NCBI GenBank assembly: GCA_965552055.1 | Contig: CBEVQO010000001.1 | Span: 224,001-288,000, forward strand | Reading direction: 5' to 3' | DNA: 64,000 nucleotides | Origin: an uncultured bacterium | GTDB taxonomy: Bacteria > Hydrothermota > UBA3073 > NMUJ01 > CBEVQO01 | Shown: positions 1 through 64,000 of the stretch, piece by piece | Layout of the letters: every line of letters begins with the position of its first letter | Numbering within the stretch: the first letter of the stretch is position 1 | Notes under the pieces: generated by a model | What the model was told of the DNA's origin: nothing | The model's input: only the letters and a program-made list of their open reading frames with translations | The model's database searches: none | Program-made: the position numbers and the translations under genes

Positions 1-1215
1 CTTCAACTTCCTCGTCTCCAACTGCTATTAATTGCAGATTTATAAAATCTCTACATGGATTGGGATAAGCAACAAAATGCTCCCTACACGCCTCAACATC
101 CCAAACTATCCTACCAAATATTCTATCACTTTGCCAATTTGTGGTATCGATTTCCTTTGCATAAACTACAAGAAACTGACCCGATGAAGCACATATTTCT
201 TCTCCACTTATATCAAGATAACTTACCGGAACAATGTCCATTCGATATTTTATTTCTCCACTGTTGCCAATCAAAACACCTTTTACTCCCATTGGATAAT
301 TATCGCTATCTAAGAAATATCCCATCACAACCAAAAAGTTGCGTCCATCATACGCAATTTGTGGACCACCAATATAACCTTCTACTTTTCCTAATAGTGA
401 ATTTTGTCCCAAAGACCCTAAATAGGTGCCCCAAACACACTCTCTTGCACAATATGCAATATAACTAATGTTATCCCCACAAGCAATAGCTTGTCCTCCA
501 GAAGTGCCTTCCAAAATATTGGGATCCGTGGCTACATTAAACTCTTTTAAAACCTGCAAATCTCTATTTAATTTCAAACAGTAAATATCTTCATCATAAT
601 ACTCATCTAACGCGAATAAAACTAAGATGTTATTGCCATCAAATGCTACTTCTGGAGGCCAGCAAATCACATACCAATGTCTTTTTAACACCTTTGGTTC
701 TCCGAGGACTTTGCCTTCGGGCGATACCTTCACCACTCTTAACTCATCCCCTGACTCCGTCTTACAAATCCAGCACACAACAAAATTTTCACCATCAAAG
801 ACACAAGATGCGTCACCAAAAGTAGTATCTATCTTGATTCTTTCTGCATTTAAATCTTTCAAAGAAGTGTCGAATATAGCACAATATAAGCCTGTATCTG
901 GTAAGTAGCCACTCCAAATAACTAAATAAACATCTTTACCGTAAGCCACCGCAGGATGGCATCCTCCGGTACCAAAATACTTAATTAAAGTAATAGGAGT
1001 ATCTACAAGTGTCCCCATAGTTGTGACATGTACTCCGTTAATCAAATAATATCGCGTATTTTCTTCTTTTTCACGCCAAATTACAAAATATTTTTCTCCA
1101 TTATAAACAACTTGAGGGTACTTCTGTGTTCTATCACTCAACCCAATTCTAAACTCGTCCCCCACTATTATTTTTGCTGTATCAGTGAAGAAAATTAGTG
1201 CTAAAACTACCCCAT
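1..1215 (-). CDS. Secreted beta-propeller-like repeat protein (runs off window edge; start ambiguous)
   Basis: Not in the ORF track. I translated the frame by hand from 1213 to about 300 without a stop; the last ~300 nt were not checked codon by codon. It reads GVVLALIFFTDTAK...YPQVVYNGEKYFVIW...HPAVAYGKDVYLVIW...PEVAFDGNNILV...PQIAYDGRNFLV. The ATG at 1215 is one base out of frame; the first in-frame GTG is at 1165. Confidence 0.75.
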
Positions 1216-1254
1216 CGTAAATTTTAATCCAATTATCGGAGTGTCAAGAAAAAA

Positions 1255-3627
1255 TTAAATTGTCAAATCTACTTTCAAATCTGCTCTTAGTTCGAGTGTT
1301 TTATAAACTGGGCGGGAAGATTTTGCGTATCTACCCTTTAAATTCAAATTTATTCTCCTAATCTTTGATGTAATCTTTATCTGGGTCTCTTCCAGTGTTC
1401 GCTGTAAGCTTCCCGTTGAGTAACAGTAAGAATGCGATAACTCAAAGTTAACTCCTTTAAAATTTGCCTTTATACCTGGTGTAATCTTTAAATTATACCA
1501 GACTGCCACTGTATCTTTCTGCAATAGAAAAGGGTCTTGCCCTTCTGTCCTGTCAAAACTAAAAACTGCCTGCGTGTTCAGGAAATCTGTAATTTTCCTC
1601 ATCACCTCAAAATTTATCCCATGAGACCTCGTCTTCGTTGGTGCAGAATCCGGCAACTGCCAGAAATACCCAAAATAGTCATAATATGACCTTATTGTCA
1701 GAAATTCACCTCTATAAACAACTCCTGATTTTACCTCAAATCTTTTTTCTGTCTTATAAAGTTCGACTGTATCTCCCGGTATCCCAGGCGCTACTGCAAA
1801 TCTAAACAAACCCTGTTTCCTCAAAGAATCCACCTGTAACTCAAATCCCCACCTTTCACCAAAACCATAATTGAAAAGAATTTGCCTCTGTATAACATAA
1901 TTATCATAAAGTTTGCGATTGGGATTTAATTCATCAAATCTCAATGCCCTTTGATTGAAATGCAGAAAGGATAACTTTGAATTTTTGAAAGGACTTAAAT
2001 TTACAAAAATCCTCAATCCAGATAAATCTTTAACTCTATTTCCAGCGGATATTGTATAGGAAAATGTAGGTATTGCCTGTAGAGATATAACCCTGTGCGG
2101 TTTTACGGATGTTATCCATCTGTTTGTAAACTCCTCTGAACCGCCATACAATGTCTGGGTCTTTGCCGTGTGATTTCCGTCCACCTTTATCCATTTTGCA
2201 GGTAAAATTTTGTATTGAAGTGAAAAACTAATCTGGCGTTTTTCTGATTGAAGTAAACTTCCTGTCAGACGCAATTTCCAGAAAGAAAGATTGAGAAAAG
2301 CACTTGCACTGTAAACATCATATAAAATATCGTGCCTGTAAGAGAAATCAAAATTAAAGAGTTTGAGATTCAGTGAAAATCCCGCATTGTAAACCGTTTG
2401 TGAGCGAACACTATCCCTTATTAGCCATTTTTTACCTATGCCTGCAGAAATTTTATAAAATTTGTGAGAAAGCGAAAAATTTGCAGAATGCTCTTTTTCT
2501 TCCTGATGGATAGAATCCGAACTTTGCTTAATCCATATATTTTTCTGCAATATTTTAATCTTTTTGAAGTCAAAATCCTCTGATAAAGTTTGCTGATAGA
2601 TATCCATATCTTCCTTTTCTTCTTTTGACCATTTATGTGAAATTGTCAAGAAATTGAAGGGAAGGAATTGCGTTGATAGTTCAAGTTTTCTTGAATTGGG
2701 AAATATCCCCGTGCCGATTGGTGAAAAGCCAGATTCTACTTTTTGATAACTACCTGATAATTTGAATTTCCAGAAATTTATGTTTGTCATCGTATTGTAT
2801 GCTCTGGCTGATTCTGATTGTGCGATTGAAAAGTTGAAATTTAAGGGCTTAAAATTAAAGCCAATATCTACGCCAGCAACTCTTTTCCCCTTTAATGTAT
2901 CTTTTTCTTGTGCAACAGCACCTGCTATTTTGAGAAATTTGTATTGTGATTCGAGCATCAAGCCCTGCAATCTGCTTCCCGCCACTGGCTGATATTCATA
3001 TTCAACTTCGATTAATTCATCCTCTGTAATTATTCTTTGGAATGTAATCCATCCTCTTTCGTAATTAATAGTATAATCTTTGCCACGCTCTAATTTTTTC
3101 AGGTTAAGTCCCTTGCCAACTCGCACCTTTTCGGAGTTATAGACCACATTTTGATGCCGTAATTCATAAGGACCCACGGAATTTTTACCCCATATTCTTT
3201 CAAAAGCAGGGATGCCCTTTGTTATTGATTTTATCACTTTCGCTGAAAATTTGCCATCTTTTCGAGGGAATTCACCTGTTGCTATTATTCCCATTATTGA
3301 TTTTGATGAAAGAACAAGTGGAATCAAACTTGCTTCACAATCTCCCAATTCTGCTTTGAAATTTTGCTTTTGAACTAAAAGGTAGTAGCGATTGAGATAA
3401 GGGAAAGCAGACCTTTGACTTACATTTCCCGCTATTTTTATCCCGTGCAACTCGCCGTCTATTGTTAGCAGGAGGGCATCTGCTCTTGCACTGTGAGGGT
3501 AAAATTCAGGAGGCATCTCACCTTCAAGCAAATACTTTGCACTGTAAGATACGGATTTATATCCCTGAACCTTCAAATAAGAGGTGTCAGAATCTGAAAG
3601 ATTTGTGAGTATCAAAAATATCAGCAC
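1255..3627 (-). CDS. Large exported protein, probable outer-membrane beta-barrel
   Basis: 790 aa with short hydrophobic N-terminus, a DYTINYERGWITF...IEVEYEY motif, and many amphipathic beta-strand-like segments. Confidence 0.6.
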   Translation of the reverse strand: MLIFLILTNLSDSDTSYLKVQGYKSVSYSAKYLLEGEMPPEFYPHSARADALLLTIDGELHGIKIAGNVSQRSAFPYLNRYYLLVQKQNFKAELGDCEASLIPLVLSSKSIMGIIATGEFPRKDGKFSAKVIKSITKGIPAFERIWGKNSVGPYELRHQNVVYNSEKVRVGKGLNLKKLERGKDYTINYERGWITFQRIITEDELIEVEYEYQPVAGSRLQGLMLESQYKFLKIAGAVAQEKDTLKGKRVAGVDIGFNFKPLNFNFSIAQSESARAYNTMTNINFWKFKLSGSYQKVESGFSPIGTGIFPNSRKLELSTQFLPFNFLTISHKWSKEEKEDMDIYQQTLSEDFDFKKIKILQKNIWIKQSSDSIHQEEKEHSANFSLSHKFYKISAGIGKKWLIRDSVRSQTVYNAGFSLNLKLFNFDFSYRHDILYDVYSASAFLNLSFWKLRLTGSLLQSEKRQISFSLQYKILPAKWIKVDGNHTAKTQTLYGGSEEFTNRWITSVKPHRVISLQAIPTFSYTISAGNRVKDLSGLRIFVNLSPFKNSKLSFLHFNQRALRFDELNPNRKLYDNYVIQRQILFNYGFGERWGFELQVDSLRKQGLFRFAVAPGIPGDTVELYKTEKRFEVKSGVVYRGEFLTIRSYYDYFGYFWQLPDSAPTKTRSHGINFEVMRKITDFLNTQAVFSFDRTEGQDPFLLQKDTVAVWYNLKITPGIKANFKGVNFELSHSYCYSTGSLQRTLEETQIKITSKIRRINLNLKGRYAKSSRPVYKTLELRADLKVDLTI

Positions 3628-3969
3628 TTAATAAAATGAACAACGATTCAGAATGTCAAGAAAAAGTAAGATTAAAGAGCGTACATCAGTATGGGATATT
3701 GTGAATTTTTTATCCAGAGCTAAACTTAGACCGAGGAATTATTGATAAAGCAATTGCATCGTTGAGAGAAATGGTTACACAAGCAAGCTTGGAATGACCT
3801 CCTTAGAATCACAACAAAAGGCATTCAAAGGATTAAAGAGATGGTGGAAAAATATCACTTTTAAACATAATTTTATGGGGAGATAAATTTAAAACAGATT
3901 TGGGTTATAGAGTTTCATTTGTTATATCTCCGTTTCGAAAAACAATAGATGCTATAAGGAATATTGGCG

Positions 3970-4262
3970 TCATCTTATTATCACAATTTTTCCTCTTATC
4001 TCCGACTTGTAAAAAATAAACTCCTGAAGGTAAATTTACAATTAGTTTGCCGTGACCAACTTTTACTAACCTTCCTTGCATATCGTATATTTTTACATTT
4101 TCGTTTGTCTTTATAATTATTTTGCCTTGAGAAGGATTCGGGAAAAATAAATTTCATAATCATTTCCATTAAACTTTTGCCAGCACATATGCCATAAGAT
4201 GCGAGATTTTGATAAAGGTAAAGGTGCCCAAATAATAAAAGGATTAAGGTCATCAAATCCAT
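3970..4262 (-). pseudogene. Decayed T9SS cargo gene (type A C-terminal sorting domain remnant)
   Basis: Fragments in shifting frames: CWQKFNGNDYEIYFSRI, then NVKIYDMQGRLVKVGHGKLIVNLPSGVYFLQVG, then KIVIIR* after a frameshift. This matches the IYD..GRLV...LPSGVYF...KIVI pattern. Confidence 0.6.
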
Positions 4263-4319
4263 CTTCAGTTAAAGTGTCAATAATAAATCCATCTATCCAG
4301 CACTACTATTACAAATATT

Positions 4320-5423
4320 TTATTCTTGACCCACATATTTCAAAATAAAACCTCTTTGTTGAGAATCACTCCAATAATCACCCACTATCCAAATATAGTT
4401 TTTATCCAAAGCATGAATACCCCTGTAAATGCAGTAATTTCCCCCAAAAATTGAATCTACTTCCGTTATGGGATACCATTCATCACCATCATATTTCTCA
4501 AAAAGCGCTGGACCTACAAACCAAATATCATTTGATGAAAAAACATGCATATCAAATATTGTCGTAGTGTAAATTATATTCCACTTTTTGCCATCCCAGT
4601 ATAATATATCACATGGATAACATATTGCATAACCTTCATCTTCATTCAAGAAGAAGATTCGAACAGGCCATGCTAACTCTTCTTTTAATTCATTGGGTAA
4701 ATCTACCCATTCCCATTTACCATCTTTATAATGTAACATACAGGGCTTCATTCCTGTCGTTTCACCTCCACTCACTATCTCTATGTCTCCAACTCCAACC
4801 CATATCTCCTTTTCATTGCACCAAACTGCATGGACTCTACCGGGTTTTTCCAAGAGTATTTTCTCTATTTCTTGAGGAAATTTAAATTCACTCCATTTCT
4901 CGCCATCCCAGTGTAACATTAATGGACGCTCATTTCGAGGTGCACTGCTATCAAACACGCTACCTAAGGCAGCATACCCATTATCGGGAGAAGAAAAATA
5001 AATGTCCCACCAACTTGGATTTTTAATGAGATAAGAGGAACAAATATAAGATTTATTTCCATCAGAATATTTGTTTTCTAACTTCCATGATATTTTCCAT
5101 TCATTCCCGTCCCAATGGAGTATAGCCGCTTTTAATTCACCGTATCCTGTGCAAAGTGCCCATCCTTCATTTTCTGATAAAAAGAAAAATTTAAAAATTA
5201 ATGATATTCTGTCTTTATCAAAATCAGTAATATTCCATGTTTTACCTCCGTCAACGGTGTAGTATATTTTACTTCCAGAGGAAACCCAGCCTTTTTCTTT
5301 TGATATAAACCAACAATCCGTATAAGTTTTTGCAGGTTTCTGCGGAGTAATATCAATCCAGCCTGTTAATTTTTGTTTTTTGAAACAAACAATAAGAAAG
5401 CAAACCAATATCAATACTCTCAT
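4320..5423 (-). CDS. Lipoprotein-like beta-propeller protein (YCF48/BNR-like, HWDGxxW repeats)
   Basis: Likely start MRVLILVCFLIVCFKK at 5423; TVDGGKTW box and repeated ILHWDGNEW, MLHWDGEKW, LYWDGKKW. Confidence 0.7.
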   Translation of the reverse strand: MRVLILVCFLIVCFKKQKLTGWIDITPQKPAKTYTDCWFISKEKGWVSSGSKIYYTVDGGKTWNITDFDKDRISLIFKFFFLSENEGWALCTGYGELKAAILHWDGNEWKISWKLENKYSDGNKSYICSSYLIKNPSWWDIYFSSPDNGYAALGSVFDSSAPRNERPLMLHWDGEKWSEFKFPQEIEKILLEKPGRVHAVWCNEKEIWVGVGDIEIVSGGETTGMKPCMLHYKDGKWEWVDLPNELKEELAWPVRIFFLNEDEGYAICYPCDILYWDGKKWNIIYTTTIFDMHVFSSNDIWFVGPALFEKYDGDEWYPITEVDSIFGGNYCIYRGIHALDKNYIWIVGDYWSDSQQRGFILKYVGQE

Positions 5424-5457
5424 AGGTATATTGAAATTTGATGCCAAAACTACCCCA

Positions 5458-5781
5458 TCATAAACCTTTATCTAAAAACTCAAAACAGATTTGGGTTATG
5501 GAAGTTTCATCTGCTATATCTCCGTAAAATTTTTTCATCGCCCTTTTTAGTGCTTTTTTTGATTTATAGCCATCTTCGCGTATCTCTTTCTCACCCACTT
5601 CTTTCCACTTCAAATATCTTATTTTTGTTATTCTTGCGAGTCCTATATTTTCGTCGCCTGCACGAATCATAACAACTTCACCTTCTTTGAAATCTTTTCT
5701 TATACCAAGTCGCAATGTTGCACGCTTCTCTCCTTTTTTCAATTTATCTTTATATTTCGCATCAAAATTAAGACACTTCAT
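5458..5781 (-). CDS. ASCH-domain protein (YqfB-like)
   Basis: 107 aa with GEKRATLR (GxKxxTxR) and REDGY motifs; ATG directly abuts the tmcA stop. Confidence 0.85.
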   Translation of the reverse strand: MKCLNFDAKYKDKLKKGEKRATLRLGIRKDFKEGEVVMIRAGDENIGLARITKIRYLKWKEVGEKEIREDGYKSKKALKRAMKKFYGDIADETSITQICFEFLDKGL

Positions 5782-8064
5782 TTAATCTAATTTCCCCTGT
5801 ATTTCTTTACGGAGTTCGAAAACCTCATCCGACCAGTCCCCATATTCTTTTATCAATTCTTTGAGTAAATCACGCATCCTGCGGGTACACCAGCCAACAG
5901 GCTTCTGAACGATTGCAGAGGTCTCTTCCCAGCTCCTACCTTCTAGCACCTTCGCTATCAATAACTCTTCATCTATCGGCTCAAGGAATGCAGTATCAAA
6001 TGTTTTCTCCGCAAAATAGGCATAAACAAGCTTATAAATCGCATCTCTCGTTAATTCATAAGTAGCAATTCCATAAGCATAATCGATTGCCCTTCGCCAT
6101 TGTGTAACAGTAAGGTCGAGTGTGCAATCTTTTCTCCACGATAAAAGACAGAGACGCAAAACAGATGGCTCAAGGTCGCGCAAAGGGTCAGATACAGCAT
6201 AAATAACCCTATCTATAAAATCATCCGCATATTGATACATAAGCTCGTGCATCCTCTGTGATATTGGCTTTACAACAAGCAAAGAATATTCTGCACTTAC
6301 GGGATTTCTCTGTGGTGAAATATGCATTGGCTTAAAACCATTTTTCAACCAGAAATTTAAAAGCTGAGGTGTAGCACCAAAAACTGCTCCAAGCCAGTCG
6401 ATCTCATCTTTGAATTCAGATTCAAGCTCTTTTAACAATTTTGTGCCGATACCTCTATCCATAAAAGAGGGATGGGTTGCGATACGCACAATCCTTATGC
6501 CTTTCAGTTTGCCAAATCTCTTTTCCCTGAAATGTTTTATCAATCTATCAGGAATTATATTTCCTGTGATGTTAAAACCTGCATAAGCTGTATCTATCAC
6601 ATTTTGAGGTAAGTTACCTTCAAGTGCAAACTGCAGTGAACAAACTATATGTCCGTCATATTCAAGAGCCCTTACTCTTTGATTTGGTATATCGCACAGC
6701 AACAAAAAGTCATTTGGATTATTCTTATAATGCGCCATAATCAAAATTCCAAAAAATTCTCGCAATTTCCTCTCGTCTTTTATAAAATCTTCAATTTCAC
6801 ATTTTAAATAATTCGTCTCTTTCAATTTAATTTCCTTCAAAGGTGCAGGTTCTGCATCTAAAATCAATGTTTTAAAAAGCCAATCTTCAATGGGGTCATT
6901 TTCCGAATATCTTATTGGTTCTTTCATTTCATATTTTGTTACACAAACATCTTCAAGTTTTTCCAATCTTTTTAAAAATCTTATAGAAAAACTTCTTCCT
7001 GCGCCTTCATATCCATGTATCGTGGAAGAATAGATAAGTTTATCTCCCTGTTGCAAAATCTGGAAAAGAGTAGGTGCTGGAATTGCTGCTGCTTCATCGC
7101 ACACTATCAGCTCTGTCTCCGCCCTTGTGGCATCGAGAGGGGTTAAATATCGCACTTTATAAGTATCTGTTTCAAGTATTTTACCTTCTTCATACTCTTT
7201 TATTTTAACTCCGAGTTTTTCCAATCCAATTTTTATAAATTTGAAAAGTTCATAAACATTTGAAGGTTCGGGTGATGTTACTATTATCTCTTTTTCTGTC
7301 AATAAATCCCTTTGTATGCAACCTGCAAGTGCTATCCCTATACCGCTTGATTTTCCTCTTCCTCTATTCGCAGTAAGCACAAATGCACACTTTAAATAAG
7401 GCGATTTCATCATAGCTTCGATAACACGCACAACCTCCAGCTGGTCTTTTGTTTTGCAAATATTATATAACTCTTTATCAAATTCACCTTCAGCAGGTAT
7501 TTCAAATTTTTCGCTTTCTTTAAAATTCTGCGGGATGCAACTTCCATCTTTTATAAGTTTACCTCTATCAAAGATAGCAATTCCTGGCGATGTTTTTAAT
7601 TTTTCAATATACCATTTAATGAAATTGTTTCTCACATCTTTCGGAGTATAGGGTGGTGTTAGTAATCTCAAATGATATTTATTTACTGCATTTATCCATT
7701 CATCCAGTGGCGGGCAAATCATAAAAAGCAGTCCTCCTCCCCGCACAATGCCCGTTAATGCACCATCATCAACAGGCTCAAGCGATTTATAGTGGTCAAG
7801 GATCAAAAGGTCATAAGTAGCGCCCAATAATTTTTGCTTATCCTTGTAAGCACATATTTCAATCCATTCCGGCAATTTAAACTCGAGTAAATCTTCGGGA
7901 TAGGGGGTCGCGATTACTGCTTTCTTTTTGCCGAGCAAATGTAAAGCATCTATTACTTTTTCAATAGCATCTTCATAAACATCTGCAAAAACAATCATCC
8001 TCCTTTGATTGTAGCGCTCGGCTTCTGCTTTTAGAGACAAAATATGCTCCCTTATTCCCTGCAT
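5782..8064 (-). CDS. tmcA: tRNA(Met)/RNA cytidine acetyltransferase TmcA (helicase-like ATPase + GNAT)
   Basis: ANRGRGKS Walker A, DEAAAIP, STIHGYEGAGRSF, EPIRYSENDPIE, AHYKNNPND, RIVRIATHP, FWLKNGF. Confidence 0.93.
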   Translation of the reverse strand: MQGIREHILSLKAEAERYNQRRMIVFADVYEDAIEKVIDALHLLGKKKAVIATPYPEDLLEFKLPEWIEICAYKDKQKLLGATYDLLILDHYKSLEPVDDGALTGIVRGGGLLFMICPPLDEWINAVNKYHLRLLTPPYTPKDVRNNFIKWYIEKLKTSPGIAIFDRGKLIKDGSCIPQNFKESEKFEIPAEGEFDKELYNICKTKDQLEVVRVIEAMMKSPYLKCAFVLTANRGRGKSSGIGIALAGCIQRDLLTEKEIIVTSPEPSNVYELFKFIKIGLEKLGVKIKEYEEGKILETDTYKVRYLTPLDATRAETELIVCDEAAAIPAPTLFQILQQGDKLIYSSTIHGYEGAGRSFSIRFLKRLEKLEDVCVTKYEMKEPIRYSENDPIEDWLFKTLILDAEPAPLKEIKLKETNYLKCEIEDFIKDERKLREFFGILIMAHYKNNPNDFLLLCDIPNQRVRALEYDGHIVCSLQFALEGNLPQNVIDTAYAGFNITGNIIPDRLIKHFREKRFGKLKGIRIVRIATHPSFMDRGIGTKLLKELESEFKDEIDWLGAVFGATPQLLNFWLKNGFKPMHISPQRNPVSAEYSLLVVKPISQRMHELMYQYADDFIDRVIYAVSDPLRDLEPSVLRLCLLSWRKDCTLDLTVTQWRRAIDYAYGIATYELTRDAIYKLVYAYFAEKTFDTAFLEPIDEELLIAKVLEGRSWEETSAIVQKPVGWCTRRMRDLLKELIKEYGDWSDEVFELRKEIQGKLD

Positions 8065-8139
8065 ACTTAAAATTTAATGAAAATTTAAAAAAGTCAAATA
8101 AGAAAGCTTGACATCTACAATTTTTATTTAAAATATTGT

Positions 8140-9258
8140 GTGAAAATTTGTATAGTTACAGATATTTATCGTCCTTTTCCCGGAGGTGTTGCGGAACATG
8201 CTTATAACCTCTGTCATGCTCTAAGAAAACTGGGTCATGATGTAAAAGTTTTGACTTCCTTATTTGATAAAAAGGTAAAAAATTTCCCTGAAGTTTACCC
8301 TGTTGGAAGATGCTTAAAAATTAAATCAAATGCCACCATTGTAACATTTGGCGGAATACATCCTGCAACTCCTTTTCTTGTTTCACGCTTCTTTAAGCAT
8401 CATTCTTTTGATATTGTGCACATCGAAGGACCTGCAATGGGTTTCAACATGGGATACTGGGCACTCGTAACCTCTCCTTATCCGTGTGTCGCATCGATTC
8501 ACACCGTTTATTATGGATACAATTATTATTCTCTCGCAAGATTCTTATTCTCGGGTACTTTCAAAAAATTAAAGGCAGTTTTGCCTGTGTCAGAATCGGC
8601 AAAAAAAGAAATCGAAAAATATTTTAAGGCAAATTACAAAATAATACCAAATGGAATAGATATTGAAAAATTCAATCCCAATGTAAAGCCCCATCCCAAA
8701 ATGTCCGGTGATTTTAAGAAAATTTTATATGTTGGCAGACTGGAAGAAAGGAAAGGTCTGGAATATTTGCTCCGCGCTTTTCCTCTAATTAAAAAAGAGA
8801 TAAAAGATGCGAAACTTTTTGTTGTTGGTAAAGGACATCTTGAAGATTATTTTAAAAAACTTGCTTCGAAATTTGGAAGCGATGTTGAATTTGTAGGATA
8901 TGTTCCTTTTGAAGAACTACCTTCTTTTTATGCTGGGTGCGATGTTTATTGCTCACCTGCTACAGGCGGAGAAGCATTCGGTATAGTTTTGCTAGAAGCT
9001 ATGGCTACGGGAAAACCTGTCTGCGCATCAAGGATTGAAGGTTATTCTGAAGTAATAAAAGATGGGGAAAATGGATTACTTTTTGAACCAAAAAATCCAC
9101 AGGATATAGCAGATAAAATTATAAAAATTTTAAAAGATGAGAATTTGAGGAAAAAGTTGATAGAAAATGGCTTGAAATTTGCTCGAAATTTATCGTGGGA
9201 AAATATAGCGAAAAAGCATCTTGAAATTTATGAAGATGTAATAAAGGGGAGGGTATGA
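8140..9258 (+). CDS. GT4 glycosyltransferase (PimA-like)
   Basis: PGGVAEH, YVGRLEERKG, GEAFGIVLLEAMATGKPV. Confidence 0.9.
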   Translation: MKICIVTDIYRPFPGGVAEHAYNLCHALRKLGHDVKVLTSLFDKKVKNFPEVYPVGRCLKIKSNATIVTFGGIHPATPFLVSRFFKHHSFDIVHIEGPAMGFNMGYWALVTSPYPCVASIHTVYYGYNYYSLARFLFSGTFKKLKAVLPVSESAKKEIEKYFKANYKIIPNGIDIEKFNPNVKPHPKMSGDFKKILYVGRLEERKGLEYLLRAFPLIKKEIKDAKLFVVGKGHLEDYFKKLASKFGSDVEFVGYVPFEELPSFYAGCDVYCSPATGGEAFGIVLLEAMATGKPVCASRIEGYSEVIKDGENGLLFEPKNPQDIADKIIKILKDENLRKKLIENGLKFARNLSWENIAKKHLEIYEDVIKGRV

Positions 9259-10046
9259 TGAAGCGTGTGTTGATTGCGTTTATTATTCTGTATATAGTAG
9301 GCGGATGCGGTAAGAAGGAAGAAGGAGTATCCACCGAAGATGCAAAGGGTATTGCGCAATCCGTTGCGTCATTCACACAGGATATGGCGGGTAAGGCATC
9401 AGAACCTGCAAACTTCACACCATCTTCTCCTATAAAGGGTGGAATAACAACACAGGGCAACATGACAGACCAAGATAAAGATGGAATAACAGTCAGCGGA
9501 AAATGGATTTTTGATATCGATACAACGCTCTTAGGAGTGCATTATCTTATGAAAGGTGAAATCACACACGATGACTCAATCCTGGGAGATGACTCCGACC
9601 CATTCAAATGGCACATTATAATCGGTAACGGAAATTATTTTATAATGGAAACAATGGGTTACAAAATCAGGATGAAAGGCGAAGTTATAGCATCTCATCA
9701 GAATAATACTTACACTTTACAATTTAAGGATTTCTGCTACGATTTCACACTGGATACACTTCAAGCAGCTATTTCATATAACTTGACTTATTCAATAACA
9801 CCCAAAAATGTAAACTGGCAACCAGGTAATGCATTAACAGAAGCAAATATATCAATATCTGGCGAAATGTCATATCCAAATATAAATTATGCAATAACAA
9901 TAGAAACCACTAAAGAACTTCATTACAACTCAGGTAAAATTGACGATGGAATAATCGAAATAACGATAAATAACACTAAAGTAACGATAGAGTATCAATC
10001 GGATGGTAATTATGTAATTAAATTAAATGGCAAAATAATTTCATAA
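9255..10046 (+). CDS. Hypothetical lipoprotein
   Basis: Signal peptide with lipobox-like VGGC; beta-rich 263 aa. Confidence 0.7.
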   Translation: MMKRVLIAFIILYIVGGCGKKEEGVSTEDAKGIAQSVASFTQDMAGKASEPANFTPSSPIKGGITTQGNMTDQDKDGITVSGKWIFDIDTTLLGVHYLMKGEITHDDSILGDDSDPFKWHIIIGNGNYFIMETMGYKIRMKGEVIASHQNNTYTLQFKDFCYDFTLDTLQAAISYNLTYSITPKNVNWQPGNALTEANISISGEMSYPNINYAITIETTKELHYNSGKIDDGIIEITINNTKVTIEYQSDGNYVIKLNGKIIS

Positions 10047-10055
10047 GGAGGTGGT

Positions 10056-11417
10056 ATGAAAGTAAATCCTTTCATTTTCAGGAGCTATGACATTAGGGGA
10101 GTAGCTGATGCCGACCTTACTGATGAGGTTTGTTATGCTATCGGCAGGGCTTATGGCACACTACTCAGGCGCGAAAACCTTAAAAAAATAACCCTAGGTA
10201 GAGATGTAAGATTATCATCTCCTCGCATACATGATGCACTGCTTAAAGGACTTCTTGATGCTGGACTCCATGTTATAGATGTAGGAATGGTGCCTACCCC
10301 CCTTCTTTACTTTTCTATCTTTCATCTTGATACCGATGGCGGAATACAGATAACAGGTAGCCATAATCCCGCAGAATACAATGGATTCAAAATATGCAAA
10401 GGAAAAGAAACGATGCATGGAGAAGAAATTCAGGAGTTAAGGAAAATCATTGAGCAAGAAAAATTTGTCAAAGGCAAAGGCAAAGTAGAAGAAAGGGATA
10501 TCGTTGAAGATTACATAACTGAGATTAAGCGAAGGATAAGGGTTAAGCGTGCACAAAAAGTTGTTATAGACCCTGGGAACGGCACATGCGGACCCATTGC
10601 CAAGCGTCTTTTCGAAGAATTTGGATGCGAAGTAGAATGCATGAACTGCGAGCCCGATGGAAATTTCCCTGCACATTTGCCCGACCCCACAATCGTCGAA
10701 TTTATAAAAGATTTGCAGAAAAGAGTGGTTGATGGTGGATTTGACTTTGGAATAGGATATGATGGTGATGGCGATAGAATAGGTGTCATTGATGACAAGG
10801 GGAATATCATCTGGGGTGATAGATTGCTTGCACTTTATTCGCGTAAAGTTTTAAAGGAAAATCCAGGTGCACCTATAATTTTCGAAGTGAAATGCTCTGA
10901 AGCCCTTGTTGAATATATACAGAAACTCGGAGGCAAACCTGTTATGTGGAAAACAGGGCATTCGTGGATAAAAGCGAAGATGAAAGAGTTAAATGCACCT
11001 CTTGCTGGCGAAATGTCAGGTCACATGTTTTTCGCAGATAATTACTATGGATTTGACGATGCCATATTTGCTTCGATGAGATTACTTGAAATCGTATCAC
11101 AGGAAGGAAAACCTTTATCCGAGCTTGTTTCGGAAATACCTTACTATCATTCAACTCCCGAAATAAGAATAGATTCATCTGATGAGAAAAAGTTTGAAAT
11201 AGTTGAAAGATTGAAAAAGTTGTATAAAGAAAAAGGTTTTGACACAATAGATATAGATGGTGTGAGAATAAAATTTCCATCTGGATGGGGGCTTGTGCGT
11301 GCATCAAACACTCAACCCGTACTTGTGCTGCGATTCGAAGGCAAAACAGAGGAAGATTTGAAAAAAATCAGAGAAGAAGTAGAGGGAAATCTCAAAAAAA
11401 TAATGCAAGAAATTTAA
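10056..11417 (+). CDS. Phosphomannomutase/phosphoglucomutase (AlgC/ManB family)
   Basis: FRSYDIRG, TGSHNP catalytic Ser, DGDGDR metal loop, GEMSGH, RASNTQP. Confidence 0.95.
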   Translation: MKVNPFIFRSYDIRGVADADLTDEVCYAIGRAYGTLLRRENLKKITLGRDVRLSSPRIHDALLKGLLDAGLHVIDVGMVPTPLLYFSIFHLDTDGGIQITGSHNPAEYNGFKICKGKETMHGEEIQELRKIIEQEKFVKGKGKVEERDIVEDYITEIKRRIRVKRAQKVVIDPGNGTCGPIAKRLFEEFGCEVECMNCEPDGNFPAHLPDPTIVEFIKDLQKRVVDGGFDFGIGYDGDGDRIGVIDDKGNIIWGDRLLALYSRKVLKENPGAPIIFEVKCSEALVEYIQKLGGKPVMWKTGHSWIKAKMKELNAPLAGEMSGHMFFADNYYGFDDAIFASMRLLEIVSQEGKPLSELVSEIPYYHSTPEIRIDSSDEKKFEIVERLKKLYKEKGFDTIDIDGVRIKFPSGWGLVRASNTQPVLVLRFEGKTEEDLKKIREEVEGNLKKIMQEI

Positions 11418-11444
11418 GGAGGTTGTAATAAGAGTGAGGCAGGC

Positions 11445-12206
11445 ATGAGAAAATTTACAGGACTTGTAGTATTTGCTTTTATAATTTCTCTCTTTATAAA
11501 ATGTGGAGCACCTGTTAAAATCTCTTTATCATGTGCTGATTCCGTGGTATCCGGTATTTGCACCGTCTGGGTTGATGTAACCTTCACAGAAGATGTGACC
11601 GATGCTTATTTTTATGTTGATAATCAAATTGCTGGACAAAAATCCGGCTATTACCTCGACTTTCCCCTTGCTTTCGAATGGAACACCATTTATTTTGCAG
11701 ACGGAGAACATTCATTAAAGGTTTCTGTAACATATTACACTGATGGAACAGAGGAAGAAAGATTTTCAAATGTTTTGAAAGTTACGACGAAAAACAGCCC
11801 AAAAATTGATTCAAATTTAATTGAAAATTCAAGTTTTGAGAATGGAGATATAGGATGGGATATATTCAATGCAAGGGTAATTTCACAAAATCCCCATTCA
11901 GGTAATAGATGTCTTTTCATTGAACCGGAAGAAGATGCAGAAGCTTATCAGGATAAGAAAATTCATGCAGAAAAATCACACAAATATTTGGTTTCTTTAT
12001 GGTATAAAGGCAACGGTGCAAAAGTATGTATATACTTTGAGACGGGAAGTCCCATAGAAAAATCCCTTTCCATAAGCGATACCTGGACTTTTTATGATTT
12101 TACATTTTCTCCATCAAAAGATGTAGATGTGATTTACAAATTTGGAATAGAAGGCTGGGGCGACACATGCTACATTGACGATATCCAGTTTAAAAGGATA
12201 AAGTAA
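11445..12206 (+). CDS. Lipoprotein with Ig-like and CBM_4_9-like domains
   Basis: Lipobox-like FIKC; WNTIYFADGEHSLKV (Ig-like); NLIENSSFENG...YIDDIQF (CBM4/9-like). Confidence 0.7.
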   Translation: MRKFTGLVVFAFIISLFIKCGAPVKISLSCADSVVSGICTVWVDVTFTEDVTDAYFYVDNQIAGQKSGYYLDFPLAFEWNTIYFADGEHSLKVSVTYYTDGTEEERFSNVLKVTTKNSPKIDSNLIENSSFENGDIGWDIFNARVISQNPHSGNRCLFIEPEEDAEAYQDKKIHAEKSHKYLVSLWYKGNGAKVCIYFETGSPIEKSLSISDTWTFYDFTFSPSKDVDVIYKFGIEGWGDTCYIDDIQFKRIK

Positions 12207-12234
12207 ATTTATACCCATTCTGCTGCATAAAAAT

Positions 12235-13128
12235 TTAATAAACTTCACCCCAGCCGTAGCCCACCATCCGCTTTGCACCTATACCCAACTCCTCTAACGC
12301 TTTTTTAACCAATAACGCCGCTTTTTCTAACAAATTATTATCATTTGATAAGAGAAATATTTTGAAAATAGAACCTTCTTCGACACAGAGAAAAGGAATA
12401 GGTACAGGTGTTTGCCAATCAGCAGGAGGCTCATTTGAAGAATAATACATAGGAAAATGTGGTGTCATTACATCAATACCTATTTTTAGATTTTCTGGAT
12501 AAGCATCTAAAAAAATGATTTTTCCTTCCTCTTTTTGTGTACCAAAGATTTGTTTGGCTTCTTTTGCGGTTATTCTTTTCCCTATATTTTCCTCTATCTT
12601 ATAATTTTCTATTTTCTTTTTTAATTCTTCGTTTCTCTTTAATTCTTCATTATCTTCTAAAAATTTTTTTATATTATTCACATCTTCTCGATTTTCAGTA
12701 GCAAATTCCAAAATAGTAAAATTCCTGGTAACCCCTTTTACTGCGCTTCCGGGCAAGTAGGGTATCCCGTAGATATGATGCAACAAAATCGAAGTCTCCT
12801 CAGGATGAGATGCCCCCAATCCTATTACCATCCTGGATTTCAGAACAAATTTTAATGACTTTTGTCTATAAGTTAACTTTCCTAATTTTTCAATAATTTC
12901 TTTTCGTTTTTTTATTAACGCCTCTTTTTTCTCATTCTTAAAATAAGTTTCTATATTCTCTTTAACTTTGTTAAGATGTTCCCTTTTCTGCTTTTTTCTC
13001 ACATCAAACATATATCTTGAAAACAGAAGCGAAGGATTTACATATTTTTTTGAATCATGCCATTTTTTTATAATTTCATTCTCTATAATTCTCGCCGTGT
13101 CTTTTGGAAGGGTAAATTTATTTGGCAT
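12235..13128 (-). CDS. cmr6: Type III-B RAMP Cmr6
   Basis: IGLGASHPEETS, GIPYLPGSAVKG, DVMTPHF, GIGAKRMVGYG; start 13128 overlaps the cmr5 stop (TAATG). Confidence 0.92.
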   Translation of the reverse strand: MPNKFTLPKDTARIIENEIIKKWHDSKKYVNPSLLFSRYMFDVRKKQKREHLNKVKENIETYFKNEKKEALIKKRKEIIEKLGKLTYRQKSLKFVLKSRMVIGLGASHPEETSILLHHIYGIPYLPGSAVKGVTRNFTILEFATENREDVNNIKKFLEDNEELKRNEELKKKIENYKIEENIGKRITAKEAKQIFGTQKEEGKIIFLDAYPENLKIGIDVMTPHFPMYYSSNEPPADWQTPVPIPFLCVEEGSIFKIFLLSNDNNLLEKAALLVKKALEELGIGAKRMVGYGWGEVY

Positions 13129-13529
13129 TATTCCTCCTTCTTTAGCATCCCTTCTGCGAATCTTTTTAACCACCAAAGAAATGCCATAATCTCGGATGTA
13201 ATAATTCTATATTCAGTAGAATCAGAGCTGATTATCCAATCTATTAATTCCTTATTATTGGGGCATTTTTTACTTATAGCTTGTTGTTTCATATATTCTG
13301 ATAGATGTTCATAAAGTCTCTTATAAACCCTTTTCTCGAGTGAATCTTCGCCTTTCTTTGAGCAAACAAAAGCAATAGCGTTACCGAGTCCGCAACTCAA
13401 AATTAAAGGAGGCAATTTTTCAACATAGCTCCTATATTTAGATTGAAAAGAAGCACTTTCTTTTGTGATTTCTTTAACTTTCTCGTATGCAAATTTTGCC
13501 CTCCCTTCTTCAATACCTTTTACACTCAT
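13128..13529 (-). CDS. cmr5: Type III-B small subunit Cmr5
   Basis: RAKFAY, YRSYVEKLPPLILSCGLGNAIAF, WLKRFAEGML. Confidence 0.92.
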   Translation of the reverse strand: MSVKGIEEGRAKFAYEKVKEITKESASFQSKYRSYVEKLPPLILSCGLGNAIAFVCSKKGEDSLEKRVYKRLYEHLSEYMKQQAISKKCPNNKELIDWIISSDSTEYRIITSEIMAFLWWLKRFAEGMLKKEE

Positions 13530-14533
13530 TTTCCCCCCTCTTTAAACCATTCAATCCTTACTATACCCTTTCCTATAGTTTGATTCCCTCCTATCTGTAA
13601 AATTTCGGGCATACCTTGCTTAATAAACTTTTCTATATTTTCAACTTCCTTTCCCGGCTCGCTCTCTCTTAGACATTCAAATTTCTCCTCCTTTTCTTTC
13701 TCTTCTTCTTTCTTTTTAGAAATCATTAAAGGTGAGTACAGTGCAATAGAATAAAGAATGGTATTTTCGGGTAAATATTCCTCATACCATGGCCCTTCTT
13801 CCACTGTGCCTTTTTCTGGCGAAACTTTTATTCTTGTGATTATTTCAGTAGATTCTTTAACAAAATGTTTAAACTCATCCCTATCGATTATAATAATATC
13901 TTTTTTCATTTTTTCTCTTATATATTGATAAGCTGTATTCGGGAATATTTGCTCTGAGAAAAACTCAGATAAACTTTTCACATCATCATTTTTATTCACA
14001 TTTAAAGTAAATTCTTCTAAAATTATTTTATTATCTTCTACCATTAAATCACATTCCGTGGAGACTGTGTTTTTTAGTAAATTCCAGTCCTTATTAAGCT
14101 CATCAGGGCAATTTCCTTTTATCACCTTCAAATCTTTTTTGAACCTCTCCAGCACATAGGGGCAAGTAATCCATGCAAAAATTCCCTTTAGTGATTTTAC
14201 GGGGAAAAACAAAATCCTTGCTTCTGTAAATGCTACTGCACTCGCATGATCAGGATTTTCCCAAGGTCCAAATATTAAATCTATGCACTTTTCCCAGTTT
14301 CCTTCATTTATGCAATTAAACTTTTCTTTTACTTTATTTAAGGGACTATTTGAACCTTTTAATTTCAAAAACGCCTCTCTAATAGCGCCCTTTAAAGTAG
14401 AGGACTCAATCTTCGGAAAATCTGTTGTCTTTTCTCTCTGAATAGGAAGGTCGACTACTCCGACTTCTGTCCCAGCTCCCGCATGCAAAGGCGTCTCCAC
14501 TATTATAAAGAAAATATCACCCTTTAAAAACAT
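13526..14533 (-). CDS. cmr4: Type III-B RAMP Cmr4 (target RNase)
   Basis: TPLHAGAG, VDLPIQRE (catalytic Asp), QIGGNQTIGKG; SD AGGAGG before ATG 14533. Confidence 0.95.
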   Translation of the reverse strand: MFLKGDIFFIIVETPLHAGAGTEVGVVDLPIQREKTTDFPKIESSTLKGAIREAFLKLKGSNSPLNKVKEKFNCINEGNWEKCIDLIFGPWENPDHASAVAFTEARILFFPVKSLKGIFAWITCPYVLERFKKDLKVIKGNCPDELNKDWNLLKNTVSTECDLMVEDNKIILEEFTLNVNKNDDVKSLSEFFSEQIFPNTAYQYIREKMKKDIIIIDRDEFKHFVKESTEIITRIKVSPEKGTVEEGPWYEEYLPENTILYSIALYSPLMISKKKEEEKEKEEKFECLRESEPGKEVENIEKFIKQGMPEILQIGGNQTIGKGIVRIEWFKEGGK

Positions 14534-14535
14534 CC

Positions 14536-15786
14536 TCACCTCCTTCTAATTCGAGGAAATTTAACTGCCTCAAAATCAAGTTTTCCTAATTTACTGCCAT
14601 ATTCTTTAACTTTTTGCGATGCGTTTTCGTAGCTTTCTTTATCTACAGGGATAAAACCGTGTGCCAAAATTGAATAGTTCCTCTTTTGCAATATCATTTT
14701 TATCTTCTTATCGTTACAAAATTCTGTGGCTATGTCTTCTCCTAAATCTTTAAGGAGCTCAAATAAATTCTGCAATCCTAATATAATCCTTCCATTTTTC
14801 TCGTATTTTTCATACTTTTTTATTATATTCGAAGGAATTTTGCTTTTGTCAATTTCAACTCTGCCATTTTGTTTATCGATTTTTAATATGGAGTGCTGAT
14901 AAGCCAATATCTGTGCAATGTATTCAAGAGCGCGATAGAGACGAGCCATGGCATCATCATATTTACCTTTATTTGCCCTTCTTTCAGCATTTTCCAATAA
15001 ATCTGCCAATCTCTCTATGCAAAAAGGTTCTTTTTTCTCTTTCTCCAAAACCGAAATATTTTTTTGGCGACGCTTTTTAATACCCCATTTATGTAAGATG
15101 TTTTCATCGATTTCCGATGAAGTTAGTTCCCTGTATGCTTTTTCAAAATCAAATCTATCCCATGCTGAGTAACCTTCGGCTAATTTTTTCAAAATCCTAA
15201 TTTCTTTCAATATTTCTTCTTCTTTTATGATTTCTTCCACTTCTTCGCATAATCTTTTACACTCCTCATAATTACATGAATTAAATGCTTCTTTCGCTTT
15301 TTCTAATAGTTCATCTGCATAAATTTTATTAGGTGTAAGTGTGTACATCCTTTCTGTGCCCGACTTTACTCTTCCATGTTCTTTATCTCTTTCTCCTGTT
15401 ACATATATAAGTGCATCTACTTTCTCTTTTATCCCAGCCCATACTGCACCTGCTGACATCGCTTTCGTACCACTTGTAAAATCAATCGTCACCGTATTAT
15501 AACCTTCTTTGTTTTTATTGATTATTTCCCTGATTTTTTCTGCTATTTTTTCTACATCATCTTCCTTTTCTAACTTTTCTTCTTTGTATTCATACTCATT
15601 TTCTATTTCTCGCACAATTTCTTCCAATTTTTTCTTGCTTTCCTCTGTTATCAAGAAAACGATGAAATCAGGGCTTGATTGACGAATTGAGTATACAATA
15701 CCATGTTCTATTCCCCTGCCCGTCCCTACAGTAATAAACATTATTTTTTTCTTTTTTACTTCATTTTTATTTTTCCCATTAGACAT
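14536..15786 (-). CDS. CARF-HEPN protein (TIGR02710/Csm6-like ribonuclease)
   Basis: ITVGTG and DFTSGTKAMS CARF motifs; YDDAMARLYRALE; RNYSILAHG HEPN motif. Confidence 0.85.
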   Translation of the reverse strand: MSNGKNKNEVKKKKIMFITVGTGRGIEHGIVYSIRQSSPDFIVFLITEESKKKLEEIVREIENEYEYKEEKLEKEDDVEKIAEKIREIINKNKEGYNTVTIDFTSGTKAMSAGAVWAGIKEKVDALIYVTGERDKEHGRVKSGTERMYTLTPNKIYADELLEKAKEAFNSCNYEECKRLCEEVEEIIKEEEILKEIRILKKLAEGYSAWDRFDFEKAYRELTSSEIDENILHKWGIKKRRQKNISVLEKEKKEPFCIERLADLLENAERRANKGKYDDAMARLYRALEYIAQILAYQHSILKIDKQNGRVEIDKSKIPSNIIKKYEKYEKNGRIILGLQNLFELLKDLGEDIATEFCNDKKIKMILQKRNYSILAHGFIPVDKESYENASQKVKEYGSKLGKLDFEAVKFPRIRRR

Positions 15787-16883
15787 AGCCCAAATCCTTC
15801 TTTTTCAAATTTGTCAGAAATGCATCTTAAATTTAACTCTTTCTTTATATCCGATATATTCCCTCTTTTTATTTTAAAGTATAATACGCTACCAGCAGGT
15901 ATTGCTTTATAAATTGCAGATGAATGCACTCGCCCTGCTTTCAAACGCAAACGCGGAACATTTATCGGCTTACCTATTACTCCTCCTATAAATTGAATTT
16001 CCATGCCTTTTTCTCTTAAACTTTTCATAAATCTCGATTCTTCAGAAGACCAGCCTTTTTCAAAAATTCCCGGAGTGATAAAATATAATTTAAAATATTC
16101 CTCATCGCCCTCAAATTGTACACATTCATCTAATTCTTTGAAAATATCTTTATCGATCACTTCGATCACTTTATAAAAACACGCTTTGGACTCTCCACCC
16201 AGTTTTAAAAATCCTTTATTATTCTCAAATTTTTCTAACCCCTCTATTTTTACCACATATTTTGTATTTTCCTTCAATCTTATGTATTCTATTCTGTAAA
16301 GCATGCCTTCTTTTGCTGTTAAAGTTTCAACATCTCTGGCTATGCCTATCTTCGGTTCTTTTTCATAAAATTCTTCTAATTTCTTTACATCAATTTCATC
16401 TCCTTCCAGGTTTAAATAATTTACTAAATTCTCTTTCGATATAAAACCCACAGGTTCTTTTATCCATTCTCTCCCCTTAAATACCCCCGTATATTTTTCC
16501 TTAATGCTTTCCTCTGTTTCAAACCATTTGCTTATTTTCTCTATTTCAGCAAAATAAAAAACCTTTTCTACTTTTTCTTTTTGATACAAATCTAAAGGAA
16601 CAGGGAAATAATAATCCTTTTCTTTCTTTATCACAGGACCTTTTATCTCCATTGTGCCGTATCCTCCTGGGTCACCTAAATCTTTATCAAATTTGAAACC
16701 CGGATTTTGAGCTGCTCTTAGACCTGCTCTTTGATTAATTATCGCCATTTTTATAGCACCATAGAAGGTTGAAGGGAGTGGCAAAATACTTTCACTCCAG
16801 TTAACATAAGAACCCCTCTCAAATCTCCTGCCAGAACCAAAGAAAAGAGTGTCAAAAGGCATTATCTCAATCACTATATCCAT
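15756..16883 (-). CDS. cmr3: Type III-B Cmr3
   Basis: PFDTLFFG, PLPSTFYGAI, KIGIARD, LGGESK, IPAGSVLYF, EGFG. Confidence 0.9.
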   Translation of the reverse strand: MDIVIEIMPFDTLFFGSGRRFERGSYVNWSESILPLPSTFYGAIKMAIINQRAGLRAAQNPGFKFDKDLGDPGGYGTMEIKGPVIKKEKDYYFPVPLDLYQKEKVEKVFYFAEIEKISKWFETEESIKEKYTGVFKGREWIKEPVGFISKENLVNYLNLEGDEIDVKKLEEFYEKEPKIGIARDVETLTAKEGMLYRIEYIRLKENTKYVVKIEGLEKFENNKGFLKLGGESKACFYKVIEVIDKDIFKELDECVQFEGDEEYFKLYFITPGIFEKGWSSEESRFMKSLREKGMEIQFIGGVIGKPINVPRLRLKAGRVHSSAIYKAIPAGSVLYFKIKRGNISDIKKELNLRCISDKFEKEGFGLCLMGKIKMK

Positions 16884-19494
16884 AGCTTCTCCTTTCAGCA
16901 ACCTCTACTATCACCCTCAATAAATTAATAAATTCTTCGAAATTTCTCATATAATCGTATAATTTAAACAATTCTTTAATTTTATTTTTATCCTCCTTCG
17001 CTTCTTCTTTCAAATGACGCTTCACCATTCGCTCTAATAAAGTTCCGAGCAACTCTTTATCTTTTATATCTTTTATCTGTTTCGTCTCCTCCGCAAGTTG
17101 ATAAATAAAGCGCTTCGATATTTCCCCTTCTTTAAATATCTCTGTCACATCTTTTATTATCTCCATAGCATCAAAATTTATTTTCGCTTTTTCTTCGTTT
17201 ATTTCTGTTTCTAAAAATTTAAACCTCGTTATTCTTATACTGCCCGAATGCTTCATTAGTGCAATAGCACATGCATTTTTCCCTTCTAACTCCTTAGCAT
17301 AATCGAGCATCTGTGTCGCTTGAGATATTACCAATTTTAAAGGTGTTTTATAATGAGCAATAACTGCACCGCATGACAGAGTGGATGTCGGACCCATGGT
17401 TAAAATAAGCTTCTCCTCTTTCTCATCTTCCACATATCCATCCGTTTCTTTTGTGAGTTCTATTTCTCCATTACCATTGATTTCACAGAAACCTGAAAAA
17501 GAAAGTCGCAACTTATGGATTACATCAAATAAATCCCTCAGATTTACAAATGCAAGCAGGTCATCGCCCCCGGCATAAACAACTTTGCCAAGGTGCTCCT
17601 TTTCAATTATCTTTATAACAAATTCAATTGCGAAATTTCTTAAAGCAGTAGAAATAGCAGAATGTATTGCTGGAGTTAGCAATCTTTTACCATTGCCAAT
17701 TTTCTTAAATGCCTCGGGATACTCCCAGCCAATTTCTCTAAATTGATTTAGTATATCCGGATGATACACCTTTAAAACATCGGGCAATTTCTCACCGGAA
17801 AGCCATTTTTTCATGTCATCTGCATCCATTTTTATAAGAGCATAATAAGGGGTTGGTAGCATTCCCGCTTTTTCACGCAAGTTTTTTAAACTTTCCCTTA
17901 ATCTTGTAATTTCCTCTTTCTTTACTTCTCTGCCTGTTTCTTCCTCTAATCTCCTATCATTCAAATTTTCCTCGTAAAAGAACTCCATATTAACGCAATT
18001 TTTCCCTTTTATCCTTGGAAGATACCTGTCCGTATCTGCTTTAACCCCCAATTTTTTAAGCTGTTGCACATAATTTTGAAATTCTGGTTTCCCTTCTACT
18101 TTTTCAATAAAATCAGCAGCGGCTACAGAAGCAGTAGAAGGAAAAGCAATTCCCTTATTTCTGGCGTAATTCCTCTTAAAATAGCATAGCCAGCATAATT
18201 CCTCGTCCCCCTCTGCTTTTCTTTCGCCACAAACTATGCAAGTTTTATTTTTATATGTATCTTCTTTTTGAAAATCAAAATTCCTCAATTGTTTCCTCAT
18301 TCCCATTCCTTTTTCAGCTGCGGTATAAAGGAGAGGATAAAGAACTCCGGTATTGGGTGGGAATTGTGCATTACTTAGTATCCAGTTCAGAAAAGTTTCC
18401 CAATCTTTAAGATAATCTTCATCGAATAAGCACGATAATTTTCCAATTTGATCATGGAGTTCTTTTATCTTTTCTTTTTCCTCTTTTTTAAAAGTTATTA
18501 ACTTTATTGGCAAAGCAATCCAATAAACTTCGGGATAATTTTTTAATTCAATCTCCCTTTCTACACATTTCTTAATTTCTTCTTTTAAAAAGTCCTCTAA
18601 CTTTTTCTCAATATTTTTTATTTCACTCAATCCATCTGATGGTATTAATGCAACGAATCTATTTGGAATCGTAGGAATATCCCAATACTCCCTCATTTCT
18701 GCTTCCTCTGCACGAATTACACCTCCTATTCCCTCTTCACGGCTATATAAATATCTCTCCATTAAAGGTTGATCTTTCAAATCCGGATAAATTATGCATT
18801 GGGGACCATATTTTTCAATTATAGGTTTCATTGCTTCAAAAGTTAACCTTGATATTAAATAACTGCTTGCGTAAAAGTCAATGGTTTTGCGTGATTGTTG
18901 AATAAAGGATTGTACAGGACCTATTGCTACTATCACTAAATACATTTCAGGACAAGTAAGAGCAGAAGTTGCCTTTAAATGATGCCATATACTATGGTCA
19001 GGAACCCTTGTATCAGCCGGTAAAACCTCCCAATATTCTTTCATATTTCCGCCTATTTCCCTCAACTTTTTCTCATAATACCACCACAGATATAAAAATG
19101 CAAAACGAGGGTCTTTTTGAGTTCCTATTATTCCTCTTATTTCTTGGACAATTTGATTTAAAGCATTTTGAAGTGTTTGTTGTAAATTTTGCAAATTAAC
19201 ATTACTTAAGAGAAGGCTTTTCTTAATACCCGAAAGAGGATGAACTATTATATATCTTTGCTGAAAATGTACAGCTGTATTTGGTGGCAATAATCCTCTT
19301 TCCATTGCAGAAGCAATTTGATCTTCACAGTCATACCTCAATTCAAAACCCTGTTGATGACCCGGTGGATTTTGCAAAAACTGTGCTAAATTTTGAAAAT
19401 ATTGAAATGCACGCTGCCTGTGGCCCGGTATCTGAAAACATTTATCTACAGGGTCATGCATATATTTTATTATGACTTCGTCAAAGAAGTCCAT
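16867..19494 (-). CDS. cmr2: Cas10/Cmr2 (type III-B)
   Basis: HDPVDK, PADTRVPDHSIWHH, IGPVQSFI, CxxC pairs, YAGGDD palm motif. Confidence 0.95.
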   Translation of the reverse strand: MDFFDEVIIKYMHDPVDKCFQIPGHRQRAFQYFQNLAQFLQNPPGHQQGFELRYDCEDQIASAMERGLLPPNTAVHFQQRYIIVHPLSGIKKSLLLSNVNLQNLQQTLQNALNQIVQEIRGIIGTQKDPRFAFLYLWWYYEKKLREIGGNMKEYWEVLPADTRVPDHSIWHHLKATSALTCPEMYLVIVAIGPVQSFIQQSRKTIDFYASSYLISRLTFEAMKPIIEKYGPQCIIYPDLKDQPLMERYLYSREEGIGGVIRAEEAEMREYWDIPTIPNRFVALIPSDGLSEIKNIEKKLEDFLKEEIKKCVEREIELKNYPEVYWIALPIKLITFKKEEKEKIKELHDQIGKLSCLFDEDYLKDWETFLNWILSNAQFPPNTGVLYPLLYTAAEKGMGMRKQLRNFDFQKEDTYKNKTCIVCGERKAEGDEELCWLCYFKRNYARNKGIAFPSTASVAAADFIEKVEGKPEFQNYVQQLKKLGVKADTDRYLPRIKGKNCVNMEFFYEENLNDRRLEEETGREVKKEEITRLRESLKNLREKAGMLPTPYYALIKMDADDMKKWLSGEKLPDVLKVYHPDILNQFREIGWEYPEAFKKIGNGKRLLTPAIHSAISTALRNFAIEFVIKIIEKEHLGKVVYAGGDDLLAFVNLRDLFDVIHKLRLSFSGFCEINGNGEIELTKETDGYVEDEKEEKLILTMGPTSTLSCGAVIAHYKTPLKLVISQATQMLDYAKELEGKNACAIALMKHSGSIRITRFKFLETEINEEKAKINFDAMEIIKDVTEIFKEGEISKRFIYQLAEETKQIKDIKDKELLGTLLERMVKRHLKEEAKEDKNKIKELFKLYDYMRNFEEFINLLRVIVEVAERRSYGYSD

Positions 19495-19504
19495 TAAGAC
19501 CCCC

Positions 19505-20386
19505 CTAACGCAACCTCCTTACAAAATTATTTAACTGGCTATAATTAACTCTTGGGTAATTACGAGGATACCTCGGTAATAGTTTCACAATTACTATATG
19601 GTGATCATCTCCGATACGCTTTATCGAGACCCAAACAGGTGAAGCCATACGAGGACTACCTGAACCAAGAGAGGGATCACGATAAGTACTCGAAGCTCCG
19701 CCAATATGTCTTAACAAATTATGCCAGTTACCTCTTCTGCCTATCAATACTTCTTCTATCACAGGAAAATTACATCCACATTTGTGGCTTTTTAATTTTT
19801 TATTTATTATCCTTCCGTCCTTAATTTCATAGCAATTCGGTGCTAATTTATTTAAAAGTTCCATTACAGCTTTTAAGAAATTTTGAGGAGTGTTAATACT
19901 TATAACATCATTTATAATTTTTCTATCTCCGTCTTTTATCCAAAGTGACCCAAATCCCCTCCTTGCGCGTTTCCCAAAACTTCCGAGCAAAACAGATATT
20001 TTAAATGCAGTCAAAATTTCGTCTTTATTTGTGGTATCATAAAATTCAAATTCAAGATTTATTGATTGTGTTGGCTTAAAACTTTCTAAAGAAACTCTTC
20101 TGTCTTCTCGGTGGGGGAGTAATGGATATCTTACTTTTTGCAATCCTTTGCCATTATTTATTACTTTTAATTTATATTTGGCACCTGCTTTAGTGCCCCC
20201 AAATATCTCTTCTTCTTTCTTTTTCATTCTATTAATATCTCCACAAAAATAACACCCCTTAGCAGCCCTCCACCAGTAGCGAATAAGACCTTTTATGGAA
20301 GGGGGACGGATTTCAGGTGTCCGTTGATCCGCCCCATACATGAATAGCGGAGTTATGGTTTCTAATTGAAAAGTCACCTTAATCAC
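19505..20386 (-). CDS. cmr1: Type III-B RAMP Cmr1
   Basis: ITPLFMYGA, IRPPSIKGLIRYWWRA, FGKRARRGFGS, RMASPV. Confidence 0.93.
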   Translation of the reverse strand: MIKVTFQLETITPLFMYGADQRTPEIRPPSIKGLIRYWWRAAKGCYFCGDINRMKKKEEEIFGGTKAGAKYKLKVINNGKGLQKVRYPLLPHREDRRVSLESFKPTQSINLEFEFYDTTNKDEILTAFKISVLLGSFGKRARRGFGSLWIKDGDRKIINDVISINTPQNFLKAVMELLNKLAPNCYEIKDGRIINKKLKSHKCGCNFPVIEEVLIGRRGNWHNLLRHIGGASSTYRDPSLGSGSPRMASPVWVSIKRIGDDHHIVIVKLLPRYPRNYPRVNYSQLNNFVRRLR

Positions 20387-20441
20387 ATTACCTCCTTTTT
20401 AAAGATTTTAACATATATATGATTATGTCAAGAGTTTTTAG

Positions 20442-20603
20442 AAAAAATTTTTTCTTGCCGATAATATTTTAAGGCTGCGAAAAGAGATAGAAAAAATAGT
20501 TGACAAAGAGCGAGATAGTGTTATAATATATGTGATGGATGAAAGCTCAAAAATCATAAAAGATGTTATCAGCGGTGAAGACAAAACCTCTAATATATTG
20601 TGA
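20442..20603 (+). pseudogene. cas2: 5'-truncated cas2 remnant
   Basis: Frame reads LADNILRLRKEIEKIVDKERDSVIIYVMDESSKIIKDVISGEDKTSNIL*, with a Cas2-type DSVIIY motif and C-terminal tail. In-frame TAG at 20439-20441 and no N-terminal half. Lies directly before the array leader. Confidence 0.7.
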
Positions 20604-20688
20604 GTTCTTTGAAAATAGAATCAGAGGTTTGACAAAAATTTTAATAAAAATAATTCGTAAATTAAAAAATAATAACAAATTTTTTGCG
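20500..20688 (+). promoter_or_regulatory. Array 1 promoter (TTGACA 20500-20505, TATAAT 20522-20527) and AT-rich leader
   Basis: Perfect hexamers with a 16 nt spacer; 20594-20688 is 83/95 identical to the array 3 leader. Confidence 0.75.
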
Positions 20689-22950
20689 GTTTCAATGCAC
20701 CAAAGAGGAGTTCAAACTTTTATGTCTTTGCTTGCAATTTCAATTCTGCTGTTAGGTTTCAATGCACCAAAGAGGAGTTCAAACAATTCAGGGTCGCCTC
20801 CTAGTGTCAATTTTACTGCGTTTCAATGCACCAAAGAGGAGTTCAAACTCAAAAGCAGGAGGTATCTGGTTGCAGGAGAATATGAGCGTTTCAATGCACC
20901 AAAGAGGAGTTCAAACCTTTCCTGGATTTCCGAATATAATATTGTGGTAGGTGGTTTCAATGCACCAAAGAGGAGTTCAAACTACAACTCCTAAATGTGT
21001 GCCTCCTTCAACCGTTACGTTTCAATGCACCAAAGAGGAGTTCAAACTCCAACGTCAACCCTGCGTTCGGGTTTCCTTCGAGGAGTTTCAATGCACCAAA
21101 GAGGAGTTCAAACTTCCTGACACTGGTTCGATAATAACGCACGGTTTCGGTTTCAATGCACCAAAGAGGAGTTCAAACCTTTATAAAATTCGATTATATA
21201 CTCGCAATGGAATTATGTTTCAATGCACCAAAGAGGAGTTCAAACTCGCCTTCTGCATGGAGTAATTCTGCGTCTTTCAATAAGTTTCAATGCACCAAAG
21301 AGGAGTTCAAACACATACACTACTTTAAAAAATTGTTTACGCATCTTTCGTTTCAATGCACCAAAGAGGAGTTCAAACTTTCTCAATTAAATACCACCAG
21401 GCAAGCCAGCAATCTGTTTCAATGCACCAAAGAGGAGTTCAAACTCGTTCTGTCTCCATTTTGTTCCACATCTCCAACAACGTTTCAATGCACCAAAGAG
21501 GAGTTCAAACTAGTCAAATCTGTAGTATCTTTCCCCCATTACTTTAGTTTCAATGCACCAAAGAGGAGTTCAAACTTCTCTATCGCTCTCAAAATGAGTG
21601 CATCTGTATCAGTTTCAATGCACCAAAGAGGAGTTCAAACTGAAAGGTCCCATACCATATGCACGAAAAGTAATGACTGTTTCAATGCACCAAAGAGGAG
21701 TTCAAACATGAGTTTCAATGCATACTTCAATGCTTTACGGTACGGTTTCAATGCACCAAAGAGGAGTTCAAACTCTATCTTATTCTCGTCAATCGACAAC
21801 CTCTGCTCTGGTTTCAATGCACCAAAGAGGAGTTCAAACTTAAAATATTAAAATCAATTAAACCCCAACCTAAAGGTTTCAATGCACCAAAGAGGAGTTC
21901 AAACATACTCTTACGAAGATAATCCCCCAATCCCAGCCACAGGTTTCAATGCACCAAAGAGGAGTTCAAACTTATCCGTCTTTTGAGGTAATCTTTCCTC
22001 AGGCAATTTGTTTCAATGCACCAAAGAGGAGTTCAAACTACACCCCGGCGGGCACTTTCTTAGGAAAGATACCCAGGTTTCAATGCACCAAAGAGGAGTT
22101 CAAACATTTTAAAATCTTCTTCGCATTCTTTGAAAATTATTGTTTCAATGCACCAAAGAGGAGTTCAAACTCTACCTTTTTTATTCTGGCTTTTGAGTGC
22201 AAAATGGAAAGGTTTCAATGCACCAAAGAGGAGTTCAAACAGGATGAGCTCCTTTAAGGCGATGACCTTCTTTTTACCAAGTTTCAATGCACCAAAGAGG
22301 AGTTCAAACTAGCATGCAAGGCTTTTGCATCCAACGATCCGACCCTGTTTCAATGCACCAAAGAGGAGTTCAAACCTACTCTATGTAAATTGGGTCTAAC
22401 AAAGTTGTCGGGTTTCAATGCACCAAAGAGGAGTTCAAACATAAGGAAGTCCCTCAAACCCCTCCAATCCGCATACGTTTCAATGCACCAAAGAGGAGTT
22501 CAAACTCTGTAGCTGTGTCAGCATTCTGTGTGTATGAAGAAGTTTCAATGCACCAAAGAGGAGTTCAAACTACTCTCCGTATGCTATTCGTTTTAAAGTT
22601 GATGCGGGTTTCAATGCACCAAAGAGGAGTTCAAACATCCTTTTGAGGTATCGTATGCTGGGGCTGTTGGTGATTTCAATGCACCAAAGAGGAGTTCAAA
22701 CCTGTCCCCAACACCATCAACGCACTCTTCCCATCACGTTTCAATGCACCAAAGAGGAGTTCAAACTCCCGTGCTTGGTTCAATAACCGGTACCGGCTTT
22801 GTGTTTCAATGCACCAAAGAGGAGTTCACAACTTTCTTTTGTAGTAACATGACAGTTTCAATGCACTGAAGTGGAGTTCAAACGAAATAAAAAATCAAAC
22901 AGAAGTCAAAATTTGTTTTAGTTTTTAATGCACAGAGAAGGGGTTCAAAC
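20689..22950 (+). CRISPR. CRISPR array 1: 35 repeats, GTTTCAATGCACCAAAGAGGAGTTCAAAC (29 bp)
   Basis: About 66 bp period. The last repeats (22803, 22855, 22921) are degenerate and the leader is on the left. Strand assignment is discussed in findings. Confidence 0.98.
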
Positions 22951-23724
22951 TTCCAAGATTAATTTCAAGTATCCGAAGCCCTGTCCTGTGCGCACTCCCA
23001 TCCCGTAGTCATATATAAACTGCAAAGAATCAGGAGCACCCCTGAGCCAAAAAACACCTTTAAAACCTTTTATAAAACCCCCATAATGCTTTATCATCAA
23101 TTTCGTAATAGGGCTTCCTATCTTCAAAAAAGTACATTCACTTTTGCTGGGAAGCACCAGCTCTAACGATGAAAACGGAGATTTCTTCTTCAATGTTTTG
23201 TATTTTTGATAAAACCTTTTATTCAAAACTTCATTAAACTTTTCTAAATCATCCAATGGCGTTATAAACCATTTATCAATGTCCCTCGCATCCTCCTCCG
23301 GATTCGTCATTATAACAGGACTCTCTGTTTTTAAAAGAATTTTATCGCCCTTTATTTTCTTCATCTTCGTTATCTTTATTTCTCTTAATTTAAAAAAGTT
23401 CCTATCTAGAAATATCCCTCCTTCTTTTTCTTCTTTCATTTTAATAAGACAATTATAAAATCTAACAAAAAGAGATGTCTCTCCTGTTGAAAATTTAAAA
23501 ACAATAGGGGAAGTAAAGCGTATTTTCTCATCCGTTCCTATTTCAAAATCTCTGAATTTAATGGCAAATGTAAAAGGCTTCCATTTCTTCTTCTTGTAAA
23601 ACTCATCATAAAGACCAACCCTTGAAAAAATATTTTTAATAAAAGATATAAATTTCCTTCTGTAATCTACATTAGCCACAAAGTATTTTTCAGTCGGCTC
23701 CCCAAAAATACATTCCAAACGCAT
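22945..23724 (-). CDS. cas6: Cas6 endoribonuclease
   Basis: YRRKFISFIK, KPFTFAI, C-terminal GMGVRTGQGFG G-rich loop; the stop codon lies inside the last degenerate repeat. Confidence 0.92.
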   Translation of the reverse strand: MRLECIFGEPTEKYFVANVDYRRKFISFIKNIFSRVGLYDEFYKKKKWKPFTFAIKFRDFEIGTDEKIRFTSPIVFKFSTGETSLFVRFYNCLIKMKEEKEGGIFLDRNFFKLREIKITKMKKIKGDKILLKTESPVIMTNPEEDARDIDKWFITPLDDLEKFNEVLNKRFYQKYKTLKKKSPFSSLELVLPSKSECTFLKIGSPITKLMIKHYGGFIKGFKGVFWLRGAPDSLQFIYDYGMGVRTGQGFGYLKLILEV

Positions 23725-23772
23725 CAAAAATTATAGCTCTTAACTAAAAAATGTCAAGTTAAAACTTCCTCA

Positions 23773-25167
23773 TTAAGATAATTTCCTTTTCAAATCGGGA
23801 TATTTCTCCAGAATCGTCTTTATTCTCCGATGGAAAGCATACCTGCTTGAGTATCCGAGGAGCTTCCAAGCTTCTGTTTTTTTGCCAGCCAATTGTAATG
23901 CCTTCCTTATATATTCCAGTTCAATCTCCGCTAATTTTCTTTTTATATCAACTGGAAAATGAACATCAAAATTTGTATTCACTTCCATTATATCTCGCGG
24001 TAAATGCTCGGGAAGAAGAGTGTCTCCTTTTGCATCTCTCGCTCTAACTATTGCGAGCTCTATTACCTGTCGCAACTCCCTTACATTACCGGGCCAATCA
24101 TATTCCATCAATAATTTCATCGCCTCTTCAGAAATTTTCTTTATCGAAGTTCTGCCCTGTTTCCTGAAAATCTCAAGGAAATACTCAGCAAGCAAAGGGA
24201 TATCTTGCTTCCTTTCTCTCAAAGGCGGCAAATTAATGATTAACCCTCTTATTCTATAATAAAGGTCTTGCCTGAAAATTCCCTTTTTGACAAGATCTGT
24301 AAGATTTTTATGTGTCGCAGATACCAGCTGAAAATCCACTCTTATCGGCTTATTACTCCCCATCCTTGTAAATTCCCCTGTTTCTATTACACGCAAAAGC
24401 TTCACCTGGGCTTCTTCCGGAAGGTCTCCTATCTCATCAAGAAATAAAATTCCTTTGTGAGCTTCTTCAATAAATCCTATTCTCCTTGATATTGCACCTG
24501 TAAACGCCCCCTTCTCATGTCCAAACAGTTCACTTGTAAGCGTTTCTTTATTCAAAGCAGCTATGGATACAGGGACAAAAGGACCATCCTTTCTTACTCC
24601 CTGACGATGAATATTGCGTGCCACTAACTCCTTGCCTGTCCCGGTTTCACCGTAAATAAGCACAGTTATCTTTCCATCCGCTGCAGCCATCTTTATATGT
24701 TCCCTTACTTCCTGTATTTTCTTATCATTTCCTATTATCTGCCATGGTTCAATTTGTTCTATCCTTCGCTCAAGACCCTCCACTTTTCGCTTCAGTTTAG
24801 CAGTATTGAGCAAATTCTCAACAAGTATTCTGTAATTCTCATAACTAACTTTATCTTTCTGGATAAATTCTTCTGCTCCAAGTTTCAAACTTTCAACCGC
24901 AGTATCAATATCGCCGTATGCCGTCATTATGAGCACTGGCAGATCTTTTGATTGTCCTTTTATTTCTTTAAGAATCTCAAGCCCTGATTTATCCTTGCGC
25001 CTCTCATCAAGCCGTATATCAAGTAACACCACATCAAATTTATAAGGAGCAAAAATTTTTTCAAATTCTTCCCTAGAATATGCTACCTCTACTTCGTAAT
25101 CATAAAAATATTTTTTCAACTCCTCCGTAAATTTCTTATCGTCGTCAACAATCAACAATCTTTTCAT
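23773..25167 (-). CDS. Sigma54-dependent response regulator (REC-AAA+-HTH, NtrC family)
   Basis: IVDDD, LLDI, GETGTGKE, GAFTGA, FLDEIGD, WPGNVREL. Confidence 0.93.
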   Translation of the reverse strand: MKRLLIVDDDKKFTEELKKYFYDYEVEVAYSREEFEKIFAPYKFDVVLLDIRLDERRKDKSGLEILKEIKGQSKDLPVLIMTAYGDIDTAVESLKLGAEEFIQKDKVSYENYRILVENLLNTAKLKRKVEGLERRIEQIEPWQIIGNDKKIQEVREHIKMAAADGKITVLIYGETGTGKELVARNIHRQGVRKDGPFVPVSIAALNKETLTSELFGHEKGAFTGAISRRIGFIEEAHKGILFLDEIGDLPEEAQVKLLRVIETGEFTRMGSNKPIRVDFQLVSATHKNLTDLVKKGIFRQDLYYRIRGLIINLPPLRERKQDIPLLAEYFLEIFRKQGRTSIKKISEEAMKLLMEYDWPGNVRELRQVIELAIVRARDAKGDTLLPEHLPRDIMEVNTNFDVHFPVDIKRKLAEIELEYIRKALQLAGKKTEAWKLLGYSSRYAFHRRIKTILEKYPDLKRKLS

Positions 25168-25850
25168 GATTCAAAAAATATCTTATCAAGGACATCTGTA
25201 CTTTTTATAACATCGGGATGCTCTTCTTTTACTATCTCTCCCATTTTCATCAAAATAACTTTGTCTGCTATTTTCAATCCTTCTTTAACATTCTGCTCTA
25301 CAAGAAGAATTCCAACATTATACTTTTGATTTATTTCCTTTATTTTCTCCATAATCTCTGATACGAGATTGGGAGCAAGACCTGCAGAAGGTTCATCCAG
25401 CAAAAGCAACTTCGGTTTTAAATTAAAACACATAGAAAGAGCAAGCTGATGCTTTAATCCGCCAGATAATAGCCCTGCTCTTTTTTTCTCATGGGGTTGA
25501 AGCTGGGGAAAAATTTTGTAAATCTCTGGAGAAAATTCACCAGTTAGTTCGATGTTTTCCCTTACAGTTAGCAATTTAAATATTTCACCTCCCTGCCAGA
25601 AATAAATGATACCATTTTTAGCACGCTCATGAGCAGATAAGCAGGAAATATCTTTGCCTTCAAATATTATTTCGCCTTTAAACGGTTTTATTATTCCTGC
25701 AATTGCTTTCAAAAATGTGGATTTGCCTGCACCATTTGGCCCTATTATAAGCACTATTTCGCCATTTTCCAGTGTAAAATCAATACCATGCAAGACCTCT
25801 TTCTTACCATAACCAGCGAATAAATTTTTTATTTCTAATTTTCTCATCAT
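25164..25850 (-). CDS. LivF-like ABC ATPase
   Basis: GPNGAGKST, LSGG, LLDEPSAGLAP, LLVEQN. Confidence 0.9.
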   Translation of the reverse strand: MMRKLEIKNLFAGYGKKEVLHGIDFTLENGEIVLIIGPNGAGKSTFLKAIAGIIKPFKGEIIFEGKDISCLSAHERAKNGIIYFWQGGEIFKLLTVRENIELTGEFSPEIYKIFPQLQPHEKKRAGLLSGGLKHQLALSMCFNLKPKLLLLDEPSAGLAPNLVSEIMEKIKEINQKYNVGILLVEQNVKEGLKIADKVILMKMGEIVKEEHPDVIKSTDVLDKIFFES

Positions 25851-25887
25851 TTTTATTTTATACGAAAATCATAAATGTCAAGCATCA

Positions 25888-26661
25888 CTAAATACCGAGA
25901 TAAGCTTTTCGTACGGAAATATCTCCGAGTATTTCATCGGGTCTTCCAAATGCACTTACTTTCCCTTCATCAAGGAAAAATACCCAGTCTGCTATCTCGA
26001 GCACAACATTCATATTGTGTTCTATAAAAATAATGGTAACTCCGAGTTCCTTTACCATCTTTTTAAATAACTCCAATAAACTTTTTATCATCGCAGGATT
26101 TACTCCTGCTGTTGGTTCATCTAATAATAAAAGCTTATAATTGCCCATCAACAATCTTGCAATTGATAAAAGCTTTTGCTGACCGTAAGATAAATCTTCG
26201 GCATAAACATTTTCATATCCCGTCAAACCAACGAAATTTATCCATTTTTTCGCTTCTTCTCTTGTAATTTTATCTTCCATTATAACTTTCTTCCTTCTAA
26301 AAAATAAATTTGTTATAAATTCACCCGAGTGGTCGAGTTTACCGAGCATTACATTCTGCATCACTGTCAGCTTACGAAAAACCCTAACATCCTGAAACAA
26401 TCTCCCTATTCCTATTTTCGCAATCTCCCATGGTTTTTTACCGCTAATCAATTTATCTTCGAAATATATTTCACCTTCATCTGGAGGAATTAAGCCACTT
26501 ATCAAATTAAAAATCGTTGTCTTACCCGCGCCATTCGGTCCTATAAGCCCCGTTATCTTCCTTCGCCAGAAATCCATATTTACAGAATTAACCGCCTTTA
26601 TCCCTCCGAAAGATTTCGTCAAATTCTTTATCCGCAGTATATATTTATCTTCCTTCATCAT
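25888..26661 (-). CDS. LivG-like ABC ATPase
   Basis: FGGIKAV, GPNGAGKTT, LSYGQQK, LDEPTAGVNP, IEHNM. Confidence 0.9.
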   Translation of the reverse strand: MMKEDKYILRIKNLTKSFGGIKAVNSVNMDFWRRKITGLIGPNGAGKTTIFNLISGLIPPDEGEIYFEDKLISGKKPWEIAKIGIGRLFQDVRVFRKLTVMQNVMLGKLDHSGEFITNLFFRRKKVIMEDKITREEAKKWINFVGLTGYENVYAEDLSYGQQKLLSIARLLMGNYKLLLLDEPTAGVNPAMIKSLLELFKKMVKELGVTIIFIEHNMNVVLEIADWVFFLDEGKVSAFGRPDEILGDISVRKAYLGI

Positions 26662-27527
26662 TCAAATTTATACTCACCTGCTATACCACTTGGTCTATAT
26701 CTCATCAAAATAATTAAAAGCACCCCGTAAATCATTTGCCTTACATTTGGAGCGATTGTATTGGGTAGCCCTATAAATCTCAAAATCTCCGGCAGTATGA
26801 CCATAAAAACCGCTCCAATCAACGGACCTCTTAAATTACCTGCGCCTCCTATCAACACTATCGACAAAATAAAAATCGATTCATCAAGTGTAAAACTCGT
26901 TGGGTCAATATAAGACATATAAGTAGCAAATAGACCGCCTGAAATTGCTGTTAGCCCACATGCAATAATGAAAGCATATATTTTTAACTTAAAAACATCT
27001 TTGCCAAGTACACTTGCAGCTATCTCATCTTCTCTTAAAGATTTCAGCGCCAGTCCAAACTGCGAATTATAAATAACACGAATAAAAAGATAAGTGAGTG
27101 CAGAGATTATGGCAGTGAAAACAAAAAATGAAGGCAAAGAATAAATCTCCTTACCAAATATTGTGGGACGGGGAATGCCAGGTATACCATAAGGACCTCT
27201 TGTTAAACTTATCCAGTTGTAGAGTATTGTGAAAATGATAAATTGAAAACCAAGAGTGGCAAGGACAAAATAATCTCCCTTTAATCTTAAAGAAGGATAG
27301 GCAACTATATAAGAAGCAATCCCGCAAAAGATTATGGCAACTATTAAAGCAAGGAAAAAATTGAGATGAAATTTCATCATTAAAAGAGTAACTGTATAAG
27401 CCCCTATTCCGTAAAATGCAGCATGGGCAAGTGTCAAAAGACCAGCAAAGCCAACAAGCAAATTGATACTCCATCCAAGTATCATGTAAATATTTATCAT
27501 TATAAGTATGTGCAAAATATAATTCAT
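26658..27527 (-). CDS. LivM-like ABC permease
   Basis: HAAFYGIGAY, LRLKGDYF, LREDEIAA, RPSGI; multiple transmembrane segments. Confidence 0.9.
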   Translation of the reverse strand: MNYILHILIMINIYMILGWSINLLVGFAGLLTLAHAAFYGIGAYTVTLLMMKFHLNFFLALIVAIIFCGIASYIVAYPSLRLKGDYFVLATLGFQFIIFTILYNWISLTRGPYGIPGIPRPTIFGKEIYSLPSFFVFTAIISALTYLFIRVIYNSQFGLALKSLREDEIAASVLGKDVFKLKIYAFIIACGLTAISGGLFATYMSYIDPTSFTLDESIFILSIVLIGGAGNLRGPLIGAVFMVILPEILRFIGLPNTIAPNVRQMIYGVLLIILMRYRPSGIAGEYKFE

Positions 27528-28052
27528 TGTATTAAATCAGATAAATCCATAATGGCAAATTCACATTCAGTTGCAACAAGCAGATAATTTTTGCCAATAA
27601 AAGCAGCACCTGGACAGTAAATGGGAGGACCCCATGTTTTCACAATCTTACCTCTTTTAAGGTCTATCAAAAGCATGATATCGTAATGATAATGTTCTCA
27701 TTATTTTACCTGTTCGTGTTTCCCATATTTTAATGCCTCTTCCTTCGCTCCCCGATGCAAAATATCTACCAGAAGTTTCGAAATCCCTTTTCTCAATCCT
27801 GGAACCACGAATTAAAAACAAAATTCTATCATCTAAAAGATCCACTTTCTCGTATTTATGTTTGCCAAAATGCAATCTTTTAACTTCTCTGCATGAAGGT
27901 ATTTCGAGTAACGAGAGTCCGCTATCATCAAGAATTAACAAATATTTTTGTGCAAGCGCAAAACTTCTGAAAGAACCTGTCTTCACAAATATGCAAGACT
28001 GAGCGAACGCCTGTCCACAACACATAAAGAAAATAAACATATATCTCCTCAT
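27524..28052 (-). pseudogene. Collapsed/frameshifted secreted WD40-repeat gene
   Basis: The 131 aa ORF has a signal peptide and FASGSEGRGIKIWETRTG. A second frame continues IMLLIDLKRGKIVKTWG...IMDLSDLIQ*, and its stop overlaps the livM ATG. Confidence 0.6.
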
Positions 28053-28933
28053 ACTCCCTCCTTTTCTTCAACTCTTCCTTTTATCCCCAGAATGCCCTGT
28101 GGTCTGAAAAGCAAAAACAATATTAAAATGACAAAAACAACGGCTGGTTTCCATCTTGCCGAGAATTTCCACACAACAAGGTTTTCGAGCAATCCAAGTA
28201 ATAAGCCACCAAGCGCTGGAGCAATGAACCTACCATATCCACCGATTATAGCGGATACAGCTCCTGTTAAGAGAGCAGGCATACCAACATTTGGGTCTAT
28301 GCCAACATCTATTGCATTTAAGCAACTGGCAATGCCCACAAAAAATGAGCCTATAGCGAATATAACAACGCGAAGCCGTAAAACATCAGTACCAAGGGAT
28401 TCGAGCAACGAAGGGTTGTCCGATAAAGCCCTTATTAACTTGCCCAATTTAGTATATTTCAATATCAAAGCAAAAATCAAAATTATAATTGCTGAAACGA
28501 TTAATTCAATGAGCTGAATCTGGGTTACTATAATGTTTCCAAGTGAGTAAGTTTTTTGAATATAGGGGTAAGGAATTTTGGTTTCGCTTCCGTAAATCAA
28601 AGCAATTAAATTTACAACAAAAATGTAAGCTCCTATGGAACTTATCAGTGCCACTCCGGGATGTGCTTCCTTTTTGTAAAGTGGCTGATAGATGAGTATT
28701 TCAAATAGTATTCCGAGAAGCGTGCCCACAATCAATCCGATTAAAAAAGAGGGTAAAATTGGCATCCCTATTTGTCTATAAAAAGTATAAAAAACATAGG
28801 CAGATACGGTATAAACAGCACCATGTGCAATATGGAAGATACGCACAGTATAATAAATTAGACCAAAACTCACGCCTATGAGTGCATATAATGAACCTGT
28901 GATTATACCATTTACAAGGAATTGCGCTATCAT
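28049..28933 (-). CDS. LivH-like ABC permease
   Basis: QFLVNGIITGSLYALIG, FHIAHG, TKLGKLIRA, RPQGILG. Confidence 0.9.
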   Translation of the reverse strand: MIAQFLVNGIITGSLYALIGVSFGLIYYTVRIFHIAHGAVYTVSAYVFYTFYRQIGMPILPSFLIGLIVGTLLGILFEILIYQPLYKKEAHPGVALISSIGAYIFVVNLIALIYGSETKIPYPYIQKTYSLGNIIVTQIQLIELIVSAIIILIFALILKYTKLGKLIRALSDNPSLLESLGTDVLRLRVVIFAIGSFFVGIASCLNAIDVGIDPNVGMPALLTGAVSAIIGGYGRFIAPALGGLLLGLLENLVVWKFSARWKPAVVFVILILFLLFRPQGILGIKGRVEEKEGV

Positions 28934-29304
28934 TTTTCTCCGAGTATTTCTTTTAATACACCTTTCAACTGAGGGATATTTATAGGTTTTTGCAGAAAAT
29001 ATTTTGCACCGAGATTCAAAGCATCTACTGCCAGTTCGAATTCACGATACATACTCATGACTATAGCGGGAATATCCGGGAAATTCATCCTTTGCCACTC
29101 CAAAAATATCAACCCATCTCTGTTTGTCATATCTGTTTGCGACAATCTTATATCAATTAGAGTTAGAGATATTGACTTATCCATTTTTTCTTTTGCTTCT
29201 TCAAGTGAGCGTGCCTTTACAATTTCATACTCATCTTTCAAAACATTTTCAAGTGAGTTCAAATATGCTTCGTCATCGTCTATTATCAAAATTTTGGGCT
29301 TCAT
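28930..29304 (-). CDS. Single-domain response regulator (REC)
   Basis: ILIIDDD, LIDIRL, VMS, FLQKP; SD GGAGG before ATG 29304. Confidence 0.88.
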   Translation of the reverse strand: MKPKILIIDDDEAYLNSLENVLKDEYEIVKARSLEEAKEKMDKSISLTLIDIRLSQTDMTNRDGLIFLEWQRMNFPDIPAIVMSMYREFELAVDALNLGAKYFLQKPINIPQLKGVLKEILGEK

Positions 29305-29305
29305 A

Positions 29306-29752
29306 TCACCTCCTGTGTCCATGATGGTCACTTACCTCTTTATAAACAAACATCTCATCTAACCTCTTTTCATCTTCTTCTGTCAATTTTATATCGCTTT
29401 CCTGTATGTTTTTGATTTTTTCTTTCAATTTATGAGTTTCTTCTGGCAATTTCAAAAGAAATTTTTTCAAATTTTCTGTGGGCTCTTTTTCTGCCTGTAT
29501 ATAAAACAAAAGGCACTTTTTCATCTTTGTAAATGTTTTAAAAATTTCAGCACCTCTATCTGTTATTTTACCGTTTCCTATTTTATAAGCTTCTACTATA
29601 AAAAAGTCAAAATCAAGAATATTTTGCGATATCATGATATCAAAATCGGTCAGTAATCTTTGCTCGAATATTTCGCCATTGAAAATATATTTCAAATACC
29701 TGATAAGAGATTTATTAATTTCGGCATTATTTGTTATAATATACCATTTCAT
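29306..29752 (-). CDS. Hypothetical protein, possible degenerate REC fold
   Basis: MKWYIITNN...FDFFIVEAY beta/alpha pattern without the acidic pocket; ATGA overlap with the porin stop. Confidence 0.5.
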   Translation of the reverse strand: MKWYIITNNAEINKSLIRYLKYIFNGEIFEQRLLTDFDIMISQNILDFDFFIVEAYKIGNGKITDRGAEIFKTFTKMKKCLLFYIQAEKEPTENLKKFLLKLPEETHKLKEKIKNIQESDIKLTEEDEKRLDEMFVYKEVSDHHGHRR

Positions 29753-30630
29753 AACATAATCTGAAAGAGAATTTTTGTAAATGTTTGCCAAGATTTTTCC
29801 CCTTTCTCCAATAAAATATAATTTCCCTGCAATCTCAAATTGTAACCTTTTATGTAGTAATTAAAACCGAAAGTTAATTTTTTCTCACTATCGCCTGTAT
29901 TCTCCCTATCAGGGTCATAGTATTCATATCTTATAACAGGTTCAAATCTTCTTATCCTGTATCCACATGAAACATAATAACCAAGCCCTTTTGTTTCATC
30001 GTCTCTTGTATATATAATCTCATTTCTTAAAGTAAAAGGAGACTTTATTTCAAACTGGAAATTATATCTCTCTTTTGGAACCGCTGTATCTTCTCCTGCT
30101 TTTCCATAGTAAATAGCAAAGCCCGCTCTTATGTATCTGTATCGGGGTACAAATCTCACAATTATATCTTTAAATTTATTGATTTCTTCTTTATTTAATC
30201 CTTCTCCATTTATCAATGCAAAATTAATTTCTGCCCATTTTAATTTGTAAAAGAGTCCCACTCCCATATCCCTTGCAGGCACTATTCCCGTTATTATTGC
30301 ATTATCAATAAAATCCCTTTTTGGAAAAGATATCAATCTTTCCATTGAAAAAGGAGGTTTAAACTGCCCGAACCTTATTTCTCCCTGTCTGAACCTGTAT
30401 CTCCCATAAACATCAAACGCAGAATATTTAAAATATTTGTCAAGAGAAATAAGAAAGCGATATCCGAATCCCTTAGCTATATCGCCATCTATACCCAGTG
30501 ATGTCTTGCCAAGAGAAAACTCATTAAAGGAGTCATGCAATGTGAATTTGGTTTGAAGCACTCCAAGTATCCTGTAATCCTGTGCCCACAAACTTTGTGC
30601 TACTAACAAAACAATGAGCCAGCGCCTCAT
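29749..30630 (-). CDS. OprO/OprP-like porin
   Basis: Signal peptide; GQFKPPFSME, RDMG, NGEG, EPVIRYE, GFNYY. Confidence 0.8.
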   Translation of the reverse strand: MRRWLIVLLVAQSLWAQDYRILGVLQTKFTLHDSFNEFSLGKTSLGIDGDIAKGFGYRFLISLDKYFKYSAFDVYGRYRFRQGEIRFGQFKPPFSMERLISFPKRDFIDNAIITGIVPARDMGVGLFYKLKWAEINFALINGEGLNKEEINKFKDIIVRFVPRYRYIRAGFAIYYGKAGEDTAVPKERYNFQFEIKSPFTLRNEIIYTRDDETKGLGYYVSCGYRIRRFEPVIRYEYYDPDRENTGDSEKKLTFGFNYYIKGYNLRLQGNYILLEKGEKSWQTFTKILFQIML

Positions 30631-30672
30631 ACTCCCTCCTTTTATCATTTTCCTTCGTTTTTGTTATAAATT

Positions 30673-33207
30673 TTATGATACCTTTGCTTCATTTTTCAAG
30701 TCTTTCTCTATCTTTACTGCATGAAATTTATCTGTTTCATGCTTAAGTTTTACTGTAATATTGGAAAAGAAATCTTTCAGGTATCGCTTCACATCTTCTA
30801 TTTCTTTAAAAATGTAATTATTTTCGCCTATTAACCTTTCGTATATACTTTGCTCCTCACGCCCGCGTTCTCTTACTTTCTTTTCTTTTAACCATTTTTC
30901 GTCTCTATCGGTTATGAGAGTAATCAAAAGGTGCCCTTCTTTTATATACTTAAATTGCATTTCCTTCACACTTAAATGTAAGTCAAAATGGTCAGGTTGT
31001 AATGCTATAAATGCGGCATAGTCAACAAGAGCCTTGTAATTTTCTAATACCTCAGGTTCTCTTATTAATTCCTCTGATAATGGGAGTGAAGTAAGTTCAT
31101 TATTTTCAATTTTTTCAATCACATCGTTATAAAAGGATTTTACAAAGAGAGCGGATTCTGTTGGAGTTTTTGTATAGTGGTAAGATATGTTCTTTACTTC
31201 ACGAGCAAGTTTACGATATTGATATTCTTTATCGTTTTCGATAACTATCTTCTTAAGTTTGCTTTCAGTAATATCACCAACGCGGACTGTATGTATATCA
31301 ATACTGTCAACAAATCTGAAAAGTGCTGCAAGTTTTAAAAATGACCCTTTAATTTCTGGAGCTCTTTTTTTCAATATCTTTTCAAGAGTAAGAACATTTT
31401 CAGGTTTAGGCTCCTTATTCTTATAATAATCAACAGGTATCCTTCTATGAGAACCCCGAAGTTTTATATAACTTTCTTCATCTATAGGAGTATTGCTTTT
31501 ATGGTACATTACAAACAACGCAATCATCTCGCAAATGGTGAGTTTTTCTCTTTCTCTCCCATAAATAGCCTCAACAGCAGAAACATCCGAGAAGTCAAAC
31601 TTTTTGTAATAATCATCTTTACCTATAATATTAAAAACTTCAGGATATTTAAGTATTAACTCACCCGCTATATAACCATGATTGTCCCTTATGAGATGAG
31701 GCTCCCCATAATGTGAGGTACCTTTATGTCCTATGTCATGCAACCATATTGCCATGCAGAAGGAGTAAAGTAATTCGTCACTTAATTCTTTATTATCAGA
31801 ATCACAAAAGAAACCATCCTTACCTCGTCTCTTTAATAGCGGAATAATAATCTGATTTAAGTGATTCCAGTCGTTGAGTGTATGGTTAAATGCATGATCG
31901 ATCATATGATAGCATTTGTCACCGAACCATAATAGATTCTTTTTAAAATGCCAGTACCTTATATTTCCAAGCAAATTCCGGTAATATTCCTGTTTGTCAA
32001 AGTATTCCAATATTTTACCCATAGAGATTATATAATCCCATAAAACATAGGGAACCGAAAAAGTCTGATTTTTAATAATATAGTAATCGGCTCCAAATCG
32101 TATTGCCTCCCTTATAAGTGCAAAATCATCACTTATACTAAGAACAAAAGCAGGAATCTCGGGATAAACCTCTGTAAGCTGATGCAAAATCTTGAGTCCA
32201 TCGGGTTGACCGCTTTCAAGATACATGTCTACCAAGATAGCGTCAAATTTTTCTATATCCATCTCTTGGACTCCTGCATTTTCATAATTTTGAACTTTCT
32301 TGCATGGCAAATATAAAACTTCCTTTTTCTCTTTCCCTTTTCGTTTCTCAATTTCCTCAAGAAGCCATCTAAAATCTTTGATTTTGCCATCAAAAATATA
32401 AGTCTCAATCACAGGTTCAAATAGCAAAAATATCTCGTTTAATTTAACGTTCCCTAAGAAATTAAATCTTTCATCTATCTTTACTAAATCCTGGTCAGGT
32501 CGGTTATCTATCAGAAGTAATTTAATATTACATCTTGTAAGCGTAAGCCTTATCAGCCCAGCAAACATGTTTGCTAATTGTATTAAAAAATTAGCTTCAC
32601 CCTGTCCACTTGCATCGTGAACGATTTTTTCACGCCACTCTATTTCTGTATCAAAATACTTTCCCAGTTTGATGAAAACTTCCACCCACGATTTAGGTAT
32701 CTTTCCCTCTAATTGAGATACACTTTGGATTCTTTCATATATTTTGTTATTTAAAATATTTTCTAAATTCTCCTTAACTTTCTCCAATTTCTCCCCTATG
32801 AGATTTTTTGCATCTTCAATCATTAAATAATTAGGATTGAACGGAACACTTACATAACCTATAATCTCAGGAAATACTTTGCAGAAAAACCTGAATTCTT
32901 TTGCTTTCTCATATCTCGGCTCTGCAAAAATTATTTTTTCATTTTTAGATGGGTTAGATTCAAACCCGATGATATAAATAGGAAGAGGATTAGTAAATAT
33001 TTCTTCTATAACTTTCTCAATTTTAATATCGTCATTTGAAATATCAACTTCCCCATTTTCTTTGCATAACCCTTTACATATTTTCTCTCCCAAATACAAA
33101 ATATAGCATTTGCTATTTTTTAGCCGTCCTGTTCTGTGCAAATATCGGCAGAATGATTTACATATTTCTTTAAAAATATTTCTTATGAAATAGTCTGAGT
33201 TCAACAT
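30673..33207 (-). CDS. REC + HD phosphohydrolase fusion
   Basis: REC: LLIDN, ILVDMYL, DGLKIL, VLS, GADYYIIK. HD: DHAFNH, WLHDIGH, RDNHG, YH, FVDSID. Confidence 0.8.
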   Translation of the reverse strand: MLNSDYFIRNIFKEICKSFCRYLHRTGRLKNSKCYILYLGEKICKGLCKENGEVDISNDDIKIEKVIEEIFTNPLPIYIIGFESNPSKNEKIIFAEPRYEKAKEFRFFCKVFPEIIGYVSVPFNPNYLMIEDAKNLIGEKLEKVKENLENILNNKIYERIQSVSQLEGKIPKSWVEVFIKLGKYFDTEIEWREKIVHDASGQGEANFLIQLANMFAGLIRLTLTRCNIKLLLIDNRPDQDLVKIDERFNFLGNVKLNEIFLLFEPVIETYIFDGKIKDFRWLLEEIEKRKGKEKKEVLYLPCKKVQNYENAGVQEMDIEKFDAILVDMYLESGQPDGLKILHQLTEVYPEIPAFVLSISDDFALIREAIRFGADYYIIKNQTFSVPYVLWDYIISMGKILEYFDKQEYYRNLLGNIRYWHFKKNLLWFGDKCYHMIDHAFNHTLNDWNHLNQIIIPLLKRRGKDGFFCDSDNKELSDELLYSFCMAIWLHDIGHKGTSHYGEPHLIRDNHGYIAGELILKYPEVFNIIGKDDYYKKFDFSDVSAVEAIYGREREKLTICEMIALFVMYHKSNTPIDEESYIKLRGSHRRIPVDYYKNKEPKPENVLTLEKILKKRAPEIKGSFLKLAALFRFVDSIDIHTVRVGDITESKLKKIVIENDKEYQYRKLAREVKNISYHYTKTPTESALFVKSFYNDVIEKIENNELTSLPLSEELIREPEVLENYKALVDYAAFIALQPDHFDLHLSVKEMQFKYIKEGHLLITLITDRDEKWLKEKKVRERGREEQSIYERLIGENNYIFKEIEDVKRYLKDFFSNITVKLKHETDKFHAVKIEKDLKNEAKVS

Positions 33208-36200
33208 ATTACTTCGATATCCGGAAATGATTTACTGCACCACTCGTTCATAAATTCTTCTAATGTTGAATAACTATCCTGTGATCTTTGATCTTGATTA
33301 AATGGGCTTTGCACAATTATTTTACCTCCTTTACATGTAACTAAATAACAATCTTCAGATGGGATACCCCACTCTTTGATTATATCATTAATTTCTTTGT
33401 CTTCTTTTATTTTCTTACATAAATAACCGTCTTTTTCTAATTTTTTAATATCCTCCTCTTTAATATTTATTTCTTTATCAAAAATCAAAACTCTCTTCTT
33501 CTGGAAGAATTCTTTATTCAGTTCCTTTATTTCTTCTTCAAAACTTTTTACAAATTTAACATCTACATTTTTGCTCATTAAATAATTAATGCCTTTGTAT
33601 TTTATCCGTGGATTAGGGTCTGCACATCCTATATAAACTCTTTTTATGCCTTTCTCTATAATAAGGTCGGAACAGGATTTTTCTCCTTTAATATGTCTTG
33701 TGCAACAGGGCTCTAATGTGACATATAACTCACATTCTTTTAGGTTTATTTTCCTTTCTTCCGCTTTTCTAATTAAAATCTGTTCTGCATGAAGTTTTCC
33801 TTCCTTATGGGATTTAAGAATTACTTTTCCTTCTTTAACCAAAACTGCTCCTACTTTTGGATAATTTTTACCTTGAGAAATTATTGAGTATTCTGATTCC
33901 TTTACTGCTAATCTCATAAATTCTTTTATTTTATTTATATTGACCAAGTTCTCGAATATCTCACATATTACAGAAGCTGTAATGAGAATTAATATCCGTG
34001 GTAGCGGAGCCGATATTCGTTTTATCGGATTCACCTCGTCTTTATATTTTAATGCATTCAAAGATACATAAAATAGACTTATAAGATACTCCATTTCGTT
34101 TAATCCTGCTTCTTTCCCAAGAAGGTGAATTTTTTTCAAAAGCAAACATAAATCTTCTATATCTCTATTTCCACACCATACTTTATGAGCATGTCCTCTT
34201 GTTATTGGAGAAAAAAGTTTATACAGCAAATCTCTTTCGCACTCTATCCAGAACTTCACCGCTTCCTGCCATTTCTCATAAGTTCGTTCTCTATGCATAA
34301 TAGTATTATACAGAACATCGCTTATTATCATAAGTCTCAATTGTACCTCCATCTTTGTAAAATCATATGCCAGATGTCCCACCCCGGTATCGGCAAAATC
34401 TATTAACCAGAAATTATAACGATTATAAACATCTTTTGTCACAACAATATTCTCGGGCTGCAAATCGCCGTGAATCACTGAATAATGAAAAGTAATATTT
34501 TTTACAATTTCCCGAAACTCACTGTTTTTTTCAAACTTATGCTTGAACCAGTATATCGGATTTGGTAAAAATTCTCCAAAAATTTCATATCTATTTTCAT
34601 TTTCGTTTATCTTAATAAGTTCCTTTTCTTTTCCATTGTGTTCTTTAGGTATATCTTGATATTTACAAAACTCTTTTATTTTATTCTCAATTTCTTTAAT
34701 TTGCTTAATAAATGTTTTGTAAATCTTTGTAGCATCGGGAGCTTCATTTAATCTCAATGTTATCCTTTTACCCCTTCGTGCCAAAATGTGAGTGCATATT
34801 TCTCCCCGATTATCCTTAATTATAAAATTTGCACAAAATTTTAAATCTTTGTTTCTGTAATTGTTTGCTTTCTCCTCGTTATAAGGTTTTATTAACATTG
34901 CTTCAATCTCGTTTTCTTCTTTTTTTATTTTTTGCAACTCAAAAGTATAAATATCTCCTTCATCTTGCCATAATAAATCCATCTCTCCGTATGGCGGCAG
35001 AAGCTGGCGATAAAATTCCCGTATATCTTTATTTCCATTATTTTCTCCCACAATATTATGAATCGGTCTCAAAATTCTTCTATAAATCCATTCCACTGCG
35101 TTTTCAATTTTATTGAAATCCTTTTCTGACAAGACAAAATCTGTAAAACTCATTTGATTTTTAATTTCGTATGGAATACCTACCACGGTATAAGCAATCA
35201 AAGCTTTCTCCCTTAATGGAATAATAGGGTCTTCTATTCTTCCACAAAAATTATCGATGTAGCCTTTGATGTAAGTATCATAATTATATTTTTCTTTGTA
35301 TAATTTAGTTTTTGTATCTATTTTAATAATCCTGAATATTTCCCCTTTAGTTATCCCTTTTTCTTTTAATTGCAATCTAACGAGTCCGACCCATCCTCCG
35401 CTTTTACCGCTTGTAAATTTATAAATTATTTCTGGATTGCTTTCTTTACCAAACGCTTTTTTTGAAAACTTCATTAAAATTTCACGAATTTTATTCTCTT
35501 TGAACTCTTCTTCTTTTTCCTGTTTTTTTAAGACATAAAGGACTACCTCCTCAAGCGACCTTGGCAATTGATAAAAGAAATGTTTTTTAGGAAAATAGTA
35601 ATCTGCTCCTTCCCTAAAGGCAACATGTGCTATGTCTGCAAAATCTAATCGACTTAACATGATAATTAAAGGAAATTTATAAACTCCTCTAAATCTGGTC
35701 AAATAAGGCAATACTTTTTCTATACCCGCTAATTTGCTTCCATTGTTGGATTCGACAATATCCAAAAGTACAATGTCTATATCCGGAATCTTGTGAAGTA
35801 AATTTTCTATTTTCTTTTCGTCAAAAGTATCTTCTTTAAATACTCCTATTGGTTCTTCTTTAGATTTACAAAAAGTCCTGTTAAGGATCTCTTCTATTAT
35901 CTCAAACAATTTATTACCCTCAGTACTATTATCTTTTAGCTCATCATCTATTACGAGTATATTCCACCGAATATATTTATTACTTTTTATACTTTCTATT
36001 TCTCTTTCTTGAATCTTCGAAAAATCCCATTCTTTTTTGATAAAATAATCATGTCCATCCGTTTTCTTTTCTTGAATTGGAATAACCTTTTTTAATTCAC
36101 TTAGCCAGTCATTTTCACAAACATTTAATAACTTTATAAAATAAGAATTTACTCCATAAAAAGCATATTGCTTTTTAAAATTATCTGCGTTTTCCATGGT

Positions 36201-36509
36201 AAGTAAATAAATTTCTATTCCACATTCTTTGTTCAATGAATTAGAAATAATCTGTAAAATCCTATGAACAACATCTCTTGGTTCACCCAACTTATTAAGT
36301 TCTTCGACTCCTATTGCATCAATTATTATTTTATCTTCTATAACTGGATTCCTGAAGAAATCTTTAATACTTTTAATGGAGAAAGTGTGCTTTTCACCCA
36401 AACATTTATCATAATATCTGCGAAGAGATTCAGCCAGCTCTTTTACTTCTTCTTTTTCTTTACAGGAATGCAATAATAACATGCACTTTTTCATTTTGAC
36501 ATCTTCCAT
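33201..36509 (-). CDS. REC + APH/kinase-fold + Zn deaminase fusion
   Basis: REC: ILVIDDE, LLDIV, MLS, GADYYFPK. Kinase: SGKSGG, IIKID, HGDLQPEN, LIDFA. Deaminase: HAE, TLEPCC...SC. Confidence 0.8.
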   Translation of the reverse strand: MEDVKMKKCMLLLHSCKEKEEVKELAESLRRYYDKCLGEKHTFSIKSIKDFFRNPVIEDKIIIDAIGVEELNKLGEPRDVVHRILQIISNSLNKECGIEIYLLTMENADNFKKQYAFYGVNSYFIKLLNVCENDWLSELKKVIPIQEKKTDGHDYFIKKEWDFSKIQEREIESIKSNKYIRWNILVIDDELKDNSTEGNKLFEIIEEILNRTFCKSKEEPIGVFKEDTFDEKKIENLLHKIPDIDIVLLDIVESNNGSKLAGIEKVLPYLTRFRGVYKFPLIIMLSRLDFADIAHVAFREGADYYFPKKHFFYQLPRSLEEVVLYVLKKQEKEEEFKENKIREILMKFSKKAFGKESNPEIIYKFTSGKSGGWVGLVRLQLKEKGITKGEIFRIIKIDTKTKLYKEKYNYDTYIKGYIDNFCGRIEDPIIPLREKALIAYTVVGIPYEIKNQMSFTDFVLSEKDFNKIENAVEWIYRRILRPIHNIVGENNGNKDIREFYRQLLPPYGEMDLLWQDEGDIYTFELQKIKKEENEIEAMLIKPYNEEKANNYRNKDLKFCANFIIKDNRGEICTHILARRGKRITLRLNEAPDATKIYKTFIKQIKEIENKIKEFCKYQDIPKEHNGKEKELIKINENENRYEIFGEFLPNPIYWFKHKFEKNSEFREIVKNITFHYSVIHGDLQPENIVVTKDVYNRYNFWLIDFADTGVGHLAYDFTKMEVQLRLMIISDVLYNTIMHRERTYEKWQEAVKFWIECERDLLYKLFSPITRGHAHKVWCGNRDIEDLCLLLKKIHLLGKEAGLNEMEYLISLFYVSLNALKYKDEVNPIKRISAPLPRILILITASVICEIFENLVNINKIKEFMRLAVKESEYSIISQGKNYPKVGAVLVKEGKVILKSHKEGKLHAEQILIRKAEERKINLKECELYVTLEPCCTRHIKGEKSCSDLIIEKGIKRVYIGCADPNPRIKYKGINYLMSKNVDVKFVKSFEEEIKELNKEFFQKKRVLIFDKEINIKEEDIKKLEKDGYLCKKIKEDKEINDIIKEWGIPSEDCYLVTCKGGKIIVQSPFNQDQRSQDSYSTLEEFMNEWCSKSFPDIEVIC

Positions 36510-36512
36510 TTC

Positions 36513-36788
36513 TTAAAAATTCAATCCTATTACATCATCCACGAAATTTTCTTCTGAAAAAATGTAAGCAAGAACACCATGTTTATTTATTTTTACACAT
36601 TCCGGCGTATACTCCACCCCGCTCCTTCTGCCTTCAACCAATAAATTAAGCCGCATCAAGTTGCTTTCGGGGTCAAGAATATCCCTTCCCAGAATGGGAA
36701 AAGGTGCAGAATGAGGGTCGAGGAATATTCCGGCTTCGCCTTTGAATATTTTAAACTTTTCTCCGTTGCCGATTATCATAGTATCCAA
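36513..36788 (-). CDS. Retropepsin-like fragment lacking DTG
   Basis: ILGRDIL motif, no catalytic D[TS]G; overlaps the upstream small gene. Confidence 0.45.
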   Translation of the reverse strand: MDTMIIGNGEKFKIFKGEAGIFLDPHSAPFPILGRDILDPESNLMRLNLLVEGRRSGVEYTPECVKINKHGVLAYIFSEENFVDDVIGLNF

Positions 36789-37036
36789 ATTTTGTCCCTG
36801 TATGGTATTTTTATTATAATAGCAAATTTTATTCTATCACCGAGTTTTTGTTTTAGCTCGTCGATAGTTTTCCCGCTGTGAATCTCATCTCCTATAATTG
36901 CGACAAATTTACCGCGGTATTTTTTCCATATTTCAGCAGAGTGTTTGGCAAAGGTCTCCATTGATTTTTTGCCTATTTCAAATATTTCTCTGGTCTCATG
37001 ATCTAACTTAATTTCCCCAACATACTTCATAGCCAT
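36776..37036 (-). CDS. DUF5678-like small protein
   Basis: KKYRGKFVAIIGDEIHSGKTIDEL pattern. Confidence 0.6.
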   Translation of the reverse strand: MAMKYVGEIKLDHETREIFEIGKKSMETFAKHSAEIWKKYRGKFVAIIGDEIHSGKTIDELKQKLGDRIKFAIIIKIPYRDKIWIL

Positions 37037-37039
37037 AAC

Positions 37040-37870
37040 TTACTGCCCCTTTTTATCCTCATTTCCTTTGACATCGCTCTTTCCTGAGTATTCCTTCTTG
37101 ATTTCTTCCAATTTCCGCATCACATTACAGAACCACTGATGAAAAGGATTTTGCTCAGGATTTTCTGCCCATTTTTTGAATTTATCAATATCGAATTCAT
37201 TGGGTAAACCCAAATTTATGTTATCACAATTAAACATTTGTAAAATCGCTTCCTTCTTATCATCCTCCAATTTCGCTCTCTCTATTTCTTTTCTGGCTTG
37301 ATCACATAAATTTTTAAACCTATCTTTGGGTGATGTATTTTTAAATGCCTCATTATAATATTCCTCTGCCCATTTTTCTTTCGTCTTGCCTTGTGGTGGT
37401 TTAAAATCATTCTTCAACACCTCACAAATCCCCATCAAATCAATATCCATTGGCAGAAAAAGGTGAGCAATGCGGTGGAGAAGGAGGGTAATTTGCTCTT
37501 TTACTTTATTTTTTTTTAATTCTTCAATCACACTATAATCGCATTTTTCTATTCTATTTACTATTTCCCTTTCTGTAGTATGGAATCCCAATATCTCGAC
37601 ATTAATGTTTTCTTGTTGAGCAACTTCACACAATTTATTATAATTTTTGTCTCCTTCTCCTTTATGAATCACTATTATGTTTATATTTTTGTCTGTTGCA
37701 AATTTCAGGTAATAAGGAAATGCGTCATGATTTCTTTCTCCTGCAATGAAAAACCAGTTACCAACTTGTTTATATTCAATTTGTTTGTTATCCAGTATTA
37801 CTACTTCGCTATCTACTTTTATCTCATTGAATGTATTTGTATGAATAACAAGGACTTTTTCGGCATTCAT
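37040..37870 (-). CDS. Hypothetical protein coupled to the His kinase-like gene
   Basis: ATGA overlap; alpha/beta N-terminus; helical C-terminus with LLHRIAHLFLPMDIDLMG and NPFHQWF. Confidence 0.65.
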   Translation of the reverse strand: MNAEKVLVIHTNTFNEIKVDSEVVILDNKQIEYKQVGNWFFIAGERNHDAFPYYLKFATDKNINIIVIHKGEGDKNYNKLCEVAQQENINVEILGFHTTEREIVNRIEKCDYSVIEELKKNKVKEQITLLLHRIAHLFLPMDIDLMGICEVLKNDFKPPQGKTKEKWAEEYYNEAFKNTSPKDRFKNLCDQARKEIERAKLEDDKKEAILQMFNCDNINLGLPNEFDIDKFKKWAENPEQNPFHQWFCNVMRKLEEIKKEYSGKSDVKGNEDKKGQ

Positions 37871-40323
37871 TTTAACACCCCCCAAAATACTCTATATTTT
37901 TTCTCAAAAAGATCATCGGGTTCAAGCCCTCTCATAAAAACAGACCTGTCTATCAGTCGGCTATTCGCCCACAAGCATTTCTGTAAAATATCGTGACTTA
38001 GGGGTCTTGCTCTACCTGTAACTATTCTTACATATGGAGGTAAATTATCGGGTTCGATTTCATATAAATCTTGTCTAACATCCAACATTCCCAAATGGAA
38101 TACTACACAATCGTAATTTTTTAAGTCAGGGAAACTGTCTTTATTTTCGGGAATGATAAAAATATTAATTTTTTCCAAATCTTTTAAACTTCCTTGAAAC
38201 TTATCATACAATTCATTATCGATTATTAAAATCTTGAAAGCCAAAATAGAACATATTTCTAAACCAACTATTTTCTTCTTGCAATCATCCGCATTTTTTA
38301 AATAACAATTCTCTTCCTTCCTCCCAAAATATCTACATATTCTATAAGTGGGGTCGTGTGAAAAGGTCAATTTTCTAACATTTTTGTGATTACATTCACG
38401 CGGATGACAAAAATGGAATTCTAAATTATTAGATTTTTTACAATCAATAAGCTGTTCTATTTTCCTCCAGTATTCCATTTGCCAGCCTTTTTTTTGACTA
38501 TTTTCACAGACTTCACAGAATTTTATTTCTATACCTCTATCTTTAAATATTTTATCCCACCATTTTTCAAGCAATAAACAATACTTTTCTTGTTCATTCT
38601 TACATTTACTATATTCATCTTCTTCAATGAAAATACTCCTTCTTTTAATCCAATTTAACCACTTTTTCCATTTATCGTCTAACTGTAGATTTTCCTCTTT
38701 CCCAATCCAGCATATTCTTTGTGGTAAAACACTCCAATTTTGTAAAATAAAGAAACTATCAGAAGGATTAACAACCAGAAAATCTGGTTTTACTTCTTTG
38801 CCTGCTTTAATTCTCTCAATTGTATTTTTATCTCCTTCACTCACATATTTTGCCAGTGGTATTTTAAATTCGTAACTAATGCCATTACCATCTTTAATAG
38901 CCTTTAATTCTCCACCTGCCAACCCCAGCGTTCGCCCGATTAACATATTTGCACATATACGCATCTCCTTTATTCCGGGGTTTTCGAAATCGGTTTTGCC
39001 CTGCTCATCAATTATTTTGCTATTTTCTATAATATTGTTTATTTTTCTTACTATATCACCACTATTATCAACAACATAATTGGATTTAATCCAAACGCGT
39101 GCAAACTTATTTTCTTTTTTAACGGAAAATTTTATGGTAGGGCCTCTTTCTTTATTTTTAGAAGGAGGTTTACAATGTTTCAATACATTTCTTACATAGT
39201 TTTCAAAAATAATGTAAATAGCATGGACGCCTATTTCTCCATATCCCGGGCTTACAATCAATTCATCGTCACATTCGGGTTTGTCTATTATAACAAGCTC
39301 CCTACCACTTGCCTTTGCAAAAAAATTTACAAAAAGTTTCACTCCTTCATCTGCTTTTTTATATCCTTCGACAGTTTGCAGATATTCTAGTGCATTTTTT
39401 AAATTAACCTTACCTTCACAAATAGGGTCGTATACATTGATGATATTAAGTAAAGCAGTTTTTTCATTTATGTATTGCAGATATTTTTCAACGCCATCTG
39501 GGTTATTTTGGAGTTCATTCTTCGTTAATCGGGGAATTACATGTGAGCCGTGATGATGTGTAAAATTTCGTATCATTATAGCGGCGACAGCCGAGCGGAG
39601 AGCATAGCGAGTTAGATTAAACTTTTCATAGCGATAAATTTCTAAAGAAAGTCTGTCTATAAAAAAAGGCAGTGCGAGTCTTCTTATTTCTTCCACTTGT
39701 TCTCGCATTAGACATTCATTAATTGCAAACTCTATACCTCCTACTCCTAGCTCTTTAAAGAATGGAATATGATAGATGTATAAAACTTCATTGGATTTAA
39801 TCTCAAGCCATTCTCTCAATTTGATAGTATAATAGAAGTACACATATTCAAAGTCCTCTTCCTTATACTTATCGAAATTTTCTTCAAAACCTAACCATTT
39901 AAGAAATTTTTCTACTTGATTTCTAAAATCTTCAATATCTTCAGGGAATTCAAAACAACGCACATCAGGAAATTTTTTAGCTTTACCTGATATCAGACAA
40001 ACAGGTTCTTTTAAATATTTAGGAGGTAGATAAAAGATACGCAAAAAACCAAAGCGTTTTTTAAGGGCACTTTTTATTACTTTTTCTGGTAGCCGTTTTC
40101 TCCTTAAATACTCTTCAAATTCTTTTTCAAATTTGATATTAAACGAAGATGTGTCTTCCTCCTTAAACTTGCCATTCTTAGTTCGTATAAAGTTTTTAGA
40201 ATAAGATAAGTCAAAATCTCCTTTTTCTTCATTAAACATAGCAAAAAAGAACGCTATAGAACACGCAATATTTTTCGACCCTAGTTCGCTTTGTAATCTT
40301 TCAATAAACGCTAACTCTTCCAT
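37867..40323 (-). CDS. Atypical soluble histidine kinase-like (GHKL) protein with C-terminal REC-like region
   Basis: SAVAAIMIRNFTHHHGSH putative H-box; FENYVRNVLKH N-box; PGIKEM; C-terminal ILIIDNE...VTGR; no transmembrane helix. Confidence 0.7.
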   Translation of the reverse strand: MEELAFIERLQSELGSKNIACSIAFFFAMFNEEKGDFDLSYSKNFIRTKNGKFKEEDTSSFNIKFEKEFEEYLRRKRLPEKVIKSALKKRFGFLRIFYLPPKYLKEPVCLISGKAKKFPDVRCFEFPEDIEDFRNQVEKFLKWLGFEENFDKYKEEDFEYVYFYYTIKLREWLEIKSNEVLYIYHIPFFKELGVGGIEFAINECLMREQVEEIRRLALPFFIDRLSLEIYRYEKFNLTRYALRSAVAAIMIRNFTHHHGSHVIPRLTKNELQNNPDGVEKYLQYINEKTALLNIINVYDPICEGKVNLKNALEYLQTVEGYKKADEGVKLFVNFFAKASGRELVIIDKPECDDELIVSPGYGEIGVHAIYIIFENYVRNVLKHCKPPSKNKERGPTIKFSVKKENKFARVWIKSNYVVDNSGDIVRKINNIIENSKIIDEQGKTDFENPGIKEMRICANMLIGRTLGLAGGELKAIKDGNGISYEFKIPLAKYVSEGDKNTIERIKAGKEVKPDFLVVNPSDSFFILQNWSVLPQRICWIGKEENLQLDDKWKKWLNWIKRRSIFIEEDEYSKCKNEQEKYCLLLEKWWDKIFKDRGIEIKFCEVCENSQKKGWQMEYWRKIEQLIDCKKSNNLEFHFCHPRECNHKNVRKLTFSHDPTYRICRYFGRKEENCYLKNADDCKKKIVGLEICSILAFKILIIDNELYDKFQGSLKDLEKINIFIIPENKDSFPDLKNYDCVVFHLGMLDVRQDLYEIEPDNLPPYVRIVTGRARPLSHDILQKCLWANSRLIDRSVFMRGLEPDDLFEKKYRVFWGVLK

Positions 40324-41851
40324 CTTTCTTCCTCCATCTTATTAAGCTTACCGTTTTTCTCCCAATAATAATATCTTTTGCCTCATAAATACTTATTCCA
40401 TTTCTAGACTCAGGAATTCCTTCTTTTTCAATAGTCCATCCATAATCTTTAAAAAGATTATAAATAATATAATCTCTAATAAGCCAATATTTTTCTTGTA
40501 ATTTAATCTCATCGTTCTCTTTTCTAAACACTTTCGGCTCATTTTCTGTCAAAAATTCAATTTTTCTTTTTATTTCCGCTAATTGATTATTTTTATTAGC
40601 ATATTCTTCTAATCTCTTTTCATTAATCCCTAAAGGTTTATTTAATCCTTTTAAGCCCATAATCATTTCTCTAACAAAAATTTCATGCTCATGCATTTTT
40701 CTATACCATCTTATAGGTAAAATGCCTGCTTCTATTCTTGCTTTATATTCTTCATATTCTGCAGCATTTTCAAAAATATAGCCATTGTAGTATTGATAAA
40801 TCCCTATTCCAATACCTATATTTCCGAGCGCACGGATCTTATATTCTTCATACTTAGTATAATTCTCTGGTTTTTTAACATACCAGTCTCCACTCCAATT
40901 TTGATAACCATTTTGTGTTAATTTTTCATGGATAAAAATTTTCGCTTTTATAAATCCATCTTCTGATAAGAAATCTTCTTTTCGGTATGTTTTTAATAAA
41001 ATTTCTCTATCCTTTTTGCGAGGAGCAAACCAAAGCTGATACCATGTGATGGAAGGCGGTCCTATTTCTAAAATTTTGTTAACATCCTCTCTAATAATTT
41101 CTGAATCTTGCTTAGGTAAACCATAAATCATATCTAAATTCCAATTGTTAAATTCATATTCCTCTATCCATTTAATTGTTTGCTCATAATTTTTGTTTGA
41201 CCTTCCCATTTCCTCCAACACATTCTTATTAAAAGTTTGAATACCAAAGCTCAAGCGTGATACTCCATATTTTTTCATAATTTCAAATTTCTTCTCGTTC
41301 ATAGTTTCTGGATGCAATTCCATTGCAATTTCTAAACCAGTTTTATTTATTTTTTTTCTTAGAGGCTCCACAATTTCTTCGAATAATTGTTTTAAATATT
41401 CTTCATCCAAAGCCGAAGGTGTTCCTCCACCGATATAAATTGATGTGATTTTATCCCAGTATTTAAAATATTCACTAAGTATTTCGAGTTCTTTCTTCAG
41501 TAGGTCAATATACTTTTTTTGAGTAGGATAATTTCCTTTTCTTTCTTTTCTCTCTTTTCTTTCTTCAGCTAGACTCCATTTTATAAAATAACAATATTTA
41601 CATTTTCGAGCACAAAATGGAATATGAATATAAAATGTTGTCTCTTGCGGTTTACTAAATATTTTCTCATATTCAAATGGCTCGAATTCTTTTTCGCCGA
41701 GTCGCTTTATTTGTGTTAACGGACCTACCGGAATATGAGAAAAAACAAAATCATATTCAAAAGGGCTGAAAGTGAAGCCCAGTTTCCTTAATTCATCGAT
41801 TTTTCGCTCCTTAAATTTATCTTCAATCTCTTTAGGCCAATTTTCTTTCAT
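40301..41851 (-). CDS. HemN-like radical SAM enzyme
   Basis: YIHIPFCARKCKYC (CxxxCxxC), YIGGGTPS, RLSFGIQTF, DMIYGLP; ATGA overlap with the upstream gene. Confidence 0.88.
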   Translation of the reverse strand: MKENWPKEIEDKFKERKIDELRKLGFTFSPFEYDFVFSHIPVGPLTQIKRLGEKEFEPFEYEKIFSKPQETTFYIHIPFCARKCKYCYFIKWSLAEERKERKERKGNYPTQKKYIDLLKKELEILSEYFKYWDKITSIYIGGGTPSALDEEYLKQLFEEIVEPLRKKINKTGLEIAMELHPETMNEKKFEIMKKYGVSRLSFGIQTFNKNVLEEMGRSNKNYEQTIKWIEEYEFNNWNLDMIYGLPKQDSEIIREDVNKILEIGPPSITWYQLWFAPRKKDREILLKTYRKEDFLSEDGFIKAKIFIHEKLTQNGYQNWSGDWYVKKPENYTKYEEYKIRALGNIGIGIGIYQYYNGYIFENAAEYEEYKARIEAGILPIRWYRKMHEHEIFVREMIMGLKGLNKPLGINEKRLEEYANKNNQLAEIKRKIEFLTENEPKVFRKENDEIKLQEKYWLIRDYIIYNLFKDYGWTIEKEGIPESRNGISIYEAKDIIIGRKTVSLIRWRKKDGRVSVY

Positions 41852-42951
41852 TTTACATGTACCCATTTACCTTTAGAGAATTCCTTTATTGCCAAATGAT
41901 AAAACACATTGCCATTCTTTTGAATTGAAAGTACTCCTAAAAGAGACGGATAATTTTTTACATTTTCTTTTGCTTTTTTAATGATATCTTTTCCTTTGGC
42001 ATTTATCGGTAAAGACTGCATTACCTTTTCTATTATTTTAGCAATTTCGTAAGCCATTAGAGCATCTAAATCCGGTTCTTTTTTAAATTTTTTATAATAT
42101 CTTTCTCTAAATGTAACATATTTTTTGGCATTTTTATCTATATTGAAATCGAGTGCATATACCCCTTCCATTGCTTCACCGGCTGTATTTATTACCTTAG
42201 GATACGCTATCTCGAAAGACCCTATAATAATTCCTTCGAATTTATTTTCTTTTAACGACTTTATTAAATTCCCCAGCACACTTCCATAACCTATAAGGAC
42301 AACCGCTGCTGGCCTGAAAGAAAGAGCTTTCGTGACTACTGACCTTATATCTGCTTTTTCTTTAGAGAAACTCACTTTTTTAATCTTATTATCTGTTAAT
42401 TTCTCAAATTCTTTTAAGAAACCCAATCCAAAGTCATCGTTTATATAAACTACACAAATCTCATTATATTTGATATTTCTTAGGGACAAAAATTTTAGTA
42501 TTTCTTTTGCTTGATTCTCCGGCGTAGGAATAAATTTAATAATATTATCGTTGTCCTCCGTTAACCCCGGAGCAGCAGCTATTGCAAATAATGCTTTATT
42601 ATCTTTTATTATAAGAGGCTTTAATGCATTACACACACTACTCATACACCCTATTATTATAGAAATATTCTTCGGTACAATAAATTGATGGTAGATTGAA
42701 AGTGCAGTTTTAGGATCGTTTTTACTATCATAAATAAATAACTCACATTTTAAAGGTGTCTTTTCCTTCCAAATTAGAATACCGTTTCTGTTACTTTCTC
42801 CAAATTCCGCAGCACTCCCCGTCAGTGGCAATATTGCTCCTATTTTTATTACTTTTTCTTCTTTCTTGCAGGATGTGAGCGTAAATGAAACAAGAAGAGC
42901 ACCTACCATTAATCCCGCCAATATCTTTTTTATTACACTCATACCTTTCAT
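41848..42951 (-). CDS. LivK-like ABC substrate-binding lipoprotein
   Basis: Lipobox LTSC, IKIGAILPLTG, DSKNDP, NDDFG; SD GGAGG before ATG 42951. Confidence 0.88.
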   Translation of the reverse strand: MKGMSVIKKILAGLMVGALLVSFTLTSCKKEEKVIKIGAILPLTGSAAEFGESNRNGILIWKEKTPLKCELFIYDSKNDPKTALSIYHQFIVPKNISIIIGCMSSVCNALKPLIIKDNKALFAIAAAPGLTEDNDNIIKFIPTPENQAKEILKFLSLRNIKYNEICVVYINDDFGLGFLKEFEKLTDNKIKKVSFSKEKADIRSVVTKALSFRPAAVVLIGYGSVLGNLIKSLKENKFEGIIIGSFEIAYPKVINTAGEAMEGVYALDFNIDKNAKKYVTFRERYYKKFKKEPDLDALMAYEIAKIIEKVMQSLPINAKGKDIIKKAKENVKNYPSLLGVLSIQKNGNVFYHLAIKEFSKGKWVHVK

Positions 42952-43123
42952 TTTACACCTCCCGTTTTTTATCTTTAATTCACCCATACCCTCATTAATA
43001 ATATACAAACTCCGTGACTTTGTCAATAATTTTTTAAAATTCATAATCCATTGCCTTTTCTTCAAAAATATACCCTGCTCTCCTTTCATATCCTCAAATT
43101 TTGTGCGATATCCGCACATTGTT

Positions 43124-43246
43124 CTAAAAACGCACACTCCTTATTGTTTTTATCAGAAATTTAACAAATGCCAGAATAATGCAAATACACACCACTATTA
43201 TACAAAACAATATCACAATTTTGATTATGACCTTCAGCATCCACAT
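43124..43246 (-). CDS. Small single-transmembrane peptide (40 aa)
   Basis: MWMLKVIIKIVILFCIIVVCICIILAFVKFLIKTIRSVRF*; ATG 5 nt after TTGACA-N15-TAAATT. Confidence 0.5.
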   Translation of the reverse strand: MWMLKVIIKIVILFCIIVVCICIILAFVKFLIKTIRSVRF

Positions 43247-43323
43247 CTTTAAATTTAGTGATAATTGAAAATTGTCAATAAAATTTGTTGACATTGTCGC
43301 ATTTTCGTTAAAGTAAAAGAAAA

Positions 43324-44817
43324 ATGCTTTTATTTTGTATTTTGCTATATATTTCGCAACATTATATGACAGGTCAAAAATATTTCTTCATTTACAAAAA
43401 CTATGAAAAAGCATTAATTGAGTTTCACAAAGCCCTCGATGAATCTTCATATGAGCTCAAAGGTGAAATCTTTCACTTTATAGGACTCTGCCATTTTTAT
43501 CTAAAACATTATGATAGTGCAATTGTGAATTTCAGCAAAACAATCGAGTATAATAAAGGTTGCGCAAGCGCTTACGCATATAGAGCAATTTGTTATTATC
43601 ACTTAAATGAAATTGAAAAAGCCAAAAATGACATTGATAAAGCTTTGAAAATGAAAAAAGTCCCTGTTTATTTCTATTTCAAAGGATTAATTTACGAAAA
43701 AATGAAAAATTATAAAGAAGCTCTGGACGCTTACAAAAATTATATTGATATGGAACCTTATGGTGAATATTGTGAAGAAGCCAGAAGAAGATTAAAGTGC
43801 ATTTTTGCAAAAATTAAAGAAGATAAAAAACCTCCAGAAATAATAATAACTTCGCAGTGGTATAATCCTCTAAAAAATGTTTACAGGATAAAATCGGATT
43901 CAATCCTTTTAGAAGGGTATGCCAAGGATGAGTCAGGGATAGATTATGTTATCATAAATGGTGAAAAGACAGGTGCCTCATTTAAAAAAGTTTTTCATAT
44001 TGATAACAAACTTACGATCTTTATAAAAGCAGTGGACAAAGCAGGAAATCAAAGTTTTAAAAAGTTAACCATAATAAAGGAGAAAGAAGGGAAAACAATT
44101 GATTTATGGCTATTCGCTATTGGCATCTCAAAGTATGCCAACCCTCATTACAATCTATTGGCGCCTGAAAATGATGTCAGAGAAATTGTGAAAATATTTA
44201 AATCAGAAACTTTGCTGTTTACGGAAGTTTTTGTAGAAACCTTATTAAACGAGAATGCGAATAGAAAAAATGTCTTAAGAAAAATGAAAGAATTTTTAAG
44301 TTCGGCTGGCGACGAAGATATTATTATTTTCTTCTTCTCTGGACATGGAGCGCGTTCAGGTAACCGAAGCGCTATGCAACTTTATGATGATTTATTAACC
44401 GCAGATGATATACAAAATGTTTTACAGAAATTATCATTTATTCCCCAGAAATGGATTTTCTTACTTGATTGTTGCTTCTCCGGCTGGATAATAAAAAGCA
44501 CGGAAGAAACAGAAGGAATAGTTGAAGAACTTATGGAAAGAATAACTGAATGTAAATTCAGATGTGTGCTTGCATCATCAAAACCAAATCAGATTTCAGT
44601 GTCACTGGGAAAACATGGTGCCTTTACTCTGGCACTTATTAAAGGACTTAAAGGCGAAGCAGATGAAGATAAAGATGGTATAATTACGATTCACGAATTG
44701 TGCAGATATGTATCTTATAAAGTGCCCATAATCACTCATGGATTACAGGAGCCTTATTTTAACATAAAGATTACAGGGACACAGATTGATGTCCCGATTT
44801 ATACTGTTAAATATTAA
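43324..44817 (+). CDS. TPR + Ig-like + caspase (peptidase C14) protein
   Basis: TPR repeats; AIGISKY, FSGHG and LDCCFSG catalytic dyad; HGAFT; QEP. Confidence 0.88.
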   Translation: MLLFCILLYISQHYMTGQKYFFIYKNYEKALIEFHKALDESSYELKGEIFHFIGLCHFYLKHYDSAIVNFSKTIEYNKGCASAYAYRAICYYHLNEIEKAKNDIDKALKMKKVPVYFYFKGLIYEKMKNYKEALDAYKNYIDMEPYGEYCEEARRRLKCIFAKIKEDKKPPEIIITSQWYNPLKNVYRIKSDSILLEGYAKDESGIDYVIINGEKTGASFKKVFHIDNKLTIFIKAVDKAGNQSFKKLTIIKEKEGKTIDLWLFAIGISKYANPHYNLLAPENDVREIVKIFKSETLLFTEVFVETLLNENANRKNVLRKMKEFLSSAGDEDIIIFFFSGHGARSGNRSAMQLYDDLLTADDIQNVLQKLSFIPQKWIFLLDCCFSGWIIKSTEETEGIVEELMERITECKFRCVLASSKPNQISVSLGKHGAFTLALIKGLKGEADEDKDGIITIHELCRYVSYKVPIITHGLQEPYFNIKITGTQIDVPIYTVKY

Positions 44818-47534
44818 ACTTTGACGCCCGCTTCTTTTAATTTGATTTGTATCATCGCTTTGACTCTTTCAGGTAAAGGATGCCAGTCAAATCCGTACTT
44901 TTGTTTATGTTCTTCCGCCCTCATTCGCAACTCCTTTTCTGTACCTTCTTCTTTATGAAGGTCGAAATATTCTTTTAACTCGTCTATATCCATTCCATTT
45001 ATTTTTTCTTCCAGTTTTTTCATTAAATCATCGTAAAAATTTCTTGCTTGCCTTATGAAATTTCCTTTGCCCTGTATTCTTCTTCCATCAAATTCGTACC
45101 AGTTACGGCTCCTCTTTACCACTCCTATTTCTATAAGAGTCCACAATAAATTTTCATCCACTTGTGCCAGACTCGGTAATATTTCGCGCATATTTGCCAC
45201 TATTTCTCTATCCATGACATCAAAATAGGAAGTCAAAGGCTCTAAAGGTTTGAATTTTTTTGCCTTAATCTCACTTTCGATTATTTCCATTGATTCTACT
45301 CTTTTTTCCCAATATGAATTAAAGTACTTCTCTAATTTCTCTTGTCCAAGCATTTCTATCTCTACACAAAATGTAAAATTGATAAACACCGCTCGATCTG
45401 TAATCCCTTCCTCTTGTTGTTCTTCAATTATATTATTTATCCTTCCTCCTGCCATTCTCTTTATATCCTGATTACCTGTTATCAAAAATTGTTCTTTGCG
45501 CGCACCTTGAGAGGTAAGCAAAAGTAAAGGGTCACTAACTCTATCGCAAATCTTACTTATCAGTTCGTTCATTTCTTTAGGATTTATTATTTTTTCTCTT
45601 ATAAGATCAGAAAGCGAAATATTTATGCTATCTATTTCTTTTTGTGCTCTCTCTTTCAACCATTGCTCACATTGTTGGGGTTCGTTCAGGAAAGTTTCTA
45701 AACTTTCACAAAAATCTCTCTTAATATCCTCGATTCTTCCTCTTATCTTTTTATTGAATATTTCTCTCAAATTAGCATCGCTCACTCCTATATATCTGAC
45801 ATTTTCGGCACGCAACATCTTTTCCCTCGCTCTTCCTCTTTCTAAATCGCATCTCTCTTTAATACTCCTTAACTTCGATTCTAATCTTCTATACTTTTCA
45901 CTTATAGGTGCTATTTCTTCCATTATTCTGCCCATCATTATATCGTATACTTCTTTACTTACCCGAGCTTCCAGACAATTTTGATGATATTGCTGTAATC
46001 TTCTGACAAAACTGGGGGCATATTTTTTAATTATTCTTCCTTTGAATAGTGTCTTCCTGCATTCCATAGCGATATTCGTGCGCATTCTTTCTAAGTCCTT
46101 TCTTTCTTGATGCACCCTTGGTTGTTTCCCTGAAAAATAATCCTGATACCTTCTTAAATATTCATTCGCTTTCTGCTCAAATCTTGCATGACATTCATTT
46201 AAAAATCTCAAAATGTCAGAAAGTGACCTATTACATATATTTAAAAAGCGACCTCTTATTTGGTTTATCACCTCATTCGCAATTTCATCCAATTCACTTT
46301 CTATTCTCCTCAATTGGTTCACAATATCCGAATTTACCTGTCTATAAACCTTTTCCATATCTGCTATTCCTTTTATTTCTCTTGAAGTAACAGCCGGAAT
46401 GGAAATCCTTTGGAATATTTCTTCAAACCTGTTTATAAAATTGTTAATTTCATTCTCATATGAAGTCGCTGTATCCGAAAGCAAATTTTCTATTGTTTTT
46501 ATTAAAAGTTCAAATTTAAGCCATTCATCTACCTCTTTTTTTGGATACTCAATTACTTCCGAATAAATCCCTCCCAATCTTTTCGAATAATCTATTGTGA
46601 TATCGCGATTTATCTGTGCATAAATTTGACCAAGTGAATCTTCGAGACCTGTGAGTAGCCGATAGATGACTTCAGAGATTATACCAAGGGCCGACAATCT
46701 TCTTCCTCCGAGGTCTACTTTGTTGTTAGAATTATCAAGTATAAACATAGTATGAAACAAAGGAGATGTAAAAACTCGAATGTTACCTCCTCCATAATCC
46801 ACCTGCCATGTTACATTTCTATTTCTATGAAAATAATTTACGTCTTTTAAAAATGCATAAAAATTGCCGATTGCACATTTTTCATCTTCTGTATATTCAA
46901 GACTTCCAGATAGAACTTCCGGCGCTATTATGAAAACCTTTAAGTAGTCAGGACCCACTTTATCACTTATCAGTCCAATTACATCAAGCAGAAGTCCACT
47001 GCCTGTTCCTCCGGATGCCGATGCAATGATACATACCATTTTTTTGCCATCAGAAACAGGAGCATTTGTTCTGGTTATATAGTTAGCAATAGTCTTTCGG
47101 TCAAAAACATGATCAATTTTTCTTTTTATTCCATCATTTACATTTTTAAAATTAAGGAATAAAGCAAGACGCCCTGCCTGACGAACCTGACCGACTCCTC
47201 CTCTCCTGGTTTCGTATGAAGGAACATAACCAGAAAACCACTTCGCAATGTGTCTTTCCTCACCTCGATGAACCCGGTTAATAATTTCCTCAACCTGTTG
47301 TTTATTTAAAACTGCCTGGATTGTGTCTATCGAAATTTCTCTTAAAAATTCGGGCTCGTCTATTTCCTGTTCAGAAGAAGTATCAATATGCAAAATGTCA
47401 ATAATGTCGGGCAATCCCGTTTCTCTGTTTAAATATTTCTCCGGAATGCGCTTCTGAATAAGATATTTCAAATATTTGCCCCCAAGCTTGCCTGTCCCCC
47501 CAAGCCCTACCACTAAAGTGGGAACCAATTTCAT
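44814..47534 (-). CDS. Tubulin/FtsZ-like GTPase (Tubulin_2-like) with long helical extension
   Basis: VVGLGGTG, GVGQVRQAGRL, SASGGTGSG. Confidence 0.85.
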   Translation of the reverse strand: MKLVPTLVVGLGGTGKLGGKYLKYLIQKRIPEKYLNRETGLPDIIDILHIDTSSEQEIDEPEFLREISIDTIQAVLNKQQVEEIINRVHRGEERHIAKWFSGYVPSYETRRGGVGQVRQAGRLALFLNFKNVNDGIKRKIDHVFDRKTIANYITRTNAPVSDGKKMVCIIASASGGTGSGLLLDVIGLISDKVGPDYLKVFIIAPEVLSGSLEYTEDEKCAIGNFYAFLKDVNYFHRNRNVTWQVDYGGGNIRVFTSPLFHTMFILDNSNNKVDLGGRRLSALGIISEVIYRLLTGLEDSLGQIYAQINRDITIDYSKRLGGIYSEVIEYPKKEVDEWLKFELLIKTIENLLSDTATSYENEINNFINRFEEIFQRISIPAVTSREIKGIADMEKVYRQVNSDIVNQLRRIESELDEIANEVINQIRGRFLNICNRSLSDILRFLNECHARFEQKANEYLRRYQDYFSGKQPRVHQERKDLERMRTNIAMECRKTLFKGRIIKKYAPSFVRRLQQYHQNCLEARVSKEVYDIMMGRIMEEIAPISEKYRRLESKLRSIKERCDLERGRAREKMLRAENVRYIGVSDANLREIFNKKIRGRIEDIKRDFCESLETFLNEPQQCEQWLKERAQKEIDSINISLSDLIREKIINPKEMNELISKICDRVSDPLLLLTSQGARKEQFLITGNQDIKRMAGGRINNIIEEQQEEGITDRAVFINFTFCVEIEMLGQEKLEKYFNSYWEKRVESMEIIESEIKAKKFKPLEPLTSYFDVMDREIVANMREILPSLAQVDENLLWTLIEIGVVKRSRNWYEFDGRRIQGKGNFIRQARNFYDDLMKKLEEKINGMDIDELKEYFDLHKEEGTEKELRMRAEEHKQKYGFDWHPLPERVKAMIQIKLKEAGVKV

Positions 47535-48877
47535 GTTCCCTCCTCCTTCTCCTCCTCTAAAATTGATATGCTAATCCTACCTCTTACCGGGTCCACAACT
47601 GTTATCTCAAACTTATATCTGTTAAATTCTATTAATTTAGGATTGGTATCCCTTATTTCTATTTTATCTGTCTCCCGACCTTCATACCTCATTGCAGCTC
47701 CTTCACCCGAACTCACTTCAAAATAATGCTCAAATTTTTCTTCGTCAAGAAAATGCCAGATCGTAAAAGAAATCTTTTCGGGAATATTCCCCATAAATTG
47801 ACATCTTCTACCTGATTCAAATATACGGCATTTCCCTTCGGGTATCACAACTTCAATGTAATTTTTAGTTTCCCTGCTTTTACATATTCCACTGTAAACC
47901 ACAAAAATCACAATAACACCTGCAATAGCAAATAATACCCATATAGGGAAAGGTCGCTTACACAAAATTAATATTTGACCATCAGGTGGCTCGACTTCCA
48001 GCCTCACATTTTCCGCATTAAATGAGATACCAAGTTTGTACACACCCGTGTGTTTAAATCCTTTTAAGCGCAAAACAAATTCTTTTTCTTCTTTTTTACC
48101 AGTGCATATAAATGTATTCGGATAAATCTCAACTTCTGTTCCTTCGGGCAAATTTCCTTTCCATGATAAAAACACTTTCTTATTTTTCGATTTCCATGCC
48201 TCTCTTATCAAAATTTTAAATTTCCTTTCTACCAAACCTGCAGTCGGGTGTATTTTTATTTTCCTTGTTAATAATTTAATCTGAATAAAAGGAGGTATTC
48301 CTCCTGCCTGTGGTGGTATGTTATCCATTATTTCTGCGTGCGTCTGACTGGCAAACTCTTTAAGTCCCGGATGCTGAACTTTGCTCCCGTATTTTATAAG
48401 GTAAATGTAAGGTTTCACAAGCTGGAAATTTTCTTTGTAATATTTAATGATATCAGATGCAGTTACACTGGGAGACGCATTACCATAATCCGGCTCGCCA
48501 TCTGTCAAAATATATAACCTACATTCCCTGTCAGGATATGCCTGATAAAGCTCTTTTAGCCTTTTCAACGCAAGGTCTATCGCTTCCCACATCCTCGTAT
48601 AGCGCTGATTGAACTTCAAAGCGTCAATTTTTCTGCAAATCAAAGGTTTATTCTCATCGCTTATCACTTCATTGATGAATTCTTCATAAGAATCTCCAAA
48701 TTTTATTATTACTATTTTTTCGCCATTCTGTCGTGACAAAATATAATTTTTGAGGTCGCGCTTCACCAGGTAATCGAGTTTGCGCTGATGCATACTGCCC
48801 GATACATCCACAAGGAAAATATAATTTTGAAAATATGTTAACTTTTGCATGATAACTGCAAGTAAAATTATCCACAT
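47531..48877 (-). CDS. Membrane-anchored vWA domain protein
   Basis: DVSGS, T, LTDG MIDAS; N-terminal signal; transmembrane helix FPIWVLFAIAGVIVIFVVY; ATGA overlap with the tubulin-like gene. Confidence 0.85.
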   Translation of the reverse strand: MWIILLAVIMQKLTYFQNYIFLVDVSGSMHQRKLDYLVKRDLKNYILSRQNGEKIVIIKFGDSYEEFINEVISDENKPLICRKIDALKFNQRYTRMWEAIDLALKRLKELYQAYPDRECRLYILTDGEPDYGNASPSVTASDIIKYYKENFQLVKPYIYLIKYGSKVQHPGLKEFASQTHAEIMDNIPPQAGGIPPFIQIKLLTRKIKIHPTAGLVERKFKILIREAWKSKNKKVFLSWKGNLPEGTEVEIYPNTFICTGKKEEKEFVLRLKGFKHTGVYKLGISFNAENVRLEVEPPDGQILILCKRPFPIWVLFAIAGVIVIFVVYSGICKSRETKNYIEVVIPEGKCRIFESGRRCQFMGNIPEKISFTIWHFLDEEKFEHYFEVSSGEGAAMRYEGRETDKIEIRDTNPKLIEFNRYKFEITVVDPVRGRISISILEEEKEEGT

Positions 48878-49003
48878 ATTCCCTCCTTTTTTAAATTATC
48901 ATACAAATTTTTCTTCATCTCTGTAAATTATAGAAAAAGCATCAAAATGTCAATAAAAAATTTAAAATTTTATTTAATGAGCCTTTTAAATTTAATAACA
49001 TCT

Positions 49004-50044
49004 TTAATTTTCACAAATCTTACCATCATCTATCCACACATGCAATATTCCTTTATTTTGTGCCCATTGTTTCCACTTTGCAAAATTACTTTCTATATCA
49101 TTATTTATGATCTCTTCTTCCGCTTTTTCTTTTAACTTGTTAAATTTATCAAACATCTCCCCTGTAATTATCCTTTTTCCGCCATTTACTATTCGAAGAA
49201 AATCTGCTTTAAATAATTTCGTTTTTAAATCTTTGATTAATGGCTTCTCTTTTTCCATTTCATCAATCGTTACATATCCTCCTGTCTGATTCAATTTACT
49301 TTTTATATATCTAAAAAGTTCACTGATATCAAAAAAGAGCGGGGGAAATTCATACCAGCCCGGAGGTGGCACAGAAATATGCTTTTCCCTAAAATCATAT
49401 AAATTTAAATCAGAGGGATGTAAATATTGTATTTTTTCTTCAAAAACATAATACAATCTGGTTGAAGCAAGAGTAAAAGCCTCTGCAAGAAGCAGCGAAA
49501 GATTTATTTGATTGGAACCTCCTATCATATTCAACCATACTTCCTTCCTTTTTAAACCACATAAAGTTATGTAAACTTTCTCAAAACAATCATCAAAATC
49601 TTTGTAATTCACTTCTATTCCATAAAAATATTTTAATCCATAAGAATTATTTCCAAAATAAAATAAAAATTCGTCAATTTTTTCATTTACTCTCGAATTC
49701 TTTGATTTCTTTTTAAGTTCCATCAAAAGATTTTTAATTTCTTCGCTTAATCTTCGCAGGTATTCGAGAATAATGTGCGGGATGCTTTTTTGCAGTTGTG
49801 TCTTAAATAAATTATCGGTGATATTGCGAGGCGGCTCGGCTCCACTTAAGACTTCTTTGGAAGAAAAAATTATTAGACCTTCTACTTTCCCTTTTACTTT
49901 CTCACTCTCTTCTCCTGATTTAGCAAAAAATTTTAATGCTTTTTCATCTGTTATTGATTGCAACAATAATTTATATACATAAGTTAAAGGAACTGTTACA
50001 GCACCTGGATTTAATCCCAGGCCACTTACATGAAAAACTCCCAT
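49004..50044 (-). CDS. Divergent CARF protein with probable wHTH
   Basis: HVSGLGLNPGAVT, VWLNMIGGSNQIN, RLYYV; last gene of the csm operon. Confidence 0.7.
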   Translation of the reverse strand: MGVFHVSGLGLNPGAVTVPLTYVYKLLLQSITDEKALKFFAKSGEESEKVKGKVEGLIIFSSKEVLSGAEPPRNITDNLFKTQLQKSIPHIILEYLRRLSEEIKNLLMELKKKSKNSRVNEKIDEFLFYFGNNSYGLKYFYGIEVNYKDFDDCFEKVYITLCGLKRKEVWLNMIGGSNQINLSLLLAEAFTLASTRLYYVFEEKIQYLHPSDLNLYDFREKHISVPPPGWYEFPPLFFDISELFRYIKSKLNQTGGYVTIDEMEKEKPLIKDLKTKLFKADFLRIVNGGKRIITGEMFDKFNKLKEKAEEEIINNDIESNFAKWKQWAQNKGILHVWIDDGKICEN

Positions 50045-51051
50045 TATCTTATTTCTTCGAGCAAAATCCAGCCCAAAGGAAGATATTTCCTTTCATCCTT
50101 TCTTACCGCCCTCTTTGTTTCGATATCTTTATTTCTATTTATCAAATTTACAGTCAAACCATAATATCCCTGACCCATGCCTATTCTCAACATAAATTTT
50201 CCTTCATTAAGCTTCTCCTCTACCACACCATGATCTATCACCTCACCTCTACTAAATTCGGAAAAAGTTTGCTTCTCAAAATCGATTAAATCCTTATAAA
50301 ATTCTTTACATTTTGCTTTCAATCCATCAAATGTAAGAATTTCGGCAAGTTCCTTATTTCTCTCTGTAAATTTTTGTCTCAGTTTCTCATCTATTAAAAT
50401 TTCACATTCAAATTCTGTATTTTCCTGCAAAATTTCACACCAGATTCTAAAGCGTTTATTTTTTCTTCTATGTAGCACTGTCACGGGTTCAACTATCAAC
50501 CTATCCAGCTTTACTGGATTTGTGTCCCGTATGATAAGACATCTTAATATATCATCCTGGGGAGTGTTATTGATACGCAATAACTTTTCTAACTCCCTTT
50601 CATTGGAGGGCAATTTTTCCCCGGATTTAAGGATAGAATAAAGTAATGCCGTTCTTATAGCTCCCTTTATCTCCGAACCAGGAATATATGGCCCAGGTTC
50701 ATTATATTTCTCATTATACTGCTTTATAAAAGTATGGATTTTATCTCGTGGAATTTCTTTATAACTTAATTTATAATAATAGTTTTCTCGTTGCTTTGAT
50801 TTACTTAACAAATCATTATGTTGTCTTAAAAATTCTGTCATTTCTATTCTGCCCCGCTTCGCTTGTTCCAACAACTCGTTTCCACATCTTTTATATATTT
50901 CTTCAAACATTTCTTCTTTTAGGTAATAAACACTTTTATTTTCCTCATCATAGATATAAGTAAATGGTGTAAATTCTTCTCCACTTCCTATAAAAACCGG
51001 TGTCAATGTGTGAATTTTAAATTTCTTTATTGTATAAAGAGAGGAAGACAT
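50044..51051 (-). CDS. csm5: Type III-A RAMP Csm5
   Basis: TLTPVFIGSG, PYIPGSEIKGAIRTA, LRIGMGQG. Confidence 0.92.
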   Translation of the reverse strand: MSSSLYTIKKFKIHTLTPVFIGSGEEFTPFTYIYDEENKSVYYLKEEMFEEIYKRCGNELLEQAKRGRIEMTEFLRQHNDLLSKSKQRENYYYKLSYKEIPRDKIHTFIKQYNEKYNEPGPYIPGSEIKGAIRTALLYSILKSGEKLPSNERELEKLLRINNTPQDDILRCLIIRDTNPVKLDRLIVEPVTVLHRRKNKRFRIWCEILQENTEFECEILIDEKLRQKFTERNKELAEILTFDGLKAKCKEFYKDLIDFEKQTFSEFSRGEVIDHGVVEEKLNEGKFMLRIGMGQGYYGLTVNLINRNKDIETKRAVRKDERKYLPLGWILLEEIR

Positions 51052-52022
51052 AGTCCGCTCCTTATTACTCTATAATTTTTGTCCTCTTTTACAAAATTAA
51101 TTTCGCAAATTTTTCCATAAATCTCTTTTTCTTTTAATATTTTAACCTTTGAACCTTCTTTTATAAATTTAATCAACTTTTTATGTTTGCCAAAGGGAGC
51201 AAATTCAAATTTAGTTTCAGGAGCATATATTATTGACTCAATTTCGAAACTTTCAGGAGGAAAATGTATCTCTCCGTCATCGGGAATATACCTTGAAAGA
51301 CAAACAAAATACTCCCCTTTTCTATTTAAAAGTCCTTTAATTTCGGATGGCACATCAATTATCTCCGTTGCAAACTGATTATAGCCCGCACTCTTTTCCC
51401 CTCCTATCCCTGTATCTGCCAGATATTTTAAAAGAGGTTCAAAATAACCCTTATCATACAGTGTTCTTAAAATAAAATATAATTCGAAATTCCTGTTTAA
51501 CATTATATACCGCTTAAAAAATAATTTCCCTTCTTCTGTACTATGTTTCAATCTATTAATCTCATTGCGGATTACAATTCCTGTTGTCATTAATCTATCT
51601 TTTATCTCTCCTAAACTCACTATTCCTTTATCTTCGTTTAAATTTTCTTCCGTTTTAAATTCTTTTAGAGTTTTTTCGCCATTTTCGATAAACTTTCTCC
51701 AGAAAGACACGCTCCAGTATTTCGCTTTTTTAAATTCTTTCCATTTCTCATCTTTCCCCTGCAATATGCCCATAAACAATTTAATAACTCCAGCACATAC
51801 AGGAAAAGTAAAAACTTGTTTTTTATAAACCGGAAAAGATGAACTGACACAGAATATTTTTTCACCATTTATAAATGCGTTTATCACTTTGTTTAATTCA
51901 TTTTCTCCATAAATGAACCTTATTGCCCACATTAAAGCACCAAACAGGGTATCGGAGTGGGGAAAATCTTTTATAAAACCTTTTGGCTTTAGATAGACAA
52001 TATAATCGTTATAATTCTTCAT
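51027..52022 (-). CDS. csm4: Type III-A Csm4
   Basis: HSDTLFGAL, VSSSFP, GIGGEKSAGYNQF, EGS. Confidence 0.92.
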   Translation of the reverse strand: MKNYNDYIVYLKPKGFIKDFPHSDTLFGALMWAIRFIYGENELNKVINAFINGEKIFCVSSSFPVYKKQVFTFPVCAGVIKLFMGILQGKDEKWKEFKKAKYWSVSFWRKFIENGEKTLKEFKTEENLNEDKGIVSLGEIKDRLMTTGIVIRNEINRLKHSTEEGKLFFKRYIMLNRNFELYFILRTLYDKGYFEPLLKYLADTGIGGEKSAGYNQFATEIIDVPSEIKGLLNRKGEYFVCLSRYIPDDGEIHFPPESFEIESIIYAPETKFEFAPFGKHKKLIKFIKEGSKVKILKEKEIYGKICEINFVKEDKNYRVIRSGLCLPLFIQ

Positions 52023-52783
52023 TTTGAGATTTTCTCAAGTATTTTTAGCAGATTTTCTTTTATTTTCTCCGGTGGTTCTTCAAGTTTTTCGTTATCACCT
52101 TTTACAAAAATTTCCTCTTCTGGAACATTTTTTTGATAATATTCTTTTTTTCTGAAAGTAACCCTTACACCTATAAATGAAATTTTACCGTATCCTCTGG
52201 TACCTGAGCCTCCGAGATACGAATCTTGCAGTAATCTCATGCCTTCAAAAACTACAGGTAGAAGGTCTTCTACATCGTTTTCTGTAAAGACATCAAATAT
52301 CATTTCAAATTCAAATTCAGAACCTTTTGGTACTCTCTCCATTGCTCGAGGATTTGCTCTCGCTGTTATCCGATTTATCGTATTTTCCCATTTTATTTCG
52401 GTAAATATGTCTTCCCCTAAATTTTCTTTCCATTCTTTAAGTGTATTGCGGGTAGGAAATGCATCGCGCACAATTAATCTCCCCGGTTCTTTTGATTTTT
52501 CTGCTGGTACACCAAAAACTTTGCAAATTTCACAATCTCCACATTTGCAAGGTTCACCTTTATTTTCTTGAACTTTATCGTATTTCCACTCTAATAAACT
52601 TCTCATTTTCCCTTTTAAAGACGAACCAGGAATGTAAGGATAACCCGTTAGCGGATCTTTTATCACAATGCTATCAACGTCTCCTATTTCTATTTTTTCA
52701 ACCGCTGAACCTATATGCAGTCCTGTCTCAGTCCTTATTTTTCCTTTTATTATTATTTTACCCAAAAAATTCAAAACACTCAT
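52019..52783 (-). CDS. csm3: Type III-A Csm3
   Basis: TGLHIG, PYIPGSSLKGKMRSLLE, KWENTINR, YLGGSGTRGYG. Confidence 0.95.
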   Translation of the reverse strand: MSVLNFLGKIIIKGKIRTETGLHIGSAVEKIEIGDVDSIVIKDPLTGYPYIPGSSLKGKMRSLLEWKYDKVQENKGEPCKCGDCEICKVFGVPAEKSKEPGRLIVRDAFPTRNTLKEWKENLGEDIFTEIKWENTINRITARANPRAMERVPKGSEFEFEMIFDVFTENDVEDLLPVVFEGMRLLQDSYLGGSGTRGYGKISFIGVRVTFRKKEYYQKNVPEEEIFVKGDNEKLEEPPEKIKENLLKILEKISK

Positions 52784-52791
52784 CGTTCCCC

Positions 52792-53286
52792 CTATTTTCC
52801 ATGGAATTTATGAAAAGCTATTATCGCTTCCATAAATTCTGTTAATTTTTCTTTATCTTTTTCCTCACAATTGTCTATTAAAGTCTGAGTAACCTCAAAG
52901 AACAAATCATCAATTACCCCCTTGCCTTTAGCATATGCGAGTAACGGCATCAGCCTCTGCAAATCATTTTTTATATCCGTCGAAGTTTTGGTCATACGCT
53001 TCAGTTCGTTAAAAAATTTTCTCAGTTGTCGCATCTTAATATCAGAACAATAAGCAACCATTTCGGCCAATCCATCAAGTCCCACTCTCACTTTTTCAGA
53101 AAGATTAAAAAAATCGCGGGCTTTGTTTTTTATGTATCTCTTAATATCCTCCTTGAGGTTTTTCTTTTCTCTTTGAAGTACTTGATTTTGTTGCTTTTGT
53201 TCGCGTTTATCAGTAATTTTTTTAATTTCTTCGTTTCTTCTTTTTATTTTTTTAAACTCTCTTTGCAACTTTTCAAACTCATTCAT
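52792..53286 (-). CDS. csm2: Type III-A Csm2
   Basis: QLRKFF, LAYAKG, FMEAIIAFHK. Confidence 0.9.
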   Translation of the reverse strand: MNEFEKLQREFKKIKRRNEEIKKITDKREQKQQNQVLQREKKNLKEDIKRYIKNKARDFFNLSEKVRVGLDGLAEMVAYCSDIKMRQLRKFFNELKRMTKTSTDIKNDLQRLMPLLAYAKGKGVIDDLFFEVTQTLIDNCEEKDKEKLTEFMEAIIAFHKFHGK

Positions 53287-55663
53287 GACCCCTCCTTGTT
53301 AGCATTAAAGTCCAGCATACGGGTATTTTTAAATATTTAAACATATTCAAAGCCTTTGTACTCGTCAGAAGGCACTCTTTTAACCTTTCTCTTACTTCTT
53401 CTTTAACATTCCTCACCAGATGATACAACGCAAGTGGCACAAATGCATGAAATCTGTTACCATCACCAAATATTTTCCTTGCTTTCAATAAGAAATAAAG
53501 TAAATTCCTTGAAATTTTCTTCTGCTCAATATTTTCTTTCATCTCAAGTGTAAAATCTTTTATTTTTAGTTCTTTAAATTCTTCCCATGTTATTGCAGCA
53601 TCAAACAATGTTAAGCGATTTTTCCCTTCCTCTTTGGAACGCATCAAAGCTCTGCCTGCCTCTTCTGATGCTAGCAACACTGGTAAATGTGGACGCTCAA
53701 ACACTATCCCGCACGAAATAGAGAAATCAGCACAACTGCAAAATTCTTTGAACTTATCGTTGAATTCAACAGCAAAATCAGGTAAACATGAAGCAGGTCC
53801 TATAAGCATAATATCATCACCTCCTGCAAAAACAAGATAAATAGCATTTTCCTCTTTCAACTTATAAAAATACTTTTTATCAAGCAAATCCGTATTTTTA
53901 CTGTATTCCTTACAGAATAAGTTAAGATAGCCCGAGAAGAAATAATCCAGAAATCTTATAAAGGTACAATAGGCGGATAAACGCAATTTCCTGCAAACTT
54001 CCCTCAATGTTATCCCAAGATTATCCATATCTATTTTTAAATACCCTATCTTCTTATCTCCCAAACTCATCTCCGAAATAGTATCAAGTGATAGAACAGT
54101 ATCTGGCGCTTCCTCAAAACCTTTCTCGTTTTTAAATTTTATATTTGCTATGGGTACAGCATTACCCACACAGTATATTCCAAAAATACCATCGGGTTTA
54201 TTTAAAGAAAGAACATCAATTACATCATCGTGCTTCAAAAATTCTTTAGCATCTCTTTTATCGCTCAAAAGATATACAACGCCAAATTTGTCAAATTTTA
54301 TTAATTTCACTCCGCCCTTAAGAGTCGCTCCTTTTACAGGATTTTTAGCAAAAACAATATAAGAGCATTTTGGTAGAAATGAACCTATTTCTTCAAATTG
54401 TTTGCATCTATCACATCTATCATCAACAACTGTTTTTTGCGGTAACTTACAAATAGGGCATTCGTTAACATCTTCTATCTGGAAGAAATTAGTATCTTTT
54501 ACTATCATCGAAAGTTTATTGCTTTTCCTCTCTTCTATCATCCTGCGTGCTTTCTCATCTGCTACCCTGAATTTGTCAGCAAGACCTCCGGAACCCTCCT
54601 CCATTCTTAATTCATAAGAAGAATAACCGACCACAAGAATAAGATTGCCATAAAACAAATACCATAACCATTCGTTAATTTCCTTTACAATTTCCTCTAA
54701 TTTGTTTACCGTATCTTCCTTTTTTGGAATCTCTATGATAAAATTACCACCTTTGGCAAACAACAAATTGGTAAGAGATAAATCAAATTCGTTAAGAATG
54801 TACCTTGCGAGTACATCCTGTAAAATCTGAAGATAAAAAGACCTGCCTCTCAACATTTTACTACCCTGATCAGCTTTTATCTCTTTTGTCTTTAATTGAC
54901 GGAAGACAAAATCCTGAATCCCTGACAGGTCGCCCACCACATGAAGCATTTCGGTGGCTCCTTCACAGTAAGCATCAGCTAACACAGCCGTGAGCTTTAA
55001 ATGGTCATAAAGTGAACATTGGGTTTTCTCCATAGAAGTAGAAGGAACAAAGGTCGCATACACCTCCAAAAAATGAAGAAACTGATTCGTGAAACGGTCT
55101 ATATCTTTTATACTCTTGATGTTTACACCATCTTGCACTACCTTGTTTTTAATCTGCATACACAAATTTTTATATTTCATTTCGGGATTTTCTGTTTTAT
55201 TTTCCAATGGAAAAATATTTTCCAGTTTAAGCACATCTATTTCGTATATGCACTGCTCACAGAAAGGAGAATAAAGCCAGTATTCTTCCTTTGACTTCTC
55301 TTCTGTCCTGTCAGTAGCAGCTGCTAATCTATCGGCATATTGTATAAATCTCATTGCATCTTGTAACTCTTCCTTTGTTTCACTCAACGGCAGATGATGT
55401 TTGCTAATTAAAATATCAAGGTCACTCTTTTCTTCTTCACTTAAGCATTCTATATATTGCTGGAAAAATTCGTAGAAATCTGCAGAATAAGCTGCATGTC
55501 TATGGGTATACTCACCTTTTTCATTTTCTGGACAAACAGCGGGTACGATTTCATTTTCGATTTCGACCCATGAATTCCTTTTAAATGCATATTTTCCGCG
55601 ATGGCTCATTTTCCCTATGTCGTGTAATAAGGCAGCGATGCGAACAAGTTTACGCATTCGCAT
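53279..55663 (-). CDS. cas10: Cas10/Csm1 with HD nuclease and GGDD palm
   Basis: ALLHDIGK, SLYDH, GDLSGIQDF, LRGRSF, DMDNLG, FAGGDD. The second ATG (55663) is preferred from promoter spacing. Confidence 0.95.
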   Translation of the reverse strand: MRMRKLVRIAALLHDIGKMSHRGKYAFKRNSWVEIENEIVPAVCPENEKGEYTHRHAAYSADFYEFFQQYIECLSEEEKSDLDILISKHHLPLSETKEELQDAMRFIQYADRLAAATDRTEEKSKEEYWLYSPFCEQCIYEIDVLKLENIFPLENKTENPEMKYKNLCMQIKNKVVQDGVNIKSIKDIDRFTNQFLHFLEVYATFVPSTSMEKTQCSLYDHLKLTAVLADAYCEGATEMLHVVGDLSGIQDFVFRQLKTKEIKADQGSKMLRGRSFYLQILQDVLARYILNEFDLSLTNLLFAKGGNFIIEIPKKEDTVNKLEEIVKEINEWLWYLFYGNLILVVGYSSYELRMEEGSGGLADKFRVADEKARRMIEERKSNKLSMIVKDTNFFQIEDVNECPICKLPQKTVVDDRCDRCKQFEEIGSFLPKCSYIVFAKNPVKGATLKGGVKLIKFDKFGVVYLLSDKRDAKEFLKHDDVIDVLSLNKPDGIFGIYCVGNAVPIANIKFKNEKGFEEAPDTVLSLDTISEMSLGDKKIGYLKIDMDNLGITLREVCRKLRLSAYCTFIRFLDYFFSGYLNLFCKEYSKNTDLLDKKYFYKLKEENAIYLVFAGGDDIMLIGPASCLPDFAVEFNDKFKEFCSCADFSISCGIVFERPHLPVLLASEEAGRALMRSKEEGKNRLTLFDAAITWEEFKELKIKDFTLEMKENIEQKKISRNLLYFLLKARKIFGDGNRFHAFVPLALYHLVRNVKEEVRERLKECLLTSTKALNMFKYLKIPVCWTLMLTRRGHE

Positions 55664-55702
55664 CATAAATTATATGTCCACAGAAGGGTTGTCAAGAAAA
55701 AA

Positions 55703-56632
55703 TCAGGGTAAAATTTCTATTTTGTATTTGCCGTGACCAAAAGAGGTTGCCTTACCCACATGAATATACTCCCCCGCTCTGAGATAAGGTAAAAATGGTG
55801 ACAAATCGCCCTCAAAACCCATCTCCCCTACAAATCCACCGAGTTTCATATCCATCCTCTGACGCTTCGAATATCTAACCAGTTCCTTCCATTTTAAATT
55901 ACGGAATGTAAGATTGACCCCCTTTGCTTTTTCAAGTAAATACGAGGGTATTTGCCACTCCTCTCCACAATATTGCAATGACAACAAATATAACCTGCGT
56001 AATAAGTTTCGGATAAATAAAGGAAAATCCATCTTTTCGGATTCCATCAAAATTTGTTTTTGAAATTTTATCCTGATTGGTGTTAAAAATTTTATCCGCA
56101 ATTTTTTGACATCCTCCTCCAGAAAATCTTTAAATGTATAGAGAAGTAATTTATCGGGAATAAACGGACTCTTTCTTTCGTATGCCACAAGTGCTTTGTT
56201 TTGCTTCACATTTTCAACACTTTCTACACTAAAAGTTATTTTCTCCCTCAATATCCCCCTATTACCCATATCTTCGAACACGCAAATAAAATAAGGAAGA
56301 AATTTGATAGCATCGCCTATCAGTATCAATTTAAGCTGTAAAATATCACCAGCACTTATCACTCCGGTGTAAGAGGGAAGTTCCATTACAAAAGGCTGGG
56401 GTAAATGCTTTACTTTTTCACCTGTACACGCTTCGAAAATATAAGAATAAACACAGTGCTTTCTCAAAATACAATTTTCGCACTCGGTTTTTCTGATGCA
56501 GACAAGTTTTTTAAAACAGGAACCAAAAATTCCACGCAATAAACTACCTGTAAATTTTGTTAAATCTAAATCTTTAAATATGCGGAGATAAAAATTGAAA
56601 ACAGCGAATCTAAATTTTTTCGGCACATCCAC
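55703..56632 (-). CDS. cas6: Cas6 (Cys-cluster type)
   Basis: GSLLRGIFG, CxxxxxCxxCxxxxxC, HVGKATSFGHG. Likely start is GTG 56632, 5 nt after a TTGACA-N15-TAAATT promoter. Confidence 0.9.
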   Translation of the reverse strand: MDVPKKFRFAVFNFYLRIFKDLDLTKFTGSLLRGIFGSCFKKLVCIRKTECENCILRKHCVYSYIFEACTGEKVKHLPQPFVMELPSYTGVISAGDILQLKLILIGDAIKFLPYFICVFEDMGNRGILREKITFSVESVENVKQNKALVAYERKSPFIPDKLLLYTFKDFLEEDVKKLRIKFLTPIRIKFQKQILMESEKMDFPLFIRNLLRRLYLLSLQYCGEEWQIPSYLLEKAKGVNLTFRNLKWKELVRYSKRQRMDMKLGGFVGEMGFEGDLSPFLPYLRAGEYIHVGKATSFGHGKYKIEILP

Positions 56633-56714
56633 ATTTAAATTTAATGCAGATAAAAGAATGTCAAGATTTAAACATATTAGAAAAATTACAATTTTATGCA
56701 CAAAGAAAAACCTG

Positions 56715-57156
56715 TCCCTCCTATTAAGGCAGGCAATCCCCCTATTAAGGGTCAAAAACAGGCAAACATTTCGGCGGTGGATAGGTAAAGTTAAAATTGC
56801 AATCCCCCTATTAAGGGTCAAAAACTGTGTTATCCGCTTCAGTAATCGAAACGAGATAGACATTGCAATCCCCCTATTAAGGGTCAAAAACACGATTTGC
56901 ATTTAAAATATCGTTGTCCATTAGATAGTTGCAATCCCCCTATTAAGGGTCAAAAACATTATGGAAGGCCTGAGCACAGTTGCTAAAAAGCTAGGTTGCA
57001 ATCCCCCTATTAAGGGTCAAAAACGAGGCAAAGATGAGAGTCATGGAAATTTGGAAGAAGTTGCAATCCCCCTATTAAGGGTCAAAAACCTATTATGAAA
57101 CACAAAAAGAAAGTTGTTTTATTCGCGTTGCAATCCCCCTATTAAGGGTCAAAAAC
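56715..57156 (-). CRISPR. CRISPR array 2: 7 repeats plus a fragment; GTTTTTGACCCTTAATAGGGGGATTGCAAC (30 bp, minus strand)
   Basis: Repeats at 56730, 56796, 56862, 56928, 56995, 57060, 57127; degenerate on the left, leader on the right. Confidence 0.96.
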
Positions 57157-57280
57157 CCGTTTTTCAAGGAGCTCTTTTTCATTATTTTATAATGATTTTT
57201 GCAAACTGTCAAGTCCATTTTTTGAAAAAATTCCGTGTCGACCCCCAATAGCCCTGAAACCCCAGGGGATCGACAACCCG
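57157..57280 (-). promoter_or_regulatory. Array 2 leader with promoter and GTCGAC-type inverted repeat
   Basis: TTGACA (57212-57207)-N15-TATAAA (57191-57186); GTCGACCCCC...GGGGATCGAC at 57237-57274. Confidence 0.75.
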
Positions 57281-57287
57281 CATCCAC

Positions 57288-58385
57288 TTAAATTATTTTT
57301 TCAAGTTCATCCTGAAGGAACCTTTTGTGTAAAAGATGTTCACATGTCGTTGTTAAAATCAGTTCAATTCCAATCTCCCCATCACTATAATTAATTTTTA
57401 TTTTCTCGGGAAGCTCATCCGAATATCTGTCTTTATGTATTTTTGTTTCGGTTCCCTTTTGCAGACGCTTTACTTCTATTTTTTTAATATATTTTGTTTT
57501 TTCCAGCTTTCTAATGAATTCCTTAAATCCCCGGGGACGATGATGACCCTCAATGCCTACCTCTTCGATTTCTCCATCGTATCCGGGAGGTCTTATTTTT
57601 GATTTTTCGTAATAATCTTCATTTCGTTTGTAAGCTTCCCAGTAGATGTATCCAAGAGCAGAAAGCCAGATTTTTCCTTCAACTTCATCGATGAGTGAAT
57701 GGATATCATCCAGTTTGCCTGTTTTCTTTACTATTTTTTCTTTTTCAAGCTCCTTTTTTGCAGCGAGCAATGCTATCGCTTCCCTGTATTTGTGTATGAT
57801 TTCTAAATCTATTGTCACTGGTGGACTAGGTAAGTCAATTATATATCCGAATCTTTCATGCATATAGAAAACGGGGACTTTGTGAACCTGACCGAAGGCA
57901 GAAGCATAAGATACCTGAGCTTTATATCCGCCTGTGGCATTTATTCCCCATGAGCCTTCTGTTTCCCTGCGTTTTATGAAAGCAAGTTTTTTCACAAGCT
58001 CTACCAGTCCTTTTCTTCTAAAGGTATCGGGGTCTGCATCGGTGAGCCCTTCTATTTTTAATATCTCAACCTTTGATTTCCATTTCTTTTCTATGTAACA
58101 CTTAAGAAACTTCCCTATAATCTCACCGTCAGAGGTATCTGAAACGAGAAGGTAAACTTTTTGAAGTTCTTTGATATACTTTTGCTCTAAAAGGGATTGT
58201 ATTGAGTTTATTTCTGCTCCCAGGATTTTTTCCGATGGTTCCAATCCTTTAAGGCAATGATATAACTTGTCGAATTCCCTGTTCTGAAGTAGAGACAACA
58301 AATCTCTTTTGCCCTCTCTTTCGAGATTTGTTTTGAAGCTTGTACCCACGGTTACGGCAAGCACTTTTAAATCGAAGCGCCACAT
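57288..58385 (-). CDS. APE2256/Sso1393-like CARF protein with C-terminal HH domain
   Basis: VTVGTS, GAEINSI, INATGGYKAQ, VFYMHERF, LPSPPV; C-terminal GHHRP domain. Confidence 0.82.
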   Translation of the reverse strand: MWRFDLKVLAVTVGTSFKTNLEREGKRDLLSLLQNREFDKLYHCLKGLEPSEKILGAEINSIQSLLEQKYIKELQKVYLLVSDTSDGEIIGKFLKCYIEKKWKSKVEILKIEGLTDADPDTFRRKGLVELVKKLAFIKRRETEGSWGINATGGYKAQVSYASAFGQVHKVPVFYMHERFGYIIDLPSPPVTIDLEIIHKYREAIALLAAKKELEKEKIVKKTGKLDDIHSLIDEVEGKIWLSALGYIYWEAYKRNEDYYEKSKIRPPGYDGEIEEVGIEGHHRPRGFKEFIRKLEKTKYIKKIEVKRLQKGTETKIHKDRYSDELPEKIKINYSDGEIGIELILTTTCEHLLHKRFLQDELEKII

Positions 58386-58440
58386 ACTCCCCCCTTCGCA
58401 TATTATACACCAAATAACTTATTGTCAAGAAAATCCAAAA

Positions 58441-59394
58441 ATTCCCAATCCCCAAAGAGGGTCTTCAACAGTATATTAAGGAGATACGGGTTAGCAACAT
58501 AAGAGTGTTTCAATCCCCCAAAGAGGGTCTTCAACTCAGAAAATCGTTTCGCTCAATGACATTAAACAATTGTTTCAATCCCCCAAAGAGGGTCCTCAAC
58601 GCACGGTATTCGCACCTTCCAAGTTAGCATACGCAAGTTTCAATCCCCCAAAGAGGGTCTTCAACGAAGAGAGAATGAGAACAGATAAAAAAGAGTTTCC
58701 AATGTTTCAATCCCCCAAAGAGGGTCTTCAACTTAACCTATACGCCGGGATTCAAGAAAACGAAAACGACGTTTCAATCCCCCAAAGAGGGTCTTCAACT
58801 TTAATCCAGAAATAGTCAAAATGGAAGAATACGCTAGTTTCAATCCCCCAAAGAGGGTCTTCAACACAACAAAACATCTTCGCGTTCATACAGCGCAACT
58901 TTGTTTCAATCCCCCAAAGAGGGTCTTCAACAAATAGTTAAAGGTCCCAACCTCGAACCTGAAGAAGGGTTTCAATCCCCCAAAGAGGGTCTTCAACGTG
59001 AGACCTGATGAGTTGTATTCTCTTGGGATATTGAGTTTCAATCCCCCAAAGAGGGTCTTCAACTAGGCAAAGAGGTAGTGGAATTTTTGATGAAAGACAA
59101 GTTTCAATCCCCCAAAGAGGGTCTTCAACAAAAGGAGGTATGATGAGTATGCTGTCACAAATACTAGTTTCAATCCCCCAAAGAGGGTCTTCAACTTAAA
59201 ACTGATGGAAAATTTTTAATAATTGCTAAAGAGTTTCAATCCCCCAAAGAGGGTCTTCAACAAAGATAAAATTTTATGCCCACCACGTAGATACAGAGTT
59301 TCAATCCCCCAAAGAGGGTCTTCAACTAAATTGTATGAAAGAGGCTTAGAATTTTTGAAGGCAAAGTTTCAATCCCCCAAAGAGGGTCTTCAAC
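58441..59394 (-). CRISPR. CRISPR array 3: 15 repeats; GTTGAAGACCCTCTTTGGGGGATTGAAAC (29 bp, minus strand)
   Basis: About 66 bp period; degenerate repeat at 58441; hairpin CCCTC-TTT-GGGGG directly before ATTGAAAC. Confidence 0.98.
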
Positions 59395-59536
59395 CGCAAA
59401 AAATTTGTTATTATTCTTTAATTTAGGTATCATTTTATCAAAAATTTTTGTCAAACCTCCGGTTTCATTTTCAAAGAACTCACAATATAATTGATTTCAC
59501 CCATCATACATTATAACCTTATTCTGTGAATGTCAA
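59395..59536 (-). promoter_or_regulatory. Array 3 leader and promoter
   Basis: TTGACA (59536-59531)-N15-TATAAT (59515-59510); 59395-59489 is homologous to the array 1 leader. Confidence 0.78.
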
Positions 59537-59591
59537 CCATTTTTAATTTCAAAATTTCATCACTAATAGATATGGCAATAAAAGAAATTGT

Positions 59592-60161
59592 TTAAATATT
59601 CTTAACTTTTGCAAATAACTGATGCTCGTAATTTTTCAAAACTATGCCCTCTTTATCACCATCCCTGTAATCGCTCCCTTTTAACAGCTCGTTAATCTTA
59701 TCCATCGTAAGATACCCCTTATAAAGAAGAGGAATTATGTGAATCTTCTCCAATCCTATCTTTTTAATCAACTTAACTGCATCCCGATAGGGTATAAATC
59801 TCTCTTTCTCCAGATCATAAACATCTATGAGGAAAAATTGATTTGTCCATTGTGGATAATATCTCAAAGTGTGAGGATAAAGAAATTCTCCATAAACTAT
59901 TATATCTTCCGGTAATTTATATAGGGAAGGATTTGTATAAACCCATTCCCAGAATATCCTGAACCAGGGTTTTGCATCCAGATTTTTGTCAGAAAGATAA
60001 CCCGAGCGTGAGCCACAGAGCAACACCCCCTTTATTTTCCTTATCTGGGTATTGGCTCCATCCAGCTTCTCATAAACTTCCAGAGGATAATTTAAAATCT
60101 CGGGAACATATTGCAACCTGTAAATCTTTGGATACCTTTTAAATGGATACTGTTCAGCCAT
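59592..60161 (-). CDS. ATP-dependent RNA ligase (Rnl nucleotidyltransferase domain only)
   Basis: Motifs EKLDG (I), GEF (III), FLIDV (IIIa), EGIVLK (IV), AKVKN (V); likely ATG at 60161. Confidence 0.82.
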   Translation of the reverse strand: MAEQYPFKRYPKIYRLQYVPEILNYPLEVYEKLDGANTQIRKIKGVLLCGSRSGYLSDKNLDAKPWFRIFWEWVYTNPSLYKLPEDIIVYGEFLYPHTLRYYPQWTNQFFLIDVYDLEKERFIPYRDAVKLIKKIGLEKIHIIPLLYKGYLTMDKINELLKGSDYRDGDKEGIVLKNYEHQLFAKVKNI

Positions 60162-60232
60162 CACAATATTATTAGCATTTTTTGCGAATGTCAATTATTT
60201 TTATTGACAAATTCTTTTCACAATTATAATAA

Positions 60233-60703
60233 ATGATGAAAGACCTGCTGTATTTACTCCTAATCCTGCTTTCAATCAGGGTCTCTCCTTTTAGAGGCTT
60301 CTTGATAATAGTAAAAGGAGCAAAAACACTGGACAATTATGAATTTGCAGAAAAATATGTTGACTTTTACCTATACAAAGAGCTTTATAGGAGACTGGGA
60401 GACACTTTATCGGACCATGAATTACTTGAAAAAGCAAAAAAGGATAATATAATAGGACTCGACTTAACAGCAGTAAAAGAAGCACTTGCGACAATGAAAT
60501 TCTCCGAAGTGGAGATATGCAAAATGAGAAACGAAGCCATCATCGTAATACCTCTGGAAGAAAAATCAGACGAATTCTGGCCAGTTGACACCGTGTCCTT
60601 CCTTATCAGATTCTCTAAAGGTAGATGGAAATTAGTCTTGGGATACGGCGGATACGAAACCCTCATGCTAAACATCCTTTTCAGAAAATTCTGGGGCGAA
60701 TAA
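60233..60703 (+). CDS. Hypothetical exported protein
   Basis: Hydrophobic N-terminus; own TTGACA-N15-TATAAT promoter. Confidence 0.6.
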   Translation: MMKDLLYLLLILLSIRVSPFRGFLIIVKGAKTLDNYEFAEKYVDFYLYKELYRRLGDTLSDHELLEKAKKDNIIGLDLTAVKEALATMKFSEVEICKMRNEAIIVIPLEEKSDEFWPVDTVSFLIRFSKGRWKLVLGYGGYETLMLNILFRKFWGE

Positions 60704-60759
60704 ATCTGAAATAAAAGCAAAAATTTCTTGACTTTTTTGGAGTTTAAGTATAAAAAAGT

Positions 60760-62001
60760 GTGATTAAAATTGAGAATGATTTGAAGGAAAGGGAAGTTTT
60801 AGATTATATTTTTTCTATTTTTCATCGCAAAGAAGCCATAATCATAAAAGGAGCAAGAAGAACCGGGAAAACATCTTTGATGAAATTAATGGCTAAGAAG
60901 TTGATGAAGGAAGGAGAAAAAGTCATTTTCCTCGATATGGAAATACCTGAAGATAGGGAGATTGCAGAAAAAGGTGTAAGTTACCTTTTGAAAGTTTTTG
61001 GTAGAGGGATTTATTTTATCGATGAAATTCATTTATTATCTTCGCCTGCGAGTTTCATAAAGATTGCGGTTGACCATCACAGAGCCGATATGAAATTGAT
61101 ATGCTCCGGCTCATCGAGCATCGCATTAAACATGAAATTCAAAACATCATTGATCGGAAGAATAATCGAAGTAGAACTTTTCCCTCTGAGTTTCCGTGAA
61201 TTCTTGATTTTTAGAGATAAAAAACATTTGGCAAATTTACTGCCACAGTTCAGTTTTGAAAAAATTAACAAAGTGGAAATTCCGCAATCTCTTTTTGAAG
61301 AATTCAAAGAATATCTCAGAATAGGCGGCTATCCAGAAGTAGTTCTTTCTGAAACCGATGAGGAGCGTAAACTTCTTCTCTCTCAGTTTTTCAACCTTTA
61401 TGCCAAAAAAGATTTACATGATATTATGAAATTGAAAAAAGAAGCGGCTTTTGACAGATTTTTATTTGCATTGGCTTCAACAAATGCTTCTCTACTAAAT
61501 TTATCAGAGCTATCACGAGAAATTGGTGTCTCTGTAAAGACATTACAAAATTATCTAAAAATTCTCGAAGGCTTATTTTTGGTTAAATTATGCTATCCCT
61601 ATGCCAGGAAATTACGCAAAGAAATAAGGAGCATGCCAAAGGTTTATTTCGTTGATACAGGATTTGTGAACTGGGCAACAAGGAGGCTTAACGGATTAAC
61701 CGAGCGTGATATGGGTATCTTACTTGAAAATTATGTTTTTATTTCGCTTTTGAGAAAAAGGTTTGAAAGAGTAAATTTCTGGAGAAAGAAAACAGGAATA
61801 GAAGTAGATTTCATCGTCCAAGAAAGAAATATCATACCTGTGGAAGTGAAATGGCGCTACAGGAAAGGACTTAAAAATCTTTCAAAATTCATGAAAGAAT
61901 ATGATATAAAACGGGGTTTTATCTTCTCTTTTGATGAGATGGAGAAAATAAAAGAGCACGGAAAAGAAATCCATATTTTGCCTTCCTTACTTTTAGCCTG
62001 A
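60760..62001 (+). CDS. AAA_14 ATPase with DUF4143 domain
   Basis: GARRTGKT, IDEIH, SGSS, PLSFREF, GGYPE, KVYFVDTG, EVDF, VEVK. Confidence 0.9.
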   Translation: MIKIENDLKEREVLDYIFSIFHRKEAIIIKGARRTGKTSLMKLMAKKLMKEGEKVIFLDMEIPEDREIAEKGVSYLLKVFGRGIYFIDEIHLLSSPASFIKIAVDHHRADMKLICSGSSSIALNMKFKTSLIGRIIEVELFPLSFREFLIFRDKKHLANLLPQFSFEKINKVEIPQSLFEEFKEYLRIGGYPEVVLSETDEERKLLLSQFFNLYAKKDLHDIMKLKKEAAFDRFLFALASTNASLLNLSELSREIGVSVKTLQNYLKILEGLFLVKLCYPYARKLRKEIRSMPKVYFVDTGFVNWATRRLNGLTERDMGILLENYVFISLLRKRFERVNFWRKKTGIEVDFIVQERNIIPVEVKWRYRKGLKNLSKFMKEYDIKRGFIFSFDEMEKIKEHGKEIHILPSLLLA

Positions 62002-62018
62002 ACCCCATCAATTAAAAG

Positions 62019-62597
62019 TTATGTCCATTCCTTTATCATCCTTTCTATTATTTTCCTTGCATTTTCATCGAGTTCGGGATAATCTTCAAGGCTGAAAACA
62101 GCTCCCAGAAAAATTTCAAAACTCTGACCATAAAATTTCTTCTCAAAATCCCTTTTCACTTTTTCCTTCGCCCATTTGTATCTTTCATATAGAAAAGCGA
62201 TATCATAAATATCTTTGGTCTCAATTCTCCTCCCGGCTGCATAAATTTTGTTCAAGAAAATGTCATAATCGGAAGCCATCTTTAACCCCTCATATTTCAC
62301 GAGTCGCTTTACATTTTTGAAAGGAAAGTAAACAAAAGAAATTTTTATCCTCTGAGTAAAAAAATCAATGTTATCTTCGCCTATTTCTACCTTTTCCATT
62401 TGAAAAAATCTTTTAAATTTTTGTAAAAGACGCATTTTTGAGAAAAATCTTTCACTCAAAAAATCCATATCTTCACTTATTCGGTGTTTGTATTTTATCA
62501 TCAAAGCAGTACCACCTGCAAGATAAAATCGGGGAAAAACTCTTTGAATTTCTCTCCCGAGTTCTATCATTCTATCAACAATTTCGTTTATCTTCAT
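62019..62597 (-). CDS. AbiEii/AbiGii-family nucleotidyltransferase toxin
   Basis: FYLAGGTAL, HRISEDMDF, K...R...KDIYD. Confidence 0.88.
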   Translation of the reverse strand: MKINEIVDRMIELGREIQRVFPRFYLAGGTALMIKYKHRISEDMDFLSERFFSKMRLLQKFKRFFQMEKVEIGEDNIDFFTQRIKISFVYFPFKNVKRLVKYEGLKMASDYDIFLNKIYAAGRRIETKDIYDIAFLYERYKWAKEKVKRDFEKKFYGQSFEIFLGAVFSLEDYPELDENARKIIERMIKEWT

Positions 62598-62835
62598 GCC
62601 ATTTTTTCATCCAGAATTTAATCCCTCTTTTTATATCGGGATATTTAAAAGTTATGGCATAAGTTTCTTCAGGATATTTTTGATAAAGCCATTTTATATC
62701 CTCAAAATCACCGTACTTTAAAATTCTCAAAATGAATTTTTCGAGAAAAGTAACTCCTTCAGGCTCATCCCAGAAAAACTTCTTATATTTTGACGGGATT
62801 TCTACTTTTTGCTTGTATGTAAGTTTAATCCTCAT
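62575..62835 (-). CDS. Small putative antitoxin (DUF6922-like)
   Basis: FFWD...FILRILKYGDFEDIKWL...FW; overlaps the AbiEii gene. Confidence 0.75.
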   Translation of the reverse strand: MRIKLTYKQKVEIPSKYKKFFWDEPEGVTFLEKFILRILKYGDFEDIKWLYQKYPEETYAITFKYPDIKRGIKFWMKKWHEDKRNC

Positions 62836-62908
62836 CTTTTAATTTACTCTTATTTTTAACCTGTCAACCATTTTCTTGACAAAAGTGAATTTTGAGTAAA
62901 AATTTTTG

Positions 62909-64000
62909 ATGGCTCAGATTACCCCTCTCATCCATCAGTATCGCAAGATAAAAGAGAAATACAAAGATTGCATCCTCTTCTTTCAGGTTGGTGATTTTTA
63001 TGAGACATTTTTTGAAGATGCAAAACTTATCTCAAAAGTTTTACAGATAGCACTTACGAAGCGCCAGGAAGGTGTGCCTCTCGCAGGCGTGCCAATACAC
63101 GCAGCCCAACCCTACATCGAGCGCCTCGTAAAAGAAGGATACAAAGTAGCAATATGCCAGCAACTGGAAGAACCAAAACCAGGCAAAATAGTAAAAAGAG
63201 GAGTCGTAGAAGTAATAACCCAGGGAACAATCGTAGATTCAGAAATCCTGCCAACAAAGGAATATAACTTTTTAATGGCAATATATAAAGAAAACAAAAA
63301 AGCAGGAATAGCAATAGTCGATGTATCCACAGGAGAATTTTTGACAACAGAGTTAGATGATAATGAATTACAGGATGAAATCGATAGGTTATCACCAAAA
63401 GAAATTTTAATCCCGGAAAATATGGAAGATTTTAATTATCAGAATATAACAAGATTACCTTTATCTTATTTTGACGAAGTGATGGCAGAAGAAATTTTGA
63501 AAGAACACTTTGGTGTATATACGCTATCTGGCTTTGGTATAGAAGATAAACCTCTCTGCAAGCGCTCATCAGGTGCGGTATTGCAATACATAAGGGAGAC
63601 GAAGCGCTCAAAGGCAGAGCACATCAAAAAGCTGAGATTTTACAGACGAAAAGATTACATGATAATTGATGATGCAACAAGAAGAAACCTCGAACTTATC
63701 AAAAAAATAGGAACAGATGATAAAAAGGGAACACTTCTCTGGGTAATGGATAACACCCTCACACCCATGGGTGCAAGATTATTAAGAAAAGAAATCCTGG
63801 CTCCATTGATAGATAAGAAAAAAATAGAAGAAAGATTGGAATTGACAGATGTTTTCTATCAAAATAAAGATTTGCTAAAAGAAATAAGAGAAAAGTTAGA
63901 AAAAATTTCGGATATCGAACGCATAACCACGAAGATAGCACTGGAAAGGGCAAATCCACGGGATTTAATCGCACTGAAAAACAGCATAAAAATATTACCA
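62909..64000 (+). CDS. mutS: DNA mismatch repair protein MutS (5' part)
   Basis: Not in the ORF track. MAQITPLIHQYRKIKEKYKDCILFFQVGDFYETFFEDA...GYKVAICQQ...TRRNLEL...TPMGARLL. Confidence 0.95.
   Translation, partial: MAQITPLIHQYRKIKEKYKDCILFFQVGDFYETFFEDAKLISKVLQIALTKRQEGVPLAGVPIHAAQPYIERLVKEGYKVAICQQLEEPKPGKIVKRGVVEVITQGTIVDSEILPTKEYNFLMAIYKENKKAGIAIVDVSTGEFLTTELDDNELQDEIDRLSPKEILIPENMEDFNYQNITRLPLSYFDEVMAEEILKEHFGVYTLSGFGIEDKPLCKRSSGAVLQYIRETKRSKAEHIKKLRFYRRKDYMIIDDATRRNLELIKKIGTDDKKGTLLWVMDNTLTPMGARLLRKEILAPLIDKKKIEERLELTDVFYQNKDLLKEIREKLEKISDIERITTKIALERANPRDLIALKNSIKILP

What the first reader, a model, noticed from the sequence alone, without database searches (positions are those of the whole stretch)
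20594..22950. Same leader, flipped repeat: arrays 1 and 3 carry an 83/95-identical leader on opposite ends of homologous repeats
Seen: 20594-20688 (+) matches the reverse complement of 59395-59489 at 83/95 positions ungapped. On the + strand the repeats are homologous (GTTTCAATGCACCAAAGAGGAGTTCAAAC versus GTTTCAATCCCCCAAAGAGGGTCTTCAAC). The leader abuts the GTTTCAAT end in array 1 but the CTTCAAC end in array 3, and degenerate repeats are leader-distal in both. Established: class 1 crRNA 5' tags usually derive from a repeat ending ATTGAAAC, which would put array 1 on the minus strand. The leader, promoter, degeneracy and spacer sense instead favour plus, giving a GUUCAAAC tag. Inference: the repeat was inverted relative to the leader, possibly giving a crRNA class specific to Cmr and its adjacent Cas6. 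Alternatively, acquisition and transcription run in opposite directions, with read-through from cas6, whose stop lies inside the last repeat.
Basis: partly seen in the sequence, partly recalled or inferred. Interest (0 to 1): 0.75.

Follow-up and report, generated by a model that had tools for sequence, protein, structure and literature searches.

The report
CRISPR repeat flipped behind copied leader
Two CRISPR immune-memory arrays in one uncultured heat-loving bacterium share the same starter sequence but carry their repeat in opposite directions; the first array has the normal layout of a widespread family, and the other likely arose when a copied repeat was turned round and then likely tuned to a different processing enzyme, a route to new CRISPR repeats that I did not find described.

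Summary
In detail: 83/95 leader identity, repeats 22/29 alike only in opposite orientation, and both junctions recur in other samples' contigs, so it is not a misassembly. Array 1 belongs to a widespread type I-B repeat family (GTTNCAAT...AATTTAAAC). Its leader motif lies at the GTTNCAAT end in 50 of 59 flanks and in 0 of 65 at the other end, and the family PAM (CC in 63 of 89) lies on that side. Array 1 sits behind a cas2 remnant holding a consensus promoter, takes new spacers at the leader, and shows 5' TCR flanks in 4 of 5 protospacers. Its predicted GUUCAAAC tag is a drifted AUUUAAAC, not an inversion product. Array 3 is the derived one: a local copy of the same leader with the reverse-complement repeat (24/29). 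Four of its five changes fall in the family's old invariant handle, and four equal array 2's base. Likely history: leader duplication, repeat inversion, then tuning to the Csm-linked Cas6. It was found only in this species; no RNA data exist. Neither literature searches nor this scan's earlier notes reported such a flip.

The parts
12235..20386 (-). Type III-B operon: cmr1, cmr2 (Cas10), cmr3, CARF/Csm6-type nuclease, cmr4, cmr5, cmr6
   Evidence: NCBIfam hits over cut-off; Pfam Csm6 HEPN/6H domains
20405..20431 (-). Promoter-like site for cmr (TTGACA-15-TAAAAT), divergent from array 1
   Evidence: 15-nt spacing is the commonest in this genome
20448..20603 (+). 3' remnant of a cas2 gene (51 codons plus stop) from a lost cas4-cas1-cas2 module
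   Evidence: Pfam Cas2 E=2e-4; BLASTP 45% identity, E=4e-9 to the L022 Cas2; 51/51 identical in strain L106
20500..20527 (+). Consensus promoter TTGACA-16-TATAAT (extended TG), spelled by the cas2 codons VDK...SVII and followed by the genome's GATGG element; predicted to drive array 1
   Evidence: the same hexamers occur in the intact cas2 of L123, so the match alone is not proof of use
20594..20688 (+). Leader of array 1 (first 10 nt are the end of cas2); distal TTTGAC motif at 20628-20633
20689..22950 (+). Array 1: 35 repeats GTTTCAATGCACCAAAGAGGAGTTCAAAC (31 exact), 34 spacers; family-normal orientation; predicted crRNA tag GUUCAAAC
   Evidence: protospacer flanks
22945..23727 (-). cas6 of the subfamily that accompanies the array-1 repeat family elsewhere; convergent on the array, stop codon in the last repeat
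23730..23757 (-). Consensus promoter of cas6; possible source of antisense read-through into array 1
50044..55666 (-). Type III-A operon csm1-csm5
55703..56629 (-). Csm-linked cas6, predicted processor of arrays 2 and 3
   Evidence: homologues sit near CCC-loop-GGG|ATTG repeats
56730..57156 (-). Array 2: 7 repeats GTTTTTGACCCTTAATAGGGGGATTGCAAC with a different leader family, shared with three I-B arrays elsewhere in the genome
57288..58385 (-). APE2256-family CRISPR-associated gene between arrays 3 and 2
58441..59394 (-). Array 3: 15 repeats GTTGAAGACCCTCTTTGGGGGATTGAAAC; the derived, flipped member; predicted tag AUUGAAAC
59395..59489 (-). Leader of array 3, a local copy of the array-1 leader including the last 10 nt of cas2
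   Evidence: 83/95; last 62 nt 54/62 to array 1, versus alignment scores of 24-40 for nine leaders from other taxa; both lack the family's GC in TTTGACGCAA
59510..59536 (-). Promoter-like site for array 3 (TTGACA-15-TATAAT, then GATGG)

Best explanation
Array 1 is a normally oriented member of a widespread type I-B repeat family, and array 3 likely arose from a local copy of its leader in which the near-palindromic repeat was inverted and then likely adapted to the Csm-linked Cas6. SHOWN: the family puts its leader and PAM at the GTTNCAAT end. Array 1 does too, behind a cas2 remnant. Array 3 carries the same leader with the reverse-complement repeat (24/29). INFERRED for array 1: it lost cas4/cas1/5' cas2 but kept the cas2 piece holding the promoter, is transcribed on plus, is cut by the adjacent Cas6 to give GUUCAAAC-tagged crRNA for Cmr, and is fed spacers in trans by the genome's only cas4-cas1-cas2. 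INFERRED for array 3: only the leader-proximal repeat needs to flip, because each acquisition copies that repeat and old units are lost. The flipped repeat already ends in ATTGAAAC. The old handle (now the 5' end) was freed and changed at four positions, and together with one core change this built the GACCC...GGGG|ATTG stem of array 2. Whether the flip was a one-repeat micro-inversion (template switching between GTTTCAAT/ATTTAAAC arms) or a whole-array inversion followed by turnover is not resolved.
For: Family polarity, repeat-first: 119 arrays; leader motif in 50 of 59 flanks at the GTTNCAAT end, 0 of 65 at the other. Leader-first, over 407 genomes: 20 of 26 matches were followed by a family repeat, all GTTNYAAT-first, none flipped; 6 were non-arrays. 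PAM from overlapping spacers: CC at -3/-2 in 63 of 89 5' flanks, no motif in 127 3' flanks. Degenerate ends: 9 versus 1 among 24 arrays. Array 1: 26/29 to the family in leader sense; cas2 remnant; different leader-adjacent spacer but shared trailer in other strains; 5' flanks TCG, TCG, TCA, TCA, TAG; spacers antisense-like in 36 of 45, p=7e-5, classifier 78% accurate. Array 3: 24/29 to the family reverse complement versus 17/29 direct; 11 of 16 middle positions, P=6e-4; 6 of 7 positions not explained by array 2, P=0.004. Four of five changes fall in positions 21-26, invariant in 13 family variants, and four of five equal array 2's base. Leader-end repeat variants propagate as blocks in two other arrays of this genome.
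Against: Array 3 is also 21-22/30 like array 2 in forward sense, so a chimeric origin is possible; the P values are post hoc. No intermediate was found: 0 opposite-strand copies among 4084 family repeat copies (redundant samples), and no array-3-type array in 271 other genomes of the phylum. Yeast template-switch inversions were seen only with arms over 9 bp and 2-5-nt centres (PMC8604942, passages), whereas here the arms are 7/8 matched around 13 nt. Array 1's PAM (TCR) differs from the family's CCN; the single array-3 flank is CTG and the single array-2 flank CCA. The genome's only full cas2 reads frameshifted in this assembly. Array 1's repeat folds poorly in plus sense (-0.7 versus -2.1 kcal/mol opposite). 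Transcription, cleavage and loading are untested.
Confidence: 0.68

Rival explanations
1. Leader swap: array 3 descends from an array-2-like repeat that was joined to a copy of the array-1 leader; its likeness to the reverse-complement family repeat is palindromy plus chance, or patchy gene conversion.
For: Array 3 matches array 2 at 21-22 of 30 positions, shares GACCCT and GGGGGATTG, lies 1.3 kb upstream on the same strand and folds the same stem. All these repeats start GTT, a possible crossover point.
Against: It needs about eight changes including a 1-nt deletion, seven of which land on the flipped-family state; P about 0.004. The family/array-2 pattern alternates along the repeat, unlike one crossover. 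No 29-nt GACCC-type repeat was found in 241 other genomes; the GACCC-loop-GGGG arrays found have longer (37-nt in G007) repeats.
Confidence: 0.2
2. Array 1 acquires at the plus-strand leader but its useful crRNAs come from the minus strand by read-through from cas6, with AUUGAAAC tags.
For: cas6 has a 12/12 promoter pointing at the array and no terminator-like site was called between its stop and the array. The minus repeat ends ATTGAAAC and folds slightly better.
Against: Minus crRNAs would be sense to most targets (36 of 45 spacers antisense-like on plus), useless for RNA-targeting Cmr, and would carry the PAM on the wrong side for type I. A 12/12 plus promoter with the genome's GATGG element lies upstream. 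The minus stem next to the tag is broken by two mismatches.
Confidence: 0.05
3. Array 1 is the inverted array and its GUUCAAAC tag is a product of the inversion.
For: Only the general ATTGAAAC rule (PMC8482600, passages).
Against: All family evidence and the in-place cas2-leader-repeat order, the same as in L022 and L029.
Confidence: 0.02
4. Assembly artefact at one leader-repeat junction.
For: Both leaders end TTTTTTGCG and both repeats start GTT; the assembly may have homopolymer errors.
Against: Both junctions occur in other assemblies with strain-level differences.
Confidence: 0.02

Closest known systems
Type I-B cas4-cas1-cas2-leader-array loci with 29-nt repeats ending ATTTAAAC (Thermodesulfobacteriaceae L029, WOR-3 L030, bacterium HR19 L026/L196, uncultured L022)
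   Same: Same repeat core, leader architecture (TCTTTGAAAA...TTTGAC-55 nt-GCG), position after cas2, Cas6 subfamily; in L030 and L216 also beside a Cas10/Cmr2-like gene.
   Different: Array 1 has lost its own adaptation genes, has two changes in the otherwise invariant handle and TCR rather than CCN flanks. Array 3 has the repeat reversed, seen in no other member examined.
Array duplication and sharing of type I-B adaptation by adaptation-less type III modules (PMC12814883 and PMC8482600, passages read)
   Same: Duplicated leaders, several arrays per genome, type III modules without their own cas1, coding-strand-targeting spacer bias.
   Different: The passages read describe duplicates with the same or similar repeat and whole-array orientation relative to cas genes, not a repeat inverted behind a retained leader.
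Type II-C arrays with acquisition end opposite to transcription (recalled; difficulty of orienting II-C noted in PMC12638026, passages)
   Same: Superficially, repeat orientation and leader position disagree with rules of thumb.
   Different: Here leader, PAM side, spacer sense and promoter agree for array 1 (leader, spacer sense and promoter for array 3); the repeats hold no -10 box.
Template-switch inversion between short inverted repeats (PMC8604942, passages; yeast)
   Same: Would invert the centre of a quasi-palindromic repeat in one step.
   Different: Documented there for perfect arms over 9 bp and 2-5-nt centres in coding DNA; not shown for CRISPR repeats.

Membership tests
Class 1 CRISPR array (arrays 1 and 3) | Direct repeats with unique 35-41-nt spacers | tested here: met
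Class 1 CRISPR array (array 1) | Spacers match foreign DNA | tested here: met
   five spacers match contigs that run on into unrelated DNA; none found in IMG/VR or GenBank phages
Class 1 CRISPR array (array 1) | Polarised acquisition at the leader | tested here: met
   different first spacer, shared trailer in other strains
Class 1 CRISPR array (array 3) | Polarised acquisition at the leader | tested here: inconclusive
   degenerate repeat is leader-distal in window and L065, but all spacers differ and L065 lacks the leader end
Class 1 CRISPR array | Transcription from the leader and Cas6 cleavage 8 nt from the repeat end | not testable with these tools
   no RNA holder listed; 8-nt rule from PMC5965381, passages
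GTTNCAAT...ATTTAAAC type I-B family (array 1) | Repeat core in leader sense | tested here: met
   26/29
GTTNCAAT...ATTTAAAC type I-B family (array 3) | Repeat core in leader sense | tested here: not met
   17/29 direct, 24/29 reverse complement
GTTNCAAT...ATTTAAAC type I-B family (both arrays) | Leader with TTTGACGCAA about 60 nt upstream and CG end | tested here: met
   TTTGAC at the same distance, GC missing in both arrays
GTTNCAAT...ATTTAAAC type I-B family (array 1) | Invariant AATTTAA at repeat positions 21-27 | tested here: not met
   A22G and T25C; invariant in 13 other variants
GTTNCAAT...ATTTAAAC type I-B family (array 1) | Cognate cas4-cas1-cas2 upstream | tested here: not met
   only a cas2 3' remnant; one cas1 in the genome, 47% identical to the family Cas1, 134 kb away
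GTTNCAAT...ATTTAAAC type I-B family (array 1) | 5' CCN PAM | tested here: inconclusive
   5' side met; TCR in 4 of 5 versus CC in 63 of 89 in the family; both fit YCN (PMC8406132, passages)
Type III-B (Cmr) module | cmr1-cmr6 with Cas10 | tested here: met
II-C-like reversed array | Promoter inside each repeat, transcription towards the acquisition end | tested here: not met
   no repeat-borne consensus promoter recurs across the array (scattered weak sites depend on spacer sequence); feature recalled, and seen for C. jejuni in bioRxiv 10.1101/2020.01.15.903914, passages

The most novel reading that the evidence does not exclude
A quasi-palindromic CRISPR repeat works both ways round behind one leader: inverting the single leader-proximal repeat founds a new array class in one step, swaps the crRNA tag from AUUUAAAC-type to AUUGAAAC and reassigns the array from one Cas6/effector pair (Cmr) to another (Csm), with one non-cognate Cas1-Cas2 writing into both. 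Repeat inversion would then be a general generator of new repeat families and explain why some families look like reverse complements of each other.
Probability: 0.3. Interest if true: 0.72.

Novelty: new variant of a known kind. Interest (0 to 1): 0.5.

Why it matters
It is a natural experiment on what the adaptation machinery reads: one leader with the repeat in both orientations, in one cell. This makes it directly testable whether integration polarity and PAM orientation are set by the leader alone. It suggests a one-step route by which new repeat/Cas6 pairings and effector-specific crRNA pools arise. It also exposes a widespread I-B family whose reverse complement, not its sense strand, ends in ATTGAAAC, a trap for motif-based orientation rules (I did not run those tools; PMC12638026 reports many I-B arrays mis-oriented in CRISPRCasdb). 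The limits: one species, no new protein or chemistry, no RNA evidence.

Tried and rejected
RNA evidence: no RNA holder listed among 5 runs; says nothing about expression. Protospacer hunts that found nothing: 4 of 4 IMG/VR scans and GenBank phages, so the PAM of array 3 rests on one flank. Leader search by DNA in 60 relatives gave only short AT-rich matches. Rfam: no match in the window. I first read the three joints at 59395 as new leader-end spacers of array 3; one search showed they are internal spacers beginning with C, so I withdrew that. Homology of the array-3 promoter to the cas2 remnant: a local alignment beat 300 shuffles, but the neighbouring RNA-ligase promoter scored as well, and array 3's site was not in the top 8 of 831 promoter-like sites; the likeness is a genome-wide GATGG element, so rejected. 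The cas6 stop inside the last repeat as a sign of read-through design: the overlap is 6 nt and the C-terminus is of normal length; uninformative. RNA folding did not orient the family (weak structures both ways). Four non-CRISPR hits (L025, L028, L073, L104) were dropped before the family counts. The CRISPR leader-motif paper PMC12171695 was not held. Literature searches for a repeat inverted relative to its leader returned no such report; subscription journals and bioRxiv supplements were not searchable.

Full report
1. Observation. Window 20594-20688 matches the reverse complement of 59395-59489 at 83 of 95 positions without gaps; BLASTN gives E=1e-27 and no third copy in the genome. The repeats match at 22/29 on the same genomic strand and 15/29 when both are read from their leaders. 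Array 1 (20689-22950, 35 repeats) lies between a complete type III-B operon and a convergent cas6. Array 3 (58441-59394, 15 repeats) and array 2 (56730-57156) lie upstream of cas6-csm1-5. Both junctions recur in contigs of other runs, with strain-level differences: array 1 in X1 record 1, X4 record 24 and L106; array 3 in X1 record 7 and X4 record 22. These are contigs and may come from related sites, but they make misassembly unlikely.

2. Array 1 is normal for its family. A two-copy pattern for the repeat core found 9 loci among GTDB contigs and 115 listed in metagenomes. After dropping four non-CRISPR hits, 119 arrays remained; most have GTTNCAATCC(A/G)CCAAAGAGGAATTTAAAC. A leader motif (TTTGAC about 60 nt upstream) lies at the GTTNCAAT end in 50 of 59 arrays with enough flank and in 0 of 65 at the other end (many are redundant Thermodesulfobacteriaceae-type copies, about ten leader clusters). 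To avoid bias I also searched leader-first, with a pattern that either orientation would satisfy, in 63+272+7+65 genomes. Of 26 matches, 20 were followed by a family repeat, all GTTNYAAT-first, and 6 were non-arrays; three of these loci repeat ones already found. Overlapping spacers give the PAM without virus data: CC at -3/-2 in 63 of 89 5' flanks in GTTNCAAT sense, and no motif in 127 3' flanks (a few flanks are near-duplicates). Degenerate terminal repeats lie at the far end in 9 of 24 arrays and at the GTTNCAAT end in 1. In L022, L029, L212 and L220 the leader follows cas1-cas2. So this family is read GTTNCAAT to ATTTAAAC, although its reverse complement ends in ATTGAAAC.

3. Anatomy of array 1. 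The DNA before the leader is the 3' part of a cas2 gene (Pfam E=2e-4; 45% identity, E=4e-9 to L022 Cas2), identical in strain L106. The shared 95 nt begin with its last codons. The perfect promoter at 20500-20527 is spelled by cas2 codons and also exists in the intact cas2 of L123, so the consensus alone proves little. However, the remnant follows it with GATGG, an element seen about 20-fold over background behind this genome's promoter-like sites (27 versus 1.3 expected of 387), which L123 lacks. Other strains have a different first spacer and share the trailer. Five spacers match contigs that continue into foreign DNA; their 5' flanks on plus end TCG, TCG, TCA, TCA and TAG (22 of 27 loose ends were shown). 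Spacers read from the leader look antisense to coding DNA in 25 of 33 (window) and 11 of 12 (L106), p=7e-5, against 53% of 2391 in the commonest family repeat class; the classifier is 78% accurate on held-out genes. That is the bias reported for type III arrays (PMC8482600, passages). The repeat is 26/29 to the family consensus, with A22G and T25C in positions invariant in 13 other variants. The predicted tag is therefore GUUCAAAC, drifted from AUUUAAAC. The adjacent Cas6 belongs to the subfamily found in all five family-bearing genomes tested (directly before leader and array in HR19) and is among the most divergent of eight aligned (39-51%), compatible with co-evolution but not proof.

4. 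Array 3 is the derived one. Its leader is a local copy: 54/62 to array 1 over the last 62 nt, against scores of 24-40 for nine leaders of other taxa. Both lack the GC of the family's TTTGACGCAA motif, and both start with the cas2 tail. Its repeat is 24/29 to the reverse complement of the family consensus and 17/29 direct. Excluding the ends common to class 1 repeats, 11 of 16 middle positions match (P=6e-4); excluding also what array 2 could explain, 6 of 7 match (P=0.004; post hoc). Four of the five differences fall in family positions 21-26, the old crRNA handle that a flip would move to the 5' end. Four of the five equal array 2's base, giving GACCC...GGGG|ATTG and a -7.0 kcal/mol stem. Homologues of the Csm-linked Cas6 (30-39% identity) had arrays nearby in 7 of 20 stretches, all with CCC-loop-GGG|ATTG; this motif is common in class 1 repeats, so it is weak support. 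Spacers are antisense-like from the leader in 21 of 28 (window plus L065; p=0.013). The array-3 core was found as an array in none of 271 other genomes of the phylum (three isolated one-mismatch sites) and in metagenomes only in L065, a strain of this species. No flipped copy occurs among 4084 family repeat copies.

5. Mechanism. Inferred steps: (a) loss of cas4, cas1 and 5' cas2 at the array-1 locus, sparing the promoter; (b) duplication of leader plus repeat to the Csm region; (c) inversion of the repeat; (d) adaptation to the Csm-linked Cas6. Step (c) needs only the first repeat, since acquisition copies it (established knowledge; two other arrays of this genome show leader-end blocks of variant repeats). 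The family repeat has 7/8-matched terminal arms, a substrate for template switching, but published inversions had longer arms and shorter centres (PMC8604942, passages), and a whole-array inversion with later turnover would look the same. Both orientations keep GTT...AAAC ends. P. furiosus Cas1-Cas2 depends mainly on the leader-repeat junction and a mid-repeat block and tolerates a 43%-identical site in vitro (PMC6698737, passages), so continued acquisition is plausible. The genome has one cas1, tied to a different leader family; spacers differ wholly between strains that share the cas2 deletion, so it likely writes in trans. Against this, its cas2 reads frameshifted by one T in a homopolymer, which may be an assembly error or a recent loss.

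6. Rivals. A leader swap onto an array-2-like repeat (0.2) is the serious one: 21-22/30 identity and proximity favour it; the flipped-family match and 29-nt length argue against it. Minus-strand crRNAs by cas6 read-through (0.05) would mostly be sense to their targets; low-level antisense RNA remains possible. Array 1 as the inverted one (0.02) and misassembly (0.02) are contradicted.

7. Literature and novelty. Searches listed no report of a repeat inverted behind a retained leader. Seen as passages: PMC8482600 (plus a search of 5 supplementary files, where the family repeat was absent in both orientations), PMC12638026, PMC12814883, PMC6698737, PMC8604942, PMC8406132, PMC5965381, bioRxiv 10.1101/2020.01.15.903914 and 10.64898/2026.07.20.739571. 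Other papers were seen as listings only. PMC12171695 on leader motifs was not held and may cover this leader family; bioRxiv supplements were closed. This scan's earlier notes held no such case. Verdict: real, a new variant of known array duplication and repeat evolution, one species, mechanism inferred. Interest 0.5.

Noticed in passing
whole genome G000; e.g. window 20405-20431 (-) and 59510-59536 (-): Promoter-like sites have an unusually short spacer: TTGACA-N-TAWAAT occurs 253 times with 15 nt, 47 with 16 and 17 with 17; 228 of 253 point at a nearby ORF start, and GATGG follows about 4-6 nt after the -10 box. Twenty stretches from other genomes of the phylum gave 0 at 15, 29 at 16 and 14 at 17. 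Among five relatives, 15 versus 16 counts were 3/3, 6/2, 16/9, 3/23 and 3/38. Suggests a lineage-specific sigma factor or RNA polymerase geometry; one paper search found nothing on it. Possibly more interesting than the finding itself.
   Followed up: partly
G000:C2:23745-24449 (L204:11746-12450): A fourth, orphan Cas6-like gene (33% to the array-1 Cas6) sits co-directionally in a housekeeping run (accA-like, acyl-CoA ligase-like, hisS-like by N-terminal look), with an altered glycine-rich loop and no array; no clear orthologue in 5 relatives tested.
   Followed up: partly
G000:C1:378999-379280 (L001): The genome's only full-length cas2 has a one-base frameshift in a T run; assembly error or recent loss of adaptation.
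   Followed up: partly
window 20576-20592 and array-3 repeat: The 5' part of the array-3 repeat (GTTGAAGAC-CCTCT) resembles the cas2 tail codons just upstream of the shared leader (GGTGAAGAC-AAAA-CCTCT; ATTGAAGACCCT in L220). Probably chance, since array 2 explains three of the four bases, but unexplained.
   Followed up: no
family leaders, e.g. L022, L029, L030: The distal motif TTTGACGCAAAA is an inverted copy of the leader end TTTT(G/A)CG, about 55 nt apart; both arrays of this genome have lost its GC. Candidate integrase docking pair.
   Followed up: partly
window 44814-48877 (-) and 43324-44817 (+): Tubulin-like (PF13809) 906-aa protein and a VWA protein next to a TPR-caspase gene, directly downstream of the csm operon and a CARF-like gene at 49004-50044; looks like a conflict-system cluster.
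   Followed up: no
window 59592-60194 (-): A 200-aa RNA-ligase-domain gene (PF09414) with its own promoter-like site lies directly upstream of the array-3 leader.
   Followed up: no
window 33201-36509 (-): 1102-aa protein with a receiver-like region and a C-terminal RibD-type deaminase domain, in a run of mostly unannotated genes.
   Followed up: no
L065 versus run X4, array 3: Two different spacers appear to target the same short coding stretch of two related invaders; not found in IMG/VR.
   Followed up: partly
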